Shown here piece by piece: positions 1 through 64,000 of a stretch of 64,000 bases of DNA (positions are counted from its first letter, which is position 1; the number at the start of each line of letters is the position of its first letter). The notes under the pieces are model-generated. The model made no database searches. It saw nothing but the letters and a program-made list of their open reading frames with translations, and had not been told where the DNA came from. The translations under genes and the position numbers were made by a program. Source of the DNA: Marsupella aquatica (Eukaryota > Plantae > Marchantiophyta); contig OZ316892.1 in NCBI GenBank assembly GCA_973895155.1, positions 28,420,307 to 28,484,306 of the forward strand, given 5' to 3'.

Positions 1-1
1 G

Positions 2-271
2 CTGTTAGGTTTATTGCAGGAGAGCGCTAGTGAAGGTCTGATAACAACGAGCCAGATGGTGAAAGGATTTAGCAGGGTTGTTGATGCTCTGGACGACCTA
101 TCATTGGATATCCCTGATGCGGAGGACAAGTTCAAATTGTACGTCAAAGAGGCGAAGGCCAACGGTTGGCTTAAGTCGTCTTTCTCTGAAGATAAAATCG
201 AGGCTCCCTTGACAAACGGTGGGGATGCAGCATCAGCGGTAGTGTCGTCGATACAATTGGAAGACAAGTGA
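2..271 (+). CDS. 3' end of MA3-domain translation regulator (PDCD4/MRF-like), partial
   Basis: Frame open from position 2: LLGLLQESASEGLITTSQMVKGFSRVVDALDDLSLDIPDAEDKF...NGWL matches the C-terminal MA3 repeat of plant MRF/ECIP1 proteins; TGA at 269-271. Confidence 0.9.
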   Translation: MLGLLQESASEGLITTSQMVKGFSRVVDALDDLSLDIPDAEDKFKLYVKEAKANGWLKSSFSEDKIEAPLTNGGDAASAVVSSIQLEDK

Positions 272-2857
272 GCAGATATGCAGGCCCATCTTGGGTGAGG
301 ATATTGCAAAGGGCCCTCTGTAAATTGCAGGCCATTGGGCTTGTACCTGCACAACGCTGCCTGCACTGCCCCTACGTAGCTCCTAGTGTTCGCACCTAGA
401 AGAAGACATGTAACGCGATTTTTTCAACTCCACAGCAAAGAGAACAACTGAAGAGGATCTTTTGCACAGCAAGCTTCTGAACTAAACCCTTCATAACGTG
501 CCAGAGCGGATGTCTTAAGTCAGGTATTTAGTATAGTGTGCTTGGACTAAAGCAGCTCCATGAAGGCTGTGTTTGACGGGCCATTTTGAGCATTTTATTC
601 CACTGCGAAAGATGTCAATGGGATCCTGTATTCATGTCAATTAGTGTAACGCTTGTCTGGAGCAGCAATTCTTTCCACTGGTCTCTTCTGTGTGGGTTGA
701 GTGGCTATGTCGTCGACACAAGGTCATTATTACCCTTAAAACAGTTAGTTGGCAAGTCATTTTCTGAATGCACTTGTCCACGTTATATCCTGATTAGGTC
801 TGGTCGTTCCCCGTTTTGAACAGAACTTGTGCGCTTGGACACTGGTACTTTCAATCATGGACCAGAGAGAAATATGCAGCGCGCTATGGTCTTTTGAAGT
901 ACACGGGTGACGGAAGTTTGTTGGAATCTGGAAGGTTGCTATCTCTGTTTCTGTGAGCCCTTTACTCTCAAGATAGATTACAGAAACGGTAATATGACAT
1001 GATCGGAAGTGAACTGGCTTGGGAGGTGTTGGGTGATTGCTGCTGTAAGTAAGGAATTTTTGGTACTCTACGCTTTGAGGATAGGCTTGGTCATTGAATT
1101 CACTCAAAAGATAGTCCGCAATTGCTGTATGTAGCTTTAAACAGTAATGTGCTTAAAATTATGCGCAGATGTAAATTTATCGTATGCCTTGGTGTCAGTT
1201 TGCATGATATCTTGGAAGTTCCCCTGGGTGCCGTTTCGCTTGGCAGTCATAAATTTGCATGTATCCAAATTCGCCAAACAATGCACCATGTTTTGATGCA
1301 TGAACGGAGAACTGAACCATGAAAAAGTGGGATGTGTGGGCCTCGTGTGCGAAATGGACCTGTTCTAGGCCAGATAAATTGTACGAGCTCGTATTCGAAT
1401 GTGAAATTTCGGTTGTTTGAGAAATGGAACATAATGTGACATTTGTAAAGCTTGATTGCAATCAGGATTTTATGCATGGAGCACACCTAAGCTAGGAGTG
1501 GAACGTTGATTTAAGCTTGGACGTCCACTACGGGTACTCGTGTGAAAAATTGTAAAGGAATTTTTTAATGACATTTCGTATTAGCGTAGTAATCAACAGC
1601 CCCCTGCAAACCAATCGCTCTATATCAGGTGTTAGTACTTTCCAATTGCGGAAGCCAATTCAACGCTTGCTATTGACACCGTCTCATCACTGAAAGTATC
1701 TTCACGTCAGTGCTGTACTCTGTGTTTCGTGCTCGACATCACACCCACGAATTCATTAATAGCTGTGAGTAATCTAGTCAACGCGTGTCAATAGTTTGGC
1801 GTGTTTCCCAGCCTACTGCCCCATGTCATGTAATTTTACTTTAATTAAGACGCACCTACCTCATATCTGGAGAAACTCATCGGGAGGCTCACGAACTATG
1901 GAGATCGTGCAACGTGCAAGAAGTGAAACAACACAAATGGAAAGTACCACTGAAGTGCAGGAAACAACTGGACCACTAGAAAAACGGCAACGATTAAGTC
2001 CATATTGTAATCTCGGCGGTAGTCCCAAAGACGGATCGCATTTCTTCACATCTACAATCATCTCTGTAGAGATGAACACCCAAATATGCTGAAAATCACT
2101 TGCTACCTCTGAGATGTACCTCTGGAAAAACCTGTATTCCTTTCAATACGCATGAAAACTTTGGAGTTGAAGGAGTCAAATGATCTCCTATCAGACATAT
2201 ATTGTGCGCCCTTATCCCCTTTGAGTGGAGATCAGCAAATTAAAAATTATAATGAAAAGAAATCCGAGAACGGATCAAAACGTAGGCTACTTCATTCAAC
2301 TTTGTTGTTTGACTTTACACAACCTTAAAAAATTTAGTCTTCCGACAAGCAAGGCCGACCGTAAGTCCTGCCGGCCATGGAACTACCCTCCTCTCTCTAC
2401 GGTGCAGAATAAAGCGCATACGGAGAAAGCACCAAACCAAAAGCATGCCGTAGTACAGGGTTTAGACCATCTTGAGACCATGTGGCTACAATGGTGGTCC
2501 ATAATCTGGACTTTCGCCATTGCTTCACACACCTAGTTCCCACTGCCCTTGGACCCTTACCTACATCCTCCTGCCTCGATCTTCCCCATTGGTCATATTC
2601 ATGTATCGAGAGAGACGGCAGCATGATTGTCAATTAAGCATCCCGTGCCTCATGTAGAACTAAGGCTTACTATGACATGTTTTAAACCAAGGCTTCCAAT
2701 ATTTAGGTCATTCAAATCGTTGGAAGATGATGCCGGTCATCTGTATTCAGCTGTCAGATTGGAATACATCATCAATTCAATCCGGTATAAAGGACCCGGC
2801 CATAAACAAAATCTTGGCTTGGATGTCCATGACACCCACTAGTAAAAGCATATATCA

Positions 2858-2968
2858 TTATGGGTCAAATTTGGGGTCCGCTACCACGTAGTGATAGGCC
2901 ACCACCAGCACAAATATGGAGATCCCCAAAAGGTTGGCAAAGAAGCCCAAGTCCTGATCGTCGATCAT
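2858..2968 (-). CDS. OST4: Oligosaccharyltransferase subunit 4 (36 aa), absent from ORF track
   Basis: Minus strand reads [36 protein letters not shown], closely resembling plant OST4A/B; the ATG directly follows a CAG splice acceptor. Confidence 0.95.
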
Positions 2969-3591
2969 CTGCGAAAAATATAAAAAACATCAGACTACAC
3001 TTGTGAGAAACAGCACACAGTACGACCAATGGAACATAGAATACAGCTGAGGAAATAATAATCAGTAAGAGGAAAACATATCGGAACAGGGAAACAGCGT
3101 CAAAAACTGTCCGGCTCCAGAAACCTTCTCCTACTAGTTCGCGAATGCTCTAAACCCTACTGGACCTGTTACAGGTAGAGCCCAAACCGGGAAATGGCAC
3201 CAGAACAGCAAGACGTAGCGAACAGAAGAAGCAAACCCAGGACAGGGGCCAAACTGACAAACACACCACAAATCAGCACTTGGCCAATGCTAGGGAGGAA
3301 CCAAACTAGACCAATCCCTAATTCACAAGCACTGAACCCGGAATTCATTCCGAGTTTCTCATTCAGAACAGCCGACATGAGTTCCACTAGAAAGCATTCC
3401 CGATCAGGGAGAATTGACAGACGACACGGACGCGCGCGTAAATGACACAGAAAGAGATATTTTATCTGGACACCAATTAACAGAAAAAGATGAGCACGAA
3501 GAACAAGAAGAACGAGAACACTGAAGAAGAGATGCAACAACTCTAACGGGGAAGAATGAAAACGGGAACGCGTCCGAGTCAGGAGACTTAC
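2969..3591 (-). other. 5'-UTR intron of OST4
   Basis: GTAAGT donor at 3591 and pyrimidine tract plus CAG ending at 2969 on the minus strand; CT-rich leader upstream (~3592-3790). Confidence 0.7.
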
Positions 3592-5732
3592 ATTGCTAGG
3601 CGGTGGACGGCAGACCCACCTTCGGAGTTTCGTTCCTTTCCTTCTTCGCGCCCCTCGCGTTGCCGATCCTCCTCTCTTCGCTGTGCTCGCGCTGGAGAAC
3701 GTTTGTGCGTTTGTTCTTCTTTGGAGCTGCAGAGGACTGAAGAGACTCTGCGAAAGAGGGAAAGAGGAAAGAGGAAGAGGCCGGCTGCCAAAGAGAGCAG
3801 TGACAGGGTTCCATGACTGGGCCCGGAGTGAGGGCATCAGGGGCACACTCCCATCAGCCCTCAAAAAAGGGCTTCTAAATAATAAAGGTGGCTTTCATGT
3901 AGACTGCTTTCAATTTAGGACCCTAAATCGAAGGTTTGGAAGTGTATTAGTGCATGGGAAGTTCATGCCTGAACCGCGCTATTAGCCAGGCTGAATGGGG
4001 TTGACCCGCATTATTAGCCAGGCTCAACAGGTTGTTTAAAGCGCCACTGTCCCCAAAGCAAAACCTGCTGGATCCAGGTTACTTAAATAAAACAAAAATG
4101 GACTCCAAATAGTAAAAAGTGCTCTATTTCGTACTCCCCTAACCTGGTGGACAGTGGTGGTTTAAAGATGTCAAAACCTGGATCAACTGGGTTTCACCAT
4201 TTTTAGTACCCTTTTCCTGAACTTGTGAAGCAAAGTTTCATGGTTAGAGTAGAGGAATGTGAAAAAGAAAGAAGTCTTGGACTTTTCTCCTTTTCCATGG
4301 CCAGTGGTGATTCTGCCCTCAAAGTTCTGACCTTTAGAACTCAAATAAAACACATACAGAGCAGCCGTAGCAGCATAGCTTTTTCCAGACACTTTAGGGA
4401 GATTCAAGGGGCTGCAACTATATGGCATTCTACATGCAAGATAGCTCTTAGAAGTGTCTTGATATAGCAGGCCTTTAAATTTGCAGTCCTATGTCCGGGA
4501 GCATATTTTTAAGGAGAAGAAGTGCATCATTCGCCTAGCTTCATGTATTGGATAACCAAGGTTTGAGTGGGGGGTTCTTAGACTACAACCCTGAATCTGA
4601 AATGTGAGACCAAGGTGGACGCCCAGTGAACGGCGGCAGCCAGGAAGCTTGTTTGAACATTCCAGACACATCATTAATAGAGTAGGGCCCCTACCCAGCC
4701 ATTGGTGGTAGTACACAATTTTGGCCTGGGAAAACAAATGCCAGCTATGATCTTCTGGGCGCAAGATTATGTTTAGAGGGCATTATGGGAGATGATGCCC
4801 CAAAAAGATGAGAGCTTCAACTGGCTATTATTGCCTATAATGCTCCATTAAACAGGACCTTAATACTACACTAAAGGCCAGAAATAATTGTTTTCAAACT
4901 CTAGCAAAATTAGAAAGAATCTTCCTAAAGAGGTGATCCAGATCTTGACGGGGCATTGGGTTCCCAGAAGGCCTTGAAAAATACAAGGGAAAATCATGAA
5001 GGCCATTAAATATAATGTCAAAGACCTGTTTAGAGGGCATTATTGGAATATAATGCCTTGAAAAGGAGTTCTTAGCTCGAGTTTTGAGGGGCTTATTATT
5101 ACCCATAATGCTCCAAAAACAAGACCTTAGCACACTTAGAGGCTGGCCTGAGAGTATTTTTATTTTCTCTAGCTTTAGTAAATGTGAACTGAATCTTCTT
5201 AAAGAGACAATCCAGATCTTGAGGTGGGGCATTATGCTCCAGAATGCCTTGGAAAATACAAACTGAAAAAATGCAAAGGGCATTAAGAGAATAGTAACAG
5301 AAAGTAGAAGTTGTCACCAAGATTATGAGCATAGGATGACAAAACAGGGGACAAAAATGTGTTTGTGAACGCGCCCTGAAAATGTAAACACGAAAAAAAA
5401 CCCCAAGCTGAGCTACTAAGCCTTGCCCAGCATTTCGGTTCTTCAATAGGGCATCTGAAAGCTTCAAAATTATGGATGATGGCATTATGCCATAAAGAAT
5501 TTGTCATAACTTTTTCACAAGTTTATATAGAAAGTTTTTACTTTTTTTTTCTTTCACTAGCCTCTAGAGTGACTAATGGTAATGGCATAAGACCAATCCC
5601 TAATTTTTGTGTCCATAATTGATAACTAGGGAATTAAGGTCCATCAAATTGTCAACTTGTAACTAGTGACTTAAGGTAATCAAATTGTCAAGTTAAGGTC
5701 ATCAAATTGTTAGATTTGAGAAGCCTTGCTTG

Positions 5733-6076
5733 TGTTGAGTATAGACGACATTCGCAACTGCAAGCCCATGAACCATCCAACGAACAAGAGTTGACACAGA
5801 GAGATACGTGGTTCACCTCCACATGAGGCTACGTCCACGGGAACACACAATAGTTTTATTGCACTCTAGGCCGACCGGCCATACCAAACATCCACAGCGC
5901 AAGCTCTCACTATCTCTCAACTAGCTCCGTAACAATGAGCCTAAGTTTCACCAGGGTCTGGCATCAGCCCTAGCTTAATACACAACAGCACTACCGCTAA
6001 CATTAGCTAAGTCCTAACCTGAGTTAGCCTAACTGTGGTTAGCTCATGAGTCACAAGACTAGAGCAATATCTAACA
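5733..6076 (-). mobile_element. Solo LTR of a Ty1/Copia family
   Basis: TGTTGAG...CTAACA termini; flanks GCTTG/ACTTG (4/5 TSD); homologous along its length to the Copia LTR at 42285-42627. Confidence 0.85.
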
Positions 6077-7853
6077 ACTTGTAGAGACAAGTTAATGGTT
6101 ATAAGATTTCCATATCTGTGTATTCTTGGCTAGCAAGTGCTTTAGAGTTCAACTATTGGACTATTGTTTGGTTAGTGATAGAAGCTCAATACACACAAAG
6201 CAGCTGAACTTGTCAATCGGTCAAATGACATATCGCTCATGATCATACAAGTTGTTGTAGCGTAGCCGTGCATCGTGAGCTCTTCTCATATTTATTGCTG
6301 CACCGTTGAGCTGTGAGTTACGTTCTACATATAGGGTAATGACAGATTGGTCTGGGGTTACTAGTCTGTAACCTTATGACCAGAAAGTGAGGAAATGCCT
6401 ACTAGCAGCCCCGGGGTCCTCACTTCTTTTCTTCCAACCCATCACGCACAAATAAGTATAGGGTTTTTTTATTGGGTTTAGTGTCACCTGCTTATCAAAC
6501 GATTTACACGACAAATACGTATTTCCTCCTACTAAAATTGTTTGTTATCTTATGACGGGAACATGGAGGGACGTTATTTGGATTCTATTGCATGTAGGAT
6601 GAGTATATTTGATTCCGCTCCCGTAAGTGTAATTTTTGATCAAGTCTACAGACTAGCCTCTCTGCTTTTGATCAAGTCCCATGGACTACACCACACACAC
6701 TCCTACTGATCGTTGGTGGAGTGCTGTCACCACCCCTCCTTCTCACAGGGTTGACCAAACCGTGCAAGGATTCCTTAGACACTTCTTGGGGAAAGAACAC
6801 AATCGTGAACCAGAAAAGATAACGCCACACCAAAACTTGAGGAATCAAACCAAATCCACATCTTTTGGCAAAATGTCATAACACATTGCAAGGACAACCC
6901 GGCCTCCTACCGTCTACCCAACTCCTGCCTCACGGGGCAAGTGCTACACCTCTACCTCACTACTCTGGCTTGATTCCCGCTTCTGGCTATGATCTAACTT
7001 CCCTAAAACCAACACTAGATTGAGTTCCCCCCCTTGCTCCTGCCGGGGGCTGCTGGTTAAATACTGAAAACAACAATGTGTGAACACACAAGCCCTAGGG
7101 TGTGGCGGCGGCCACTGCCCTGGCTGGCCGCCATCCACTGGCGGTGACGCTAACCTAAAAGTTTTCTACACATGCGGCACATACATGCACCCCTAATCCT
7201 ATTGCTACCTAAGTGAGGCCAACGGTGCCTTCGTCGGCCATCACACCAACTAAACAAAACTAGACTAATGTCCTATGTAGGCCATGGCCTACCTTCCTTC
7301 TACGGGGCGGCCAACGCCTCCCACTACTCTGGCCATGGAAATAGCCGAAAGTAGAAGTTGATTGAACTCTGGTCCTGAGAAATTTTATGAGTAGCCACGG
7401 CCATCCTGATCGTAACCCTGAGAACGGCTCCCAAACGGACATCAGACGCCCGAGATATGGCCTACCGAGTCCCAAAATCTACCCTAGCCACTACCGCGTC
7501 CAAATAGTCCGTATGGTCCCGGCCCCCCATCACGACATCAAATTGAGGTACCCTGGCCATGGCCACATGCCTTGACTTGGCCGGGTCACTCTCTTGAAGG
7601 TTGTACGGACGTCCATACGGCGTCGGACCCTAATTCTTCACCAAAATGAGCCGATCCGTATCTCTCTCATTTTAACTCCGTTTGAGGCATGTCTTACATC
7701 ATTAGATTCAGCTCGACGAGCTCCTTCCAATAAGCCCATGAGTTGGCCAGTTGGACATGTGCCCAAAACCAACCTCCGTACGGTCAACATCCGTACCACT
7801 ACTAATCCTCCTCGGACTCACTTACGGTGTCGGGGCTCCATCCCCGAGAGTCA

Positions 7854-9715
7854 TCACTGGCCCTCATTGCCCCCCTGGGTAGATGCAACACCTCCTCCCC
7901 TACTCTTCCCCGGGGTGGCCCTTCCCGACGTTTGGCCCGAGGTTCCTTGCTTCCGTAATGTTGCCAAAGCCTGCCAAGCCCTGATGTACCCGTGACCGAT
8001 GGTGTCCTTCCACAATGTTGTCTCCTCATCACCCCGCAATTCGAGTGGCAAGACCTGGCCCATGGCCATGGGAGTTCCCGGGGTCACCGACCTAGGTGGC
8101 ATACCAGCGGTTCCCTGGCCAGACGTTGTGTTCCTTAGTGCTTTGCGGGTTGACTTCAACTTACTCTCCAGGCTCTTGCACTTCTCCTTGTCCTTCTTGG
8201 CCGCTTCCAACATTGGCCCGTAAGTCTTGGTTACTTCGATGACCACTGCATCAATGGCCTTGGCCAACATATCTGGCAAAGCAACGGGAGTAACACCGGG
8301 TGGACATGGCTTCTTCCTCTTCCCTAGACTCAGGGCGTCGGCTCTCTTGGCCCTTGTCTCATAAGCACTCACCTGGCCACGCAACTCTGAAATCTGCTTT
8401 TTGAGGGTATCCACACCCTTTTCGGCTTGCTTCATCGTTACCAGCTCCTTCCTCAAAGCCACTACTTCCTCGGCCTCCTTGGCCGTGGTGGATAGAGCTC
8501 CTTGCAAGTGGCCAACTTGGTCATAGGCTTGCTTCAGCAACCTACTCCTCTCTTGAATAGTCTCCTCCTTGGACAATATGACCTCCTTTAGTGCCTTGTG
8601 CCCGACTTGCAAGGTGGCCACCTTAGCATTGGCCCTACTCAGAGCCCACTTCATGGCTTTGCACAATTGCCAGCCCTCGTTAATAGCATCACGGTACTCT
8701 TGCAATTCCGCCAAGTATACCTTTGGAATGTCATACACAATGGGCTCCTCGGGATTACCAATCAAGGACTCCAACCACTGCATGGTAAACTCTTCATCCA
8801 TATCCTCCTCTTTGTCTGGTGCCCCCTCCATCACGGGCTCAGTGGCCAGCTCCTTGGTGGAATCCGTGGTCAAATTCTGCACGACGATGGTGGCAATCTT
8901 TCGTAAGACGGTGGGGAAGGAGGGCAATACTCCTTCCTCTGGTTCGGGAACTGAGATGAGCCCCTCCATCTTGTTCAAGAGAAATGACCCAAGAAAATGG
9001 ATGATTCCTCCAGGCTTGTGGCCTTTGGGATCTGCGGTCAGCATTTTCCTCAAACCAAACACCCACCATCCGTATGTGTGCTCCGGGTGCTGCTTGATGT
9101 CCAATGCAATGGCCAAGTGTTCCCCTGTAATTATACTTGATTGCACCCGGCTAAGTATCCGTTGATGGACCTTTCCAACAAAACCCCTGAGTGCTGGGTC
9201 CTTGAAGGATGCAAGAGAAATGTGTACCACAGAGGTAGTCTCCTTCACGTACATGGCCAGCTCTTCCAATGTGAGTGTCCCTGGTGGCTCCATGGGGTAG
9301 ATGTCAGGTCCTGGTTGTGCAACATCAGCAACCGAGTCAATTCGTCATGAGGGAGGGTGCGCTTGATGCATGCAAAGTACAATCCATCATCCCGTAAGTC
9401 CATCCCATCCTCAATCTTCCAATGCCTATCCACTGGAGCACGCATGTCCACTCGCATTAGATTGATAATCCCGGTGGATTCAAACAATTCACGGCTATCG
9501 TCCAGAAGCTTGGCCAATGTCTTGGGGTATGAACGTCGTTGAGTCCTTCGTGACATGGGTGCTTCACTGGTCCCTGACATTGTGGCCCTGGTTGCCAATT
9601 TCTCTTCTTCTTCTCTGGCTAGCTGCAAAGCGATGTACTCCCGGTAGGCTGCCTTGTACCTCCTAATGCGAGCGTTGGTGAACTCAGGTCTGTCTTGGGA
9701 TCTCATCCACTCCAC
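7854..9715 (-). CDS. Coiled-coil protein of unknown function inside the LTR-type segment (two overlapping ORFs, probably one frameshifted gene)
   Basis: ORFs 9245-9715 and 7854-9293 overlap; heptad-rich stretch (ALSRANAKVATLQ...LKKQISELRGQVSAYE) resembles accessory ORFs of large plant Gypsy elements. Confidence 0.5.
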
Positions 9716-10019
9716 TCCCCCTCAAGAGCACAACCGGTGACCGATTCTCGTTCCTCAATTCCCAGAGCTTGGCCTCGTGCGGCCCCCGTACCCAACCACG
9801 ATAAAATAAATCAGGTTCCCTCTCCAAGCCCTTGTCAATCCCCACTCCAGCTCACTCCACGGCCGCGCTCAGAATCACTCAAGGAAAATAGAGGTAGAAC
9901 ATGGCACAAAGAGGACGGTTGATGAGGAGAGAAAATGAGTTTCGGCAATGAGTGAGGAGCACAAAAAAAACTGAGAAAAAAAAGTTGGAAATGAGCACTT
10001 ATGTAGGCCGCTCCTCCCC

Positions 10020-10860
10020 CAAGTTTCGCTCCTAATGGCCGAGGCCTCCCTTCCTGCCCTGCGTACCTGCTCAGCCCCAAATTTGGGGGATCCCCTAGGA
10101 TCCAGGGACCTTAACTGCCCCCCTCCCCCATGGACCTTCTCCTCCAGGTTTGGGAGGATTTTAATCCCCCTTCCTCCTTATGCACCTGCTCCCCCAGGGT
10201 TGGGGCATTTATTATCCCCCTCCCCCTCATCTTCGCCCTCTCTCGCTCCCTTTGGCGCACATCCCTATGGGCGCCTTAATGGCCAACCCCCTCCACCACC
10301 TTGGGGCCCGGTGCCCTATGCTCCCGAGTTTGGGGATCCCCCTGGGATCCAAGGGCCCTTAACTGCCCCCCCTACGTACCTTCTCCTCCAGGTGTGGGGG
10401 ATTTATTACTCCCCTCCCCCTTATGCGCCACCTGCCCTGGTTCGCAAAGCCTCCTGGCCGGCTCCATCTGGCTCGCGCCCCTATGGCCGCGGCCTCCCCT
10501 TGGAAGGGGGATTTAATCCCCATCGTGCCCCCTCCTAAGTCCGGGCCTCCCCTTGGCCGGCTCCTCCTTGCGCCCTCTTGCTTGGGCCTTCCCGGGCCGG
10601 CTCCACTTATGCTCTTCCTGGCCGGCTCCCTCTCCCGGGCCTCCTGCCCTTGGCCGACTCCTTTTGAAAGGGGAATTTAATCCCCCCTTTGTGCCCCTAC
10701 AAGCTAAGGCCGGGCCTTCTCTTGGCCGGCTCCCTTCTGCTCTTCCTGGCCGGCTCCCTCTCCCGGGCCTCTTGCTTGCTATGGCCAGCTTCTTTTGGCC
10801 GGGGCTAATTTGTGCTGGGGGTCGTGTTGCTGGCCAGGGCACCTCATTGCGGCGCTTGGC
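10020..10860. repeat. GC-rich degenerate short repeats (TTGGCCGGCTCC; GGGGATTTAATCCCC-like dyads)
   Basis: Motifs recur many times and generate spurious Pro/Gly-rich ORFs. Confidence 0.7.
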
Positions 10861-11017
10861 CACTAACGCCCTTTGACCCGGCCCCCATACGCTAATACTA
10901 GGGCTGGTGATAAAAATGTAAAGCTAGATAATCCCCTGGCTCCTGCATGGAATGGCAATATCAGCCTATTCATTAAAAGTGTATTATTATTTGATTTATG
11001 CATGTACATTTGGGCAA

Positions 11018-11326
11018 TGAAAAGTGTACTTTTGGGCTTGGAAAAGTGTACATTTGGCCAATGAAAAGTGTACATTTGGGGATAAAAAAGTGTACAATTG
11101 GTCTAAAGAGTGTATATTTGGGCAATGAAAAGTGTACATTTGAGCATCAAAATATGTACATTTGGCTTAAAAAGTGTACATTTTAGACATTTGGTCTAGA
11201 AAGTGTACATTTGAGTGAAAAATGGATACATTTGGCTTAAAAAGTGTACATTTCAGTGCATTTAGTCTAGAAAGTGTAGCTTTGAGTGCAACAAAGAGTA
11301 CCTTTGGCCTAAAAAGTGTACATTTT
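11018..11326. repeat. Left subterminal array of ~21-22-bp units (AAAAGTGTACATTTGG)
   Basis: More than a dozen copies; same motif at 23842-23922 near the right TIR; near-palindromic core. Confidence 0.9.
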
Positions 11327-11546
11327 CCTGAAAACTTTTATTGTAATCATTTAAAATAAAGAAATTAATAAAAAATATTTTTAATTATGCAGAAAAAATA
11401 AACATTCATATTCATAATAATCAAAAGTTTAGAAAATGAGTAGATAGTCTACTAAGTAACTAAACACTCAATGGCATGGTCTCACAATATATATAATTCT
11501 TACATAAAAACTAATAACTATCTAATTATACCTTAGCTAGTGATAA

Positions 11547-14500
11547 CTAAGTGTACTTGTCCATCCTTTGGAGATAACTTTGGACAGTTTGTAGAACATT
11601 TCGAGGAATCTTCAAACCTATGCCAACCATGTTTTCTTCCTTCATTCCAGATTTAAAACCATACATTGCAGAATTTGCATACTGCCAATATTGAGTGTTC
11701 TCACCAAATCCTGGATCTCGTTCCCATGTCTTGGTGGACATGAAACAATTGAGATACCTAGCACTCTCACTCACATCAAGTTTAGAGTGTTTAGGCCTCC
11801 ACCATTCCACGGGGAACATTGGAGCATATTGTTGAGTCAAAGGAGGGTCTCTTGAAGATGCAATTGGGACTTCATGCTTAGGGTCCACCTGACCCAAAGC
11901 TCTCACCAACCAGAAATGACCTCCACCATTTTTCTTCTCCCAATCATCCTCGGGTCGAAGAAACACAAAGTTTCCTTCACAAATATCCTGGAGGAGAATC
12001 CACCGTCCTTGTTCTCTCTCAGCTCGAGATCCAACAAATGGTGCCGCTTGATCTTCCATCTCTTCCAAGACTTCATTTTGAAGAGTTTTCATCTCTGCAT
12101 TCTCCTCATCTTCACTTAGAGGACCCTGTTCGCATGCCGATTGGTTGACCTTGTAACCAGTGCCGTGGTTAGTCTTAGGCCAAAATCCATTTTTCAATGG
12201 AAATTGATTATTTCACTCCCCTTCCATTGCAAGCCCATTTGACAACAGCTCCACAATTCTTTCCCAATATTTAACAAGAGGAAATCTTTCCTTGTATGCT
12301 ATTGACGTCTCATCAATGCAACTCCTTCTCAAAAAATCAAGGTATTTGTTAAGGAATGGGATTATCTCTTCTGATTTTTTGTGTATGTCTCCTATGGATT
12401 TAGCTAAGGGTTGTCCACTGGGTAAAAAAAGAGAATTTGTTATTGGATCAGTTGCCCAAATGCACCTTCCGCCAACGGGAGCCCAAGCTTGCTTAACATG
12501 GGACTTATACTAAAATATTGGTACATTATCTCTCATAGAGAAAAGAAATGATACCGGTTTTGAGTGACCTTGAATATCTTTGACCTTAAAACTTTGAAGA
12601 TATTCTTTGTAAGATGCAACTTCTTGTATCAATCTTGGAACTGGATGAATGCTCTCACATTCCCAAACCTCTGCCATTAGTGCAGAAGGGTTGCAACTTC
12701 CTTGTGCTGAACTTGATATGATACCTTGGAAAATAGTGCATCAACATCTTCGTGCGTATGACCAACCATTAGAAAGGACATTTGAACAGTTTCAAATACT
12801 CCTCTACTCACAAGCTCCGAGCAAAATGCCATGACCGTTTGGTTTTTATTGTCCTTTGCTGAATTATCCATTTGCAATGTTAGGTGCCTTGGCAAGGGCA
12901 TGAACAACGGACTGCCCTTTTCACCACCCACATCCCCTCCATCATCCTCATCCTGTCGGGTTGGGATGGTCTCAGTCTGACTGTCAGTAGCTCCATCTTC
13001 AGAACCAATATACCTATTTACTTGAATATTCTTTGGTTCCAAATATCCCGACAAAAATGCATCAAAGTCAAGTAGGGCTTGAAAGAAAGGTCTGTGAGGT
13101 TCTCAATGCAAGCCATCAAGCATGTCACTTGTCTTGTCTCCATTGTACTCTTCAAGATCTCGAAGACCCTTAGCCAAGGATGTCACCGTGAAATCTGCAT
13201 CTTCTGGCCAAAGGCCAGTGACACTAAAGTGTGCATATACTCCTGGATCTCTCCCGTGGGTCAACATCCTCGTGAGAGCGATAGGTAGCGGCATTCCATG
13301 ACCCAAAAGTGATTTAGGAGTACTAACCATTTTTGGAATCCATGTCTTTGCTTGATCCATCTTGTTGTGAATAATGCAAAGATATTCTCCTGGATGTTGC
13401 TTGGCCATCACTCGATGAGCGTAGTAAACATATCTACGTGACATTTGCTCACGAAGATGTTGAGCTCTTTTTTCTTCAATTTTAGCACATTCTTTTTTCC
13501 TTCTCTCTCGCATCAAATTGTCTTTGTATTCACAACAAAGCGTACACTTGGCAAATGCGCCATCCTTGTGAAAACTGAAGTTTGCAAATGATGTGCTCCA
13601 TATCTTGTAGAGAGTGTTATTCGTTACAGGAGGAAGCACTTCTTCCTTCATCTTTGTTCTCACATCTTCCAAAATCTCTAACTTTTTGTAACACGCTGGA
13701 AGTCGATACTCAATGCTATCTGTCCCATGAGCCCCTCCATAAGGCATATGAGGCATTGGCTCTGCATTTTGAGTCAAAAATGCCTCTAGAAGAGCTCGCG
13801 CATGCAAGGTATTTGACTTTGTTTTCTTCAAGCCCGTGTTCCCATGGAACCCAATTTTGCAACCCTCCATGTATCTTCTCTTGTAATCATAATACTTGGT
13901 GTGACTAAAACCATGGATGGTTGCAAATGCATCTTTACAGATGACCATACCTTTGAGAACATGGTGTCCCTTATCACAAACATCATCCTCTCTGTAGTGG
14001 AAGAGGTTGAAAATGTGTGATGTTTTGGACTTGCTAGACATCCCGTGAAATTCCATTCTAACATCTTCTATATCTTCCCTTGGCATAATGAGACAACATT
14101 TATGCTTGCAACAATTTACTCTTTTGATCTCGTCAATTGCGGCTTCTGTTGTTTTTGAAACTGCCTTGGTTTGCAAGAGCCTCCTTTTCTTCTCAACAGG
14201 ATCAACTTGATTCCTCTTGTTGAAGTTATATGGCCTTTGACGACATCCGGATGCGGATCCAACCACAAGATCCGGATTCAGATCATCCCTATCCATTGAC
14301 TCCATATTCTCTGTACCTTCCACCAGAATGTTTGACAAAAATTTTCCAGTTGCTACTAGTTTTGTGTGATCAATTTGCCATCGAACCAAACTAATTACTC
14401 CTTTGTGAATGCTTGGAAAGTATTGTGATTCCATGACATCTTTCACAGCAACCCCTACATAGTCTTCTCCCAGGATTTCATCATCAACAGCCGCCGTTGC

Positions 14501-15338
14501 TTGAGGCACAATGATAGTCCCAGTGGCAACCTTACTCAATTGTCTTGAACCAATGTATAATTCGACCAACTCTGACATCCAGTTGGACCGTTGGTAATAA
14601 TCATAATGAGTTTTGGTCGATTTTGTTGATGGAGAATGTGAGACAAAACTCTCCTCAATTAAAACGTCGCCATCACCTTGCTTCTTAGAGGAAGACTTTC
14701 TAGCTTCATCAACATTCCAACCTTTTTTATGAACATCGGCCAAGTCCCAGAGAACCCATGAGTCTTTTGCCTCTTCAATTGTTTCAGCCCCATTGTGTAT
14801 GTAAGGTAAAGCCTTACTACCATGAATAACATCAGTGATTTTCACACTGATCCGAGACTCACCATGCAAGTAATATGTTGTGACATCGGTCCTTTGGATT
14901 TACCTTGAAAATAACTCCAAGGGCTACACAACACCCATCAATGAGCATTTCAACCTCGTCCCCTTGCCTTAGAGTGTTTGATGCATCCTCCATAACAATT
15001 GTAGGAGATTTATCCAAGTTATTATCTGGTTGAGTTGAACAACTACCAGTACTGATGCGTTTTTGGGAATCTGGAGTTATAGAGAGATACGCGCACAAGA
15101 TCTCCCAAATAACACATGAGTCAATGGCATCGAAAAGATTTTCTACCCTTGACAATGGAAATGGTAGTTTTTGAGTTGGCTCGAAAACCTTCTCCACGAG
15201 CACACCAATTCGATTATCTCCCAACAATATGTTGTGCACCCTATCCTGGGGGTTAATTTTCTGAACTGTCCCAGAACCGTCATCATATCCATCAATTGTC
15301 AAGGTCACATCATCACCTCTTGAAAACCTTCCAGTCAT
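11547..15338 (-). pseudogene. Sola-like transposase, disrupted
   Basis: ORF pieces 14859-15362, 13103-14869, 12677-13054 and 11547-12197 join into one protein: CCKHKC, FAKCTLC, IIHNKMDQ (expected first Asp appears as Asn), LQMDNSAKDNKN, FLMVGHTHEDVDALFS; frameshifts and stops present. Confidence 0.8.
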
Positions 15339-15477
15339 TCTCGGATTTAGTAACCTGCACAATTTTCAGAAAAACCATCACAAATCCGAATGACGAGAAT
15401 TTGAAGAGACTCACAATTATCCATACGGTCATTTGATTGCCATTCCGCGAATCCAAACGTTGACTCAACTATCACGC

Positions 15478-16275
15478 TTGGATTGGGGTGGTCCAAATCA
15501 AAACCACAAAGATTGTATTCTGAAGGTCAAATTTAAGCATAGCGCTTGAATTGGGATGGTCCGAATCCAAACCAACCTCTATCCAACACACCCTCTTAGA
15601 TTTGGATGGTCTGAATCCAAACCCAGATTGGATCCCAAAGGTCCCAATTCAACAAACGCGCTTGGATTGGGATGGTCCGAATCCAAACCCAGATTGTATT
15701 TCAAAGGTCCCAATTTAAGCATCGGGCTTGGATTCAGATGGTCCGAATCCAAAACCAAATTGTATTTCAAAGGTCCGAATCCAACCCACCATCTTGGATT
15801 CAGATGGTCCGAATCCAAACACAGATTGGATCCCGAAGGTCCCAATTCAACAAACCGGCTTGGATTGGGATGGTTCGAATCCAAACCCAGATTGTATTTC
15901 AAAGGTCCCAATTTAAGCATCGGGCTTGGATTCGGATGGTCCGAATCCAAAACCAAATTGTATTTCAAACGCCCCAATTCAACCATCGTGCTTGGATTGG
16001 GATGGTCCGAATCCAAACCGAGATTGGAGACCCAATTTAAGCATTGCACGCTTGGATTCAGATGGTCCAAATCCAACACACACTCTTGGATTCGGATGGT
16101 CCGAATCCAACACACCCTTTTGGATTCGGATGGTCCGAATTCAAACCAAGATTGGATTCTGATCAGATGGTCCCAATCCTAAAAAATGGATTGGATTCGG
16201 ATCATCCAAATCCAAACAACAATCTAGGATTGGGACCATTCCAATCCACACATCAAGTTTGGATTCAGATGGTCT
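15478..16275. repeat. Array of the 25-bp palindrome TTGGATTCGGA-TGG-TCCGAATCCAA (~33/66-bp period)
   Basis: 11-bp stem with 3-nt loop repeated with degenerate alternates; isolated copies at 17604-17628, 17943-17967, 17977-18001 and 19742-19766. Confidence 0.9.
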
Positions 16276-17033
16276 AACTTCACAATGAAGATTATGTTGA
16301 GATGGATATATTGAGATTGAGATCTCTTCCTAATCAAATTTAGACATTCCGGGTTTTTCGGAACATTGGGTAATTCGTGAAATAATAATTGGGAAGTCAC
16401 TAGAATGCAGAACAAAGTGAAAGGGTTCGTCTCTCTTCCCTAAGAACTCAAAATAAGCAAAGCGACTAAGACCATAACTCACCTTAGCAGTCTTGTTTTT
16501 CCAGTATGTCTCCAAGGTTGGCTCTGCTACCTCTAAATTGATGAATAAGCTCATATCAAACTGACTAAGAAAGCTATCAAAGCCACTTCAAGTCTAAACT
16601 CCATCAGAGAGAAGAGTTGAGGAGGAGTTGCGCAGACCTGGATGCCCAAGTGAAGATATGAAACTAAAACAACAATGATGTCTGTAGAGTACCTCTTATA
16701 CTCGTGGGTTGGTATGTTTGGCCCTGAATGTGCGATCCGATAAGGTTGAGGCAACACCGAGTATCGCAGTTAGAACAATCATCCAATCCTTTTTCAATCC
16801 ATTGTGTCAAACAATATAGCTAGCGTCCCACCCAAACTGATAGGACCAGATCCCTTCTCGGTCTCTATCCGTACAGAGATCATCCGTACAACCATCATCC
16901 GTACGCAAACAAGCCTTTCAAGAGGGGGTAAAGGGAGGACGAGGTCTTCCACAGACCTCATTGTTGTTTCGCTCTCAGTCGCTCCTCACTCTCGCTCCTT
17001 GCTCTTGCTCCTCGCTCTTGGCTGGCTGCCGCC

Positions 17034-17319
17034 CTCAGGGGGTTAACTTAGTGTATATTTTGGGGTACCACATGCGATCCTAGCCTAATATAAACACACC
17101 TATTTTATAATGGGAATATTCTAAAAATATTCTCTATTTTCAATACTAATGACTTATTTTCTTTATAAAAGGTATATATTAGAGAATATTCTATAAATAT
17201 AGGTTTATAATACCTTCTTTTGCTTCCTACACTTTTTAAAAATTTAGCTAATTTATATGAAAAATACATATTTTGGATCGCACGTGGTTCCTAAGATTGT
17301 TGATAGTCAACCCCCCGAG
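17034..17319. mobile_element. MITE with CTC(A/G)GGGG ends, 8-bp TSD
   Basis: TIR CTCAGGGGGTTAACT / AGTCAACCCCCCGAG; perfect TSD CTGCCGCC; AT-rich interior. Confidence 0.9.
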
Positions 17320-17640
17320 CTGCCGCCGCTATCCCTTGCCCTTGCCCTAATTGCCTTCTTGCCCTAATCTGCTGCAACGCCCTAGATCTTGCCCATCTTG
17401 ACGTGTCCTCAGTATATCCTGCCATGTGTCACTCCTAAAAATGGAAGTTGCCAAGAAAACCGTCATCGTCCTGCCGAAGAATTTGATGACTTGGATCTCT
17501 CCTCTGTCAGTGATCTTGTGGCCCTAGCGCTTGGGGATTCCCAAGAATTTCAATCACAAGTCCAAAGTAAGTTTTTGGAGGTTTATTCATGCATCTTAAG
17601 TTGTTGGATTCGGACCATCCGAATCCAAGTGGCTTGATTG

Positions 17641-17937
17641 CTCGGGGGTCTCACTATATGGGGACCTCCCCATCGCCTGCGACGTTTTTAGGCCTCAGAC
17701 CCCCTAAAATGTAAGAATTTTTTAAAAATTTTTAACCCCTATAAAGTTGGAATATTCTTGGAATATTCTAAAAATTGGATTAAAAAGACCCTAATATTCT
17801 TATAAGTCTCAAAATTGAATTTAAAAGACCCTATTGTTCTTCTACAAAAATTCTTAAGTCTTCCCTTAGAACCAATAAAATGACCCTATCCTTCGTCGCA
17901 TGTGATATGCCATTTTTGTGGAAGTGAAACCCCCGAG
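17641..17937. mobile_element. MITE with CTCGGGG ends, 8-bp TSD
   Basis: TIR CTCGGGGGTCTCAC / GTGAAACCCCCGAG; perfect TSD CTTGATTG. Confidence 0.9.
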
Positions 17938-18024
17938 CTTGATTGGATTCGGACCATCCAAATCTAACAGGGTTGATTGGATTCGGATGGTCCGAATCCA
18001 AGAGCCCTCAATCTCACTTTGACA

Positions 18025-21000
18025 ATGATTTTTTGAAACGAATTTCATGGATTTGAAGTCTAATATGAATTTACACTCTCCAATGCAGAGAGTGATTTGG
18101 TGAATACAACTCTCGCCATTTCAGAGGCAAACTGCGACGATGGGCTCATTTTGGAGGACTGCGATCCAGGATTTTGGTGGGGACTTGAGTTCTCGCGAGT
18201 AAACTTTCGCCTGAATTCATTTAACATTTGGGATCCAATGTTATGTGTCAAGATCAGGACAGGCAACAACCAAACATTGGTCATCGGACCCATGGTCTCT
18301 ATGGGAATGATAGGAAGAGGAATGAATTCTATAATTGTAGAGGTGTTGGACACGATGAGGTGGGCAAAGTTGCAGCTCCCGTCAAAGGCTTTCTCGGCCG
18401 AGTTCAATGTGGAATGGTATGCAAGTGGGGAATTAAGTGTGTTGTCGATGGGATTCTTTCCAAAATCCTACACAAAGGAGAAGATTATTGGAGGACTGAA
18501 CGGAATGCTTCCTTTGGACATTTTTTATGGGTTTCTTTATTTGAAACTCAACATTGTAAACAACCCATCAAAGTTCTCTCTTCCATCCACATGGACTCTT
18601 AACAATTTGCTTGAGAAAGCAGGTCTGGTGTCACCAGACTCAAATGTTTGGATCGCCAAGGCACTAGCCTTTGCACACACGCTTGACCTGGAAAAAGAAA
18701 ATCTATGGGTAGAGTCTTTGGTGAAGTTGAGGAAAAGTACACAACCACAGAACATAATTGAGTCTACGCCAGCCAAAGGAACTCCAACAACTACGACGGA
18801 GACAGCACAAACTAATACAGCAACAACCATGGATAGAGCGGCAGGGAAGCGAAAGCAGAGGGAGAGGAAGCTTCCGGTGGAGAAACCTACTTCAGTTGAG
18901 AAGAAGATCACGGCTCCAACTGAGAAGAAGAAGCTTCCAGCCGAGAAGAAGTCGAGGGAGAAGAAGAAACAAAAAACCGACACCGTAGTTGTGAATTCAA
19001 CTCCTGTAGATTTTTCATTACATGTTGAAGATGAGGGTGATAGGCCACATGCTCCAGAGGAGAAAGACGTCTTAGAAGGGAATGAAGTTCTTCAACAAAT
19101 GGAGCAGTACTATACTTTTGGGATAAACAAAAATTTTCTGATCCCAATTGAAAGTATTTTTGTTGCACCAGCGAGACTGTGCTATCGGATGATGAATTTT
19201 GATCATGTGCAAGACATTGCTGATTCCATGATCAAAACACCTGGGCATGAGCCACATGTCGTTGATTTGATTCCTTTTAACGTCGAGCGAAGAAAGGTAC
19301 TCCACTTTGAGAATACAGAGTCGGACCGGAAGGATTTTTTGGCCGGAGTGAAAAAGGGCGAGGTCCAATTTCTAGCCGTTAGTGGTCAGCACTCTGCGAG
19401 AGCTGCAAGATGGATTCATGATTGGGCAACAAAGGATGCCAAGCTCACCCAGTTGGCCAAGAAGTTAGAATTCAGGAAATCCAGAATATTGTCTGATCGC
19501 ACACCGTCTTCAATTCTTGTTGAGCACTCCATGAGATTGAACGCCATCAATAGCACGATGGTGTTTCAGTCTTGCTTTAAAGATACAGTTGTCCATGCGA
19601 GGCGGCAGTTTGTTGAATGTGGAAATCCAAACAAACCAAAACATGGCGACAACAAAACAAATGCTCAAGACAACCAAAACTTTCAGGTAAGAAATGTGAT
19701 TACTTTGTGTGCATTTCTCTACCATAGAGAGTAATTCTATTTTGGATTCAGATGGTCTCAATCCAACACGATTTGTCAAAGAGTATTGGAACTTTTGGAA
19801 TGTTTAGTATGAGTTTTGTTTTTGATTGACCATCCGAATCCAAAACTATTATCGCACATTAGAATCCTTTTTTTCCAACCCTAACTTGAGTTGGGGATAA
19901 CTGACTAGCTTTCCTTTTGGATTGTAGGATTGGTTGGCTCTGGCAAGAATGACTATGGGCAGGAAGGACTTGCGAAATGTATACTGGCTACTTTTTGCGG
20001 ACAACGATCTTTTTGAGTTGTGGCGGTTAGTCTGTGAGATGTGGTTGCATGGGAAACTTCCTGATGGAGCTGGGTGGAAGGAAATAACAAGTCCAAAAAA
20101 GCAATTACCACTGCCATGTTTCGTCCCTTTGATGGTGAGTTGATCTCACAGAAAGATATCACAAAAATCCTGACACAAGTGAAGTCAGGAAAGGCATTGC
20201 TGAAGAAAGATGCCACAAATAAATCTGACATACCCTCAATAGAGGAGCTTGCAAAGGTGTGAAAAAAGTGAGGAAGCTCAAGTCTCTCATTGAAGAGTAC
20301 TACTTCGGCAAGGATCCAAGGAATTTCCTGTCGGATACCGACTAGAAGAAAGTAGTAGAGGTTCTGCAGCTGCCATTGTTGAGTGTTGATGCAAAATTCA
20401 GTAGATGCAGAAGAGCGGCTGGTGAAGTTTTTTTGTCAAATCTGTTGAAGCCAAATCATACCAGGGAGAGTGCAATCTTGCCAATAGCTCTGGTGATGCG
20501 CCTTGATGACATTTATTGCAAGAAGTTTGGCGGAGGGACACATTCTCGGAGCCAACCGTGGGTCACGTTCTTTAGTGACAATCTAATAAAAACAGTTGAT
20601 CCACCAGCAATAGAAGAATCATCTCCAACGTGCTCACTTGCCATTGTTGACTTCAGTCGAGATCACCAGAAGCTGTGGATGGAAGCAGAAGTTTTGGTCT
20701 TTCTGCAATACATTGTGGAGCTACCACAAAATGTTACAATCGTTGTAGCCATAACTGTTCATCCGGGGCCTCTTGCAATGAATGTCCTAAGCTCACTTCA
20801 AAAATTGGGACAAGAGAAATCTCTCACCATTCACATTGAGTATGGGAGTTATTCTCAAGAGGATCAACCGCACCCGCTTGATTCGTGTTGGGGAGGCAGA
20901 ATTGAAGAAGTTATATTTGCAGGAATTTCTTGAGATGAAAATGTCAATTGGAATGATGTTTTCAAACCCAATCACCCAAAGCCAAAATTCTTTTTTGGTT

Positions 21001-23583
21001 CAAAAGATACTGATTTTGAGGTCACCAAGATTGACATTGGGAAGGCGAAGGTTGACACAGACGACGTGTCAAAACCCGGAGATCTAAAAATGATGCTGAC
21101 CCCAGAAGAGGCGACCAAGGTTTTGCACATGGCCCCTCGATTTGAGATAGTTGGTGCTCATGGTGGTTGGGTGAATCCACATGCCAAACCCACGCGGATG
21201 ATACAGAGGATTATTGAATCCTTGTTAGAAGCTGGAGACTTGATTCTTGATTTTTTCTCGGGTGGTCAAGTGATGAAGACAACATGCTTGGTGCAACGCG
21301 AATGCTTTGTTTATTGTGACTCTCAAGATGAGAGACACTTTGTGGAAGCGTATGCTTCATTCCTTTGCGAGAGGGTCCCCTCAATCAAGGAAAATTGGGA
21401 TCCTCGTGGTGGGAGTTCTAGGCATTGGAAACCCACTATTGCGGATGTTTCTGCCGGACATGAATCAGCTGATAATTCCGAAGAAGTGGGCGCTAAGTCA
21501 GTCAAAGATGATGGAGCATTAGAGGTGGCGTATGCAAAGAATTTGGATGACCGTGTAGGTCAAAGTGAAAGCATAGAACCCTACGATGTTGATGATAACG
21601 TTGGTCTTGCACCACGCCCTTCATCAGGTGCAGATGACGTCCCTTTGGAACCCTATGAAGTTGAGGTTGATGACAACTTGGACAAGGATGGTCTCAATCC
21701 AAATGTGGTGCAACGAGAAACAGACGGAATTGGAGAACCGATTGACATTGATACATTTGAAAATCGTTCGTCAACCAATTTGGTCACTGACGGTGGAGAC
21801 AGGCGGGTCAATTTGAATGAAGCTGACACCCAAGAATTGATTCCCGGAACCACTTTTGAAGTACGTGAGATTCCCATGACCCCAGAAGCCCGTGCATCAG
21901 CGGCTGTTGACAACCAGGCAGGTGCTTCAATTTGTCCTGACACACTCTTTTCAGCTTCTGATGACAAATTGGTTTTTGTTCGTTCACACTCGGGAAGTCC
22001 AGTTGTCCTTCCTCTCTCAAAGAAAAAAGGGAATAGAGTTGGATCAACCGGATGGAGGTCACTTGAACGTGATGCACGATGTTATGTGTGGAAAAGTGGG
22101 CCAAATAGAGGCCAAGAAGTTTCATTGGATGCTGCTCCATCGATTCTTAACAGGAAGGAGTATAAGAGAGGAGAATTGGGATTGATAACTCCTGTTTGGA
22201 CGTAACCTTATTGGGTAGAACAAAGTACTTCAGATGTCAATTTTGAAATCCAAGAGGAGATGGGTGTTGACATTATTGATGAATACATATCTCTTTTTTC
22301 AGACTGAGATCAAACCGTCTGACTTTCCATTTTTTCATACCAATCTAAAATACTTCTCGGTCTCACAGAATGCGGTCAGCAATTAGAGCCTCAATATCCA
22401 CCTACGCTCTTTGGGGCTTCTAAAAATGGTATGTCAGTAGGTTTTCTTTGTTGTTAGTCATTGTCTTGTATTTTTGGACTGAGACAATCTCAGTCCAAAG
22501 TTCAAATTTGGTTTTCTTTCTAAGAGTTGTATTTGTTGCACTTGCAGAATCGAGACCTTGTCCCATCAAGCGGAAGTTGCTGATTTTGGATCTTAACAAA
22601 ATACTTTGGGATTCACTTGCATTCCAAAGCAAGGGCAAATCCAGAAACATTGTGACCCCAAATGGAGTGCATTGGGATAGATCAAATGGATCTAGTCGCA
22701 TGTATATAGAGAGGCCAGGGCTCCATGAGTTTCTAAAGTTGGGTTTTGACCGGTTTGACGTTGCAATTTGGACATGTGCTGGTATGCCGCGGACAGTGAA
22801 AATGTTGAACATGATGTTCACTGTTGAGGAGCGGTTGAAACTGAAGTTTGTATTCACACAGGTGGAAGCCTTTGACACAGGCATTCAAAGGCGTGACATT
22901 ACAAATGGAAAGGCAAATGTGCTATTGAAGGATTTTCGGGTGGTATGGAGTGCATTTGGAAATCTATATGATGAAACAACACACTCCTTGTGGATGACTC
23001 CCCCTTGAAGGCATTTGCCAACCCAGACATGACCGGACTATTTCCAGTGCCCTACACGCATGCCAATCGTGGAGACAATTTTCTTCTAACAATTCTTTGG
23101 CCATGTCTTGAGAAACTGTCACATGCAAGTGACATTTGTTGTTATCTTCTCCTAAACTCTCCAAAGTGGTCTCTATTGCACATTAAGAGAGACAAGGCAA
23201 AAAATGAGATTACTTATGATCAACTTAGTAAGAGATGTGCTAAAAAAATTTGGAAGTCATAGTATAGGCATAGTGTGCTAGACCTCAATAGCAATGAGAT
23301 TCCTTGGGCTGTGAAGCACCATATATGTAGCTTACGTCCTGAGGTGGAACTTGACGATGCATTTGTCACCTCACTTGCTAGATCATTTGTAGGATGGGAA
23401 TATTCAGGTCTGTATAGAGAAAATCCCAGACACTTTTTGCGGGAGATTATAGCAGTTAGGAACAACACCACCAAATTTCATCTCCCTGAAGATAAAGGGA
23501 GTTGCAACCGTGACATTAGGGTAGATAGTAAAGGAGACAAGGGCACGTGCTCAAATAAATATTGTAAGGAGCACTTTGTTTAG
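18025..23583 (+). pseudogene. Transposon cargo: ParB/Srx-like + beta-class DNA amino-methyltransferase-like + FCP1/NIF HAD phosphatase fusion, degenerate
   Basis: Predicted exons 18025-19686, 19928-22428, 22548-23583 (GTAAGA..TAG and GTATGT..CAG introns, phases compatible). Motifs: IPIESIFV...DHVQDIADSM...AVSGQHSARAA (19381); HAKPTRMIQRIIESLLEAGDLILDFFSGG (G at 21234); LLILDLNKIL, ERPGLHEFL, FDVAIWT, KDF, LLVDDSPLK. Several stops and frameshifts. Confidence 0.7.
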
Positions 23584-26562
23584 AGATCTGACTCATGTTA
23601 AGCCCATTAGATAGTAAAAATGGGTGTCAGCCCTGGATATTCATTGTAAGTTTGGACACAATTGTATATAATTATTTCACACATTATCAATCAATGGTCC
23701 TTGCCTAGGCTTCTTTGTGCGGAAATGTTTTTACAAGTATGATCTCTATCCCATGGTTCTTTGTGAACTAATAAGTAATATAATACTATTATAATTAATA
23801 TAATATAATATATTAATATAATACTAATAAGATTTGGCCTATAAAGTGTACATTTAGGTATAAAAAAGTGTACATTTGGGCTTCTTAAAGTGTACATTTG
23901 GGGACATAAAAGTGTACATTTCAGGACTGATTTGTGAACAAAAGAAAATACATTTTTAATGAATAGGCTGATCAATAGGGCACATGCCTTGCCCTGCACC
24001 GGCTAGCGGCCAATCCCCCCTACTCTGAGGCGTGGCCGATAACTAAAATGAAGAGGACCTGGAAAAAATATCACTACTTCCCTCATCTATATTGCGCATA
24101 AACTATTGTTGGCAAGGTTGTAAGAGAACAAAAGAAAAAAACTTGACACAAATCTATTTATTTACATGTGTGCATCACTACTACCCTTTAAAATCATTCC
24201 TTGGGACCATTGGCCTCGTCACATTTAGTGAAATACTTTTAAATTTGTGTTGAAGAACATTATGGTTATTTTAATCCAATTTTGAGAATTATAAGAATCA
24301 TAGGGTTTTTTAAAATCAAATATTAAGTTAGGGGTAAAAAACTTCATAAAAAAAACTTTATTGACTTAACAACTTTAGGGTGTTTATTCCCCCAAAACTT
24401 TGAGCGTGATATGAGACACCCCTTGGATTGAGGCCCCCGAGCCAACAGCAACTGGGAAAGTTTTCTGAGCTTTGTGGTTTCAGATTATAATAATAACCCA
24501 AATATTGTTGTTAGTCATTGTCTTGTATTTTTGGACTGAGACAATCTCAGTCCAAAGTTCAAATTTGGTTTTCTTTCTAAGAGTTGTATTTGTTGCACTT
24601 GCAGAATCGAGACCTTGTCCCATCAAGCGGAAGTTGCTGATTTTGGATCTTAACAAAATACTTTGGGATTCACTTGCATTCCAAAGCAAGGGCAAATCCA
24701 GAAACATTGTGACCCCAAATGGAGTGCATTGGGATAGATCAAATGGATCTAGTCGCATGTATATAGAGAGGCCAGGGCTCCATGAGTTTCTAAAGTTGGG
24801 TTTTGACCGGTTTGACGTTGCAATTTGGACATGTGCTGGTATGCCGCGGACAGTGAAAATGTTGAACATGATGTTCACTGTTGAGGAGCGGTTGAAACTG
24901 AAGTTTGTATTCACACAGGTGGAAGCCTTTGACACAGGCATTCAAAGGCGTGACATTACAAATGGAAAGGCAAATGTGCTATTGAAGGATTTTCGGGTGG
25001 TATGGAGTGCATTTGGAAATCTATATGATGAAACAACACACTCCTTGTGGATGACTCCCCCTTGAAGGCATTTGCCAACCCAGACATGACCGGACTATTT
25101 CCAGTGCCCTACACGCATGCCAATCGTGGAGACAATTTTCTTCTAACAATTCTTTGGCCATGTCTTGAGAAACTGTCACATGCAAGTGACATTTGTTGTT
25201 ATCTTCTCCTAAACTCTCCAAAGTGGTCTCTATTGCACATTAAGAGAGACAAGGCAAAAAATGAGATTACTTATGATCAACTTAGTAAGAGATGTGCTAA
25301 AAAAATTTGGAAGTCATAGTATAGGCATAGTGTGCTAGACCTCAATAGCAATGAGATTCCTTGGGCTGTGAAGCACCATATATGTAGCTTACGTCCTGAG
25401 GTGGAACTTGACGATGCATTTGTCACCTCACTTGCTAGATCATTTGTAGGATGGGAATATTCAGGTCTGTATAGAGAAAATCCCAGACACTTTTTGCGGG
25501 AGATTATAGCAGTTAGGAACAACACCACCAAATTTCATCTCCCTGAAGATAAAGGGAGTTGCAACCGTGACATTAGGGTAGATAGTAAAGGAGACAAGGG
25601 CACGTGCTCAAATAAATATTGTAAGGAGCACTTTGTTTAGAGATCTGACTCATGTTAAGCCCATTAGATAGTAAAAATGGGTGTCAGCCCTGGATATTCA
25701 TTGTAAGTTTGGACACAATTGTATATAATTATTTCACACATTATCAATCAATGGTCCTTGCCTAGGCTTCTTTGTGCGGAAATGTTTTTACAAGTATGAT
25801 CTCTATCCCATGGTTCTTTGTGAACTAATAAGTAATATAATACTATTATAATTAATATAATATAATATATTAATATAATACTAATAAGATTTGGCCTATA
25901 AAGTGTACATTTAGGTATAAAAAAGTGTACATTTGGGCTTCTTAAAGTGTACATTTGGGGACATAAAAGTGTACATTTCAGGACTGATTTGTGAACAAAA
26001 GAAAATACATTTTTAATGAATAGGCTGATCAATAGGGCACATGCCTTGCCCTGCACCGGCTAGCGGCCAATCCCCCCTACTCTGAGGCGTGGCCGATAAC
26101 TAAAATGAAGAGGACCTGGAAAAAATATCACTACTTCCCTCATCTATATTGCGCATAAACTATTGTTGGCAAGGTTGTAAGAGAACAAAAGAAAAAAACT
26201 TGACACAAATCTATTTATTTACATGTGTGCATCACTACTACCCTTTAAAATCATTCCTTGGGACCATTGGCCTCGTCACATTTAGTGAAATACTTTTAAA
26301 TTTGTGTTGAAGAACATTATGGTTATTTTAATCCAATTTTGAGAATTATAAGAATCATAGGGTTTTTTAAAATCAAATATTAAGTTAGGGGTAAAAAACT
26401 TCATAAAAAAAAACTTTATTGACTTAACAACTTTAGGGTGTTTATTCCCCCAAAACTTTGAGCGTGATATGAGACACCCCTTGGATTGAGGCCCCCGAGC
26501 CAACAGCAACTGGGAAAGTTTTCTGAGCTTTGTGGTTTCAGATTATAATAATAACCCAAATA
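22448..26562. repeat. Near-identical tandem duplication (22448-24504 and 24505-26562)
   Basis: ORF set repeated at a 2057-bp offset; the only difference I noticed is one extra A in a poly-A run. Confidence 0.95.
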
Positions 26563-27849
26563 ATCATTATAACATGTTATTCTTGTTAGGACAAAAGGTT
26601 ACACAACTAGGTGCCACCATTTCCATAACCCTCTGCCTAGAAAATCTTGCCCGATAATCTTTTTCCAGATAGGTATTATAATAATGACTATTTGGGTTGG
26701 GTTATTGTCTATAACCTGTTCCCACAAAGCTCAGAAAAACTTCTCGGCTGCCGCCCGGTCAACATTTCTTCACTTTCTGGTCACAGGGTTACAGACCAGT
26801 AACCCCAGACCAAGCCATCATTATCCTAGACGTAAAACCTGTCAGGAGAAGAGGTTATCGGTGTGTAACCATTTCTACATGGGCCTGCTATAGTCATAAT
26901 CTGCTGCCCTGAAAAGTACAGCCGGTAACCTCTTTCCGGGCAGGAGTTACGTACGCTAGTGCAGGTCTGGGCTGGGGTTATAGACTGTAACCTGCTCCCG
27001 GAATATTCAAAGAAGCTTCCCAGCTGCCGTTTGTCAGCTTCTTTTCATATTCCGGACGCAAGGTTACAGCCTAGTAACCCTATGCCCAAACCTGCATTAC
27101 CCTACACCTAATACCAAGGTTACGGCCTAGTAACCCTACGCCCAGACCTGCATTACCCTATACCTAATACCTTCCCGGAAGAAAATTTACTGGGCAATAC
27201 TTTCTGGGCACATGGTTATGGAAATGGTGGCACTTGCACCTGGTAAAAAAAGGTTACACACCGGTAGGAAAGGTTACACACGGGTAAGGTTTCTTTCTAA
27301 CAGGAATTACATTTGTGAAAGCACTAGAGTAGATTTATTACGGAACTAACCTTTCTTCCTAACGGGAATTACGTTTGTGAAAGCACTAGAGTAATTGTGA
27401 AAGCACTAGAGTAATTGTGAAAGCACTAGAGTAGATTTATTACGGAACTGTGATGGAGATGAGGGATAACCAATCAATTTTGAAGGCTGTTGGATTTCAT
27501 CAATTGGGCTGCTGTTTCGTTTTTGCCATCAATCCTCACGACAGTCGAAACTTGTCAATCGGTCAGCTGACATGGCGCTCATCGTGCAAGTCGTCCCAGA
27601 GTAGCGGTGCCTGGTGCCCTATTCTGGTGCGAATCCTACGAAGAGCTATATCTTATGGAGTACATTTTGTGAAAGCAGTAGAAGATTTCCGAATGAAAGA
27701 ATAGAGAACGGTGCATGATTTCATTGTGAAGCATTTGGATACTCTGAACAGCAATGATACGGAGGATCAAATCGAACAGTTGAGACTTAATTCTAGGATG
27801 ATTGGCAGGGTTTAGCTTCGCAGCACCAGATCCTGAGGGAAGATCAAGT

Positions 27850-28316
27850 ACCTTACAAAAGCTTCCTCCTCCCCTTCGAGCTAGCGATGGATGTACTCCG
27901 GGTTGCTGTCCCTCTCGCCATTACTTGGACACTGGTGGCCAAGCAGAAATTAGACGATTTCCCAGTTGTTGTCTCGTGCTTTCTGGTCGGCAGTGCTCTG
28001 TTTCAGTTCGTTGGACGAGGTCGTCGAACCAATTCTCCGCCTTCAGGAGTCAAAGAGGATGTTGTTGAGGTAATTTCTCTGCACTGCATAATCGACAATG
28101 TACAGTGTGGCCTTTGTCAAACTTCGCCCGGTTGGTTATGTCTATTTGTAGTTTGCGATGCCATAATGTCGCTTGTCAGTTCTTCCGGAATCATGAATGG
28201 CTTAAACGTCCTGGCACCTCTCCCTCCGAAATTGAGTCAGGTGGAACAAAGTTGGATACAATCCATTGCCATAGTACTGCGTTTGCAATTTGTTGTCTTA
28301 CCAGGTCAATGACTCC
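27850..28316 (+). pseudogene. Truncated paralogous copy of NLR exon 1/intron 1
   Basis: Aligns with ~29925-30390 (TM segment, GAG|GT donor, CAG|GTCAATGACTC start of the VNDS exon), then homology stops. Confidence 0.7.
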
Positions 28317-29919
28317 CTAATGTATATAACCACTCAACTTTTCAAAACTTCCTTTTTCTCATTAGCAAGGGCATCTAATGAGCTCTCCAGTAAACCAATT
28401 TTCCTCCATTCCAATCAAATTTGAAAACATTATGAGCCTCAAGAGCAAGAACAATTTCAAGATATCCCTGACTTGGTTGGGCACCAGTCTGACACCCTTT
28501 TTCTGTCCTCATGACTGTAAAGCGGGAGAGGTCCATCCAAGGTGTATAGTTCAGAGGCGAGGTCCATCCTGGCTTCAACTTCACCTCGAATCACATGGTA
28601 TTGTATTTAGATTAATTAATCCTCTACAGCCTTACAGGTGTTCACAAGTATTACAAACCCTGCGCCCATCCAACAATAATTGATCCTGGTTCAAGTCCAG
28701 TTAATACAAAGCCAGCATCCATTCAACAATAATTGACCATCGTTACAGGCAACCAGGATCATGAGGAATCGACGAGGCAACAACGAAGCTGCGCACCGCT
28801 CACGAAAGTCTCCAAGTCGACAGAACCTTCATCGTCTTCGATTCTGTGGAATGATTCTGTCACACTCTTTTTTCTTTCTTTCTCTTCTATGGAAGACTTC
28901 TCATCTCAAGTGCGTGGTCACGATGAGTGCAGGGTGGACGGCATGGTCCATTCCATTCAGTTCTTAGAGTTGTCATTGGTGTCAACGGTTTGGTTCAATT
29001 GGTGGTCAAGTCCGGAAGCGAATGTTGTTGGATGGTGTCAAGAGTTTGGTGCAATTGGTGGCCAAGTCCGGAAGCCAATGTTGTTGGGAAGCAGATTGTC
29101 GTCACAATTTCTACTTGCAGGCTGCAAGTTGATGCAGGGGCGAGACTTAGGCTCCCGCTACAGGTCCTGCTCTGGTTCACCGCAAATCTCTTCACCATTC
29201 TGGATAACGGTACCCTCGTCCAGCGAAAGAGATCGATGCTCGGTCCTCTACCTATCACCGGTGCCTTGGAGCTGGCGTCCATTGCACTAAGCTTAGGACA
29301 ATTGAGTGGTTCTCGTGAGTACGAGAGAACCTCAGTTGGCAGGTGCGTTTAATGCTCTTGACGCTTTACAACTTTCCGTTGTTTCGTGCCTCTCGCCAAT
29401 TTTTTCGGATGTTGTTCGTACTATTGGAGATGCGTTAGTTGCTGGCTGGGAAATATTTACAAGCTCAAATTTGCACAGATTTGTGATTACAGGTACCAAT
29501 ACGGTACAAAGGCTGAGGCTTTGGCTGTCCAACTATCTTTCTCTGCTGTTGGCACCGCAGTCCATCGGGTACTCTCCGTGCCCCCTCACGAAATATTACC
29601 GGTGCATTGAACATTTCGGTGCCAGTGAATGGTTGTCAAGATTCGCAGATTGGTATATTCTCGCTAGCAAGCGCGTAACAAATCACAATTCGACTGTTGT
29701 TTGAATTTTTAGTCGACCCTCCATCCAGACGAAGCAGCTGAACTCGTCACTTCGCCACAATCTTACCTCTTCTGCCAGTGCGGTTCCTAGGAAGACCTTT
29801 GCCGCTGCATCGCTGAGCTATGAATGATGGAGTTAGTACATCTTGTCAAAGCACTACCATAGATTGCTAACGAGAGAATGGCCAACGGGTACCATTAGAA
29901 TGTGAAGGCAATTAGTCAT

Positions 29920-32900
29920 ATGCAACAGCTTCCTCCTCCTCCAGCTGGCGATGGATCTATTGTCCCAACACTTGCCAGTACAGTTTGGACCGTAGTAGCC
30001 AGAGAGAAAGCACGCGATGTCCCAGTTGGCGTCTGGTACTTTATGGTCAGCAGTGCTTTGATCGGGGCGTTGATCGGGATCGTCGTACGATGTCGTCGAA
30101 ACATATCTCGCCCCTCAGGACTCGAAGTGCATGATCTTGAGGTACTTTCCCTGGACTGCATAATCCCCAATAGATGGTGGCCTTCGTACCACTTCGCCGG
30201 CAAGGTTCTCTCTATTTGCATACCTTCTCTATCAAGCCGTAATGTTTGCCTGTCCGTTTCTTCCGGAGTCATGAATGGCTTCAACGTCCTGGCACCCTCT
30301 CCACTGATATTGAGTTAGGTGGAACAGAGTTGGATGCATTCGATTGCCTTACTGTGTTTGTGATTGGTTTTCTTCTCAGGTGAATGACTCGTTAATCGAG
30401 TTGCACAGGCCTTCCGGAATTCCTAGCGTTCAAGTGTTGTTTTTCCATGGGCTCCCATTTGAGAAGTCCTCAAGGGTGCACTTATCGACGTGGGAGTGCG
30501 GGGATGGATCCTACAATCTTTGGCCCCAAACCTGGTTGGTGGACGAGTTTCCGGGCGCACATGTGTTTGTTGTGCAGTACAGCCAGGGCCTGAGCAAAGA
30601 TTCTCGGAAGACGATTGACATGAAAATTATTGGGGAAAACCTGCTATCAGATCTGATGCAAGGAAAGATAGGTCAGGTGCAAGGTTGCCCAGTTGTGTTA
30701 GTAGGCCACTCTGTGGGGGGGCTGGTAATAAAGCAATTATGCTGGGAAGCACATGAAACACTTAGTCTGAGTAGGGAGTCTAGGAATACCAGGGTTCAAC
30801 TGCAGAACTTTCTAAATAGAATTACAGGGATTTTTTATTACGCCACACCTCACCATGGAATTCCTCACATAGTCAAAGCAGAAGACCTCCTGGATAGCCC
30901 TTTGTTCAAGTACTTTGAAACTCTAAGTACGCAGGCAGAGCGGCTAAATTATAATTTCAGTCGTTTGTGTATTCGAAATTGGAAATGGCAAATCAAAGGA
31001 CTCGCAGAAAATCTTCCAGTAAGATCGGTACAAATTCAATTGCCTCCTTATCTGATTGTTGCGATCTATCTTTCCTTCTGTTTAGTAAAATAGAATTAGT
31101 CTGTTGCATGAAAACCGACAATCATTTGATCCATGAAACGATGAGCTTGCTAGTAGTTCATACACTTAAAACTACAATGCTTAGCTTTTTCAGTGAAGCA
31201 GCTATCTGATTTGATTTATTTTGTGGATTTATCCTTTTTCGCAATATGAAATTTTATCTCTGTATGCAAAGCGCCTGTCAAATCTACAGATATAATTTTC
31301 TTTCGTTGGCTTGCTCACACATGTAGATGGGTGTGACGGAATCGTCTGAACCTTCTCAATGACGGAGTGGATTGTCCTTGTTTTGTGCGCAGGGTGTGTT
31401 TCGAAATATTGTTGTAGTCCCAGAAGCATGTGCCAGCGAAGGAGAGTTGAATGTGGAGGAGACAGCAGACCACTTCTCCATATCGAGACCGCCATCTAAA
31501 ACGTCAAGACGGTTCAATGCCGTGACAGGACTCCTTCACAACGCAATCGACAGCGCGAAGGTATATTTCGTCCTCCCAAAAGGCCCGACAAGTTTTGTTT
31601 GTTCAGATTATTAACTGAACTACCACATCAAGTGTGACATTTCCATTCTATTGAATAGGCTGTTAGCTTTTATCCAAAATTCCAGAGTCATGCTCAGGTC
31701 TAAGAGTTGCTGATGACACTGTTGTTGAAATTTCAGGAAGATGCTTCCCCCAAAAATTATCAGTATGTCTCTGAGAAAATTCAGGGTATTGATTCTCCAG
31801 TACAAGACGTGAAAGAGAAGATGAAGACTGTTAGAAGTTTGTGCTTGACTGGGATGGGAGGAATAGGAAAGACTACCCTCGCTAAGGTAGTCTTCAACGA
31901 GTTGGCCCCAAAATTTGAGTACACTTGTTTTGTATCTGATGTTAAATCGATCGAAGGGAATGAGGAAGCTTTGAAGAAAGAAGTTTGGAAACGTGTGCAC
32001 CACAATGGTAAGAAAGTTGAAAGAGAAAGCGATTGGTCTAAGTTACGGGGGACAGAATTACTTCTGGTGTTCGATGACATATCAACAGAGCGAGACACAA
32101 ATGTTTTGTTGGAATTAGCTAATGGTCTGTCTTCGGAATCTCGCTTCATTGCAACTTCTCGTGATCATCGCCTTCTTTTCAATCCGTATGAAGTGCCTCT
32201 CCTCAATGCAGATTATGCTCACCAGCTTTTTGTGAGCCATGCATTTCCAGACCAAGTTACTGTTCCTGATAACTTGGCTAGTCTTGTGGGAGAAATTGTG
32301 GAAAAATGTGGAGGGCTGCCTCTAACATTGGAAGTTGTTGGGAAATATTTGAGAGGGAGACCAGACGAGGAGGATTGGAAGCAATCTCTAGATGCGCTTC
32401 GGAAAGCAGATGTTATTACTGGGTTTAACGAGGGGTTGTGGGAGAAGTTGAAAGTCAGCTACAATGGTCTTCAGAGAGATTGAGAAGCAAATATTTTTGG
32501 ATTGTACAACCTTCTTTAGCAGGCACTACTTTACTTTGCGGGACGCTAAAATGGCATGGAGGGGAGCTTATGATGTGAGAGAAAATCTAGCTTGGCGAAC
32601 CTTGGTGGAAAGGTCGCTTGTCTACGACGTTGAAGACGATGATTTCATCGAGGTGCATGAACAGCTCCGAAGTTTGGGACGGAAAATAGCATCGGAGTCC
32701 AATGACAAGCGCAGGGTGTGGGAGACGCAGAAAGGTTTGAAGCTGTTACAAAGCCCCACTGAATCAGAATACAGGTAACGTCTAAGCTGGTGATATCATC
32801 ATTCCTCTGTCATGCACGAATACTTGCACTTGTCCAATGGATACTCTCGCTTTCAAAATTTGTAAGAGTATTACTTTCGATGTGTACAAGTATTTTAAAA

Positions 32901-34906
32901 GCGAGTCTGGAAGATAAGTGGTTTCCAAGAAATCTTGTCCTACTCGACTGCCGAGGGCTGCAATTGTTTGACCCCGCCCGCCAAAGCCGTTTGGCCATTT
33001 TGGAACTGTACGAGATCGATGCCGAGTATCTGCCCAACTCTATTGGACAGCTGTCAGGTCTTCGAGTCTTCAAACTTTGTAAAGCTCGAAGACTGCGCAG
33101 CTTACCAGATGCCGTTGGACAGTTGTCGCAATTGGAGCGTCTCTCGTTGCTGCAGTGGGAGAGCCTGGAGACCTTGCCTGAGACATTCGGCCAATTGTCA
33201 AACTTGAAGTACCTGAATCTCCCGAAATGTTACCGTCTACGTACGCTTCCCGATTCCTTTGGAAACCTGTCCGCATTACACCAGCTTGATGGTGCTGTAA
33301 ATTGCAGACCCTGCCTGAATCTTTCGGGCGACTCTGTAAGTTGACTCACCTTGAAATCGAAGATTGCGACGAATTTCACTCCCTTCCCGAAACTTTCGGG
33401 TCTCTATCTGCTTTAGTCAAGTTGATCCTCTGGAATTGTTACAAGCTCGAATCACTACCTGATTCATTTGGAAATCTAGCAACACTCAGCGATCTTTGCC
33501 TCAGCCACTGTGGTCTGCAAAGCCTGCCCGAATCGTTCGGAAATCTGATCGCACTAAGCCGTCTTGAGCTCTGTAGCTATGGCTTGCGAAACCTGCCCGA
33601 GTCCTTAGGAAATCTCATCGCACTACACCATCTAACCTTATATAAATGTAGAGATCTTCACTCCCTCCCAGAGTCCTTCGGAAATCTCATCGCACTAAGC
33701 CATCTAACCTTAGAGAAATGTACAAATCTTCAAACTCTCCCCGAGTCCTTGGGCCAACTGGCGAAGCTCGAATATTTGAAGATGTCAAAGGCTGACGAGC
33801 TGGAGAGGCTACCCAATTCCTTGGCGGAATTTAATGCTCTTGGTCATCTAATTATTGAATCTACATCGATCAAGAGCATTCCTGACTACATGAGGACTCT
33901 ACCGTCGTTGCGAACTCTGGAGCTCCGGCAACTTCCCGATGTGAAGGAATTGCCTCCTTGGCTAGGAGAAACTGGTCAGATCTCTTTAGCATGCTCAGAA
34001 AAGATATTTCAGGTTCGGGAGCGACAGTTCTTTTTAATGGGGGATAAAAGGATGGAAAGTGACTCAGATGCGGTCAAGTATGTACACAGGTCATTTATGC
34101 GGAAGGTGAGGAACTCAGACTATGCAGGAGCCTTGGCAGCTTTGTCGGCAAGCACTCTTGGACTGCCCCTATTGGAGGGGTTATTCCTGCAAGAGAGGGG
34201 CGTCTTGAAACGTATGATGGGAGATCTTCCTGGAGCTTTGGAAGACCTTACAGCCGCTTTGGAAATATGTTCCACGGTAGAGGACGGGGACTGCTACATC
34301 TATGATTGCTGGAAGCACAGGGGTTATGCGAATTTCTTGATGGAGAATCTAAAAAGTGCAGAAATCGATGGTACAATTGCTCTGACGTTGCAGCTTGAAT
34401 ACCGCAAGAAAGAGAGTTACTATTTGAGTCCAAGTTTGGGCGAGGAACAAGTGACGTATATGCATTTCAAACTGGAGGGATGGAAAGAAATGGTCGAGCA
34501 TGACGAATTTATGATGTCATTGCATTCTCAAGTAGTGCAGAAGGTGATGGCGGCAGGTACTGCAGACGGTGACTTCCAAACGGCCTTGGCAAGCTTTGGC
34601 ATAATCAATCCAAGAGTGTTACCGTATGAGAGTCGGGCATTCTTCTTACAAGAAACGGGCATTCTGAAACGAATGGCGGGCGATTTGGGAGGAGCTTTCG
34701 AAGATCTAACGACAGCCTTGGAAATGTCGGGAGATGATTATGATTGCTGGAACCATTTTTAGGGTTTTGTAAAATACTTATTAGGCGATGTAGAGGGAGC
34801 GCGACTGGACGCCAAAAGAGCTGTGACCGTGAGTTACCAAAAAGTTGACGGAAATGGGGAATATCTCGGAGGGACTCCCGTGACATATTTGGAGTTCCAA
34901 CTTTAA
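29920..34906 (+). pseudogene. TM - alpha/beta-hydrolase - NB-ARC - LRR - TPR immune receptor (hydrolase-NLR), disrupted
   Basis: Exons 29920-30141, 30380-31027, 31393-31560, 31737-32774, then ~32900-34906. FFHGL, WPQTWL, GHSVGG nucleophile, ATPHHG, DHFSISRP; P-loop GMGGIGKTT, LLVFDD, CGGLPL, VHE; LPESFG LRRs; two TPR-like modules. Frameshifts ~32480 and ~33290, in-frame TAG at 34760. Confidence 0.85.
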
Positions 34907-35578
34907 ATAGTGGCCCTCAATGTTTCTCCTCCACTAAATACATGGGATTCAAATTTTTCTGTTCAGGTAATCAAGAAGAATTGTGTATTAGTTTTAATTT
35001 GCAAACTGCGAACTTCAGACGGGGTATTCGGGGTTTTAACAAGAAGCCTTAAATGATGAGTAACAAGCCCAAAAAATCAGAAAAACAACAAAAAGTTAAA
35101 AAAAGTGCCAAAATTAGCACCTATTTTAGAACAAAATATGGAGCTAACAAAATATGACATAAACTAGCTATGTTTTGACAGCCTAAAAATGACCAAATTC
35201 ATCTGAAGTTACATTCCATCAATAAATGACTTCAAATACAAAACTATTATCTACAATGGTCTCACAATTACACGAGCTGTGTCTCTTGAACCGACAACTA
35301 AATCACTTCCAAAAGCAATTGTCATTTAAAAACCAGAAAATAAACTATTACAACTTAGCCTGATACACATTATTGTGAAAAGAAGACAAGGAGGATAAAG
35401 ATGACACCATCTAATTGAATTGAAACACAACCCACTAAGAAAATATTAAACTACAAATTTCTCAAGAAACTTTAACCATGAATTCATAAATAAGTGGTAA
35501 AGGCATTTTGAAAATTTGAAAAATTTCAAGTTATCCATGTTTTTCAATGGTAATGTCACAAACAATAACTACTTTTCA

Positions 35579-38500
35579 TTACTCAGATCCAGAAGTACTC
35601 AATTCATGAAACGAAATATCCCTAGATTGATCTCCTAGTGGGGTTCTAGCTGATCCATTCTCTTGTTCTTGCTCTTTCTCTTCTGCCAAAAATTCAGTCA
35701 ACCGGATTTTGATTCGATCTACTGTCTTTTTGTACAATGTATCAGATTTTGTCAACATGAAATTGTAAGCAAAAACAGTAGTTGAAGATAAATCAAGCTC
35801 TTGGTGAAACCATATTGGTTTCAAAGTTCCTTTCCCACGACCACTTTTCTTCTTTTCGTAGTCTAAGACTTCTGGTAAGTACTTGGCTTTCCAAGGATCT
35901 GACCCGGTTTTTGCAGCATGCCATAAAACATAAATCATTTTTGGAATGTTGAACTCGTCGCGCTGGTCAATTCTTTCCACCTTGGCCACCCAAAATGTTT
36001 CCGATTCTTCTCCAGCAACAGAAATATAAGTGTTGACTTCAAGATCCGAAAAGTCTCCTTCCATATTCTCCTTCTCTGCATCTATCTTTCCTTGATTTCG
36101 ATAAGGACCCACGTATATATCTCTGGTAGGTCCGTATACTCTCTCTTCAATTTCCTCTTCATTGACAAGGACTCTGGGAACTTCAGCAGCAACAGCAATC
36201 TCCCCTTGGGAACGTGGCCATTGAAAAGGGAAAATCAATGGTCTTTGATCAAGGAGCAAGGATTTATTCAATTCCCGCTGCTCTTCGAAAAACATTCTCC
36301 ACCAGTTCACTTCCTCTTCTGAGAATAAAGTTTCAACTGCAAGTATTCCCTTTTGAATCTCATTTAACGAATTATCCATCTCCTTCAAAGTCATTCTTGA
36401 AGAACTAGACATATTTGGTTGAGTCCTTGTAACGTTCTTATCCCCCTTTTCTGGCTCCTCTTCCCTCAAAAATTTCACACCTCTGTCAGGTTTCCAAGTT
36501 GAGTTTGTGGAAAACTTCTTCCCCCATTGGGTTGGAACTTGATCTTCCAACTTGTCAAATGCAAATTTGTACTGGTGGTGGAAGGTAACATTTCGAATCC
36601 TTTCAATGACTAAAGGTGGATCTGAGAAGGCATATTGACGGAAATCATATGTTTCCTTTAAAAGAGTGATATTTGGTTGGGGTTGATATGATTCACAAAT
36701 AATATCACATAGGCTTTCGTATGTGAATGCCTTAAACCTTGCTAGTCGTTTAGAAAATCGACTGAACATTTGATCTATTTGGTCGTGTGTGTGTCCAACC
36801 AACAAGAATCCTAGTTTGATTTTCCGAAAAACCTTTCTTCGAATCAACATATGAAGAAGAGTAAATTATTTTTATTTTCTCTACTGGTATTATCAAGTTG
36901 AAGATAGAGAACAGGCGGCAAGCCACCAGGCTTTTCTTCCCATTCGTGAAACACCCTTTGCAGGATTGTGACTGTCAAGTTTCCATCATTATGCAATACA
37001 GGATAATTAAGAAACACTTTTGAAAATAGTGCACCATTGAAAACCAAGCATCCAACAATGTGCATTTGGATCAAACATGTTTCGTCCACCGATTTTGGGG
37101 GCCGCGGCCAATGAGGCAACCTTGTCTTCTTCTGATCCATCCCATCAATGACAACTCCCAAATATTTATCAGGATTTGAAAAACATTTCTTACGATGCTT
37201 CGCGAGTTTCTCACGTTCTTTGGATTGTTGGTCTCTATGTTTTTGTAACATAATCTCCCCTCGCCCTAGAAAAACAACTTGTTAGTTTCTTAAAAAAAAT
37301 AGAAATCATGTGCTTAGCCATATTCTTCAAACAAAAAACTTGTCAAACTTGTAGGTAACTTACTCTTTTCGGTCTCCGAGACAGCTTTGTCCCGAATTGA
37401 TTTGAACTCCTCGCAATCCGCGCAAGCACTGAATCGATTGATTGGAGGAACCTTCACATGACCAAATTCTTGAAGCCAAACTTTCAAGAATTGTCGATAG
37501 GATATTTTTGATGATTCATCAATCCTGGCATAGTTGGAGTCGTAGATCTTCCATACCTCCTGCTTTGAATAATTATCCGGTAAATGTGAAACTTCTTTAT
37601 TTGGCAATATTTCCACACGTGTAGACCTCAAAAAACGACCTAAGCCAACTGACCAAGACTAATCTTTTAACAGATGGAGGGCGTCCAACTGGTTTAGAAT
37701 ATCCTAAGTCTTGGTTGTCTAATTTCAAAATTCTATTTAATCTCTGATTGCCAACGCAAAATATAAGCTTGCTTTTTGACAAATGCTCTTTTGACCAAAC
37801 GTGTAAGATATAGTCTGCCTCCCTCCTCCCTGGGCCCTCACTCCGTGCAAAAGAAGTGGACCCCCCTACGATCGGGCCCTTTTTGTGTTTACCCCTTGTT
37901 ATTTCCATTTTACCATTAAAATTTCCCTTATTACCAGTAATAATTATAATTATTAGTTCAAAATGAATAAAAACTATCCTTCGAGGGTTCACACGTCCTC
38001 CATGTATTAGTTAAGACTGAGGGCCCAGGGTCCCTCCTTCATTTCCGTCTTGCTTTATAAGCCATTGCAAAGATAAAGATCGATCCTGAGATTTTTGCCT
38101 CAAAAATTTAGAACGCGCCTCATGAATTTCTTTCGGAGATAGACTTAGGAGACAATGACACTGACAACAATACTTACTATTTGTTTTCTTGATATCCTCC
38201 TCTTTCAACTTTGTTTCACACAAAGTGGCGTTGCTCATACGTTTGTAATGACTAGATGCCACCGGAACATCATCCTCCTCACTCTCCAAAGACTCGCTAT
38301 CCTTTGATGATGAAATGGTCACCAACATTTCCTTCTGAACATCCCGAGATTCCAGACCTGCAGCCTTTGGAGATGGAGGCTCTTCCTTCACTCTATGCAG
38401 CCTTGGAATACTTGGGCGTATTTCATAAATCCCTCCATTACCGTGTAGGGAACCTTTCAATATTTTCCTACTAAGGGGCCCTCTCCACCAGGTTGGTTTC

Positions 38501-39124
38501 CCTGTTTGAGTTTCCATGACTTGATCCGCTCCCTGCCCCAACACCATGACTCCCAGGAAAAAATGAGGAACACACATTAGAATTCCTTTATGGAATACTT
38601 TTCAATAACACTGGTCGTCTAGTTTCTTCCCTCATCCCCCTGTGAAATGTTTCCAACGTTGGCTTACCAAAGGTTTTACTTTTTGGCATTTGCTTCAGCC
38701 GCTGAACACTTTGGAGACTGCAAAAATCTTTGTCATTTTCCCCACTTAGTGCCTTCTTTGTCTTTCCAAATCCAGTCTTCATGAATTCATGAGACCGTGT
38801 CCCATACATCCGAATAGGCATTGAACCTTCCACATTACTCCCCAATTTGTCCTTTGTTGGTGACAAAGGAGATACAACTTGACGTCCAGGGGGACCAATA
38901 ATCTCCAAGGAGTCAGAGGAGCTCCCTGACCTCTCCATACCACCGACCAATGATTTCTTCCCACTAATTGCAAGTCGTAAAGGAGTACTTTTTAACTTGC
39001 TCATAGGGGTGGGGGGTGGCATATCTAAAATAGTAGTTATTCCAGGGATATATGGGCCAACCACTATGCAGGGGCCATCCGGCAATGAAACATCATCAGA
39101 TACTCCATCTGAATAATTAATCAT
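35579..39124 (-). pseudogene. Sola-like transposase (spliced, frameshifted)
   Basis: YCCQCHC, FSACADC, VIDGMDQKKTRLPH, LQLDNTSRENKNN, FLLVGHTHDQIDQMFS; same motif order as the 11547-15338 transposase. Confidence 0.85.
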
Positions 39125-39241
39125 CTGATTTGTAACATGCCGCCATTGGAAAAACTAATGCAAATTGACAAGAAACTCAAAAAATCAGTAAAATCTAACA
39201 AATCTCCTCAAAATAATGACCAAGAGTCATGAATAAACAAG

Positions 39242-39252
39242 CCTATTTATAG
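39242..39252 (-). promoter_or_regulatory. Candidate TATA box of the transposase gene
   Basis: CTATAAATAGG on the minus strand ~120 bp upstream of the first transposase ORF. Confidence 0.4.
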
Positions 39253-39396
39253 TTTTTCACGGATTGTTGGGACTTCTTAACTTCAAAAATATCAAATATT
39301 CAAGAAATTTACAAACTTTTTCCCGTTAATACCCCAAAATATTCATGAATAATTGGCCCAAAAACATTGATTTATCATGATTCGGGGTTAATTTTA

Positions 39397-42300
39397 CTAA
39401 GTCACGCCTGATACGTGATTAGTATGTATAACCAAGTAACACGGGGCAGCCCATTCATTTTCACTCGATGTCATTTGGATTTCCTTTGTAAAAGAGTGAA
39501 AAACAATCTCGTTGTCCAATTTCGTGTCGTTTTCCCCGGACTTGGTTACATTGGCCTCTCCACATACTGTATTGCCGTGCAGCACATACAAATTCTTCTG
39601 TCTGCTCCCCTTCAAAATCACTGTCTCTTCCGACATGACTTGAAGTTCACCATCAATTACTCGCCATTGATGACCATTTGTATCCAACACACCGAGTGAA
39701 ATCAAATTCTTACGCATGCCAAGTACAAACCTAACTCCGGACACTATGCGCACAATGCCATCAAACATTTGAATATTTACAGATCGAATACCCTCAACTC
39801 GACAGGAGTGATCATTTCCCATCAAAACTGAACCGTTTGACACAGAATAAGAATTGAAATACTCACGAATGTAACAAAAATGTGAAAGGAGCAAGCACAA
39901 TCAAGAATCCACACATCATTTGCTCTCCTAGATGAAGTGCACAGGGCATACTCTTGGCTTCATAAAACATACTCATCATTGAGTAAATCAGCTTCTCCAT
40001 CAGCACTAGCCACATTGGCTGATGAAGATTCAGCTGCCTTACCCTTACAATCCCTCTTAACGTGACCAACCTTGTGACACTTCCAGCAAACTACTGGCTT
40101 TCTCTTCTGGGACTTCCCCCTTGAAGCAAATCTTGTCCTAGATTTACTTGTTCCCATGCCCTGTGTGTGCTGCTCTGGACGCTTTTGTGACCTCCCACGA
40201 TTCACATTCAAGGCAGCACCAGACGACGATGATGGCTCAGAGGGCATGGTCAATTTCTGCTGCAAGTCATCAGTCAACAGAACTTCATTGTAAGTGATAG
40301 TCTTTTTGTCACAATGAAGCAGCACTCGTGACAATGACTGATACGATGAGGGTAAAGAGCTAAGCAAGTGAAGAGCCTGTCGCTCATCACGCAAATCCTC
40401 CCCCTGATTTTGCAAATCAACGACCAGATCATTAAAACCATCGATATGGTCCTGAATCTTTGCACTTCCCTCCTTCATCTTGAAGCTCATAAGCTTCAAA
40501 GATGTGTAGAGCCGATTCGATAGCTCCTTTTGATGGTACTTTTTCTCCAATGCGGCAAACAATGATGCACAATCGACATGGTCTGCCAAACTGCTTGATA
40601 ACATTAGGCTGAAGATAGAGCATCACGATGCTCACAGCCTGCTCCTACATATCCTGCCAGTCATCATTGTCGACATCATTTGGCTGGTCCTTCAACAATT
40701 TCCCAAGCCCGGTCGCACGAAGTACCCCCTTCACTTGTCGCTCCCACAACAAGTAGTCCGTGCGGCCATCGTATTTCGTAACCTCAAACTTGGGACCTCC
40801 AAGCTTGATTGTCCCCATCCTTTTTCTTGTCACTCGCCGCAATACCGGTGACCACAATTCCACTAGATCTTCCGCTTCCTCCTCTGTTCTCTCCGGTGAC
40901 TCAACAGAACCCTCCTCCAAGTCACTCATGTGAGAAATCAAGAAAAAATGATGTTTTTCTCAACTTCTCAAAAAACTCAAAAGTTATCACCACCACGTAG
41001 CCCACAAGCCTAGCTTTCCAACGCTGAAAACCAGAATCAAAACCGAACTCTGACGTAAAAGTTATTCACTTTTCGGTCGGGGTGGGTAAAACTTGGAATT
41101 CTCCCCCGTTTTGACCACCTCAGAGAATAACCAAAAAGTGAACTAGTACCCAACGTCGGAAATGCAATTCAATTTTTGCACTGCGTTGCCAACCCTGATG
41201 GCTAGCAACTTGCCAAAGACGAACGAAAAAAGTTACCGTTTGGAGGACGGAATCTTTGACGGACGGACACAAAATAGCTCTCTGGTTTTTTGGAATATTC
41301 TACGACCCTTGTACAGGCCCGGTGAGGATTTTGGAAGAGCAATCGAGGGGTTGACACGTGTCCTCGAACCCGCAAAACCCCCTACCACCCTTCGTCGTCG
41401 AAATATGGTCGCGCGATCAGAAAATACACACGGCATAATCTACCCCTCGACACCAACCGCAAGATATCTCACTCGGGTTTTGACAAAATTAAGATCGATA
41501 TAAGAAGCACCCAAAACAAGGAAAGAACAAGGGAGAAACAAATTGATAAAGATGACAGATTTCTCTCAATTGCCATAGCCAATTTCGAATCAGTTTTTCA
41601 AAGAGAAAAAAATGGTACCTTGTCAACAACGAATGTTGAGGAATTGCACTTGGTGTCGTCACCAAATCCAACAAGGTAATTGATTTTTCTTAGCCTTCCT
41701 CTTCGCATCAAGAGCCAATCCCGAACTCAAAACAATCGTTTTGCCTCAATCTCTCCGTTGAGTCAAAAACTTGATGCTTCTCCCTCCGAGTCGATTGCAA
41801 CGACAAGAAACCCCGCTCAGGCAAAAGAGGACTCCATAGCCGGTCAGAAAATCAGAATGCTCCTTTTGCTCGTTGCGACGCACTCGTTACACACTCGACA
41901 ACAAACCATCTACCAAAACGATCAGCTCGTCCCAATCTACAAGCAGAGCTACAACATGCGACGCCTCCTTCGCCGTAGAGCTCACATCGTCGAGAAAACA
42001 AACTCTGGTCCCTCCTCCAAACAACCGTCAAACACGAATGTTGCCGACTTTCTTCACAAAATCTAGAACGATAAAAACTTAGATCTCTCCGCACCACGAG
42101 CTCCGTTCAGCAATTTCTTCACACTGTTAGAAAGCCCTTGCCCTGATCTATCCGTTGAGCCCATAAACTCCAAGTTCCATGCGATGGAACTCCGGGAAAT
42201 CCACCGACACTCAACGCTGGAAAAAACCATCACGAACACCCGTCACGAACACACGTCACCTCCCAGGCATGCTCTCATACCAATTGTTGAGCATAGACGA

Positions 42301-42627
42301 CAATTGCAACGGTAAGCACATGACAAATCCAACGCTCAAGTAGTCGACACAAGAGATACGTGGTTCACCTCCTCGAGGCTACGTCCATGGGAACACACAA
42401 GAGAGCTTTACTGAACTCTAAGCCCGTCGACTATACCAAGTCTCCACAGTGTAAGCTCTCATCATCTCTCAAGTGGCCCCATAACAATGAGCCTAAGTTC
42501 CACTTATCCAAGCAAACACTGCTTGGCATATAGTGTGCATCCTAGTTAACCTAACCACGTCTTCGACTATGGTTAGCCTAACTACGGTTACATGCCATAA
42601 CCCTAGACCATGAGTAAATACCTAACA
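39397..42627 (-). mobile_element. Truncated Ty1/Copia retrotransposon (5' LTR 42285-42627, PBS, gag-protease remnant)
   Basis: LTR TGTTAGG...TCAACA; PBS TGGTATGAGAGC (tRNA-iMet-like, 42271-42282); KFEVTKYDGRTDYLLW, zinc knuckle CWKCHKVGHVKRDC, VLMGND...NLISLG; no RT or 3' LTR. Confidence 0.9.
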
Positions 42628-44074
42628 GATAGCGTGGTTGACGATGCCACAATTGTTCCAGAATTGACGGTAGGGACTTCCGGAACCGAGGAAGGGGAAG
42701 CGGTCCCTTTGGATTAGACTAGGTAAATAGAGGGACTCGTAGCGTTTGAGACCACTTGGGCTTAAGTTGGGTTATATTTTGTAAAACTTTGAGTTTGACT
42801 TAAACTCTGATCGATGAGTTTGATTTTGACTACTTTTATAAAGTACATATTTCAAGGTTTATACAATTGTGAGAGTATCATATATGATATGCTTAGATTT
42901 TGGTGGTAAAATTCTCTTGAGTCTAGTTTGGAAAATACATACCATTTTTTTTGGTACACATTTTTGAATATCATGAAGATTTTGAAAAGAGAAATAAGGC
43001 TTTGGACTCATCCCTTAAGGCTTCTTGTTTATTCTGGAGATTCTCTCCCTAAGATACCTTATTCTCTTTCATGAATTCATGAAGGGGCTACCACCTGGGA
43101 AAGTGAGAAACCAAAAGCTTCATGAATTCATGAAGCCCAAAACTGGTTGTGACAAAATACAAAGGGCAAAGACTATGTTGCAAGCTAAGTGACCTACAAA
43201 GCGTGAGGGTAGCCAATTGGCTATGGCAAAGGAGGCTGCAGCCTGGAGAGGGCTATTGGCCCTCACTTAAGCTCAAGTCGCATCAAGGTGCTATCATCAG
43301 CTGCCGATTGAGGTCAGGCCTAATTTATGGTCTGGGAACGACTGCTAATCTCTGCTCTCACCTTCAAAATCCTGAAGCTGAAATTTTGAATTCCTGGGCT
43401 GATGTTGATGCTTTGATTGCTTAGATTTTATTGCTGGATTTCAACTGAGTGTTGGACTTCGATTTCTCAGATTTGGTGACTGATTGAGTTTCTACTGTGA
43501 TTGACTGCTGCTTGAATTAGCTGTGGTAGACTCTGATTAGATGAGACAGATTCCAATTAGGGGAGATAGCCACAAAGGATCAGGGATAATCTGTGAAAAA
43601 TTGAGCTTGAGAGCTAGATCTCAATCGAGCAGGCCTAAGGATTGAAGGGGGAGCGAGTGGAGGATGGGAGAGGGAGCAAGATAGATTGGAATGGGATTGA
43701 TAAGGATTGGAAGGAGACTGGAAGGGGGACCATTTAGGGATTGGAGGAGGGTGGACGATCGACCGTCAGGGGAACAATCAACCATCAGAGGGGGATGGAG
43801 CACCGGAGGATGGCAGTCTAGCATCAGGGGGATGATCAAACATTGGAGGGGGAGCGGTAAAAGATTGGGGGGAGGGTTTAGGATTGGGGAAGGGTTTCAC
43901 TAATCAGGGACCGGGGGAGGGCCGATCGGGAATTAAGATTGATCCAGGGAGGATTAAGGGTTGACCAGGGTTGGTCTGGGTCAAAAATTAATGAGTCCAA
44001 GGTGGGTGGATTGGGAGCAGAAGCAAAGAGAACTATCGAGCTTGGGGCAACTGACTGGAGGGAGCTAGGAGGAT

Positions 44075-44377
44075 CTCGGGGTCCTCACTTCTTTTCTTTC
44101 GACCCATCACGCGCAAATTAGTATAGGGTTTTTTATTGGGTTTAGTAAAATACTTTTAAATTTTTGATGAAGAACATTAGGGTTATTTTAATCCAATTTT
44201 GAGAATTCCAAGAATCATAGGGTTTTTTTAAATCAAATTTGAGAATATTCTTGGAATATTCCATTAAGTTATGGGTAAAAAATACTAAAAAAACTTTATT
44301 AACTTAACTTTTAGGGTGTTTATTCCCCCAAAACTTCAAGTATGATATGAGACACCCATTGGATTGAGGCCCCCGAG
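44075..44377. mobile_element. Uninterrupted CTCGGGG-type MITE (303 bp)
   Basis: TIR CTCGGGGTCCTCA / TGAGGCCCCCGAG; flanks AGGAGGAT/GGGAGGAT (7/8). Confidence 0.9.
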
Positions 44378-44619
44378 GGGAGGATCAGGTCGCTTCTTTC
44401 AGGTGAGAACCTGGCTTCATGATTTCATGAAGCCAAGTGGCTGCCCAAAATATAACTCTATGTACATTTCAATATTGGTATGGATCAGGAGAGTGAGGAG
44501 GACGTTAAGCGCAGTAGAGTAGTCATAGGGTGCAACAAAAGATGTAACTATTGAGCTAGCTCGGATTGAAGCAAGGATCTTCTAGAAGTGGAGAGGAGGT
44601 TAGAGAAGCCTTAGATTAA

Positions 44620-44949
44620 TTGAGTTGCATTGTATTTAGAGATTTAGTGGACCTAGATGTACACCTACAATGGATAGTGGCCAGCATTCTACTTAAGATT
44701 TTGAGTTTGCACAAACTCAGATCAAAGACTGTAAATTTTATGTCTGTAATTAAGTATGGATTTGTTGTTTTTGGCAATTGTGAAAATGATGTTGAAAATA
44801 TCCCAAGATTTTCATTGAAAGAATTATAATAGCAAAGTTCACAAAACATGTTTCATTTTTATATGTTTTTTTAAAGCACTTTTGGAAAAATCATGAAAAT
44901 CTTGAAAAGGGAATTCAGGCCTTGGACTCATCCCTTAAGGCTCCATGTT
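44620..44949. mobile_element. Orphan right end of a related Sola-like element
   Basis: Similar to ~42740-43029, ending GGACTCATCCCTTAAGGCTCCATGTT; no partner TIR found. Confidence 0.55.
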
Positions 44950-47518
44950 ACTGACAGGTCATGCATAAACCAGGATATCATTACAGTATTGCAATAACCA
45001 ATAATCGGGTATTTACAAACGACAGGAAACAGCAAACAGTAACAGGAAACAGAAACCGGTAACAGGAAAATAAGTGATAATTTTTTTGAATGTTTTTTGA
45101 ATATTTTTTTTGAAATTTTTTTTTGCTAGCGCCCAAAGCTAGCCAAAAAATGTTGTAATTTAATTTTTTTGGGAAAATGTGACTTTTTAGAAAATATTTT
45201 GACATGGTTATTTTTCCTAGTAACCGTAACTTTTTGGTGGTAACAGGAAAATTTTTGCTGGTATGAGTAAACTTGTTTCCTGCTTACTGTCATGCCTGCC
45301 ATATTGTGATGAAGAACCCAAAAATAATTGAAGTTTCACTTCCCACTGGTCTGCACAATCCAGGATGTCACTTAGAGTATTGCAATAACGTGACACTAAC
45401 CCTGAGCACCTATGTTTGTACTTGGGGGGTTTTTAAGGTCTAGGGCCTAACCATTAGCACTTATGTTAGCAGGTAGCCAACCTTATGGAACTTAACAAGA
45501 GTTTTTTTTAAGGTTTAGGGCAGGTAGCCACGGTGGCAACCTCATGGAACAAGCTCTCAGGATGGGTGGCATCCTCTCCCGCCCTCCTATTTTGCAGTTT
45601 CTTTGGGGCAGTAAATGCCACGGGACTGTTGGAACTTGGGTCGGCAACTACTTCTAACTCAACCGACCGATATTGCATCCAAGGCTCCACAACATGCCAA
45701 GTCCTCCACCAAGTCCCACTCCAAAAATGGGTTTCACGTGTCTCTGATTGGCACTAGGGGTGGTGTCTCAATTGAGATAAGATCCAGCAGAAGATTGCGT
45801 TCTGAAGACTTTCTTATGGCGGCGGACCTTCTGTGGAGTTCAGTCTCCCGCTTCGTTGTTGCTCAACTGGATCATTCTTCTCTCAATTTTTCCGAGATCT
45901 AGATTCACTAGCCTGATTACCAGTTTCTCAAACGTAAATAGATACAAAGTAAAAAATATCTTGCCATCAAAAGATTCTATGCTATTTAGGCTCATTTGTG
46001 CCCATGCCATCCTCTGTTTAAGTTTAATTTTATTTGGAGTCAATTTCACTTTTCTTATTTTGCCTCCATCCTTGTTCTTTGTCCACCCTCATTTTCATTT
46101 TGTCCTTTTGAAGTCTCATGTTCAGTTTTGTTATGTTCGGGAGTTACGGTTTAGAGTCTTTAATTACTGCGGTAATTACTGCCGAGTAGGAGTCTTCACT
46201 TCACTCTAGACCCCGGTTCAATCTGACGGGCACCTTGACGCCTTGTCGGGCACGTCAAATCGTCAAATGACGGCCCGAAAACATGCAATTTGACGTATAT
46301 TCCTGAAGATTCTCCCGAACGAACCCCGACTTCCCCGGACCTTTCGCGAACACCTCCCGAGCACCCCGGACCTGAACCCGAACTCCCCCTGACCCGAACC
46401 CGGACTCCCGGGCCCTTCCCGGACCCTCCCCGGACCCTCCCGGGCCTTTCCCGGAACCTCGCCGGACCCTCCCCCGAACACTCCCCGGACTCTCGGGCCT
46501 TTCCCGGACCCTCCCCGGACCCCCACCCGAACCCTCCCCGGACCCCCACCCGAACCCTGCCCGGACCCTTCCGGGGCCGGCCGGGGTAAAGGTGGCCCGG
46601 GGGACGGGATTCGGGGAACCGGGGACGGGGGGCATTCGGGGAAGAGGATTCGGGGAACCGGGGAAGGGGGGGCGGGAAAGGGGGGCCGGGATTCGGGGAT
46701 TTGGGGAACGGGGTTCGGGGAACGGGGTTCGGGGAACGAGGTAGGGGGTTCGGGGAAGGGGGTTCGGGTAGGGGGTTCGGGGATGCGGGGAACGGGGTTC
46801 GGGGAACGGGGTGCGGGGTTTGGGGAACGGGGTGCGGGGTTCGGGGACGGGGCTCGGGAATTGGTGGCCGGGGAAGAGTTAGAGGCGGGATTAGGGTTAG
46901 GGGCGCGAGATTAGGGTTAAGGGAGGCGCAATTAGGGTTAGGATCAAAGATTAAGAGTTTTAAGAGAGGATAAGAAGTAGATGATTTAGTATAAGTAGGA
47001 ATAACTAATTCATTTCACTAATCCAAAGTCTCATTGTGTTTCTCTCTCTTGTGGTTTAGCATTAGGGAGAGATCGGAGGGATACATTGGAACTCTTGTAC
47101 GCGCATGCTTTGAGCTCGGCTCGGTGTGCGATAATTCGTACGAGAAGTTCCTTATATCGCCTTAACAACTTTGCATCATTGTTTTGTTTGAAAGTGAACT
47201 ACTTGCGAGTAAAGAGATACCCATGTGCATATGCTTAGAGCTTTGGCTCGGTCTATGACATTTCATATGGGTATCACGATTTCTCGTACATATGTTCACT
47301 TCAAAGATAAACTATTGTGAAGTTATAGATATTACATAACATAGGTTGAAGTAGGGATGTTGACAAATATAAGAATTTGGGAAACTTTCCTGCGCATGCT
47401 TTGAGCTTAGGCCCAGTCTGCGATAATTCAGGAAAGTAACCCATTGTACTATATTTGTTATATTCACAAAATCAAAAGAATCAACCCTTTTATTTTTTTA
47501 CCATTGAGAGTCGTAACA

Positions 47519-50422
47519 ATGTCCGATGAAGAGGATTCGCATGAAACTGGATATCATTCCACTACTCCCAGGCCTGGTCCAACTCGTGTGCAAGAACACC
47601 CTTCAAAACAATCTCCAGTGTGGAGATATTTTGAACGATGTGATGCGCCTTCAACATGTCATGATGTCAATCGTATCTATCGAAGATGCAAGTATTGTTT
47701 AACATACGTTACTCATCATGCAACACGAGCAAAGGCGCATTTGATGGGAAACATCCAAAAAGGGGATGCGCCCCCTTGCATGCAACTCTATGGTGTCGTT
47801 GATTTGGATGCCATCAACATTATGTACAATGTGATAAAGGTTCCACCGACCTTAAAGTACAAACGACGAGATGGAAGTCATATCTTGCGGGATGTGAGAG
47901 GTCGTAGGCCAAGCGTTGGAAGTTCATATTTGCAAGCATCCACACGAGGGTCAAACTATGTTGACATGGATGATACACATGTAAGGGAAGGAGATAGGCC
48001 AGTAAATCTTCCTAACCCAATTATGGATGCCTATCAAATTCCAAATAGAACAAATTTGGATAAGCTTTGGGCGAAAGCTTGCTACACCAGTGGTATTCCA
48101 TTCAATGTTTCAAATAATCCTTTTTTTCGAGAAGCAGTCATAGAGACTTCAAAAGGGATTGTCAATGGTTATTCTCTACCTACGATGCGAAGTTTGCGAT
48201 TGAAATTATTGGAAGACAGCAAGGAGGATCTCACAAAGGACATGACGCAAACTTTAAAGGAGGCAAAACCTTATGGGTATTCTCTTTCTTCAGATGGATG
48301 GGAAAACGTCCGAAGAGAACCTTTGATGAATGTCATGTTGTTGACTTCTAAAGGTGACTTCTTCTTGGATAGTTGGAATGCTGCGCAAGCTGACAAGAAA
48401 GATGGGAAATATCTTGGCGACATGTGGTTGAAATACATTGAGGATATTGGTGCAGATCATATTATTCAAATTGTAACTGATGGAGCACCCGCAAATCGCG
48501 TAGCAGGTTGTGAGGTAGTCATGAAAAGTATCCTCATGTCACTTGGAGCTGGTGTGCTGCCCACGTGTTTAATTTGCTGCTAGAGGATATGTGGTCACAA
48601 GCGTGTAGTGCTAGATGATGCTGGACAGAATCCATTCCAAAAGATTTTTAAACGGTTGAGGTGGATAGTAAAAGCAGTTTCATCATCGCAAAAGCTTTCT
48701 GCAATATTTGCAAGAAAATCTCCTGACAAAAAACTGTTGAATCCAAATGCAACTAGATTTGCGACCAATTTCCTAATGGCACAGAGAGCGTTGGAGCTAA
48801 GAGGAGCTTTACAACAGATGGTCATTGATGATAATTGGCACTCTTATCGTGATAGACTTCCATTGCGACCAAAATCAGCTGGACACATGACGAGGGGAAA
48901 GGCAGACGAACTTAAAATGTGGATACAGCAAGATACATTTTGGGTTGAAGTGAAGGATACAGTTAAATTCTTTACTCCGTTGGTCAAGATGTTGCGAGAA
49001 TTTGATGGTGATTCTCCGCAATCAGGTTGGTTGTATTGGAGTTTGAAAAGAGGGATTGATGTTTTGAAAGCAAGCATGGAGGATTGTCCATTGGTAACAG
49101 AGGTATTGAAACCAAAGATACTAAAAGTGTATTTGGATCGAAAAAAATCTCTTACCACTGATTTCATGCTAGCGGCAGCATATCTCAATCCCCAAATGTT
49201 TTTTGATGAGGACATAGATGTCGCTGGAGATCCAGAACTCTACAGGGGTTTCAGTGAATACATTGCTAGATATTCAGAACAACAGGTGAAGGAGGGGATC
49301 AACCATGATCGCGACGTCAGAGAACTTATTTCTGCCATCCACAGTCAAGCCATTGACGCCCAAAAAGAAAATCCCAACACATCAATAGCGATGGGAGCCG
49401 CCCAATCAAGTATAGGTAATGTCAGTCCAGCAGAGTGGTGGCATGCGTATGGTGCAGATTATAAACATTTGAGAATCCTGGCGCGAAGAATCTTACACCA
49501 AAAAGTGTGCGCATCAGCTTGCGAGCGAAACTGGAGTTCGTATGGATTTATACATTCCAAAAGTCGCAATCGATTGACAAATGATCGAGCAAAAGATTTG
49601 GTGTTTGTATTTACAAACATGAGGGTAGAGAAAGGGCTCACAAATGTTCGAAACCCGCATACGTTTATATATGAACGTTATGACCAAAGAAGAAGAACAA
49701 ATGATGGACCTAGACCTATCTCCATGGAGTTGTGCAGCAATGAAGAGTACGATGCAACACGTGCGGCTCTTGGTGAAGAAGATGTCGAAGATTATGATAC
49801 AATTGATGATGCTGATGAATTGCTACACGGATTTTCACTGGATAAGGATAGTGAGTTCTTGACTCGTATTCCACCAGATACAGACATCACTGCTGCAGAG
49901 GAATGGGAGAATGAAATGGATTTGGAGATGTATCCTACAATTGATGAATCGCAAATCCAAGACGAGGAAGATGCATCACTGGACAGAAACTTTGTGATGC
50001 CTTCCCAACCAAGGTCACCTTGGTCGAACTTTGCGAATGATGTTGACACAAGCAGACCATATTTCAACGAGCAACGCACAGGCACAGTAGGGCATCCGAC
50101 GAATGGAAGGACATCAACCTTTTTTCATGGATACAACAATCATGAAGGTCAAACTTCAAACGACCCACATGCAAACTGGCAACACCATGCAGGTCCACCC
50201 TTGAATGCGTATGCAGGGCCAAGTGTCATGAATCCATATACGTCGAACAGGCCTATTGGCCTTGGTGGGTTTCGAGGAATATCATCATTTCAAGAAACAT
50301 CGCACAATGTTCAGTCACACAATCGTGATCCACTCAGTTGGGGCGACAAACAAGACGAGTGGAATGCGCTTTTGTGCAAAAATCTTAACAACAATGCACG
50401 AAATTTCTCTTCACAGCCTTGA
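47519..50422 (+). CDS. hAT transposase (BED finger, DUF659, C-terminal dimerisation) with one 1-nt frameshift
   Basis: VWRYF..CKYC..HL; SSDGW, IVTDGA, WCAAH (read across the shift at ~48525), ATRFAT, AAYLNP, EWW..YG, ACERNWS, SRNRL. Confidence 0.9.
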
Positions 50423-50699
50423 AGCATCTTTTCATTAGGATAATATCAAGTGTTGCTACTCTTATATTGTCGTATCTGACATAGACAAAATTATAAACAA
50501 TTATATTTTTTGTAACATGATTGTATTGTCTTGCAGTGTGTTTATTATTGTACAATGATTGAATAATTTATTTGTATTTGCATTTGAGAATGTCATAGAG
50601 ACACACCAACGCAACATGTTTTCCAAATCTCCAACACTGACTATTTCAAAGTACCTTGTTGTTGGCCATAGCAGCCATAGTCCATACCAGCCCCCTCCA

Positions 50700-51985
50700 T
50701 TAATTGGTTAGTTCATTTCACTATGCGAAGATTTAGTCCAGCAATAGAGCACCGTCATATTCAATAATAATGAGGTCGAGAGGACCTCATTATTGGACCT
50801 GAGAATGTCATTGCTTGAATAAACCTTCTCGTAATAAAATAAACTTAGTTGAACTTGAAGTTGTAATGAGGGCCCATTTTTGGGGTGGGTGAATGTCGTT
50901 GACCGTAGCAGCTGCACTACTTGAAGTTGGGCAGAGTTTATATGACTATGAGAGAAGTTGTGAAATGAACACATCGCCTACATAATCAGTAACCTTCTCA
51001 TAATCATATAAACCCCGTTCAACTTGAAGTTGTAATGAGGGCCCATTGGTGGCCAAGGAGAGCAATGTCATGATGATGATCAGACACGGTCACGGGGATT
51101 CCGCAAGATCGGTCACCAAATTGATATGCAGACGCAAAATACAGTCACCAATTTCAAGTCAAAGTTCACCCGTTTATATCCTCTCCTGTCCGAATTCCAA
51201 TTCGAGCTTGGACACCCTCTCGTCAGCAGGTCTCCACCCTTTCAGTTGCTCCTCACGCGAACCTCTGGATTCCTCAAACACTATGAATGATGCATTGAAA
51301 TAAAATAGGTTCGAGGATTCTAGAGACTGCTATCTTGGTTTGCGTGAAGAGCAACTGCAATGGTGGAGACCAGCTGACGAGAGGATGTCCAAGCTCGAAT
51401 TGGAATTCGGAAAGGAGAGGATATAAACATGCAATTGTGCGAATTAATGTCATAGGCCGTAGCAGCCGTACTCCAGTAATTGGTCAGTTCATTTCATTAT
51501 CAGAAGATTTATTCAAGCAACGGAGCACGGACATATTCAATAATAACAAAGTCAGGAGGACCTGAAATATTGACCTGAGAGTGCCATTGCTTGAATAAAC
51601 CTTCTCATAATGAAAAAAACTCTGTTCAACTTCAAGTTCTAATCAGGGCCCATTTTTGGGGTAGGCAAATGTAGAGGCGTTGGCCTCGGTTTGCATGCGC
51701 ATGAATGTCATTGGTCGTAGCAGCTACGCTACTTGAAGTTGAACAGAGTTTATTTGAGTACGAGAGAAGTTGTGAAACCAACGGATCGATGACATACTCA
51801 GTAATTTTTTGCTCGAAGGACCTGAAAATTTGACCTGAGAGTGCATTTGCTTTCAGAACTTCTCTCGTACTCAAATAAACTCCGTTCAACTTCAAGTTGT
51901 AATGAGGGCCCATTTTTGCGGTGGGCAAAGGAGTAGGCGTTGGCCTCGGTTCGCATGTGCATGAATGTCATTGGCCGTAGCAGCA
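50700..51985. repeat. Degenerate tandem repeat between convergent hAT genes
   Basis: AACTT(G/C)AAGTTGTAATGAGGGCCCATT recurs at ~50850, 51018, 51626 and 51885 with flanking similarity. Confidence 0.75.
51172..51428. repeat. Long hairpin: 92-bp inverted arms (51172-51263 / 51337-51428)
   Basis: Arms are reverse complements with about seven mismatches; 73-nt loop. Confidence 0.9.
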
Positions 51986-52489
51986 ATAGCGGAAAAAATT
52001 ATGAAAGACAGGAAAAGTGAGTGGACTTAGGTATACATCCTTCTACAAAATCATTCTCAACTTGGGCGGCTAAAACCATTGCGATGTTGACTTTGTTGAA
52101 CTCATTGTGCTACACGATCTCCTTTTGGAAATGATTTCAGAGAAGGATCAGTACCTGAGTCCACTGTGCTACCATCTCTCATCACGTCTATTTTCCTCAT
52201 ACTTGTCCAAAAATATGATTGTGAGCCCGACAATATGCTTCCAAAACCTATGGCTGATTGGAGGATGGAATATTCTTACGAAAATACACATTCTCCAAAA
52301 GTCGACGCCATGCCCCCAATGAAAAATATATGTACTCAACGAGATATGCAATGTAATGTCACTCCAAAATCTCTTTACCAATTACAAGTTGAAAATAATT
52401 GTCAAAGAGGATATGCCGCTTCTATTTTAACAAAATGTCTCTAATAGTAACTACATGAAAATAACATCAAAATGTAGAGACTATTGGTT

Positions 52490-54502
52490 TTAGTTCCTTT
52501 TGTTGTTATTGTCAACAGCTTCTGTTTTCACCTCTGCCTGTTGTTGACGTCGTCGATGGCGCCGAATGGATCGTTGCAAATTTTGCTCATCTATTGATGG
52601 CTGGTTGGCTGCCGCATATTGTTTCCACTCATCGAGTCGACCACTGAATAACAACCTGTCAAATTCCCCATCTGACAAATTATATTCATTGATTGTGAAA
52701 TGTTCAATGGGAGTTTCATCTATTTGCATCGCCGGTATAGTATCTTCAGTCATATCTTCAGTCATATCTTCAGTGTTTTGTTGAGTCTCCATTGATGGCA
52801 TTTGCTTCAACAATCCTCGTTGCTCATACTCGCGTTCATGAAATGGTGTGCGACACCAACATTTTCGGCTTTTCTTCAACCATTTAGACAAGCAAGCATG
52901 ATGCCATATATGACCGCAGGTTCCCAACATGGAAACAGATTCAGGGCCCCAAGGATATAGGCACCAAGTACACTTGTCATCCTTTTCACGAACAAATGCT
53001 GCCATAGTTTCATCCTTTTTCCACTTATCAAAAAACCTATCAATACCTTCCGCGTCAATCTCCACATCTGGAAAAAGGTTGTTGTGCCCTGTAGGATCTA
53101 TGATTTGCATGTTAACAAAATTTGGCGACGATAATTCACCTTGCCCTTTGTTTGACCTCATCCCCAAAGCACCATTGTAAAATTCTTGCACCTCTTCGTG
53201 AAGATTTGATATGATGATTGCTTGCGTTGCAAGTTCACTTTTAAGGTCATTAATGATCTTGTCCTTCTCCTCAAGTCGTGCCAGTTCATTGCATTGACGC
53301 TCTTTTTCAGCAAGTTGTTTTGTCAGCTTATTGATTTCTTCCATCTTGTCAAACAATTGACACTTGTACAACATCACTTCCGAATTGGTCGTCGGCTCGT
53401 TCTGCTTCTTCTCAAGTGATCTCATCTTTATATCAGCTTGTTGCAATTGTGACTTGAACTTTTCGATGCTGCCACATTCACATAGCTCCACTACATACTT
53501 CGTGCGGAGATTTGTCTCAATCACCTCTGCAACATCTGCCCCCAAGCTCTTGCATATGTTGTGCAGGTTGAACTTATCCTTGTTAGCATCAGTAACATTG
53601 TTGTTCTTTGCATGTGGAGTTCTACTCCCAACACCTATGTCAAGGATTGGTTTTTTGGTGTGCGTTGACTCCACATTGGTTGGTGGTGCTGCACGGTCAG
53701 GCATGGAGACTCGAGGAAGTACAGCCGCTTTCCCCTTCTCATGCGCATATCCCTCCCCAGTGTCATCTAGCTTTCTTTTGGATCCCTTGTTGGAAGTCTC
53801 CATTGAAGGGTCCTTTGCAATAGTTGTATTCCTATTCGTTGCAATCGCAACCACTGATGGATGCACCTGATGAGTCAGCTTGCCAACACTGTTTTCCCAA
53901 CGGTAATCCACCTTCCACTTGAGAATGAATTCAGCAATCAGACATCGGATAAAAGGAGGGTAAACGGAACTCATTTTCGTTTGGGCTTTGTGTGGAGCAA
54001 ACTCTCGATATCGTTGCTGCCAATGTGATTTAACACCTGCATGTGTTACTTTGGACATGGTGAATTTTTCTTGCACCCATGATCTTGTTGCCCAAAGATC
54101 CGGATCGTGAAAAACTTGTTGTGCTAATGGCCAAAAGTCTTTCTTTGGCATCAACATCTCCAATTCCTTTGCATTCATGGCCCATTCGTCATGGGGAGGA
54201 TTTACATTGGGCGTTAATATACTCCGTTCATCCTTCATACCCTCATCTTCCCATCTTCTTGTGTTTGGCGCCGGTGTTCCATCAACCTTGGGTTTAGCCT
54301 CATAGTGAATGCCAATGGTTGTAAGATTATCCAACACATTATTACGAAGAGCTTCATCGTCACAATAGGATCCTTGACCATCTTGCATGGTAAGATGTTG
54401 TGTCGTGAACTCTTTGTCTTCATCATCAGAAGACAATTCCCATCGTCCCATGTTTGCGATGTGTACAAAAGGTCTGCGATATTTGACAATGTACAAACAC
54501 AT
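52490..54502 (-). CDS. Coiled-coil + RING-H2-like protein (putative E3 ligase), hAT cargo
   Basis: Open 670-aa ORF; CTWC-x14-CGHIWHHAC-x3-W...CWCR; coiled coil upstream. Confidence 0.75.
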   Translation of the reverse strand: MCLYIVKYRRPFVHIANMGRWELSSDDEDKEFTTQHLTMQDGQGSYCDDEALRNNVLDNLTTIGIHYEAKPKVDGTPAPNTRRWEDEGMKDERSILTPNVNPPHDEWAMNAKELEMLMPKKDFWPLAQQVFHDPDLWATRSWVQEKFTMSKVTHAGVKSHWQQRYREFAPHKAQTKMSSVYPPFIRCLIAEFILKWKVDYRWENSVGKLTHQVHPSVVAIATNRNTTIAKDPSMETSNKGSKRKLDDTGEGYAHEKGKAAVLPRVSMPDRAAPPTNVESTHTKKPILDIGVGSRTPHAKNNNVTDANKDKFNLHNICKSLGADVAEVIETNLRTKYVVELCECGSIEKFKSQLQQADIKMRSLEKKQNEPTTNSEVMLYKCQLFDKMEEINKLTKQLAEKERQCNELARLEEKDKIINDLKSELATQAIIISNLHEEVQEFYNGALGMRSNKGQGELSSPNFVNMQIIDPTGHNNLFPDVEIDAEGIDRFFDKWKKDETMAAFVREKDDKCTWCLYPWGPESVSMLGTCGHIWHHACLSKWLKKSRKCWCRTPFHEREYEQRGLLKQMPSMETQQNTEDMTEDMTEDTIPAMQIDETPIEHFTINEYNLSDGEFDRLLFSGRLDEWKQYAAANQPSIDEQNLQRSIRRHRRRQQQAEVKTEAVDNNNKRN

Positions 54503-54638
54503 TTAGCACAATTTTGGGCATTCACGACAAAGTTTGATAGAATATTATCAACAAAATGCAGAACATTGTAATTGACATACAATGAATAAACATATAATCG
54601 TTAAGGTGACCTTTACAAAATTGTGTAAACCCTAATCT

Positions 54639-56294
54639 CTAATCTCTAAGATATGGACTGTTGTGCAAATGCAATGTGCAATCTGGAAACGTTCGAACTA
54701 TCTTCAAACTCCAAAAAGCACAATCCATTCTTTTCTTGGCATCCGTGGCCATCATTTCACGGATTATGACATCCAATTTGGGGCCATGCACTTGTGCACT
54801 CCAACCCCTCCCCAAAAACCGTGAACCCTTAGACATTCCATCCCAATTCTCTGTCAACAATGTCTCAAAAATATTCCCCAAAGCATATATATCGGTACTT
54901 TCACTAAACTCGACAGGGGTAGGTTGAACAAGCTCCGGAGCCAACTGTGGAAATTGTTTTTGGTATGTTGCTGCTTTTTCTGTTGCTGTGGGCCACATCC
55001 GATTAGCTGGTAATTTGCACTGTGATTTATGCTTAGACAAGCCAAAATCACATAAACCAACATACACCTTAATAGCCACATCGTGCTCGTGATCGAAATG
55101 AAGAAGGATGTTTCCAAAGTGAAGATCACAATGAAATCGATCATGCTCATGCAAGTATTGCAGTGTCTCCAGCAAAGCCAAGGCGATTCCCAACCGGTTC
55201 TCCAACAAGAGTTTCTTCTCCGAAATAAACTTGAAATCAAGGTCCGTCGTGATCTGTGCCTTCCCCTTGCTCTTTGACGATATGCCGCACTTATCAATAA
55301 AGCTACCCAAGTCACCTCCATTATAGTGATCGTAAATAAGTTTTGGCGGATCCTCAATAGTCAACGCAAGAGCTCCAACGATTCCCTTATGATTCAGTCC
55401 TCCCATAAGCACTTCTTGTAATGCGTCAGTTCGTCTCTTATGCTTGTCTCCATCCTTGAACCGCTTTGCGACTAAGGTCACGTTGACGGGAATGAGAGGA
55501 CAATGTAATATACGACAAGTGTATACCTCTCCTTGGATTCCTTTCCCAATGCGACGTGTGTTGTGCACCTGCTCTGGTTTAAGAAAATGGATACTCCTAA
55601 CCTCTGGAACTACACGCGATGGACGTGTTCCTTTTCGAGCACTTTTGATGCTGACATCCCCAAAGTGCACAATCTCGTTAGCATATTTGACATTGCTATT
55701 AGATTTTGCCATTGCCAACTCCTTACTCCACTTCACTAGCAATTCTCTCTTGTGTGTGTACATCCCGGGGTTTCCAAGCAATGTAGTGTCACCCTCTTCC
55801 ACTTTGGTTGCCAAATTATCCCAAACATGCTTCTCCAAGTTGAGTGCCAAATTTTCCAGAAATCCTCCCGGTTTCTCAGTTTCATCTTCAAATGACTTCA
55901 TTTGCTCTCGTGTGAAATTGTCCTCCTTTTGTACACTTTCCCGCATACAACGGGTTATCTCACCAAGAAAGTTCTTGTATCCTTTCTCTCCGTGTCTTGT
56001 GAACTCCCTCTCGAACCCATCCACCCCATACTGTTTCGGTTGAGTGTAGCGATAAAGTATCTCTTTCCATATCGACACTACCACATTGTGTCGAACCTGT
56101 TTTGCCTCTTCGTTTGCCCCCTTCCGTTTTCGTTTCCCGGCCACTTTGCTAGAATTCCTAGCATGTTCGAGAGTGTTTCGAGCGTTCTTCAATGCATCCA
56201 GAGCAACAAGATTCGGCTCATATCCCTCATTCACATGTTTTGTGATCATCTCCAACACTTGCCTATACTCTAAACTAAAATTTTTGATGACCAT
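54639..56294 (-). CDS. Protein kinase, hAT cargo
   Basis: Open 551-aa ORF; GKGIQGEVY, VAKRF, HCDLHFGN, DFG, APE, DIYALG all present. Confidence 0.9.
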   Translation of the reverse strand: MVIKNFSLEYRQVLEMITKHVNEGYEPNLVALDALKNARNTLEHARNSSKVAGKRKRKGANEEAKQVRHNVVVSIWKEILYRYTQPKQYGVDGFEREFTRHGEKGYKNFLGEITRCMRESVQKEDNFTREQMKSFEDETEKPGGFLENLALNLEKHVWDNLATKVEEGDTTLLGNPGMYTHKRELLVKWSKELAMAKSNSNVKYANEIVHFGDVSIKSARKGTRPSRVVPEVRSIHFLKPEQVHNTRRIGKGIQGEVYTCRILHCPLIPVNVTLVAKRFKDGDKHKRRTDALQEVLMGGLNHKGIVGALALTIEDPPKLIYDHYNGGDLGSFIDKCGISSKSKGKAQITTDLDFKFISEKKLLLENRLGIALALLETLQYLHEHDRFHCDLHFGNILLHFDHEHDVAIKVYVGLCDFGLSKHKSQCKLPANRMWPTATEKAATYQKQFPQLAPELVQPTPVEFSESTDIYALGNIFETLLTENWDGMSKGSRFLGRGWSAQVHGPKLDVIIREMMATDAKKRMDCAFWSLKIVRTFPDCTLHLHNSPYLRD

Positions 56295-59198
56295 GTTTTC
56301 CCTTCACAAAAGGAATATGTGAGGGAGGAACAAGATCTTACCGGGATTTAAATAAAATCCTTCTAATAAGGATTCAACGACCAACCTGAAAATTACAAGT
56401 CGTATTGTTATTATCTTTTCCCGGTTTATTTCTCCCATGCATTATGTATTTTTATTGCACACATGATTTTAATTACCTTTCTATATAACAACAATAAAAG
56501 AGAAAGACAACACTTGTGAAATATCGCAGACCGAGTGGACGCTCAAAGCATGCGCACAAAAGTGTTCTTTTCTTTCAAAGTTGTTATATTCCTACTTCGA
56601 CATATGTGATTTGGTGTCTATAACTTAACACTCATTTGTAATTCAAGTAAAAACATTCTCGGCGAATCGTGGTATCCATGCAAAGTATCGCAGACCGAGC
56701 CGAAACTCTAAGCATGCGTACATGGATTCCTCTATCTCCGCAAATGTTTTACTTAATGAACAAAGGAGACTAAATTGTTAAGGTGATATTAAGAAATTCT
56801 TGTACGGAGTATCGCAAACCGAACCGAGGCTCAAAGCGTGCGCGTACAAATGTTTCTTTATATCCCTCCATTTGGCTCTAAGGTTAAGGTTTAAAACACA
56901 AAAAAAACTTAAAAAATCACAAAACAAAACACAAACAAATAAAAACAAACCAAAAATCAAAAATAAAAACCAAAACCAATCACTTACCTCCTCCTCCTCC
57001 TCTTCTCTTCCTCCTCCTCCTCCTCTCCTCCTCCTCCTCTCCTCTCCTCTCCTCCTCCTCTTCCTCCTCTCCTCATCTCCTCCTCTCCTCCTTTCTGCAA
57101 AACCGAAAATGAGGAGGGAGAGGAGGGATCTCCTCCTTTTATCCTCTCCCGAGCCCCCGACCCTTTCCCGGCCGGCCCCATCCTCCAACCCTAAATCGCG
57201 AAACCCTAATTCTCCGAGCCTCAATCCCGAACCCCGAACCGGACCCCGAACCCCGATCCCACCCGGACCCACCCCGGCCTCCCGGACCCGAACCCCACCC
57301 GGACCCCACCCCGAACCCCCACCGAGCGCCTCCGCCCCGGGCCCGGACCCCACCCGAACCCCCCGTACCTCCCGAACCCGAACCCCTCGGACCCGGACCC
57401 GAACCCCACCCGAACCCCCACCCGAACCCCCCGCACCTCCTCCTCCCGGACCCGAGCCGCACCCGGACCCCACCCCGAACCCCCACCGAGCGGACCCGAA
57501 CCCCACCCGGACCCCACCCCGAGCCCCCACCGAGCGCCTCCGCCCCGGACCCGGACCCGATTAGTCACCCGGACCCCCACCCGAACCTCCTCCCGAACCC
57601 AAACCCCAAACCGGACGTTTCCTTTCCCGGACTGCTTCCGAACCCGGGTGCCGGGTTGTCAATTTGCCGCTCTCAAACGCCCAGTTTGACGGGCAAGGTC
57701 AAACCGGGCTCTAGACTTAGTCCCGAGGTTAAGAGTAGACTTTAGTTGGCGCGTTCATAGTATATTTCCCAAACAAATGTAAAGGGAGTACCTTCTCTGC
57801 AATGTTTCCACTTCGTTGTCTACTAATTGCATATTGTTATCTCAATTTGTCCATTTGAACGCTGCAGCTACTTGTTGTCAATTTTGTTCGAGCTCGAGAT
57901 TGATCTCTTGATCTGGCGTCTCGCCAATCTCATGTAAGATTACTTGAGAAACGGAGTATTCAAGCTACATCAAACTTTCACCCATTCACATATGACTCTA
58001 CATTTATGGAGAAGATGATCGACTTACGGAACGTACCTCAAGGTATACATCATGCATGATAGCATCTGACTGGACACTAGAAAAGACTCGACACGACACA
58101 ACAATCGGCCAAGATCTGCGGTTCCAGCGGCAGTAATGAAAGTTTCGACCAACTAGAGGCTTCCCGAACAGTCGACCAACGATTAGCTACTCAACTAGTA
58201 TCGGGTTACCGTTTTCCCGCACTCTTTAGGTCTGCTGCGAGGTGTGATGGAGTCCATGTAACTACGTAGAAGATTTGAAATGCAATGCGAATTAAAAAGA
58301 TCGACGGGGAATTTAACATTGACTAATCGGATTTCTCTGATGTCACCTTCTCGAAAGCTAGTTGAGACGTTTCCTGAAGACAACCTGGAGCCACTGAAGT
58401 ATTTTACTTTCATCGCTGGACTAGTTTGGATCCGTTTGGATCGAAGGCAATATCGGATTGGGTACAACAAATCAATACATTATGTAACAGAGAATGATGG
58501 AGATCAACAATTTCTAGGATGATTACCTTACTAGATATACAAAATAAGCTACATAAAACATTGAAAGACGAACACATGAGTCTAAAACAATCGAGCGGAC
58601 CAACAAGACGTGCAAGAAGGACATTATAGGAATGGAAAGTACCTCAAATTATATTATATGTGACTGGACGGTCACTAGAACAAACTTGGCACAACGACCT
58701 GTCTTATTTCAGTGGTTTCAGCGGCGATACTGAACACTTCAACCAAACAGGCGAACAAACTTGCAGAAAGAGGAGCTCAATACTAAACCGGGATCGTGTA
58801 CCAGACGTGACCAAACTAGTATTTCATGATATCTAGTCCATCGGGAGGTCCCAACAGCACTGGACAGAGGTTGACTGTAGTAGTGCCTTAATTAAGAGAG
58901 ATTCATAAAGAATGACAAATTAATAGCTCAGGCAGCTTGGGATCAAGGTGTGCTCCTAAGTACGTTTGCAATGTTTACTCACGGGCCAAAATAATCAATC
59001 CGATCTAAATCCTTTCTAGATCTTCGCTCTGCTGAGAGAGGTCCAGTTCTGACTCGTCGCAATTAAGAAGTCGTCTGCAGGCCTTGACTCCGATGGAGTA
59101 GAATCCCTGCCCCAGCAAATGTCACGAAAAGAATCTGGGAGACCAAGTCTGGCCAAAGCTTTGCAGCGTTCACCAGTTCACCAGCTGTTCCAGGAGGA

Positions 59199-60884
59199 CT
59201 ACTGACCTCCAACCAGGCCTCCACTAGAAACTGTAGAATATTTTAAGAATGAGGGCATCTCCCAAAGTTCAAACCATCGTAGAGCTTCTCTCTCTACAAC
59301 AAGGTCGAGTCGATCACCAAGAAGTTTCTGGCAAACCCAGGTTGCGACGGATTTTAATTTTTTTCCCATCAAAGCTCCCTCGTGAATGTCGGCGATTATT
59401 CTCTGAAGTATTTCTGCAGTATAAAGGGTTCTATATACTGTCTGTGCCTCGACAATTTTACTCATTGACATGCCCTTATTTAAGTCTGCCATATACATAT
59501 AGGGATCAAAACCACCTCTGAAAGGGTCGAATGAAGTACTCTGACACAGTTTATGCATGGCTATTAAAGCACGGAGGAAAGATGCTGCAAGCCAGCCTTT
59601 CCGTAGGGTACATTTGGTGTGTGGTGTTTCTTCTGACGATGCCACTGGGTATTCTTCGACTTGAAATGCCAAGTCCGCCAAATCGTGAAGTACTATTCGG
59701 ACATTTTGGTCGTCAGGTGTGCCACCCCTGCTTTGTCCCATCTAACATTTTCATCTCCATCTCGTCGTACTGCTGTCCAAGTGAGCGTTCAAATGTGCAT
59801 CGACAACACTCACACCTGAAAGGTCCACAAAGTACAGCAGTTCAATAATTCGTCCCCCAATGCTATACGACAGCGCGCCGTTCACGACTCGCTCTACATG
59901 TACAAATTACATCGTCCACTTTGAGTAGTCGTACCTGAAGCCAAGCGTTTGACAGTACCCGTCACGGACACCAAGAGGCCAAAATATGTCGAAGCAGGGA
60001 ACAGTGAGCTCTTCTCCGGCTGCAATGTCTGTGGCAGCGTGAATGAACATCGCCTGCCCGACTCGCCTTAGATGGCAGTTAGGCGCACATGAGTGTTTCA
60101 TGTGGGACACTAGGAGCCATACTCCCCACCACTCATGCGTTTCAACCTGCCGCGGTTTGTCCGGGATAAAGCCCTTCTCCGTGGTGCAGATTGCATTGTT
60201 TGCAACAATGTCGCCAACAATGTCCTTCAGGAGCCTCGTGAGTTCATCAGGTCTTCTTCGGTGTGACGAACTCTCCTCAACTCCCTCCCCAACTGTCTGG
60301 TCAGGGCATGACGCGATTTTGCTCATGCAGTCGTTGGCAAACGATTCAGGGCTCCTATCCTGGAATAACATGAAGAATGGTTAGCCAAAATTGCGCACCT
60401 TAAAGTCGAATCACTTGTCCGTAATTGGTTCACTTCCTCGACGTAGGACGGACAGATGCAATGAGAAATTCAATTTGTGAATGAACCAATTATGGTAACA
60501 GAGGTTGTGACTACATACAGGTTTACAGTCTGGTCCATCCGGGTGGGCCAGAGAATATCTGAGCCTCGTCGTGAGATCCTCCTTGACTACCGAAAGCATT
60601 GAAGGACATGGCAGCGCATCGGAACTGTACGCGCGACATGGAACGACGGCGTTGTCGACAATAAGAAGATTACCTTTCGCAGCAGGATCGTTCAAGAATA
60701 TCCCGGAACCTATCTTCTCGGAAGAATCCTGGACAAGTCCGAGTGAACGAAGGACTTGCTGGAACCGGTCCGCCGTTATAATCTCCAATGTACCAGACAT
60801 GAATGCCAAAAAGCTATTCTGATTATGACATAGTCTTTCTGTAATTTCAGTGTCAGGTACACTTAGTAAAATGGTTCGAAGCAT
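59199..60884 (-). CDS. SET-domain protein (SMYD-like), spliced; 3' end uncertain
   Basis: GSGIFL, GVWLLVSHMKHSCAPNC, DIAAGEELTV, and post-SET GFR|CECCRC across intron 59816-59934. Confidence 0.75.
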
Positions 60885-62540
60885 GGTATTTACGAGATAA
60901 CTATAGGACGACTCTGAACTAAACTACGGACAATGTTTCACAACCAACTTACTATTACCCACGGATTAGGACGCAAGTGCTTGTCAAAGGGGAAAGCGAT
61001 GCTAGTTCCCTGCTGTTCAGTCACAATGCACACTTGCAGCGCTGAGCCCGCTCGATGAACACTTCGCTTTCAGGACATACAATGAAACGGGCAATGAAAG
61101 ATGTATGTCCACAGTTCACCTCTTATTCGAGACATAGCCGCCTGCTTGAGATATAACTTCACGCCAAGGAGGCAGGGTAGGCTGTTGGCTGTGAGAAATT
61201 GTGCCCAAGAGACTGACAACTTACGATTAACAACGGGTAGTACGACTAAAGATAACAATGGGTAGGACGCTAGTGCCTGTCAAAGCGGAAAGCAATACAA
61301 GTTCCCTGCAGCGCTGAGGCTGCTCGATGAACACTTCAGTTTCAGCAGTCACGCCCTCCACATTGCGTCCGTCATGTGAGTTAAATAAGAAACTTCCGCC
61401 ATTGAAGAGATCGGGACCTCTGTAGAATGATCCTTATAGAATTGGTTGCTCTCTATCCTATTGTGAATCTTCTATGAGTACGTACCGATACTAACATTTT
61501 GCGTGAGTATTGATCAATTTTTTCTTTCAATTTACCCTGAAATCCAGTCTGAAATCCTCTCGTCTTTGGCTCTGTGAATATATCATGATCGAACTCTTTC
61601 TTAAAATCAAACGGCCAAACAATCACACGTCGACTACAGCGAGCGATGCACAGCAACTTATCCTATCAATTCAACTTGAACGCCAAGATCGCAACGTTGT
61701 ATCGTTACTGGCGCGGATATATGATCAACTCCTCCAAAATTTGACCACACTTACATACGTTGGAGCTTTTGAAAAATCGGACCTAATCCTGCGGACAAGT
61801 ATGACGTTGGTGGTCGTTGAGGCTTTTGAAGGCTGCAAAGTTGAATAACCAGGTTTTTCATGAGTCTGTTGGGTAAGGTGAATGCCTTATTGTTCAGTTT
61901 ACAGACCTGTACAAGAATTCTTTCTTATTGTGAATATAAATGAAGTTTGCTCCTTTCGAATCTGCTGGACCAACTTCTCAGATCTGCTCAAGTTTCGAAT
62001 TTTCCTGTGTACCCTTGATCAGCAAAACTTACTGTATTTTTCCGATCACCATTCCCTTCAAACTTCTAACCATGAATTACTTGCATCATAACCAAAAAAA
62101 TGACCATTGCATCTTAGAAAGGAGAGTTCATTTGTCTTGGAAAACTCATCATCTTCATACTGAGAAAAAACTACCCAGGTCTGTATCTAAATTCACAAAC
62201 AATGCCTTTCCTGGTCTAACATTAGTCACATCTGCAAACATTCCTCAGAGTTGATGACTAGTGTACTGGGAAGCTCTTGTGGAGCATGAAATAGTAAGGG
62301 TTTGAAAGCTTTTCAGTCTATAGGGAAGAAACCCTTTACACAGCAAAACTTGATCACAAAAAATGGATTCTTCGTTCCAATTCTTCCAACCTTCACAGCA
62401 TGACCTACCATTCATTTCATTACTGATGCTCATTCGCACACGTCGAGTAAAAAGTTACGTGTACCAAGCTTAGAATTAATCTGAGCAGTGTTGGAGATAT
62501 CCAAGTAATCACAAAAAAAGGCTAGTAAAACATTAGATAC

Positions 62541-62672
62541 CTTCACAAGAGTTTTACTAGCTGGAATACTGGGGATCTCTCCACTTGCAAAACCTATGAC
62601 AAGTATTTGATTTCAGCAACTTCAAGCTCTCCTTGTGCTGTTTCCCACCCACCGGATCGTAAAGGACCTCCA
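62541..62672 (-). pseudogene. Quinone oxidoreductase-like (MDR family) exon fragment
   Basis: EVLYDPVGGKQHKESLKLLK / QILVIGFASGEIPSIPASKTLVK|GT, with a frameshifting deletion in the middle. Confidence 0.75.
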
Positions 62673-63851
62673 AAGTATTAGGGAGGAATGAGAACACCCT
62701 GTAATTAAGCGGCTAGTGGAACCAAGTTAGATGTCCAATTGGGATGTGCTCTTTTTTCCACTCGTTCCTCGTCCTGGAACTTCTGGTGAGAGTTGCTTTT
62801 GATGCTTTGTAAGTGTCTGACGGGCTTTGGGAGGTATCAACCACAATACCTTGACAAACATTTAAAGCTGTCATTGTCTAATAATCGAATTCGGTGTTGA
62901 GGTGAGCCACCTTGATATTGATAAGGAATAGTAAGAATCTTCGTGACTAATCCATGGAAAGCTGCAACAATGTCAACTTCGGTTAAAGCCAAGACTGCTT
63001 GTTAGCATGTGAACGTTTGCAGCTACTGTTGATCAACGACGCCTTCTTTGGAAAGTTCTGGAAACATGGCCAGTGTGGCTAATTTTCAGATATCCTCTGT
63101 TTACCGGTTCATCAGAGTTTTCAATGTCAGTGAAACTTTCAGTAGCGTCGGTTTTCCATTTTAATCTTTTGTCAGGCTAGAATTAGTCCCGTGCATCCGG
63201 CTTCAATTTTAAATATTTCGATTGGCCCCGGGAGGTGTGTTTGGGCCAATCGAAAGGTGCCAAAAAAAACTAAATTTCAGTAAATGGCCAGTAATTTTTC
63301 CCCCAAGATGACAATTCCAAAAAAAGATACGCCAGAGATGATTCCTTCCCCCCAAGATAGCCATTCGTGAAAAGACACGCCACGATGATAATTCGGGTAA
63401 AAACGCACTAAGAAGTATGGGCAAGATCGGATATTATACTATGTAGATCTCGCCCATTCTCCTTGTGCACTATATAGGCTCTCAAACGAGGAAAGGAGGT
63501 CGGCACAGCCATGGCGGGTCCAAAGATTATGGCTTTCGCTGAGAATTCTCGGGATTAGGCTCTGCAATCGTACCAAGTCTGTACTGCTGCGATCATCTGA
63601 AGTTTAGTTGAGCTGATAATTTTTCTCCACCTCGAGTGATTTCTCAATTCGGACTGCAGCATGGAGGTGCTTTCCTACTGCAACTTGCAAACTGCAAACA
63701 TTGGTGAAATAAGCATCGCAGCTCGTTTGGGTTAGACCAGCCATAGGCGTTTGCTGAACAGAGAGTCCAGATCCTCGTTAGGGTGTCACGCAGGCTGAAG
63801 TGGTGGATCCTTTGGCTCTTATCACTCCACGAATTGAAAAGAAGCCAGATA

Positions 63852-64000
63852 ATGGCCTTGGCGGAATGCTCTGGTGCAAGTTCCAAACGCGTGAGGCAAT
63901 CCGAGGACGAAGAAGAGCGCTCTGATCGAGGCATAGTGTTCGATGAGGGCACTTGGGGTACCCTGCATGACTCTGTTCTAGAAAAGATAATCGCCAGGCT
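63852..64000 (+). CDS. F-box protein, N-terminus (runs off window)
   Basis: MALAECSG...FDEGTWGTLHDSVLEKIIAR(L) fits the W-x2-L-x3-LL-x2-I-x2-RL F-box start. Confidence 0.7.
   Translation, partial: MALAECSGASSKRVRQSEDEEERSDRGIVFDEGTWGTLHDSVLEKIIAR

Follow-up and report, generated by a model that had tools for sequence, protein, structure and literature searches.

A decayed transposon with two divergent genes

The window, a stretch of 64,000 nucleotides from Marsupella aquatica, contains a 13-kb element (10960–23972) bounded by terminal inverted repeats (TIRs), here present as a decayed copy and found to be multicopy in public runs. It carries a transposase gene and, forming a divergent pair with it, an accessory gene with ParB-like and methylase-like regions, followed by a phosphatase-like exon of the NIF family. 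The features, with strand where one applies, are:

10956..10959: left target duplication CAAT, pairing with the CAAT directly after the right TIR
10960..10985, + strand: left TIR, 26 bp
11000..11330, + strand: left subterminal 22-bp repeats, eight core copies of GTGTACA[TA]T, candidate transposase sites
11547..15365, - strand: decayed DUF7869 transposase gene (PF25273, E 9.1e-31 on 12680-13102)
15478..16283: palindrome array between the two genes, 22 copies, spacing mostly 32/34 bp
17386..17566, + strand: probable first coding exon of the accessory gene
17567..18088, + strand: probable intron 0, holding the MITE-like insertion and three palindrome copies (17604, 17943, 17977)
17641..17937: nested MITE-like insertion with an 8-bp duplication, CTTGATTG; in run X2, loose ends occur at its two limits in 64 contigs
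18136..18576, + strand: N-terminal conserved domain
19093..19569, + strand: predicted ParB/Srx-like domain, SGQHS at 19381
19687-19927, + strand: intron 1, GT..AG, phase 0, with two palindrome copies inside
19928..20540, + strand: helical conserved region from ParB to methylase; this copy has two frameshifts and a stop here
20541..21392, + strand: predicted beta-class amino-methyltransferase fold, motif IV DFSR (20649), motif X NPHAKP (21174), motif I DFFSGG (21249)
21393..22304, + strand: acidic linker and small conserved C-terminal domain with an EYGS-like motif at its end
22287..22368, + strand: probable non-coding segment, either 3′ UTR or an intron whose donor is not intact in this copy; it contains stops 22305/22320
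22369..22428, + strand: probable mini-exon of 60 nt, with exon-like composition and AG/GT flanks, in frame with the NIF exon
22429-22547, + strand: intron 2, GT..AG, phase 1; the palindrome copy inside it (22474) is perfect
22548..23583, + strand: NIF/HAD-family phosphatase-like exon, DLNKI at 22589, frameshift near 22976, stop at 23260
23830..23925, + strand: right subterminal repeats, four core copies, oriented as at the left end
23947..23972, - strand: right TIR
24505..26562, + strand: tandem copy of 22448-24504 (NIF exon, right TIR and flank), 99.95% identical, either a recent duplication or an assembly artefact

The placement of the accessory gene inside the TIRs, proposed in an initial annotation of the locus, stands: the two repeats are identical at 25 of 26 bp, and their pair score was reached by none of 5000 shuffles. 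In the one insertion examined, a 5-bp target duplication (CAATA) fits as well as the 4-bp CAAT, but would make the TIRs asymmetric. The joint expected of an empty site (10955 -> 26030) was present in runs X1 and X3, with a single contig in either, and in none of X2 or X4. Each of the four runs (two studies) covers all 30 element bins with variant contigs in the thousands, the whole accessory gene being multicopy jointly with the transposase, and other copies differ both at the transposase stop (13103) and at its frameshift near 12683. The transposase, a DUF7869 match, may belong to a Sola-like superfamily, and the element is likely a Sola-type DNA transposon, probably a liverwort one.

Structure of the accessory gene

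The accessory gene had been described as a single long frame joined from ORF fragments through two introns and interrupted, from the methylase-like region to the phosphatase exon, only by TAA and TGA stops. The fragments, both introns and the named motifs were all found in place, as were the four stops on the way from the methylase region to the NIF exon (20931, 22203, 22305 and 22320), and the joined fragments sum to a model of 1733 codons; the single frame, however, requires three frameshift repairs as well (near 20071, 20257 and 22976, each appearing as a one-base insertion against other copies), and it also contains TAG stops at 20343 and 23260. The proposed start at ATG 18025 was rejected, since it is private to this copy and other copies read G. 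The gene probably starts instead in an upstream exon ending at 17566, which had been overlooked together with the intron behind it: its frame is open up to a donor (A/GTAAGT), in a phase that fits the acceptor at 18088.

Intron 1 is conserved, as all six exon-1 homologues read into it at the identical residue; a GT-AG intron lies at the same position in locus L001, and homologue P0001 spans it. Among the 15 listed of 363 joints, none skips an intron.

A predicted ParB–methylase core with altered catalytic motifs

For the N-terminal domain, a PH-like barrel is weakly predicted (model residues 13-159); its best structural match is PH-like, with Z 5.6, and no match was found in Atlas. For 19093..19569, the earlier ParB/Srx call gains moderate support from the predicted fold: the first six ranks in structural comparison are all ParB/Srx members (best Z 8.1, rmsd 2.8, 94 aligned), as are ranks 1-11 in Foldseek, but the latter at E > 0.001. 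By sequence, nothing indicating ParB was found in Pfam, NCBIfam, PHROGs, PADLOC or PDB sequences, nor by profile comparison against three or four plasmid ParB proteins, and the closest feature match of this part is to fungal DUF3723 (0.96). The predicted fold is like that of ParB, KorB, PadC, Noc and sulfiredoxin. GxxR is the nucleotide-binding arginine motif of the ParB CTPase clamp; unlike in ParB/Srx proteins, this position reads GQHS, the arginine being replaced by Ser in 13/13 rows, and shallow profiles gave no significant HTH match in the helical region that follows.

A beta-class amino-methyltransferase fold at 20541..21392, as first called, is strongly indicated by the structural model (pLDDT 84.8), which matches CcrM with E 1.6e-8 (Z 18.4, rmsd 3.3, 216 aligned) and the N4CMT structure with Z 15.2, the first unrelated fold following only at Z 5.4; a profile match to M.RsrI reaches E 6e-9. 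The likeness to CcrM, M.RsrI, M1.MboII and M.PvuII extends from the fold to the motif order of a permuted Rossmann fold, with IV preceding X and I. Unlike these beta-class enzymes, the liverwort protein has DFxR for DPPY/SPPY and FSGG for FxGSG, and is encoded by a spliced, multi-domain eukaryotic gene.

The initial annotation had cautioned that the expected DPPY reads VDFSR (D at 20649), and this caveat turns out even stronger, the motif being absent family-wide rather than decayed in this copy. Motif IV was located through a structural match that is collinear and through a global profile alignment of low confidence; at this position, the family reads D(F/L)xx, mostly DFxR, with Asp in 29/31 rows and Arg in 24/31, and with neither PP nor the proline or stacking Tyr of DPPY/SPPY in any of the 31. 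The SAM-pocket motifs X and I are kept (motif X K 31/32; D 25/29; motif I F 28/29, G 26/28), over two liverwort classes, and the domain may bind SAM. Kinship with MpDN4MT1 by motif was rejected, SPPY being missing in the liverwort family.

The methylase could nonetheless be an active enzyme that uses D(F/L)xR as its non-canonical motif IV and writes 4mC/6mA on element DNA under the guidance of ParB–palindrome binding, a possibility that we regard as rather unlikely. Such activity would agree with the full-length fold (216 residues aligned to CcrM), with the Asp and Arg kept in motif IV and with SAM-pocket residues shared by two liverwort classes; moreover, Marchantia and rotifers have 4mC writers that derive from bacteria (10.1101/2021.02.12.428880, PMC8885841). 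The complete lack of the DPPY/SPPY proline and stacking Tyr speaks against it, as the change of SPPY to APPA abolishes N4CMT activity (PMC8885841), and the contacts of Asp/Pro and the stacking of Tyr reported for motif IV in CcrM and N4CMT (PMC10406627) would be impossible here in the same way. With MpDN4MT1a/b (Marchantia) and N4CMT (bdelloid rotifers), too, a eukaryote has gained a beta-class methylase fold by horizontal transfer, but these are host genes with TSPPY/SPPY whose activity has been shown, and, unlike the liverwort gene, MpDN4MT1 is without extra domains and N4CMT has a chromodomain.

Because DPPY is missing family-wide, the "DNA-marking" half of the earlier idea of a DNA-marking or anti-silencing machine becomes doubtful, and self-recognition or anti-silencing fits better. 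A canonical 4mC/6mA writer is accordingly less likely than a self-recognising accessory protein, which we consider most likely.

The 3′ end of the gene and the phosphatase-like exon

The stops 22305/22320 had been attributed to C-to-T decay. This was rejected as a simple explanation, since the segment 22287-22368 is composed as introns are (GC 0.35 / T 0.38), contains a palindrome half-site at 22299, and coincides with the end of nine homologue clusters, which stop 3-21 residues past the EYGS-like motif, where this copy has stop 22305; these include P0001 (eukaryote-annotated) and P0078 (intron-free, with ParB and methylase in one ORF). As the two stops are probably no decayed codons, no unbroken frame is shown to reach the NIF exon, and from exon 2 to the mini-exon there is no intact donor in this copy.

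The NIF family call itself is borne out by Pfam (PF03031, E 7.8e-6, 26.1 bits, cut-off 21.8). The match to TIGR02245 (E 2.1e-9) lies below cut-off, that to TIGR02250 has 13.9 bits with a cut-off of 135, and UBLCP1 3shq is matched with E 0.0028. DxDxT is motif I of FCP1/SCP CTD phosphatases. Like FCP1/SCP and UBLCP1, the exon shows the NIF match and keeps the WT motif, Lys and DD; unlike them, it reads DLNKI for DxDxT (in the one copy), and all its NCBIfam scores are far under cut-off, UBLCP1-type being closest. The suggestion of a Pol II CTD phosphatase is therefore weak, with HAD-IIID/UBLCP1 as best match: a canonical enzyme of this kind is unlikely, and a canonical FCP1 CTD phosphatase was rejected, the exon being closer to UBLCP1 than to FCP1.

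We slightly favour a splicing of the phosphatase-like exon onto the preceding exons in one or more transcript forms. The exon has no in-frame start ahead of its first motif, and the Riccia model KAL3690045.1 unites methylase and NIF domains; none of 85 candidates was a longer protein containing the NIF exon, which is weak evidence. We consider it unlikely that the gene has no function for the element, being a captured passenger or of host origin, and that the phosphatase exon is a separate neighbour gene. The nine clusters ending at the position of stop 22305 and the missing donor to the mini-exon would suit this, but the whole gene is multicopy along with the transposase, dispersed gene models, mostly partial, occur in Calypogeia (at least four) and Riccia (three), the divergent arrangement recurs in Ectocarpus (PMC12477816), and both the absence of a start in the NIF exon and its union with the methylase in Riccia point the other way.

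A palindrome confined to the element

A 25-bp imperfect palindrome, missed in the initial annotation, occurs in 31 copies at >=12 bits in the 13.0-kb element and in none in the remaining 48.9 kb of the window; outside the array used for training, the element has nine copies, against 0.08 expected. The copies are internal, located in the intergenic array, in all three GT-AG introns and in coding linkers, whereas the element ends carry a different repeat. The restriction of this second repeat to both ends suggests two motif sets for two proteins, and the 25-bp palindrome would likely be bound by the accessory protein.

These locations also bear on whether the protein is a structural transposition helper that plays no epigenetic part, such as a clamp or bridge bringing the ends together or keeping hold of the excised DNA. 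To this we assign a low probability: catalytic positions are changed in all three enzyme-like domains (GQHS, DFxR, DLNKI), and the ParB part is nearest to DUF3723, which fungal Starship transposons carry as conserved cargo of unknown function (PMC9156397), as might be expected of a helper, but the palindromes are internal, the ends bear another repeat, and SAM-pocket conservation would be left unexplained. A palindrome binder could also be the transposase or a host factor.

Distribution and relation to known elements

The seven organism-named matches are all from liverworts, with none from algae. No relatives were found in 44 candidate stretches of prokaryote genomes, in 134 viral contigs or in phages; plasmid matches were weak only (E >= 0.06), and a metagenome scan gave one positive among 211 stretches, ending short of the NIF exon. 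A tree of 20 family and 3 bacterial rows (27/47 alignment rows being left out for coverage under 55%) sets the family apart from the bacterial rows, with long branches and no donor indicated. Green- and red-algal cases are reportedly treated in Iyer 2011 and Petroll 2025.

In Ectocarpus, Sola1-1_Ec32 is described as a 21.5-kb element with 282-bp TIRs and a 4-bp target duplication, in which a gene encoding a ParB-like region and then an N4C/N6A-type methylase lies opposite the transposase; algal ParB–methylase proteins are proposed there, as a prediction, to bind and modify their own element, and such genes are said to occur in green and red algae too (PMC12477816). The earlier claim of an undescribed architecture therefore fails for the ParB–methylase core, and the liverwort gene is a variant of a known ParB–methylase accessory type. 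In our literature search, no description of a phosphatase exon in such elements was found, nor a liverwort element like this one, the latter being a weak absence since the same search missed the Ectocarpus paper. The two elements, likened by architecture, share large size with TIRs, a 4-bp target duplication and a ParB plus amino-methylase gene opposite the transposase. Unlike Sola1-1_Ec32, the present element belongs to a land-plant lineage, measures 13 kb with 26-bp TIRs, adds an N-terminal PH-like domain, a C-terminal domain and the NIF exon, has motif IV replaced family-wide, and contains a defined internal palindrome.

A self-recognition factor as the preferred reading

Taken as a whole, we give an even chance to the locus being a decayed accessory gene of a likely Sola-type transposon, whose protein is a self-recognition factor acting on the palindromes in anti-silencing. 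With its predicted folds of ParB and of a beta-class methylase, the protein would attach to the 25-bp palindromes dispersed over the element and, once bound, may keep the element open or shielded from host methylation, a standard 4mC/6mA mark presumably not being written by it. In working only, this resembles VANC of VANDAL transposons, an anti-silencing protein with tandem target motifs (PMC5735166): VANC is an element-encoded accessory protein with repeated target motifs in non-coding parts, as the liverwort protein would be. The comparison is one of function, with no homology known, and anti-silencing, shown for VANC, is here proposed.

A more elaborate, and unlikely, version is a parS-like self-marking system, in which a ParB clamp would load on the palindromes and an amino-methylase with a new D(F/L)xR chemistry, fused to the HAD phosphatase-like domain, would write or read a non-5mC mark shielding the element from host silencing, the system pre-dating the main liverwort class split. 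If true, DNA amino-methylation encoded by a transposon would be known for the first time from land plants, and the system would amount to an epigenetic writer that acts locally and can be programmed. More generally, transposon counter-measures to host methylation are mechanistically known from very few eukaryotic cases (VANC), and the liverwort family offers test material, with a candidate binding site confined to the element and uninterrupted-ORF homologues, in a tractable plant lineage where a 4mC writer of bacterial type is already present. With DPPY lost throughout the family and the SAM pocket retained, the choice lies between a pseudo-enzyme reader and a new catalytic motif. The kept Asp of motif IV (29/31), together with the SAM pocket, would suit an active enzyme too.

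The transposon and its copies

The DNA of the window is eukaryotic and rich in repeats, and the element within it (10960-23972) is bounded by terminal inverted repeats (TIRs) identical at 25 of 26 bases, a score reached by none of 5000 shuffles, with CAAT next to each TIR. In each of four public sequencing runs (X1-X4, two studies), variant contigs in their thousands cover all 30 bins of the element region, so that the whole element is a multicopy family. A joint from 10955 to 26030, found in one contig each of X1 and X3 and in none of X2 and X4, is read as an empty site if one allows for the right end being present twice in tandem: 22448-24504 recurs at 24505-26562 (2057 bp, 99.95% identical), taking in the phosphatase-like (NIF) exon and the right TIR, a duplication that may be genuine or an assembly artefact. 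Among 28 homologues looked up, seven bear an organism name, and all seven belong to Calypogeia fissa or Riccia sorocarpa. Genes identified in and near the element are:

11547-15365, minus strand, decayed DUF7869 transposase
30314-34762, plus strand, hydrolase-type NLR gene (alpha/beta-hydrolase, NB-ARC and LRR fragments; C-terminal TPR part)

Genes of the hydrolase-NB-ARC-LRR type are typical of liverworts, and together with the named homologues this gene makes a liverwort the probable source of the DNA. The available parts of PMC4455052, PMC5751038, PMC10294476, PMC12885004 and 10.1101/2021.09.26.461848 gave no help in classing the transposase.

Structure of the accessory gene

The initial annotation described one ParB-like/amino-methyltransferase-like/FCP1-phosphatase gene at 18025-23583. 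Its two introns, both canonical, and its setting within the TIRs hold; ATG 18025 as the start, a change private to the window copy, does not, and 22287-22368 as coding probably does not. The latter segment looks non-coding by composition (GC 0.35 and T 0.38, versus 0.42-0.45 and 0.25-0.28 in the exons). The site of intron 1 (19687-19927) is conserved: six of six exon-1 homologues run into the intron at the identical residue and a metagenome locus has a GT-AG intron there, and in the homologous proteins P0001 and P0078 reading continues across it. Upstream, a phase-matched donor (17567) and acceptor (18088), with a MITE inside the intervening intron 0, suggest a further exon. Frameshifts of the window copy at about 20071, 20257 and 22976 are one-base insertions in some or all other-copy contigs in all four runs, and the stops at 20343, 20931 and 22203 sit within stretches that homologues read through.

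The NIF exon (22548-23583) scores above the Pfam NIF cut-off, so the proposed phosphatase is upheld as to family; with DLNKI at motif I and HAD-IIID/UBLCP1 as nearest relative (score under cut-off), it is not a canonical FCP1 phosphatase by motif. Against its fusion to the accessory protein, nine homologue clusters reaching the EYGS motif stop 3-21 residues beyond, at the place of TGA 22305 (three rows matching an inner motif dropped; only matches at most 60 residues from an end listed), none of 79 proteins compared aligns across the junction, and the window copy has no intact donor joining to the NIF side. In favour, the exon lacks an in-frame Met ahead of motif I, and in front of it lie a canonical intron and a mini-exon (22369-22428) that is in frame and has an acceptor; most homologues in the nine-cluster set are contig-based gene calls, which would end within an intron; and a distant methylase (25% identity) is fused with a NIF domain in a predicted Riccia gene model, KAL3690045.1. 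We consider a fusion in some splice form slightly more likely than not.

A predicted methylase fold with an altered active site

For the methylase domain, searching 1.8 billion representatives turned up 61 relatives, and a model built from 47 sequences (pLDDT 84.8) matches CcrM (E 1.6e-8; Z 18.4 over 216 residues) and also MboII, RsrI, PvuII and rotifer N4CMT, with unrelated folds far lower (Z 5.4), supporting the predicted methylase fold. The ParB and methylase parts lie within one ORF in P0078 (1009 aa), which shows their fusion in a homologue. The structural match runs collinearly from residue 93 of the model onwards and places D129 (20649) at motif IV, as does a global profile alignment at low confidence. 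Across the 31 rows with letters at this position, Asp occurs in 29, Arg at the fourth place in 24 and the prolines in none, so that the missing DPPY noted initially extends across the family; motifs X and I are well preserved. Since N4CMT activity requires its SPPY residues (PMC8885841, available part) and CcrM makes contacts through Asp31 and Pro32 (PMC10406627), the canonical active site is, on alignment, lost family-wide, and the cofactor pocket seems to be retained. By motif the protein is not a canonical amino-methylase; that it is active, writing 4mC/6mA by means of a new motif, appears rather improbable.

A predicted ParB-like domain

Built from 10 sequences, the model of exon 1 averages a pLDDT of 63, with higher values within its two folded parts. 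Foldseek finds nothing for it at E <= 0.001, yet the first eleven hits are without exception ParB, PadC, Noc or sulfiredoxin, and the top six of an independent aligner are ParB/Srx members (KorB Z 8.1, borderline by the aligner's own scale, rmsd 2.8, 94 residues; PadC Z 7.9). The ParB-like domain proposed earlier is thus favoured by both structural rankings. In its language-model features the domain resembles fungal DUF3723 (match of 0.96), a conserved Starship transposon cargo of unknown function (PMC9156397, available part). Sequence-profile searches of the accessory protein found neither ParB nor HTH, and all 13 rows have Ser in place of the motif arginine, so by motif this is not a canonical ParB CTPase. 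The conserved N-terminal domain (18136-18576) has weak PH-like matches (Z <= 5.6), among them the SANTA domain of M18BP1 (Z 5.1), not separable from other PH folds.

Palindromes and a possible self-recognition

Inside the element, an imperfect palindrome of 25 bp, with arms of 11 bp and a spacer of 3 bp, has 31 copies at 12 bits or more, 22 of them forming an array in the stretch that separates the two genes. Outside this array, which served as training set, the element holds nine copies against 0.08 expected (transposase gene 2, intron 0 3, intron 1 2, acidic linker 1, intron 2 1); at that threshold the 48.9 kb of window outside the element hold none. Two further exact half-sites lie in the element (one at 22299) and none outside. 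Copies fall inside open coding frames (12956-12980 and 14272-14296, transposase inserts; 21678-21702, acidic linker), which suggests pressure to keep sites across the whole element. A different repeat is limited to the element ends, with 8 copies at the left end, 4 at the right and 0 elsewhere, and we infer from these sequences two motif sets, of which one would serve the transposase and the other the accessory protein. As rival readings, that this protein helps transposition in a structural role is unlikely, and that its gene is a passenger is slightly less likely still.

ParB recognises parS. By analogy, the candidate palindromes would let the accessory protein identify its own element and keep it accessible or protected, and the methylase fold, with SAM bound, would serve to bind DNA or to read bases; we give this reading an even chance. 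The initial interpretation, a self-encoded DNA-marking or anti-silencing machine, is supported in part: the ParB and methylase folds are predicted, and the canonical methylase, ParB CTPase and FCP1 motifs are absent. VANC proteins recognise tandem targets in their own elements (PMC5735166, available part), and the liverwort element would work like Sola1-1_Ec32 of Ectocarpus, a likeness in way of working. The accessible part of PMC4738411 describes eukaryotic methylases that derive from ParB-terminase loci of phages, along with methylases of DIRS1 elements that are inactive; neither, as far as that part goes, is the liverwort family; MpDN4MT1, from what is available of 10.1101/2021.02.12.428880, is a host gene with a TSPPY motif. 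What the liverwort lineage adds to this known kind is a methylase motif changed throughout the family, together with extra domains and a specific candidate site for binding.

Neighbouring repeats

A second, distantly related DUF7869 transposase (35579-39154, minus strand; 44-47% identity across short stretches) has neither a ParB-methylase match nor the palindrome near it in the window, and is followed by a Copia-like fragment at 39.4-40.6 kb. Copies of a high-copy MITE-like family lie at 6412-6482, 17641-17937, 24224-24441 and 44120-44377, the second with an 8-bp duplication and interrupting a palindrome-bearing intron. Coiled-coil-rich ORFs without family match (7854-9721, minus strand) adjoin GC-rich repeats at 10-11 kb, which seem to be the element's insertion surroundings. 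The region 46255-57745 is possibly another element with cargo: a hAT transposase (47411-50422, plus strand) faces a RING-finger ORF (52490-54502, minus) and a protein-kinase ORF (54639-56303, minus), with GC-rich repeat arrays on either side whose arms are inverted (47075-47430 and 56517-56869).

Follow-up and report, generated by a model that had tools for sequence, protein, structure and literature searches.

A hAT-type Transposon of the Liverwort Marsupella aquatica With Probable Accessory Kinase and RING Genes

Introduction

To our knowledge, hAT elements are usually described with a transposase only. VANDAL elements belong to the Mutator-like superfamily, and the Mutator superfamily also includes maize MuDR, whose two convergent genes start from homologous terminal regions with long, near-identical terminal inverted repeats (TIRs). 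The VANC protein of Arabidopsis VANDAL elements and the miR820 hairpin of rice CACTA transposons are precedents of transposon anti-silencing, and a 2019 review counts three transposon-encoded systems of this kind, from flowering plants and without a kinase (PMC6719617). Accessory kinases are found in the TBE transposons of the ciliate Oxytricha, where a zinc-finger/kinase open reading frame (ORF) is under purifying selection and has been suggested to function in transposition or in repair (PMC4724952; bioRxiv 10.1101/2025.03.17.643836). In the latter report, the TBE accessory proteins left DNA binding by the transposase in E. coli unchanged, and the kinase is given no assigned function (bioRxiv 10.1101/2025.03.17.643836).

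The locus described here lies in a 64,000-nucleotide stretch of the Marsupella aquatica contig OZ316892.1 (assembly GCA_973895155.1), referred to as the window. Its closest precedent is the TBE zinc-finger/kinase ORF, TBE being the one kinase-bearing DNA transposon that the literature searches brought up, and no precedent for a hAT element was found. TBE elements are Tc1/mariner transposons of ciliates with telomeric TIRs and a kinase and zinc finger joined in one protein, whereas the present element is a plant hAT in which kinase and RING-H2 protein are encoded by different genes and the leaders contain structured RNA. A Tc1/mariner transposase and telomeric-repeat TIRs of the TBE type are absent from it (the transposase has hAT domains and the ends are non-telomeric), and at most it may work by analogy with TBE. 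With VANDAL it shares an element-encoded accessory protein and a short motif repeated exclusively within the element; VANC, however, acts on a tandem DNA motif (PMC6719617), while the present motif covaries in the manner of a folded single strand, and its accompanying proteins are of the kinase and RING types. Like the miR820-carrying CACTA transposons (PMC6719617) it is a DNA transposon with microRNA-like hairpins, but it contains a cluster of five predicted hairpins that belong to no Rfam family. The kinase and RING ORFs are very probably genuine accessory genes maintained by selection.

Structure of the Element

The element is a hAT-type DNA transposon of 11.5 kb (46212-57708), situated between perfect 8-bp direct repeats of the sequence CTCTAGAC at 46204-46211 and 57709-57716. 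This is the length of target-site duplication expected of the hAT superfamily, and the letters agree with the hAT target-site consensus NTCTAGAN (PMC3014272). The TIRs are imperfect, 13 bp long (46212-46224, plus strand; 57696-57708, minus strand) and match at 10 of 13 letters, a pattern that is weak by itself as at least two matches occurred in 10 of 100 shuffles. The ends set by the duplication begin with CCCGG, which is atypical compared with the hAT motif YARNG; ends placed 5 bp outward would read TAGAC/TAGAG and lack a target-site duplication. The left end, the one of the two ends that the aligned reads cover, agrees with read depth, which climbs from the bin 46135-46561 onward. Both arms carry GC-rich subterminal repeat arrays (46364-46875 and 57147-57600), the left ones partly inverted relative to the right arm.

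The transposase gene (47519-50422, plus strand) encodes DUF659 (E 1.7e-20) and hAT dimerisation (Dimer_Tnp_hAT, E 6.7e-11) domains, and a WCAAH motif is readable in a shifted frame. The uninterrupted ORF needed by an autonomous copy is absent here: one base at 48523 and two bases at 48589, present in other contigs, are missing, either through decay or through an assembly slip in short repeats. Autonomy thus likely belongs to the family and not to this copy. The kinase and RING genes were first described as convergent with the transposase and inside the TIRs, and this arrangement is borne out, with both ORFs on the minus strand between the ends at 46212 and 57708. Both arms are likely transcribed inward. 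A sigma-70 promoter scan was set aside as irrelevant in a plant.

The Kinase and RING Proteins

The kinase ORF (54639-56294, minus strand) encodes a non-RD protein kinase of 551 amino acids. Its N-terminal domain is helical, and the protein carries a basic patch, GKRKRK, that is kept in 10 of 11 aligned kinases, namely those retaining that region. The original observation of complete catalytic motifs holds: the glycine loop (G250/G252/G255), beta3 lysine (K277), alphaC glutamate (E294), HxD motif (H388, D390) with N395, DFG aspartate (D416), APE glutamate (E454), subdomain IX aspartate (D468) and subdomain XI arginine (R522) are all present. In an 11-row alignment these residues are invariant in the rows covering them, the sole exception being a serine for E454. 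The protein carries the full residue set of active eukaryotic protein kinases, and activity is predicted. Its HCDLHFGN loop, once considered atypical, proved to be the family-wide non-RD loop; relatives have H[C/N]DL, and HCD also occurs in unrelated kinases.

The RING gene (52490-54502, minus strand) encodes 670 amino acids, with a conserved unknown domain at residues ~95-225, a long predicted helix or coiled coil at ~320-445 and a RING-H2 domain at 511-550. That it is a RING E3 ligase can be upheld in part. All eight zinc ligands of the C3H2C3 type (C511, C514, C529, H531, H534, C537, C548, C550) and the E2-contact tryptophan are present, and these are kept in two homologues (P0022 and P0020); the best PDB match is RNF165/Arkadia (E 8.7e-6). 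However, the last ligand pair is spaced CxC and not canonically CxxC, and the Pfam zf-RING_2 score of 26.7 bits falls below the cut-off of 27.3. The protein is therefore best described as RING ubiquitin-ligase-like, with a predicted ligase role.

Both ORFs are, as previously noted, uninterrupted, and they can be read as intronless because they are colinear with homologous proteins over their full length. The distance between them is indeed 136 bp (54503-54638, minus strand), but RING homologues begin at Met18 (54451), so that the true gap may be 187 bp. A telo-box, which we take to be a promoter hint, directly follows the kinase stop codon in this spacer, and the RING gene may therefore have a promoter of its own.

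Searches of the two cargo proteins with Pfam returned no families beyond kinase and RING. The AlphaFold models are poor (mean pLDDT 52.8 for the kinase and 36.4 for the RING protein), with a confident N-terminal helical part in the kinase at residues ~60-200. Fold searches recovered generic kinases alone (Z 7.3 or lower) and no viral structures at E 0.001; atlas searches likewise gave generic kinases and, for the N-terminal domain of the RING protein, unnamed leads only.

Leader Modules and a Possible Regulatory Role

Homologous leaders of ~360 bp precede the transposase (47075-47443, plus strand) and the kinase (56504-56869, minus strand), each with three copies of a strand-specific bulged hairpin (47086-47151, 47212-47278 and 47377-47443; 56792-56858, 56668-56734 and 56504-56570). 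The two leaders are 72% identical over 359 bp. The same leader stands ahead of a distant kinase in the metagenome contig L001 (69% identity to the kinase leader over 149 bp). The leader motif occurs six times in the 64-kb window, always inside the two leaders, against 0.64 expected.

In eight aligned copies of the hairpin, pairing is kept in 93% of cells and 12 of the 20 pairs differ on both sides, a level of pairing and compensation reached in 0 of 500 shuffles; slid controls pair at 25-46%. The sense strand holds 30 G:U cells against 2 A:C, and compensatory changes affect 26 of 99 pairs when the entire leader is considered. This covariation is drawn from three to eight related sequences with structures derived from the same sequences, and conversion between arms can mimic it. 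Two of the six single copies, the short kinase-side ones, fold like shuffles on the sense strand (z -0.77 and -0.16). An RNA model trained on the eight copies recovered these alone, including those in both leaders, and no independent motif copy (next best 13.5 bits), and viral contigs contained no exact matches to the motif.

In the lentiviral TAR/Tat system, a bulged hairpin near the 5' end of a gene is bound by a basic-patch protein that acts with the kinase P-TEFb. The present hairpin resembles TAR, by eye only, in a 2-nt bulge starting with U and followed by G-C, but it occurs in three copies per leader, and Rfam gave no match to the motif at gathering score, TAR included. The arrangement of convergent genes behind homologous modules resembles that of MuDR; here, though, these modules lie inside the element, 0.85 kb short of its ends, and share 72% identity.

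These features allow a tentative reading, with a little less than an even chance of being correct, in which the cargo forms a family-specific regulatory kit whose effect is to maintain expression of the element in the face of host silencing. Leader hairpins on nascent RNA would serve as docking sites for an element-encoded protein, the best candidate being the basic, helical N-terminal domain of the kinase. Once docked, the kinase might target host transcription or chromatin factors at the element for phosphorylation, while the RING protein could attach ubiquitin to a repressor or promote turnover of the transposase. The suggestion that the two proteins modify silencing factors or regulate the transposase survives as a plausible regulatory or anti-silencing role; the viral origin proposed with it is not supported. 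A more far-reaching version is distinctly unlikely: a Tat/TAR-like switch in a single protein, with the kinase binding the leader hairpins on nascent RNAs of its own element, phosphorylating the host transcription machinery there and activating only its own family, and with the kinase-plus-leader cassette, a member of a large unannotated kinase clade, moving between unrelated bryophyte DNA transposons and supported in the present element by an E3 ligase and a cluster of microRNAs. The element provides, in a plant, a candidate cis-element in the form of the covarying RNA motif together with candidate enzymes and small RNAs, and what transposon kinases do becomes a question testable in Marchantia.

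Alternatively, the kinase and RING protein may help transposition itself by modifying the transposase or repair or cell-cycle factors, with the hairpins controlling translation or splicing only. The common leader implies co-expression with the transposase, and the selected TBE zinc-finger/kinase ORF, for which a role in transposition or repair has been proposed, sets a precedent. Each leader moreover contains 10-11 upstream ATGs as well as splice-like sites, so that the leaders could be part of introns or affect translation instead of transcription. However, in L001 the leader accompanies the kinase while the 5.8-kb contig contains no hAT gene, which points to a kinase-leader rather than a kinase-transposase pair, and a helper function is considered somewhat unlikely. 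In L001 the kinase is followed by a DUF6729 gene; evidence that this gene is a transposase was sought there and not obtained.

Central Hairpins

Between the transposase and RING genes lie five long, pre-miRNA-like hairpins: H1 (50706-50845, z -9.0), H2 (50915-51035, z -6.1), H3 (51170-51430, z -17.6), H4 (51484-51625, z -6.1) and H5 (51730-51900, z -12.6). All five fold better on the minus strand and, by fold prediction, they are stable, strand-specific hairpins of less than 300 nt, as is looked for in plant MIRNA precursors. H1, H2, H4 and H5 are paralogues in which 7 of 25 pairs are compensatory. H3 is unrelated to them and consists of a near-perfect inverted repeat with arms of 92 bp that are 92% complementary; a 38-codon open frame in one arm gave no Pfam match and no convincing PDB match. 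Rfam assigned no family to the central hairpins, the best score being 85 against 230 bits for MIR7533. They lie 3' of the RING gene, on its strand, and might yield small RNAs against host genes as part of the regulatory kit. Candidate targets in the window at 29.3 and 29.9 kb were dismissed as chance matches, since these are 2 loci and the 30 shuffles gave 0-3.

The fungal Spok kinase genes, which ride large mobile elements, offer an analogy for a different arrangement. In a haploid-dominant plant, the kinase could act as a toxin, with the RING protein or hairpin RNAs serving as antidote, such that element-free spores or cells are killed. An intact kinase adjoining a ubiquitin-ligase-like gene under selection would fit such a drive or addiction module, as would the wide and fast-diverging kinase clade. 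It is nonetheless very unlikely: loss of the antidote would hardly matter at high copy number, the hairpins match neither the kinase nor the RING mRNA, and the L001 kinase has no RING match behind it. The last observation also limits the claim that kinase and E3 form a paired module. The two adjoin in this element, but with the L001 kinase standing beside a DUF6729 gene an obligate module is doubtful.

Copies, Relatives and Selection

Logan contigs aligned to the element numbered 2,204 in run X2 and 7,359 in run X4, counting all identity bands; run X6, mostly a partial fit (0.87 runs on unlike the element), was left out of the counts. Depth across the two ORFs was 1,045-5,735 (X2) and 7,913-62,952 (X4), compared with 155-328 and 633-802 immediately beyond the left end; depth is not equivalent to copy number. 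These sequence data indicate many element copies in two organisms. The genes had been expected beyond this copy, and they are found there, with cargo regions at raised depth in both runs and relatives in other contigs. None of the contigs listed connects cargo and transposase within another copy, and linkage elsewhere therefore rests on the co-elevated depth.

Relatives of the kinase are full-length and intronless, with 47-73% identity and saturated synonymous sites. Against L001 and a second relative, L002, pN is 0.26-0.33 and pS 0.73-0.75 (saturated), corresponding to dN 0.32-0.44 and dS of at least 2.5, and the proposed dN/dS check thereby argues for selection on the kinase. Among variants in the two ORFs (from 40 of 1,722 rows), 7 of the 13 listed are synonymous, where 27% would be expected (p=0.036). 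Long-term selection on the cargo genes is supported by these comparisons, and the cargo is not broken host DNA.

A related possibility is that the ORFs are recently captured host genes, a neutral Pack-type cargo still intact through the youth of the element. Relatives are annotated as genes in the Riccia and Calypogeia assemblies, a near-identical host locus may exist, and decayed copies occur, the L002 kinase carrying two stops. The probability of this scenario is nevertheless slight, given the full-length, intronless and strongly diverged relatives, a non-coding leader that is shared with a distant kinase and has a second copy ahead of the transposase, and a clade set apart from receptor-like kinase rows in the tree.

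Kinase Clade and Origin

A giant-virus or other non-plant origin of the cargo, as first suggested, is highly improbable: although the genes are intronless and closely spaced and the best, if weak, solved-structure sequence match of the kinase is the amoebal Roco4 (E 4.8e-8), candidate stretches confirmed the kinase family in 0 of 116 and 0 of 53 cases in viral contigs, and the RING protein in 0 of 7, GTDB genomes gave one weak match in 95 stretches, and the eight weak viral matches are generic kinases at E 2e-5 or worse. The phylogeny likewise speaks against nesting among viral kinases, since the four placed in the tree, its only viral rows, group elsewhere. Two kinase relatives labelled Bacilli MAG were not accepted as bacterial, their contigs being just 2-3 kb long.

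The kinase instead falls into an orphan clade (support 98/97) that holds two Riccia proteins and whose named eukaryote members are liverwort proteins only. This clade is sizeable and unannotated, and bryophyte annotations may treat its members as host genes.

A hAT Element Carrying Kinase and RING Genes

The hAT element spans 11,497 bp (46212 to 57708), ends in 13-bp imperfect terminal inverted repeats and is flanked on both sides by the perfect 8-bp repeat CTCTAGAC. This repeat agrees with the target NTCTAGAN of several hAT families; the ends reported there are YARNG, whereas those of the element are CCCGG (PMC3014272). Compared with other contigs, its transposase (47519-50422) is missing a single base at 48523 and two more at 48589. 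As originally predicted, the transposase is faced by two minus-strand ORFs separated by a 136-bp gap, which encode a protein kinase (54639-56294) and a RING-H2 protein (52490-54502), together referred to as the cargo. The original prediction was sound for these two genes and passed over the leaders and central hairpins described below; the element is a real feature, richer than first proposed, and belongs among the accessory-gene-bearing DNA transposons. A parallel accessory gene is the zinc-finger/kinase ORF of TBE elements, described as being under purifying selection, with its function still unknown (PMC4724952; bioRxiv 10.1101/2025.03.17.643836). Among the literature matches listed, no kinase- or RING-bearing hAT element and no description of the kinase clade or the leader motif was found, a scope beyond which Repbase-type entries, bryophyte genome supplements and subscription papers could hold one. 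In a term search, the word “kinase” was absent from the main text of a 2026 gene-capture review (PMC13317346).

Copies in Sequencing Runs

The window was recovered, whole or in part, in six runs from four studies, four of these runs containing 0.78-0.87 of its words. Four runs were aligned to it. Runs X2 (organism A, which may be the source) and X4 (organism B) yielded thousands of contigs spread over identity bands, and their depth on the transposase, RING and kinase genes was several- to many-fold above that just outside the left end. One shared variant per cargo ORF occurs in up to 19 contigs, and run X5 yielded leader, transposase, RING and kinase fragments that are more divergent. From these observations we strongly infer many copies of the element with its cargo, which is not a census because depth does not equal copy number and no contig listed for the aligned runs joins cargo to transposase. 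Depth is lower over the central hairpins (174-1,449 in X2), and this region may therefore vary among copies. In some contigs, the kinase has one base inserted and, 7 bp away, one base deleted (55669-55676), and the RING ORF lacks 3 bases at 53638; the frame is kept in both.

Relatives of the Kinase and RING Protein

The kinase retains a complete, conserved set of catalytic residues. Its HCDLHFGN loop had been considered atypical, but HCDLH is the ordinary non-RD loop of its clade. A word search returned eight relatives from 7,992 scored candidates (47-73% identity over the alignment), mostly short metagenome or Logan contigs, while a profile search returned 19, 65 and 1,083 proteins at E cut-offs of 1e-30, 1e-10 and 1e-3, respectively. 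Named relatives come from Calypogeia and Riccia and, together with a hydrolase-NB-ARC gene near the element, suggest a liverwort host. A sister kinase family comprises 73 matches among 4,856 candidates; as the alignment begins at residue 72, the two share an N-terminal domain. The kinase tree includes 54 domains picked from matches with a recognisable catalytic loop, omitting fragments and most matches, and is midpoint-rooted with a thin outgroup. Here, the window kinase falls into an 8-row family (support 100/96), nested together with two Riccia proteins in a 27-row clade (98/97) that is separate from receptor-like rows and four viral rows.

A comparison with two metagenome kinases gave pN of 0.26-0.33 with saturated pS. 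One metagenome kinase (contig L002) carries two stops, as in decaying transposon copies. On a second contig with a distant relative (L001), the kinase has no RING gene behind it. Directly 3' of it on the same strand, in the position of the window's RING gene, lies a DUF6729 gene (L001 2584-5521, plus strand) that is probably interrupted by an intron and shows, by eye only, DDE-like residues; it may encode a further transposase, be additional cargo or have arrived as a nested insertion.

The RING protein keeps eight of eight ligands, the last pair as CxC, and its best solved-structure match is RNF165/Arkadia; no Pfam family was found for its conserved N-terminal domain. Two relatives emerged from 7,525 candidates: a Calypogeia fissa gene model, in which the RING domain is not complete, and a Logan cluster whose full-length member is 57% identical over 644 aa.

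Leaders and Central Hairpins

The leaders, modules of about 360 bp upstream of the transposase and the kinase, are inverted homologues (72% identity over 359 bp), each containing three copies of one motif and 10-11 upstream ATGs; the hairpins may lie in the mature 5' UTR or in an intron. This three-motif module, identically spaced, also precedes the L001 kinase, its first copy cut by the contig end. Read from its base, the folded motif has a variable lower stem, above which a 6-nt bulge on the 3' side leads into 4 bp of stem and a 1x1 loop; 3 bp that include wobbles, a bulge of 2 nt, another 4-bp stem and a short loop complete it. Across eight copies, 12 of 20 pairs are changed on both sides, exceeding every one of 500 shuffles and every slid control, and 26 of 99 pairs are compensatory across the whole leader (three sequences), both counts coming from few, related sequences from which the structures themselves were drawn. 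Wobbles favor the sense strand by 30 to 2, two single copies fold weakly, and no family match was obtained in Rfam.

Five long, pre-miRNA-like predicted hairpins lie between transposase and RING gene (50.7-51.9 kb, minus strand; z -6 to -18, 40 shuffles). Four of them are paralogues retaining a 25-bp stem with seven compensatory pairs. Such stability is rare in the window: of 376 tiles, which skip half of the 64-kb sequence, 2 pass the same cut-off. The hairpins matched no Rfam family at its threshold and no target above chance within the 64-kb window.

Possible Roles of the Cargo

The joint occurrence of kinase and leader in the window and L001, the doubling of the leader before the transposase and the RNA-like motif suggest, as the simplest though still tentative reading of the sequence, a circuit specific to the family, whereby a protein encoded by the element would recognize the leader RNA and promote expression. 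The RING protein and hairpin RNAs might serve as further counter-silencing tools, for which VANC and miR820 are anti-silencing precedents (PMC6719617). The missing RING gene in L001 and the negative target search argue against this circuit. That the cargo acts as a transposition helper is distinctly less probable. A drive or addiction module is improbable, and neutral cargo equally so. Least credible is the viral gift raised in the original prediction, as the kinase clade stands apart from the four viral rows, albeit with a thin outgroup, and nothing favors a virus.

Other Features of the Window

SET-domain gene pieces (59199-60884, minus strand; PF00856, E 4.4e-8) lie 1.5 kb right of the hAT element. 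Other mobile sequences are a further DNA transposon whose ORFs encode DUF7869 (35579-39124, minus strand), split at about 36850, and a Copia gag and zinc-knuckle remnant (39397-40604, minus strand). Among the ORFs of a repeat-flanked region (18238-22205, plus strand), one piece at 21090-22205 resembles an N6/N4 DNA methyltransferase (PF01555, E 1.3e-5, slightly below cut-off), and the region may carry a transposon-borne DNA methyltransferase. Opposite its ORFs lies an En/Spm-like ORF (13103-14578; weak Transposase_23), with 66- and 34-bp repeat arrays in between (15.5-16.3 kb). A near-identical tandem duplication (22448-26562, 2,057-bp period) contains 22-bp GTACA repeat arrays, also present at 11.0-11.3 kb. 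Alpha/beta-hydrolase-like, NB-ARC (E 1.1e-25), LRR-like and TPR pieces form a single run at 30314-34762 (plus strand), which is an NLR of the hydrolase type, its tail formed by TPR; the hydrolase-NB-ARC gene type is linked to liverworts. Upstream of it, a decayed coding-like segment occurs in two diverged copies (27800-28320 and 29900-30370).
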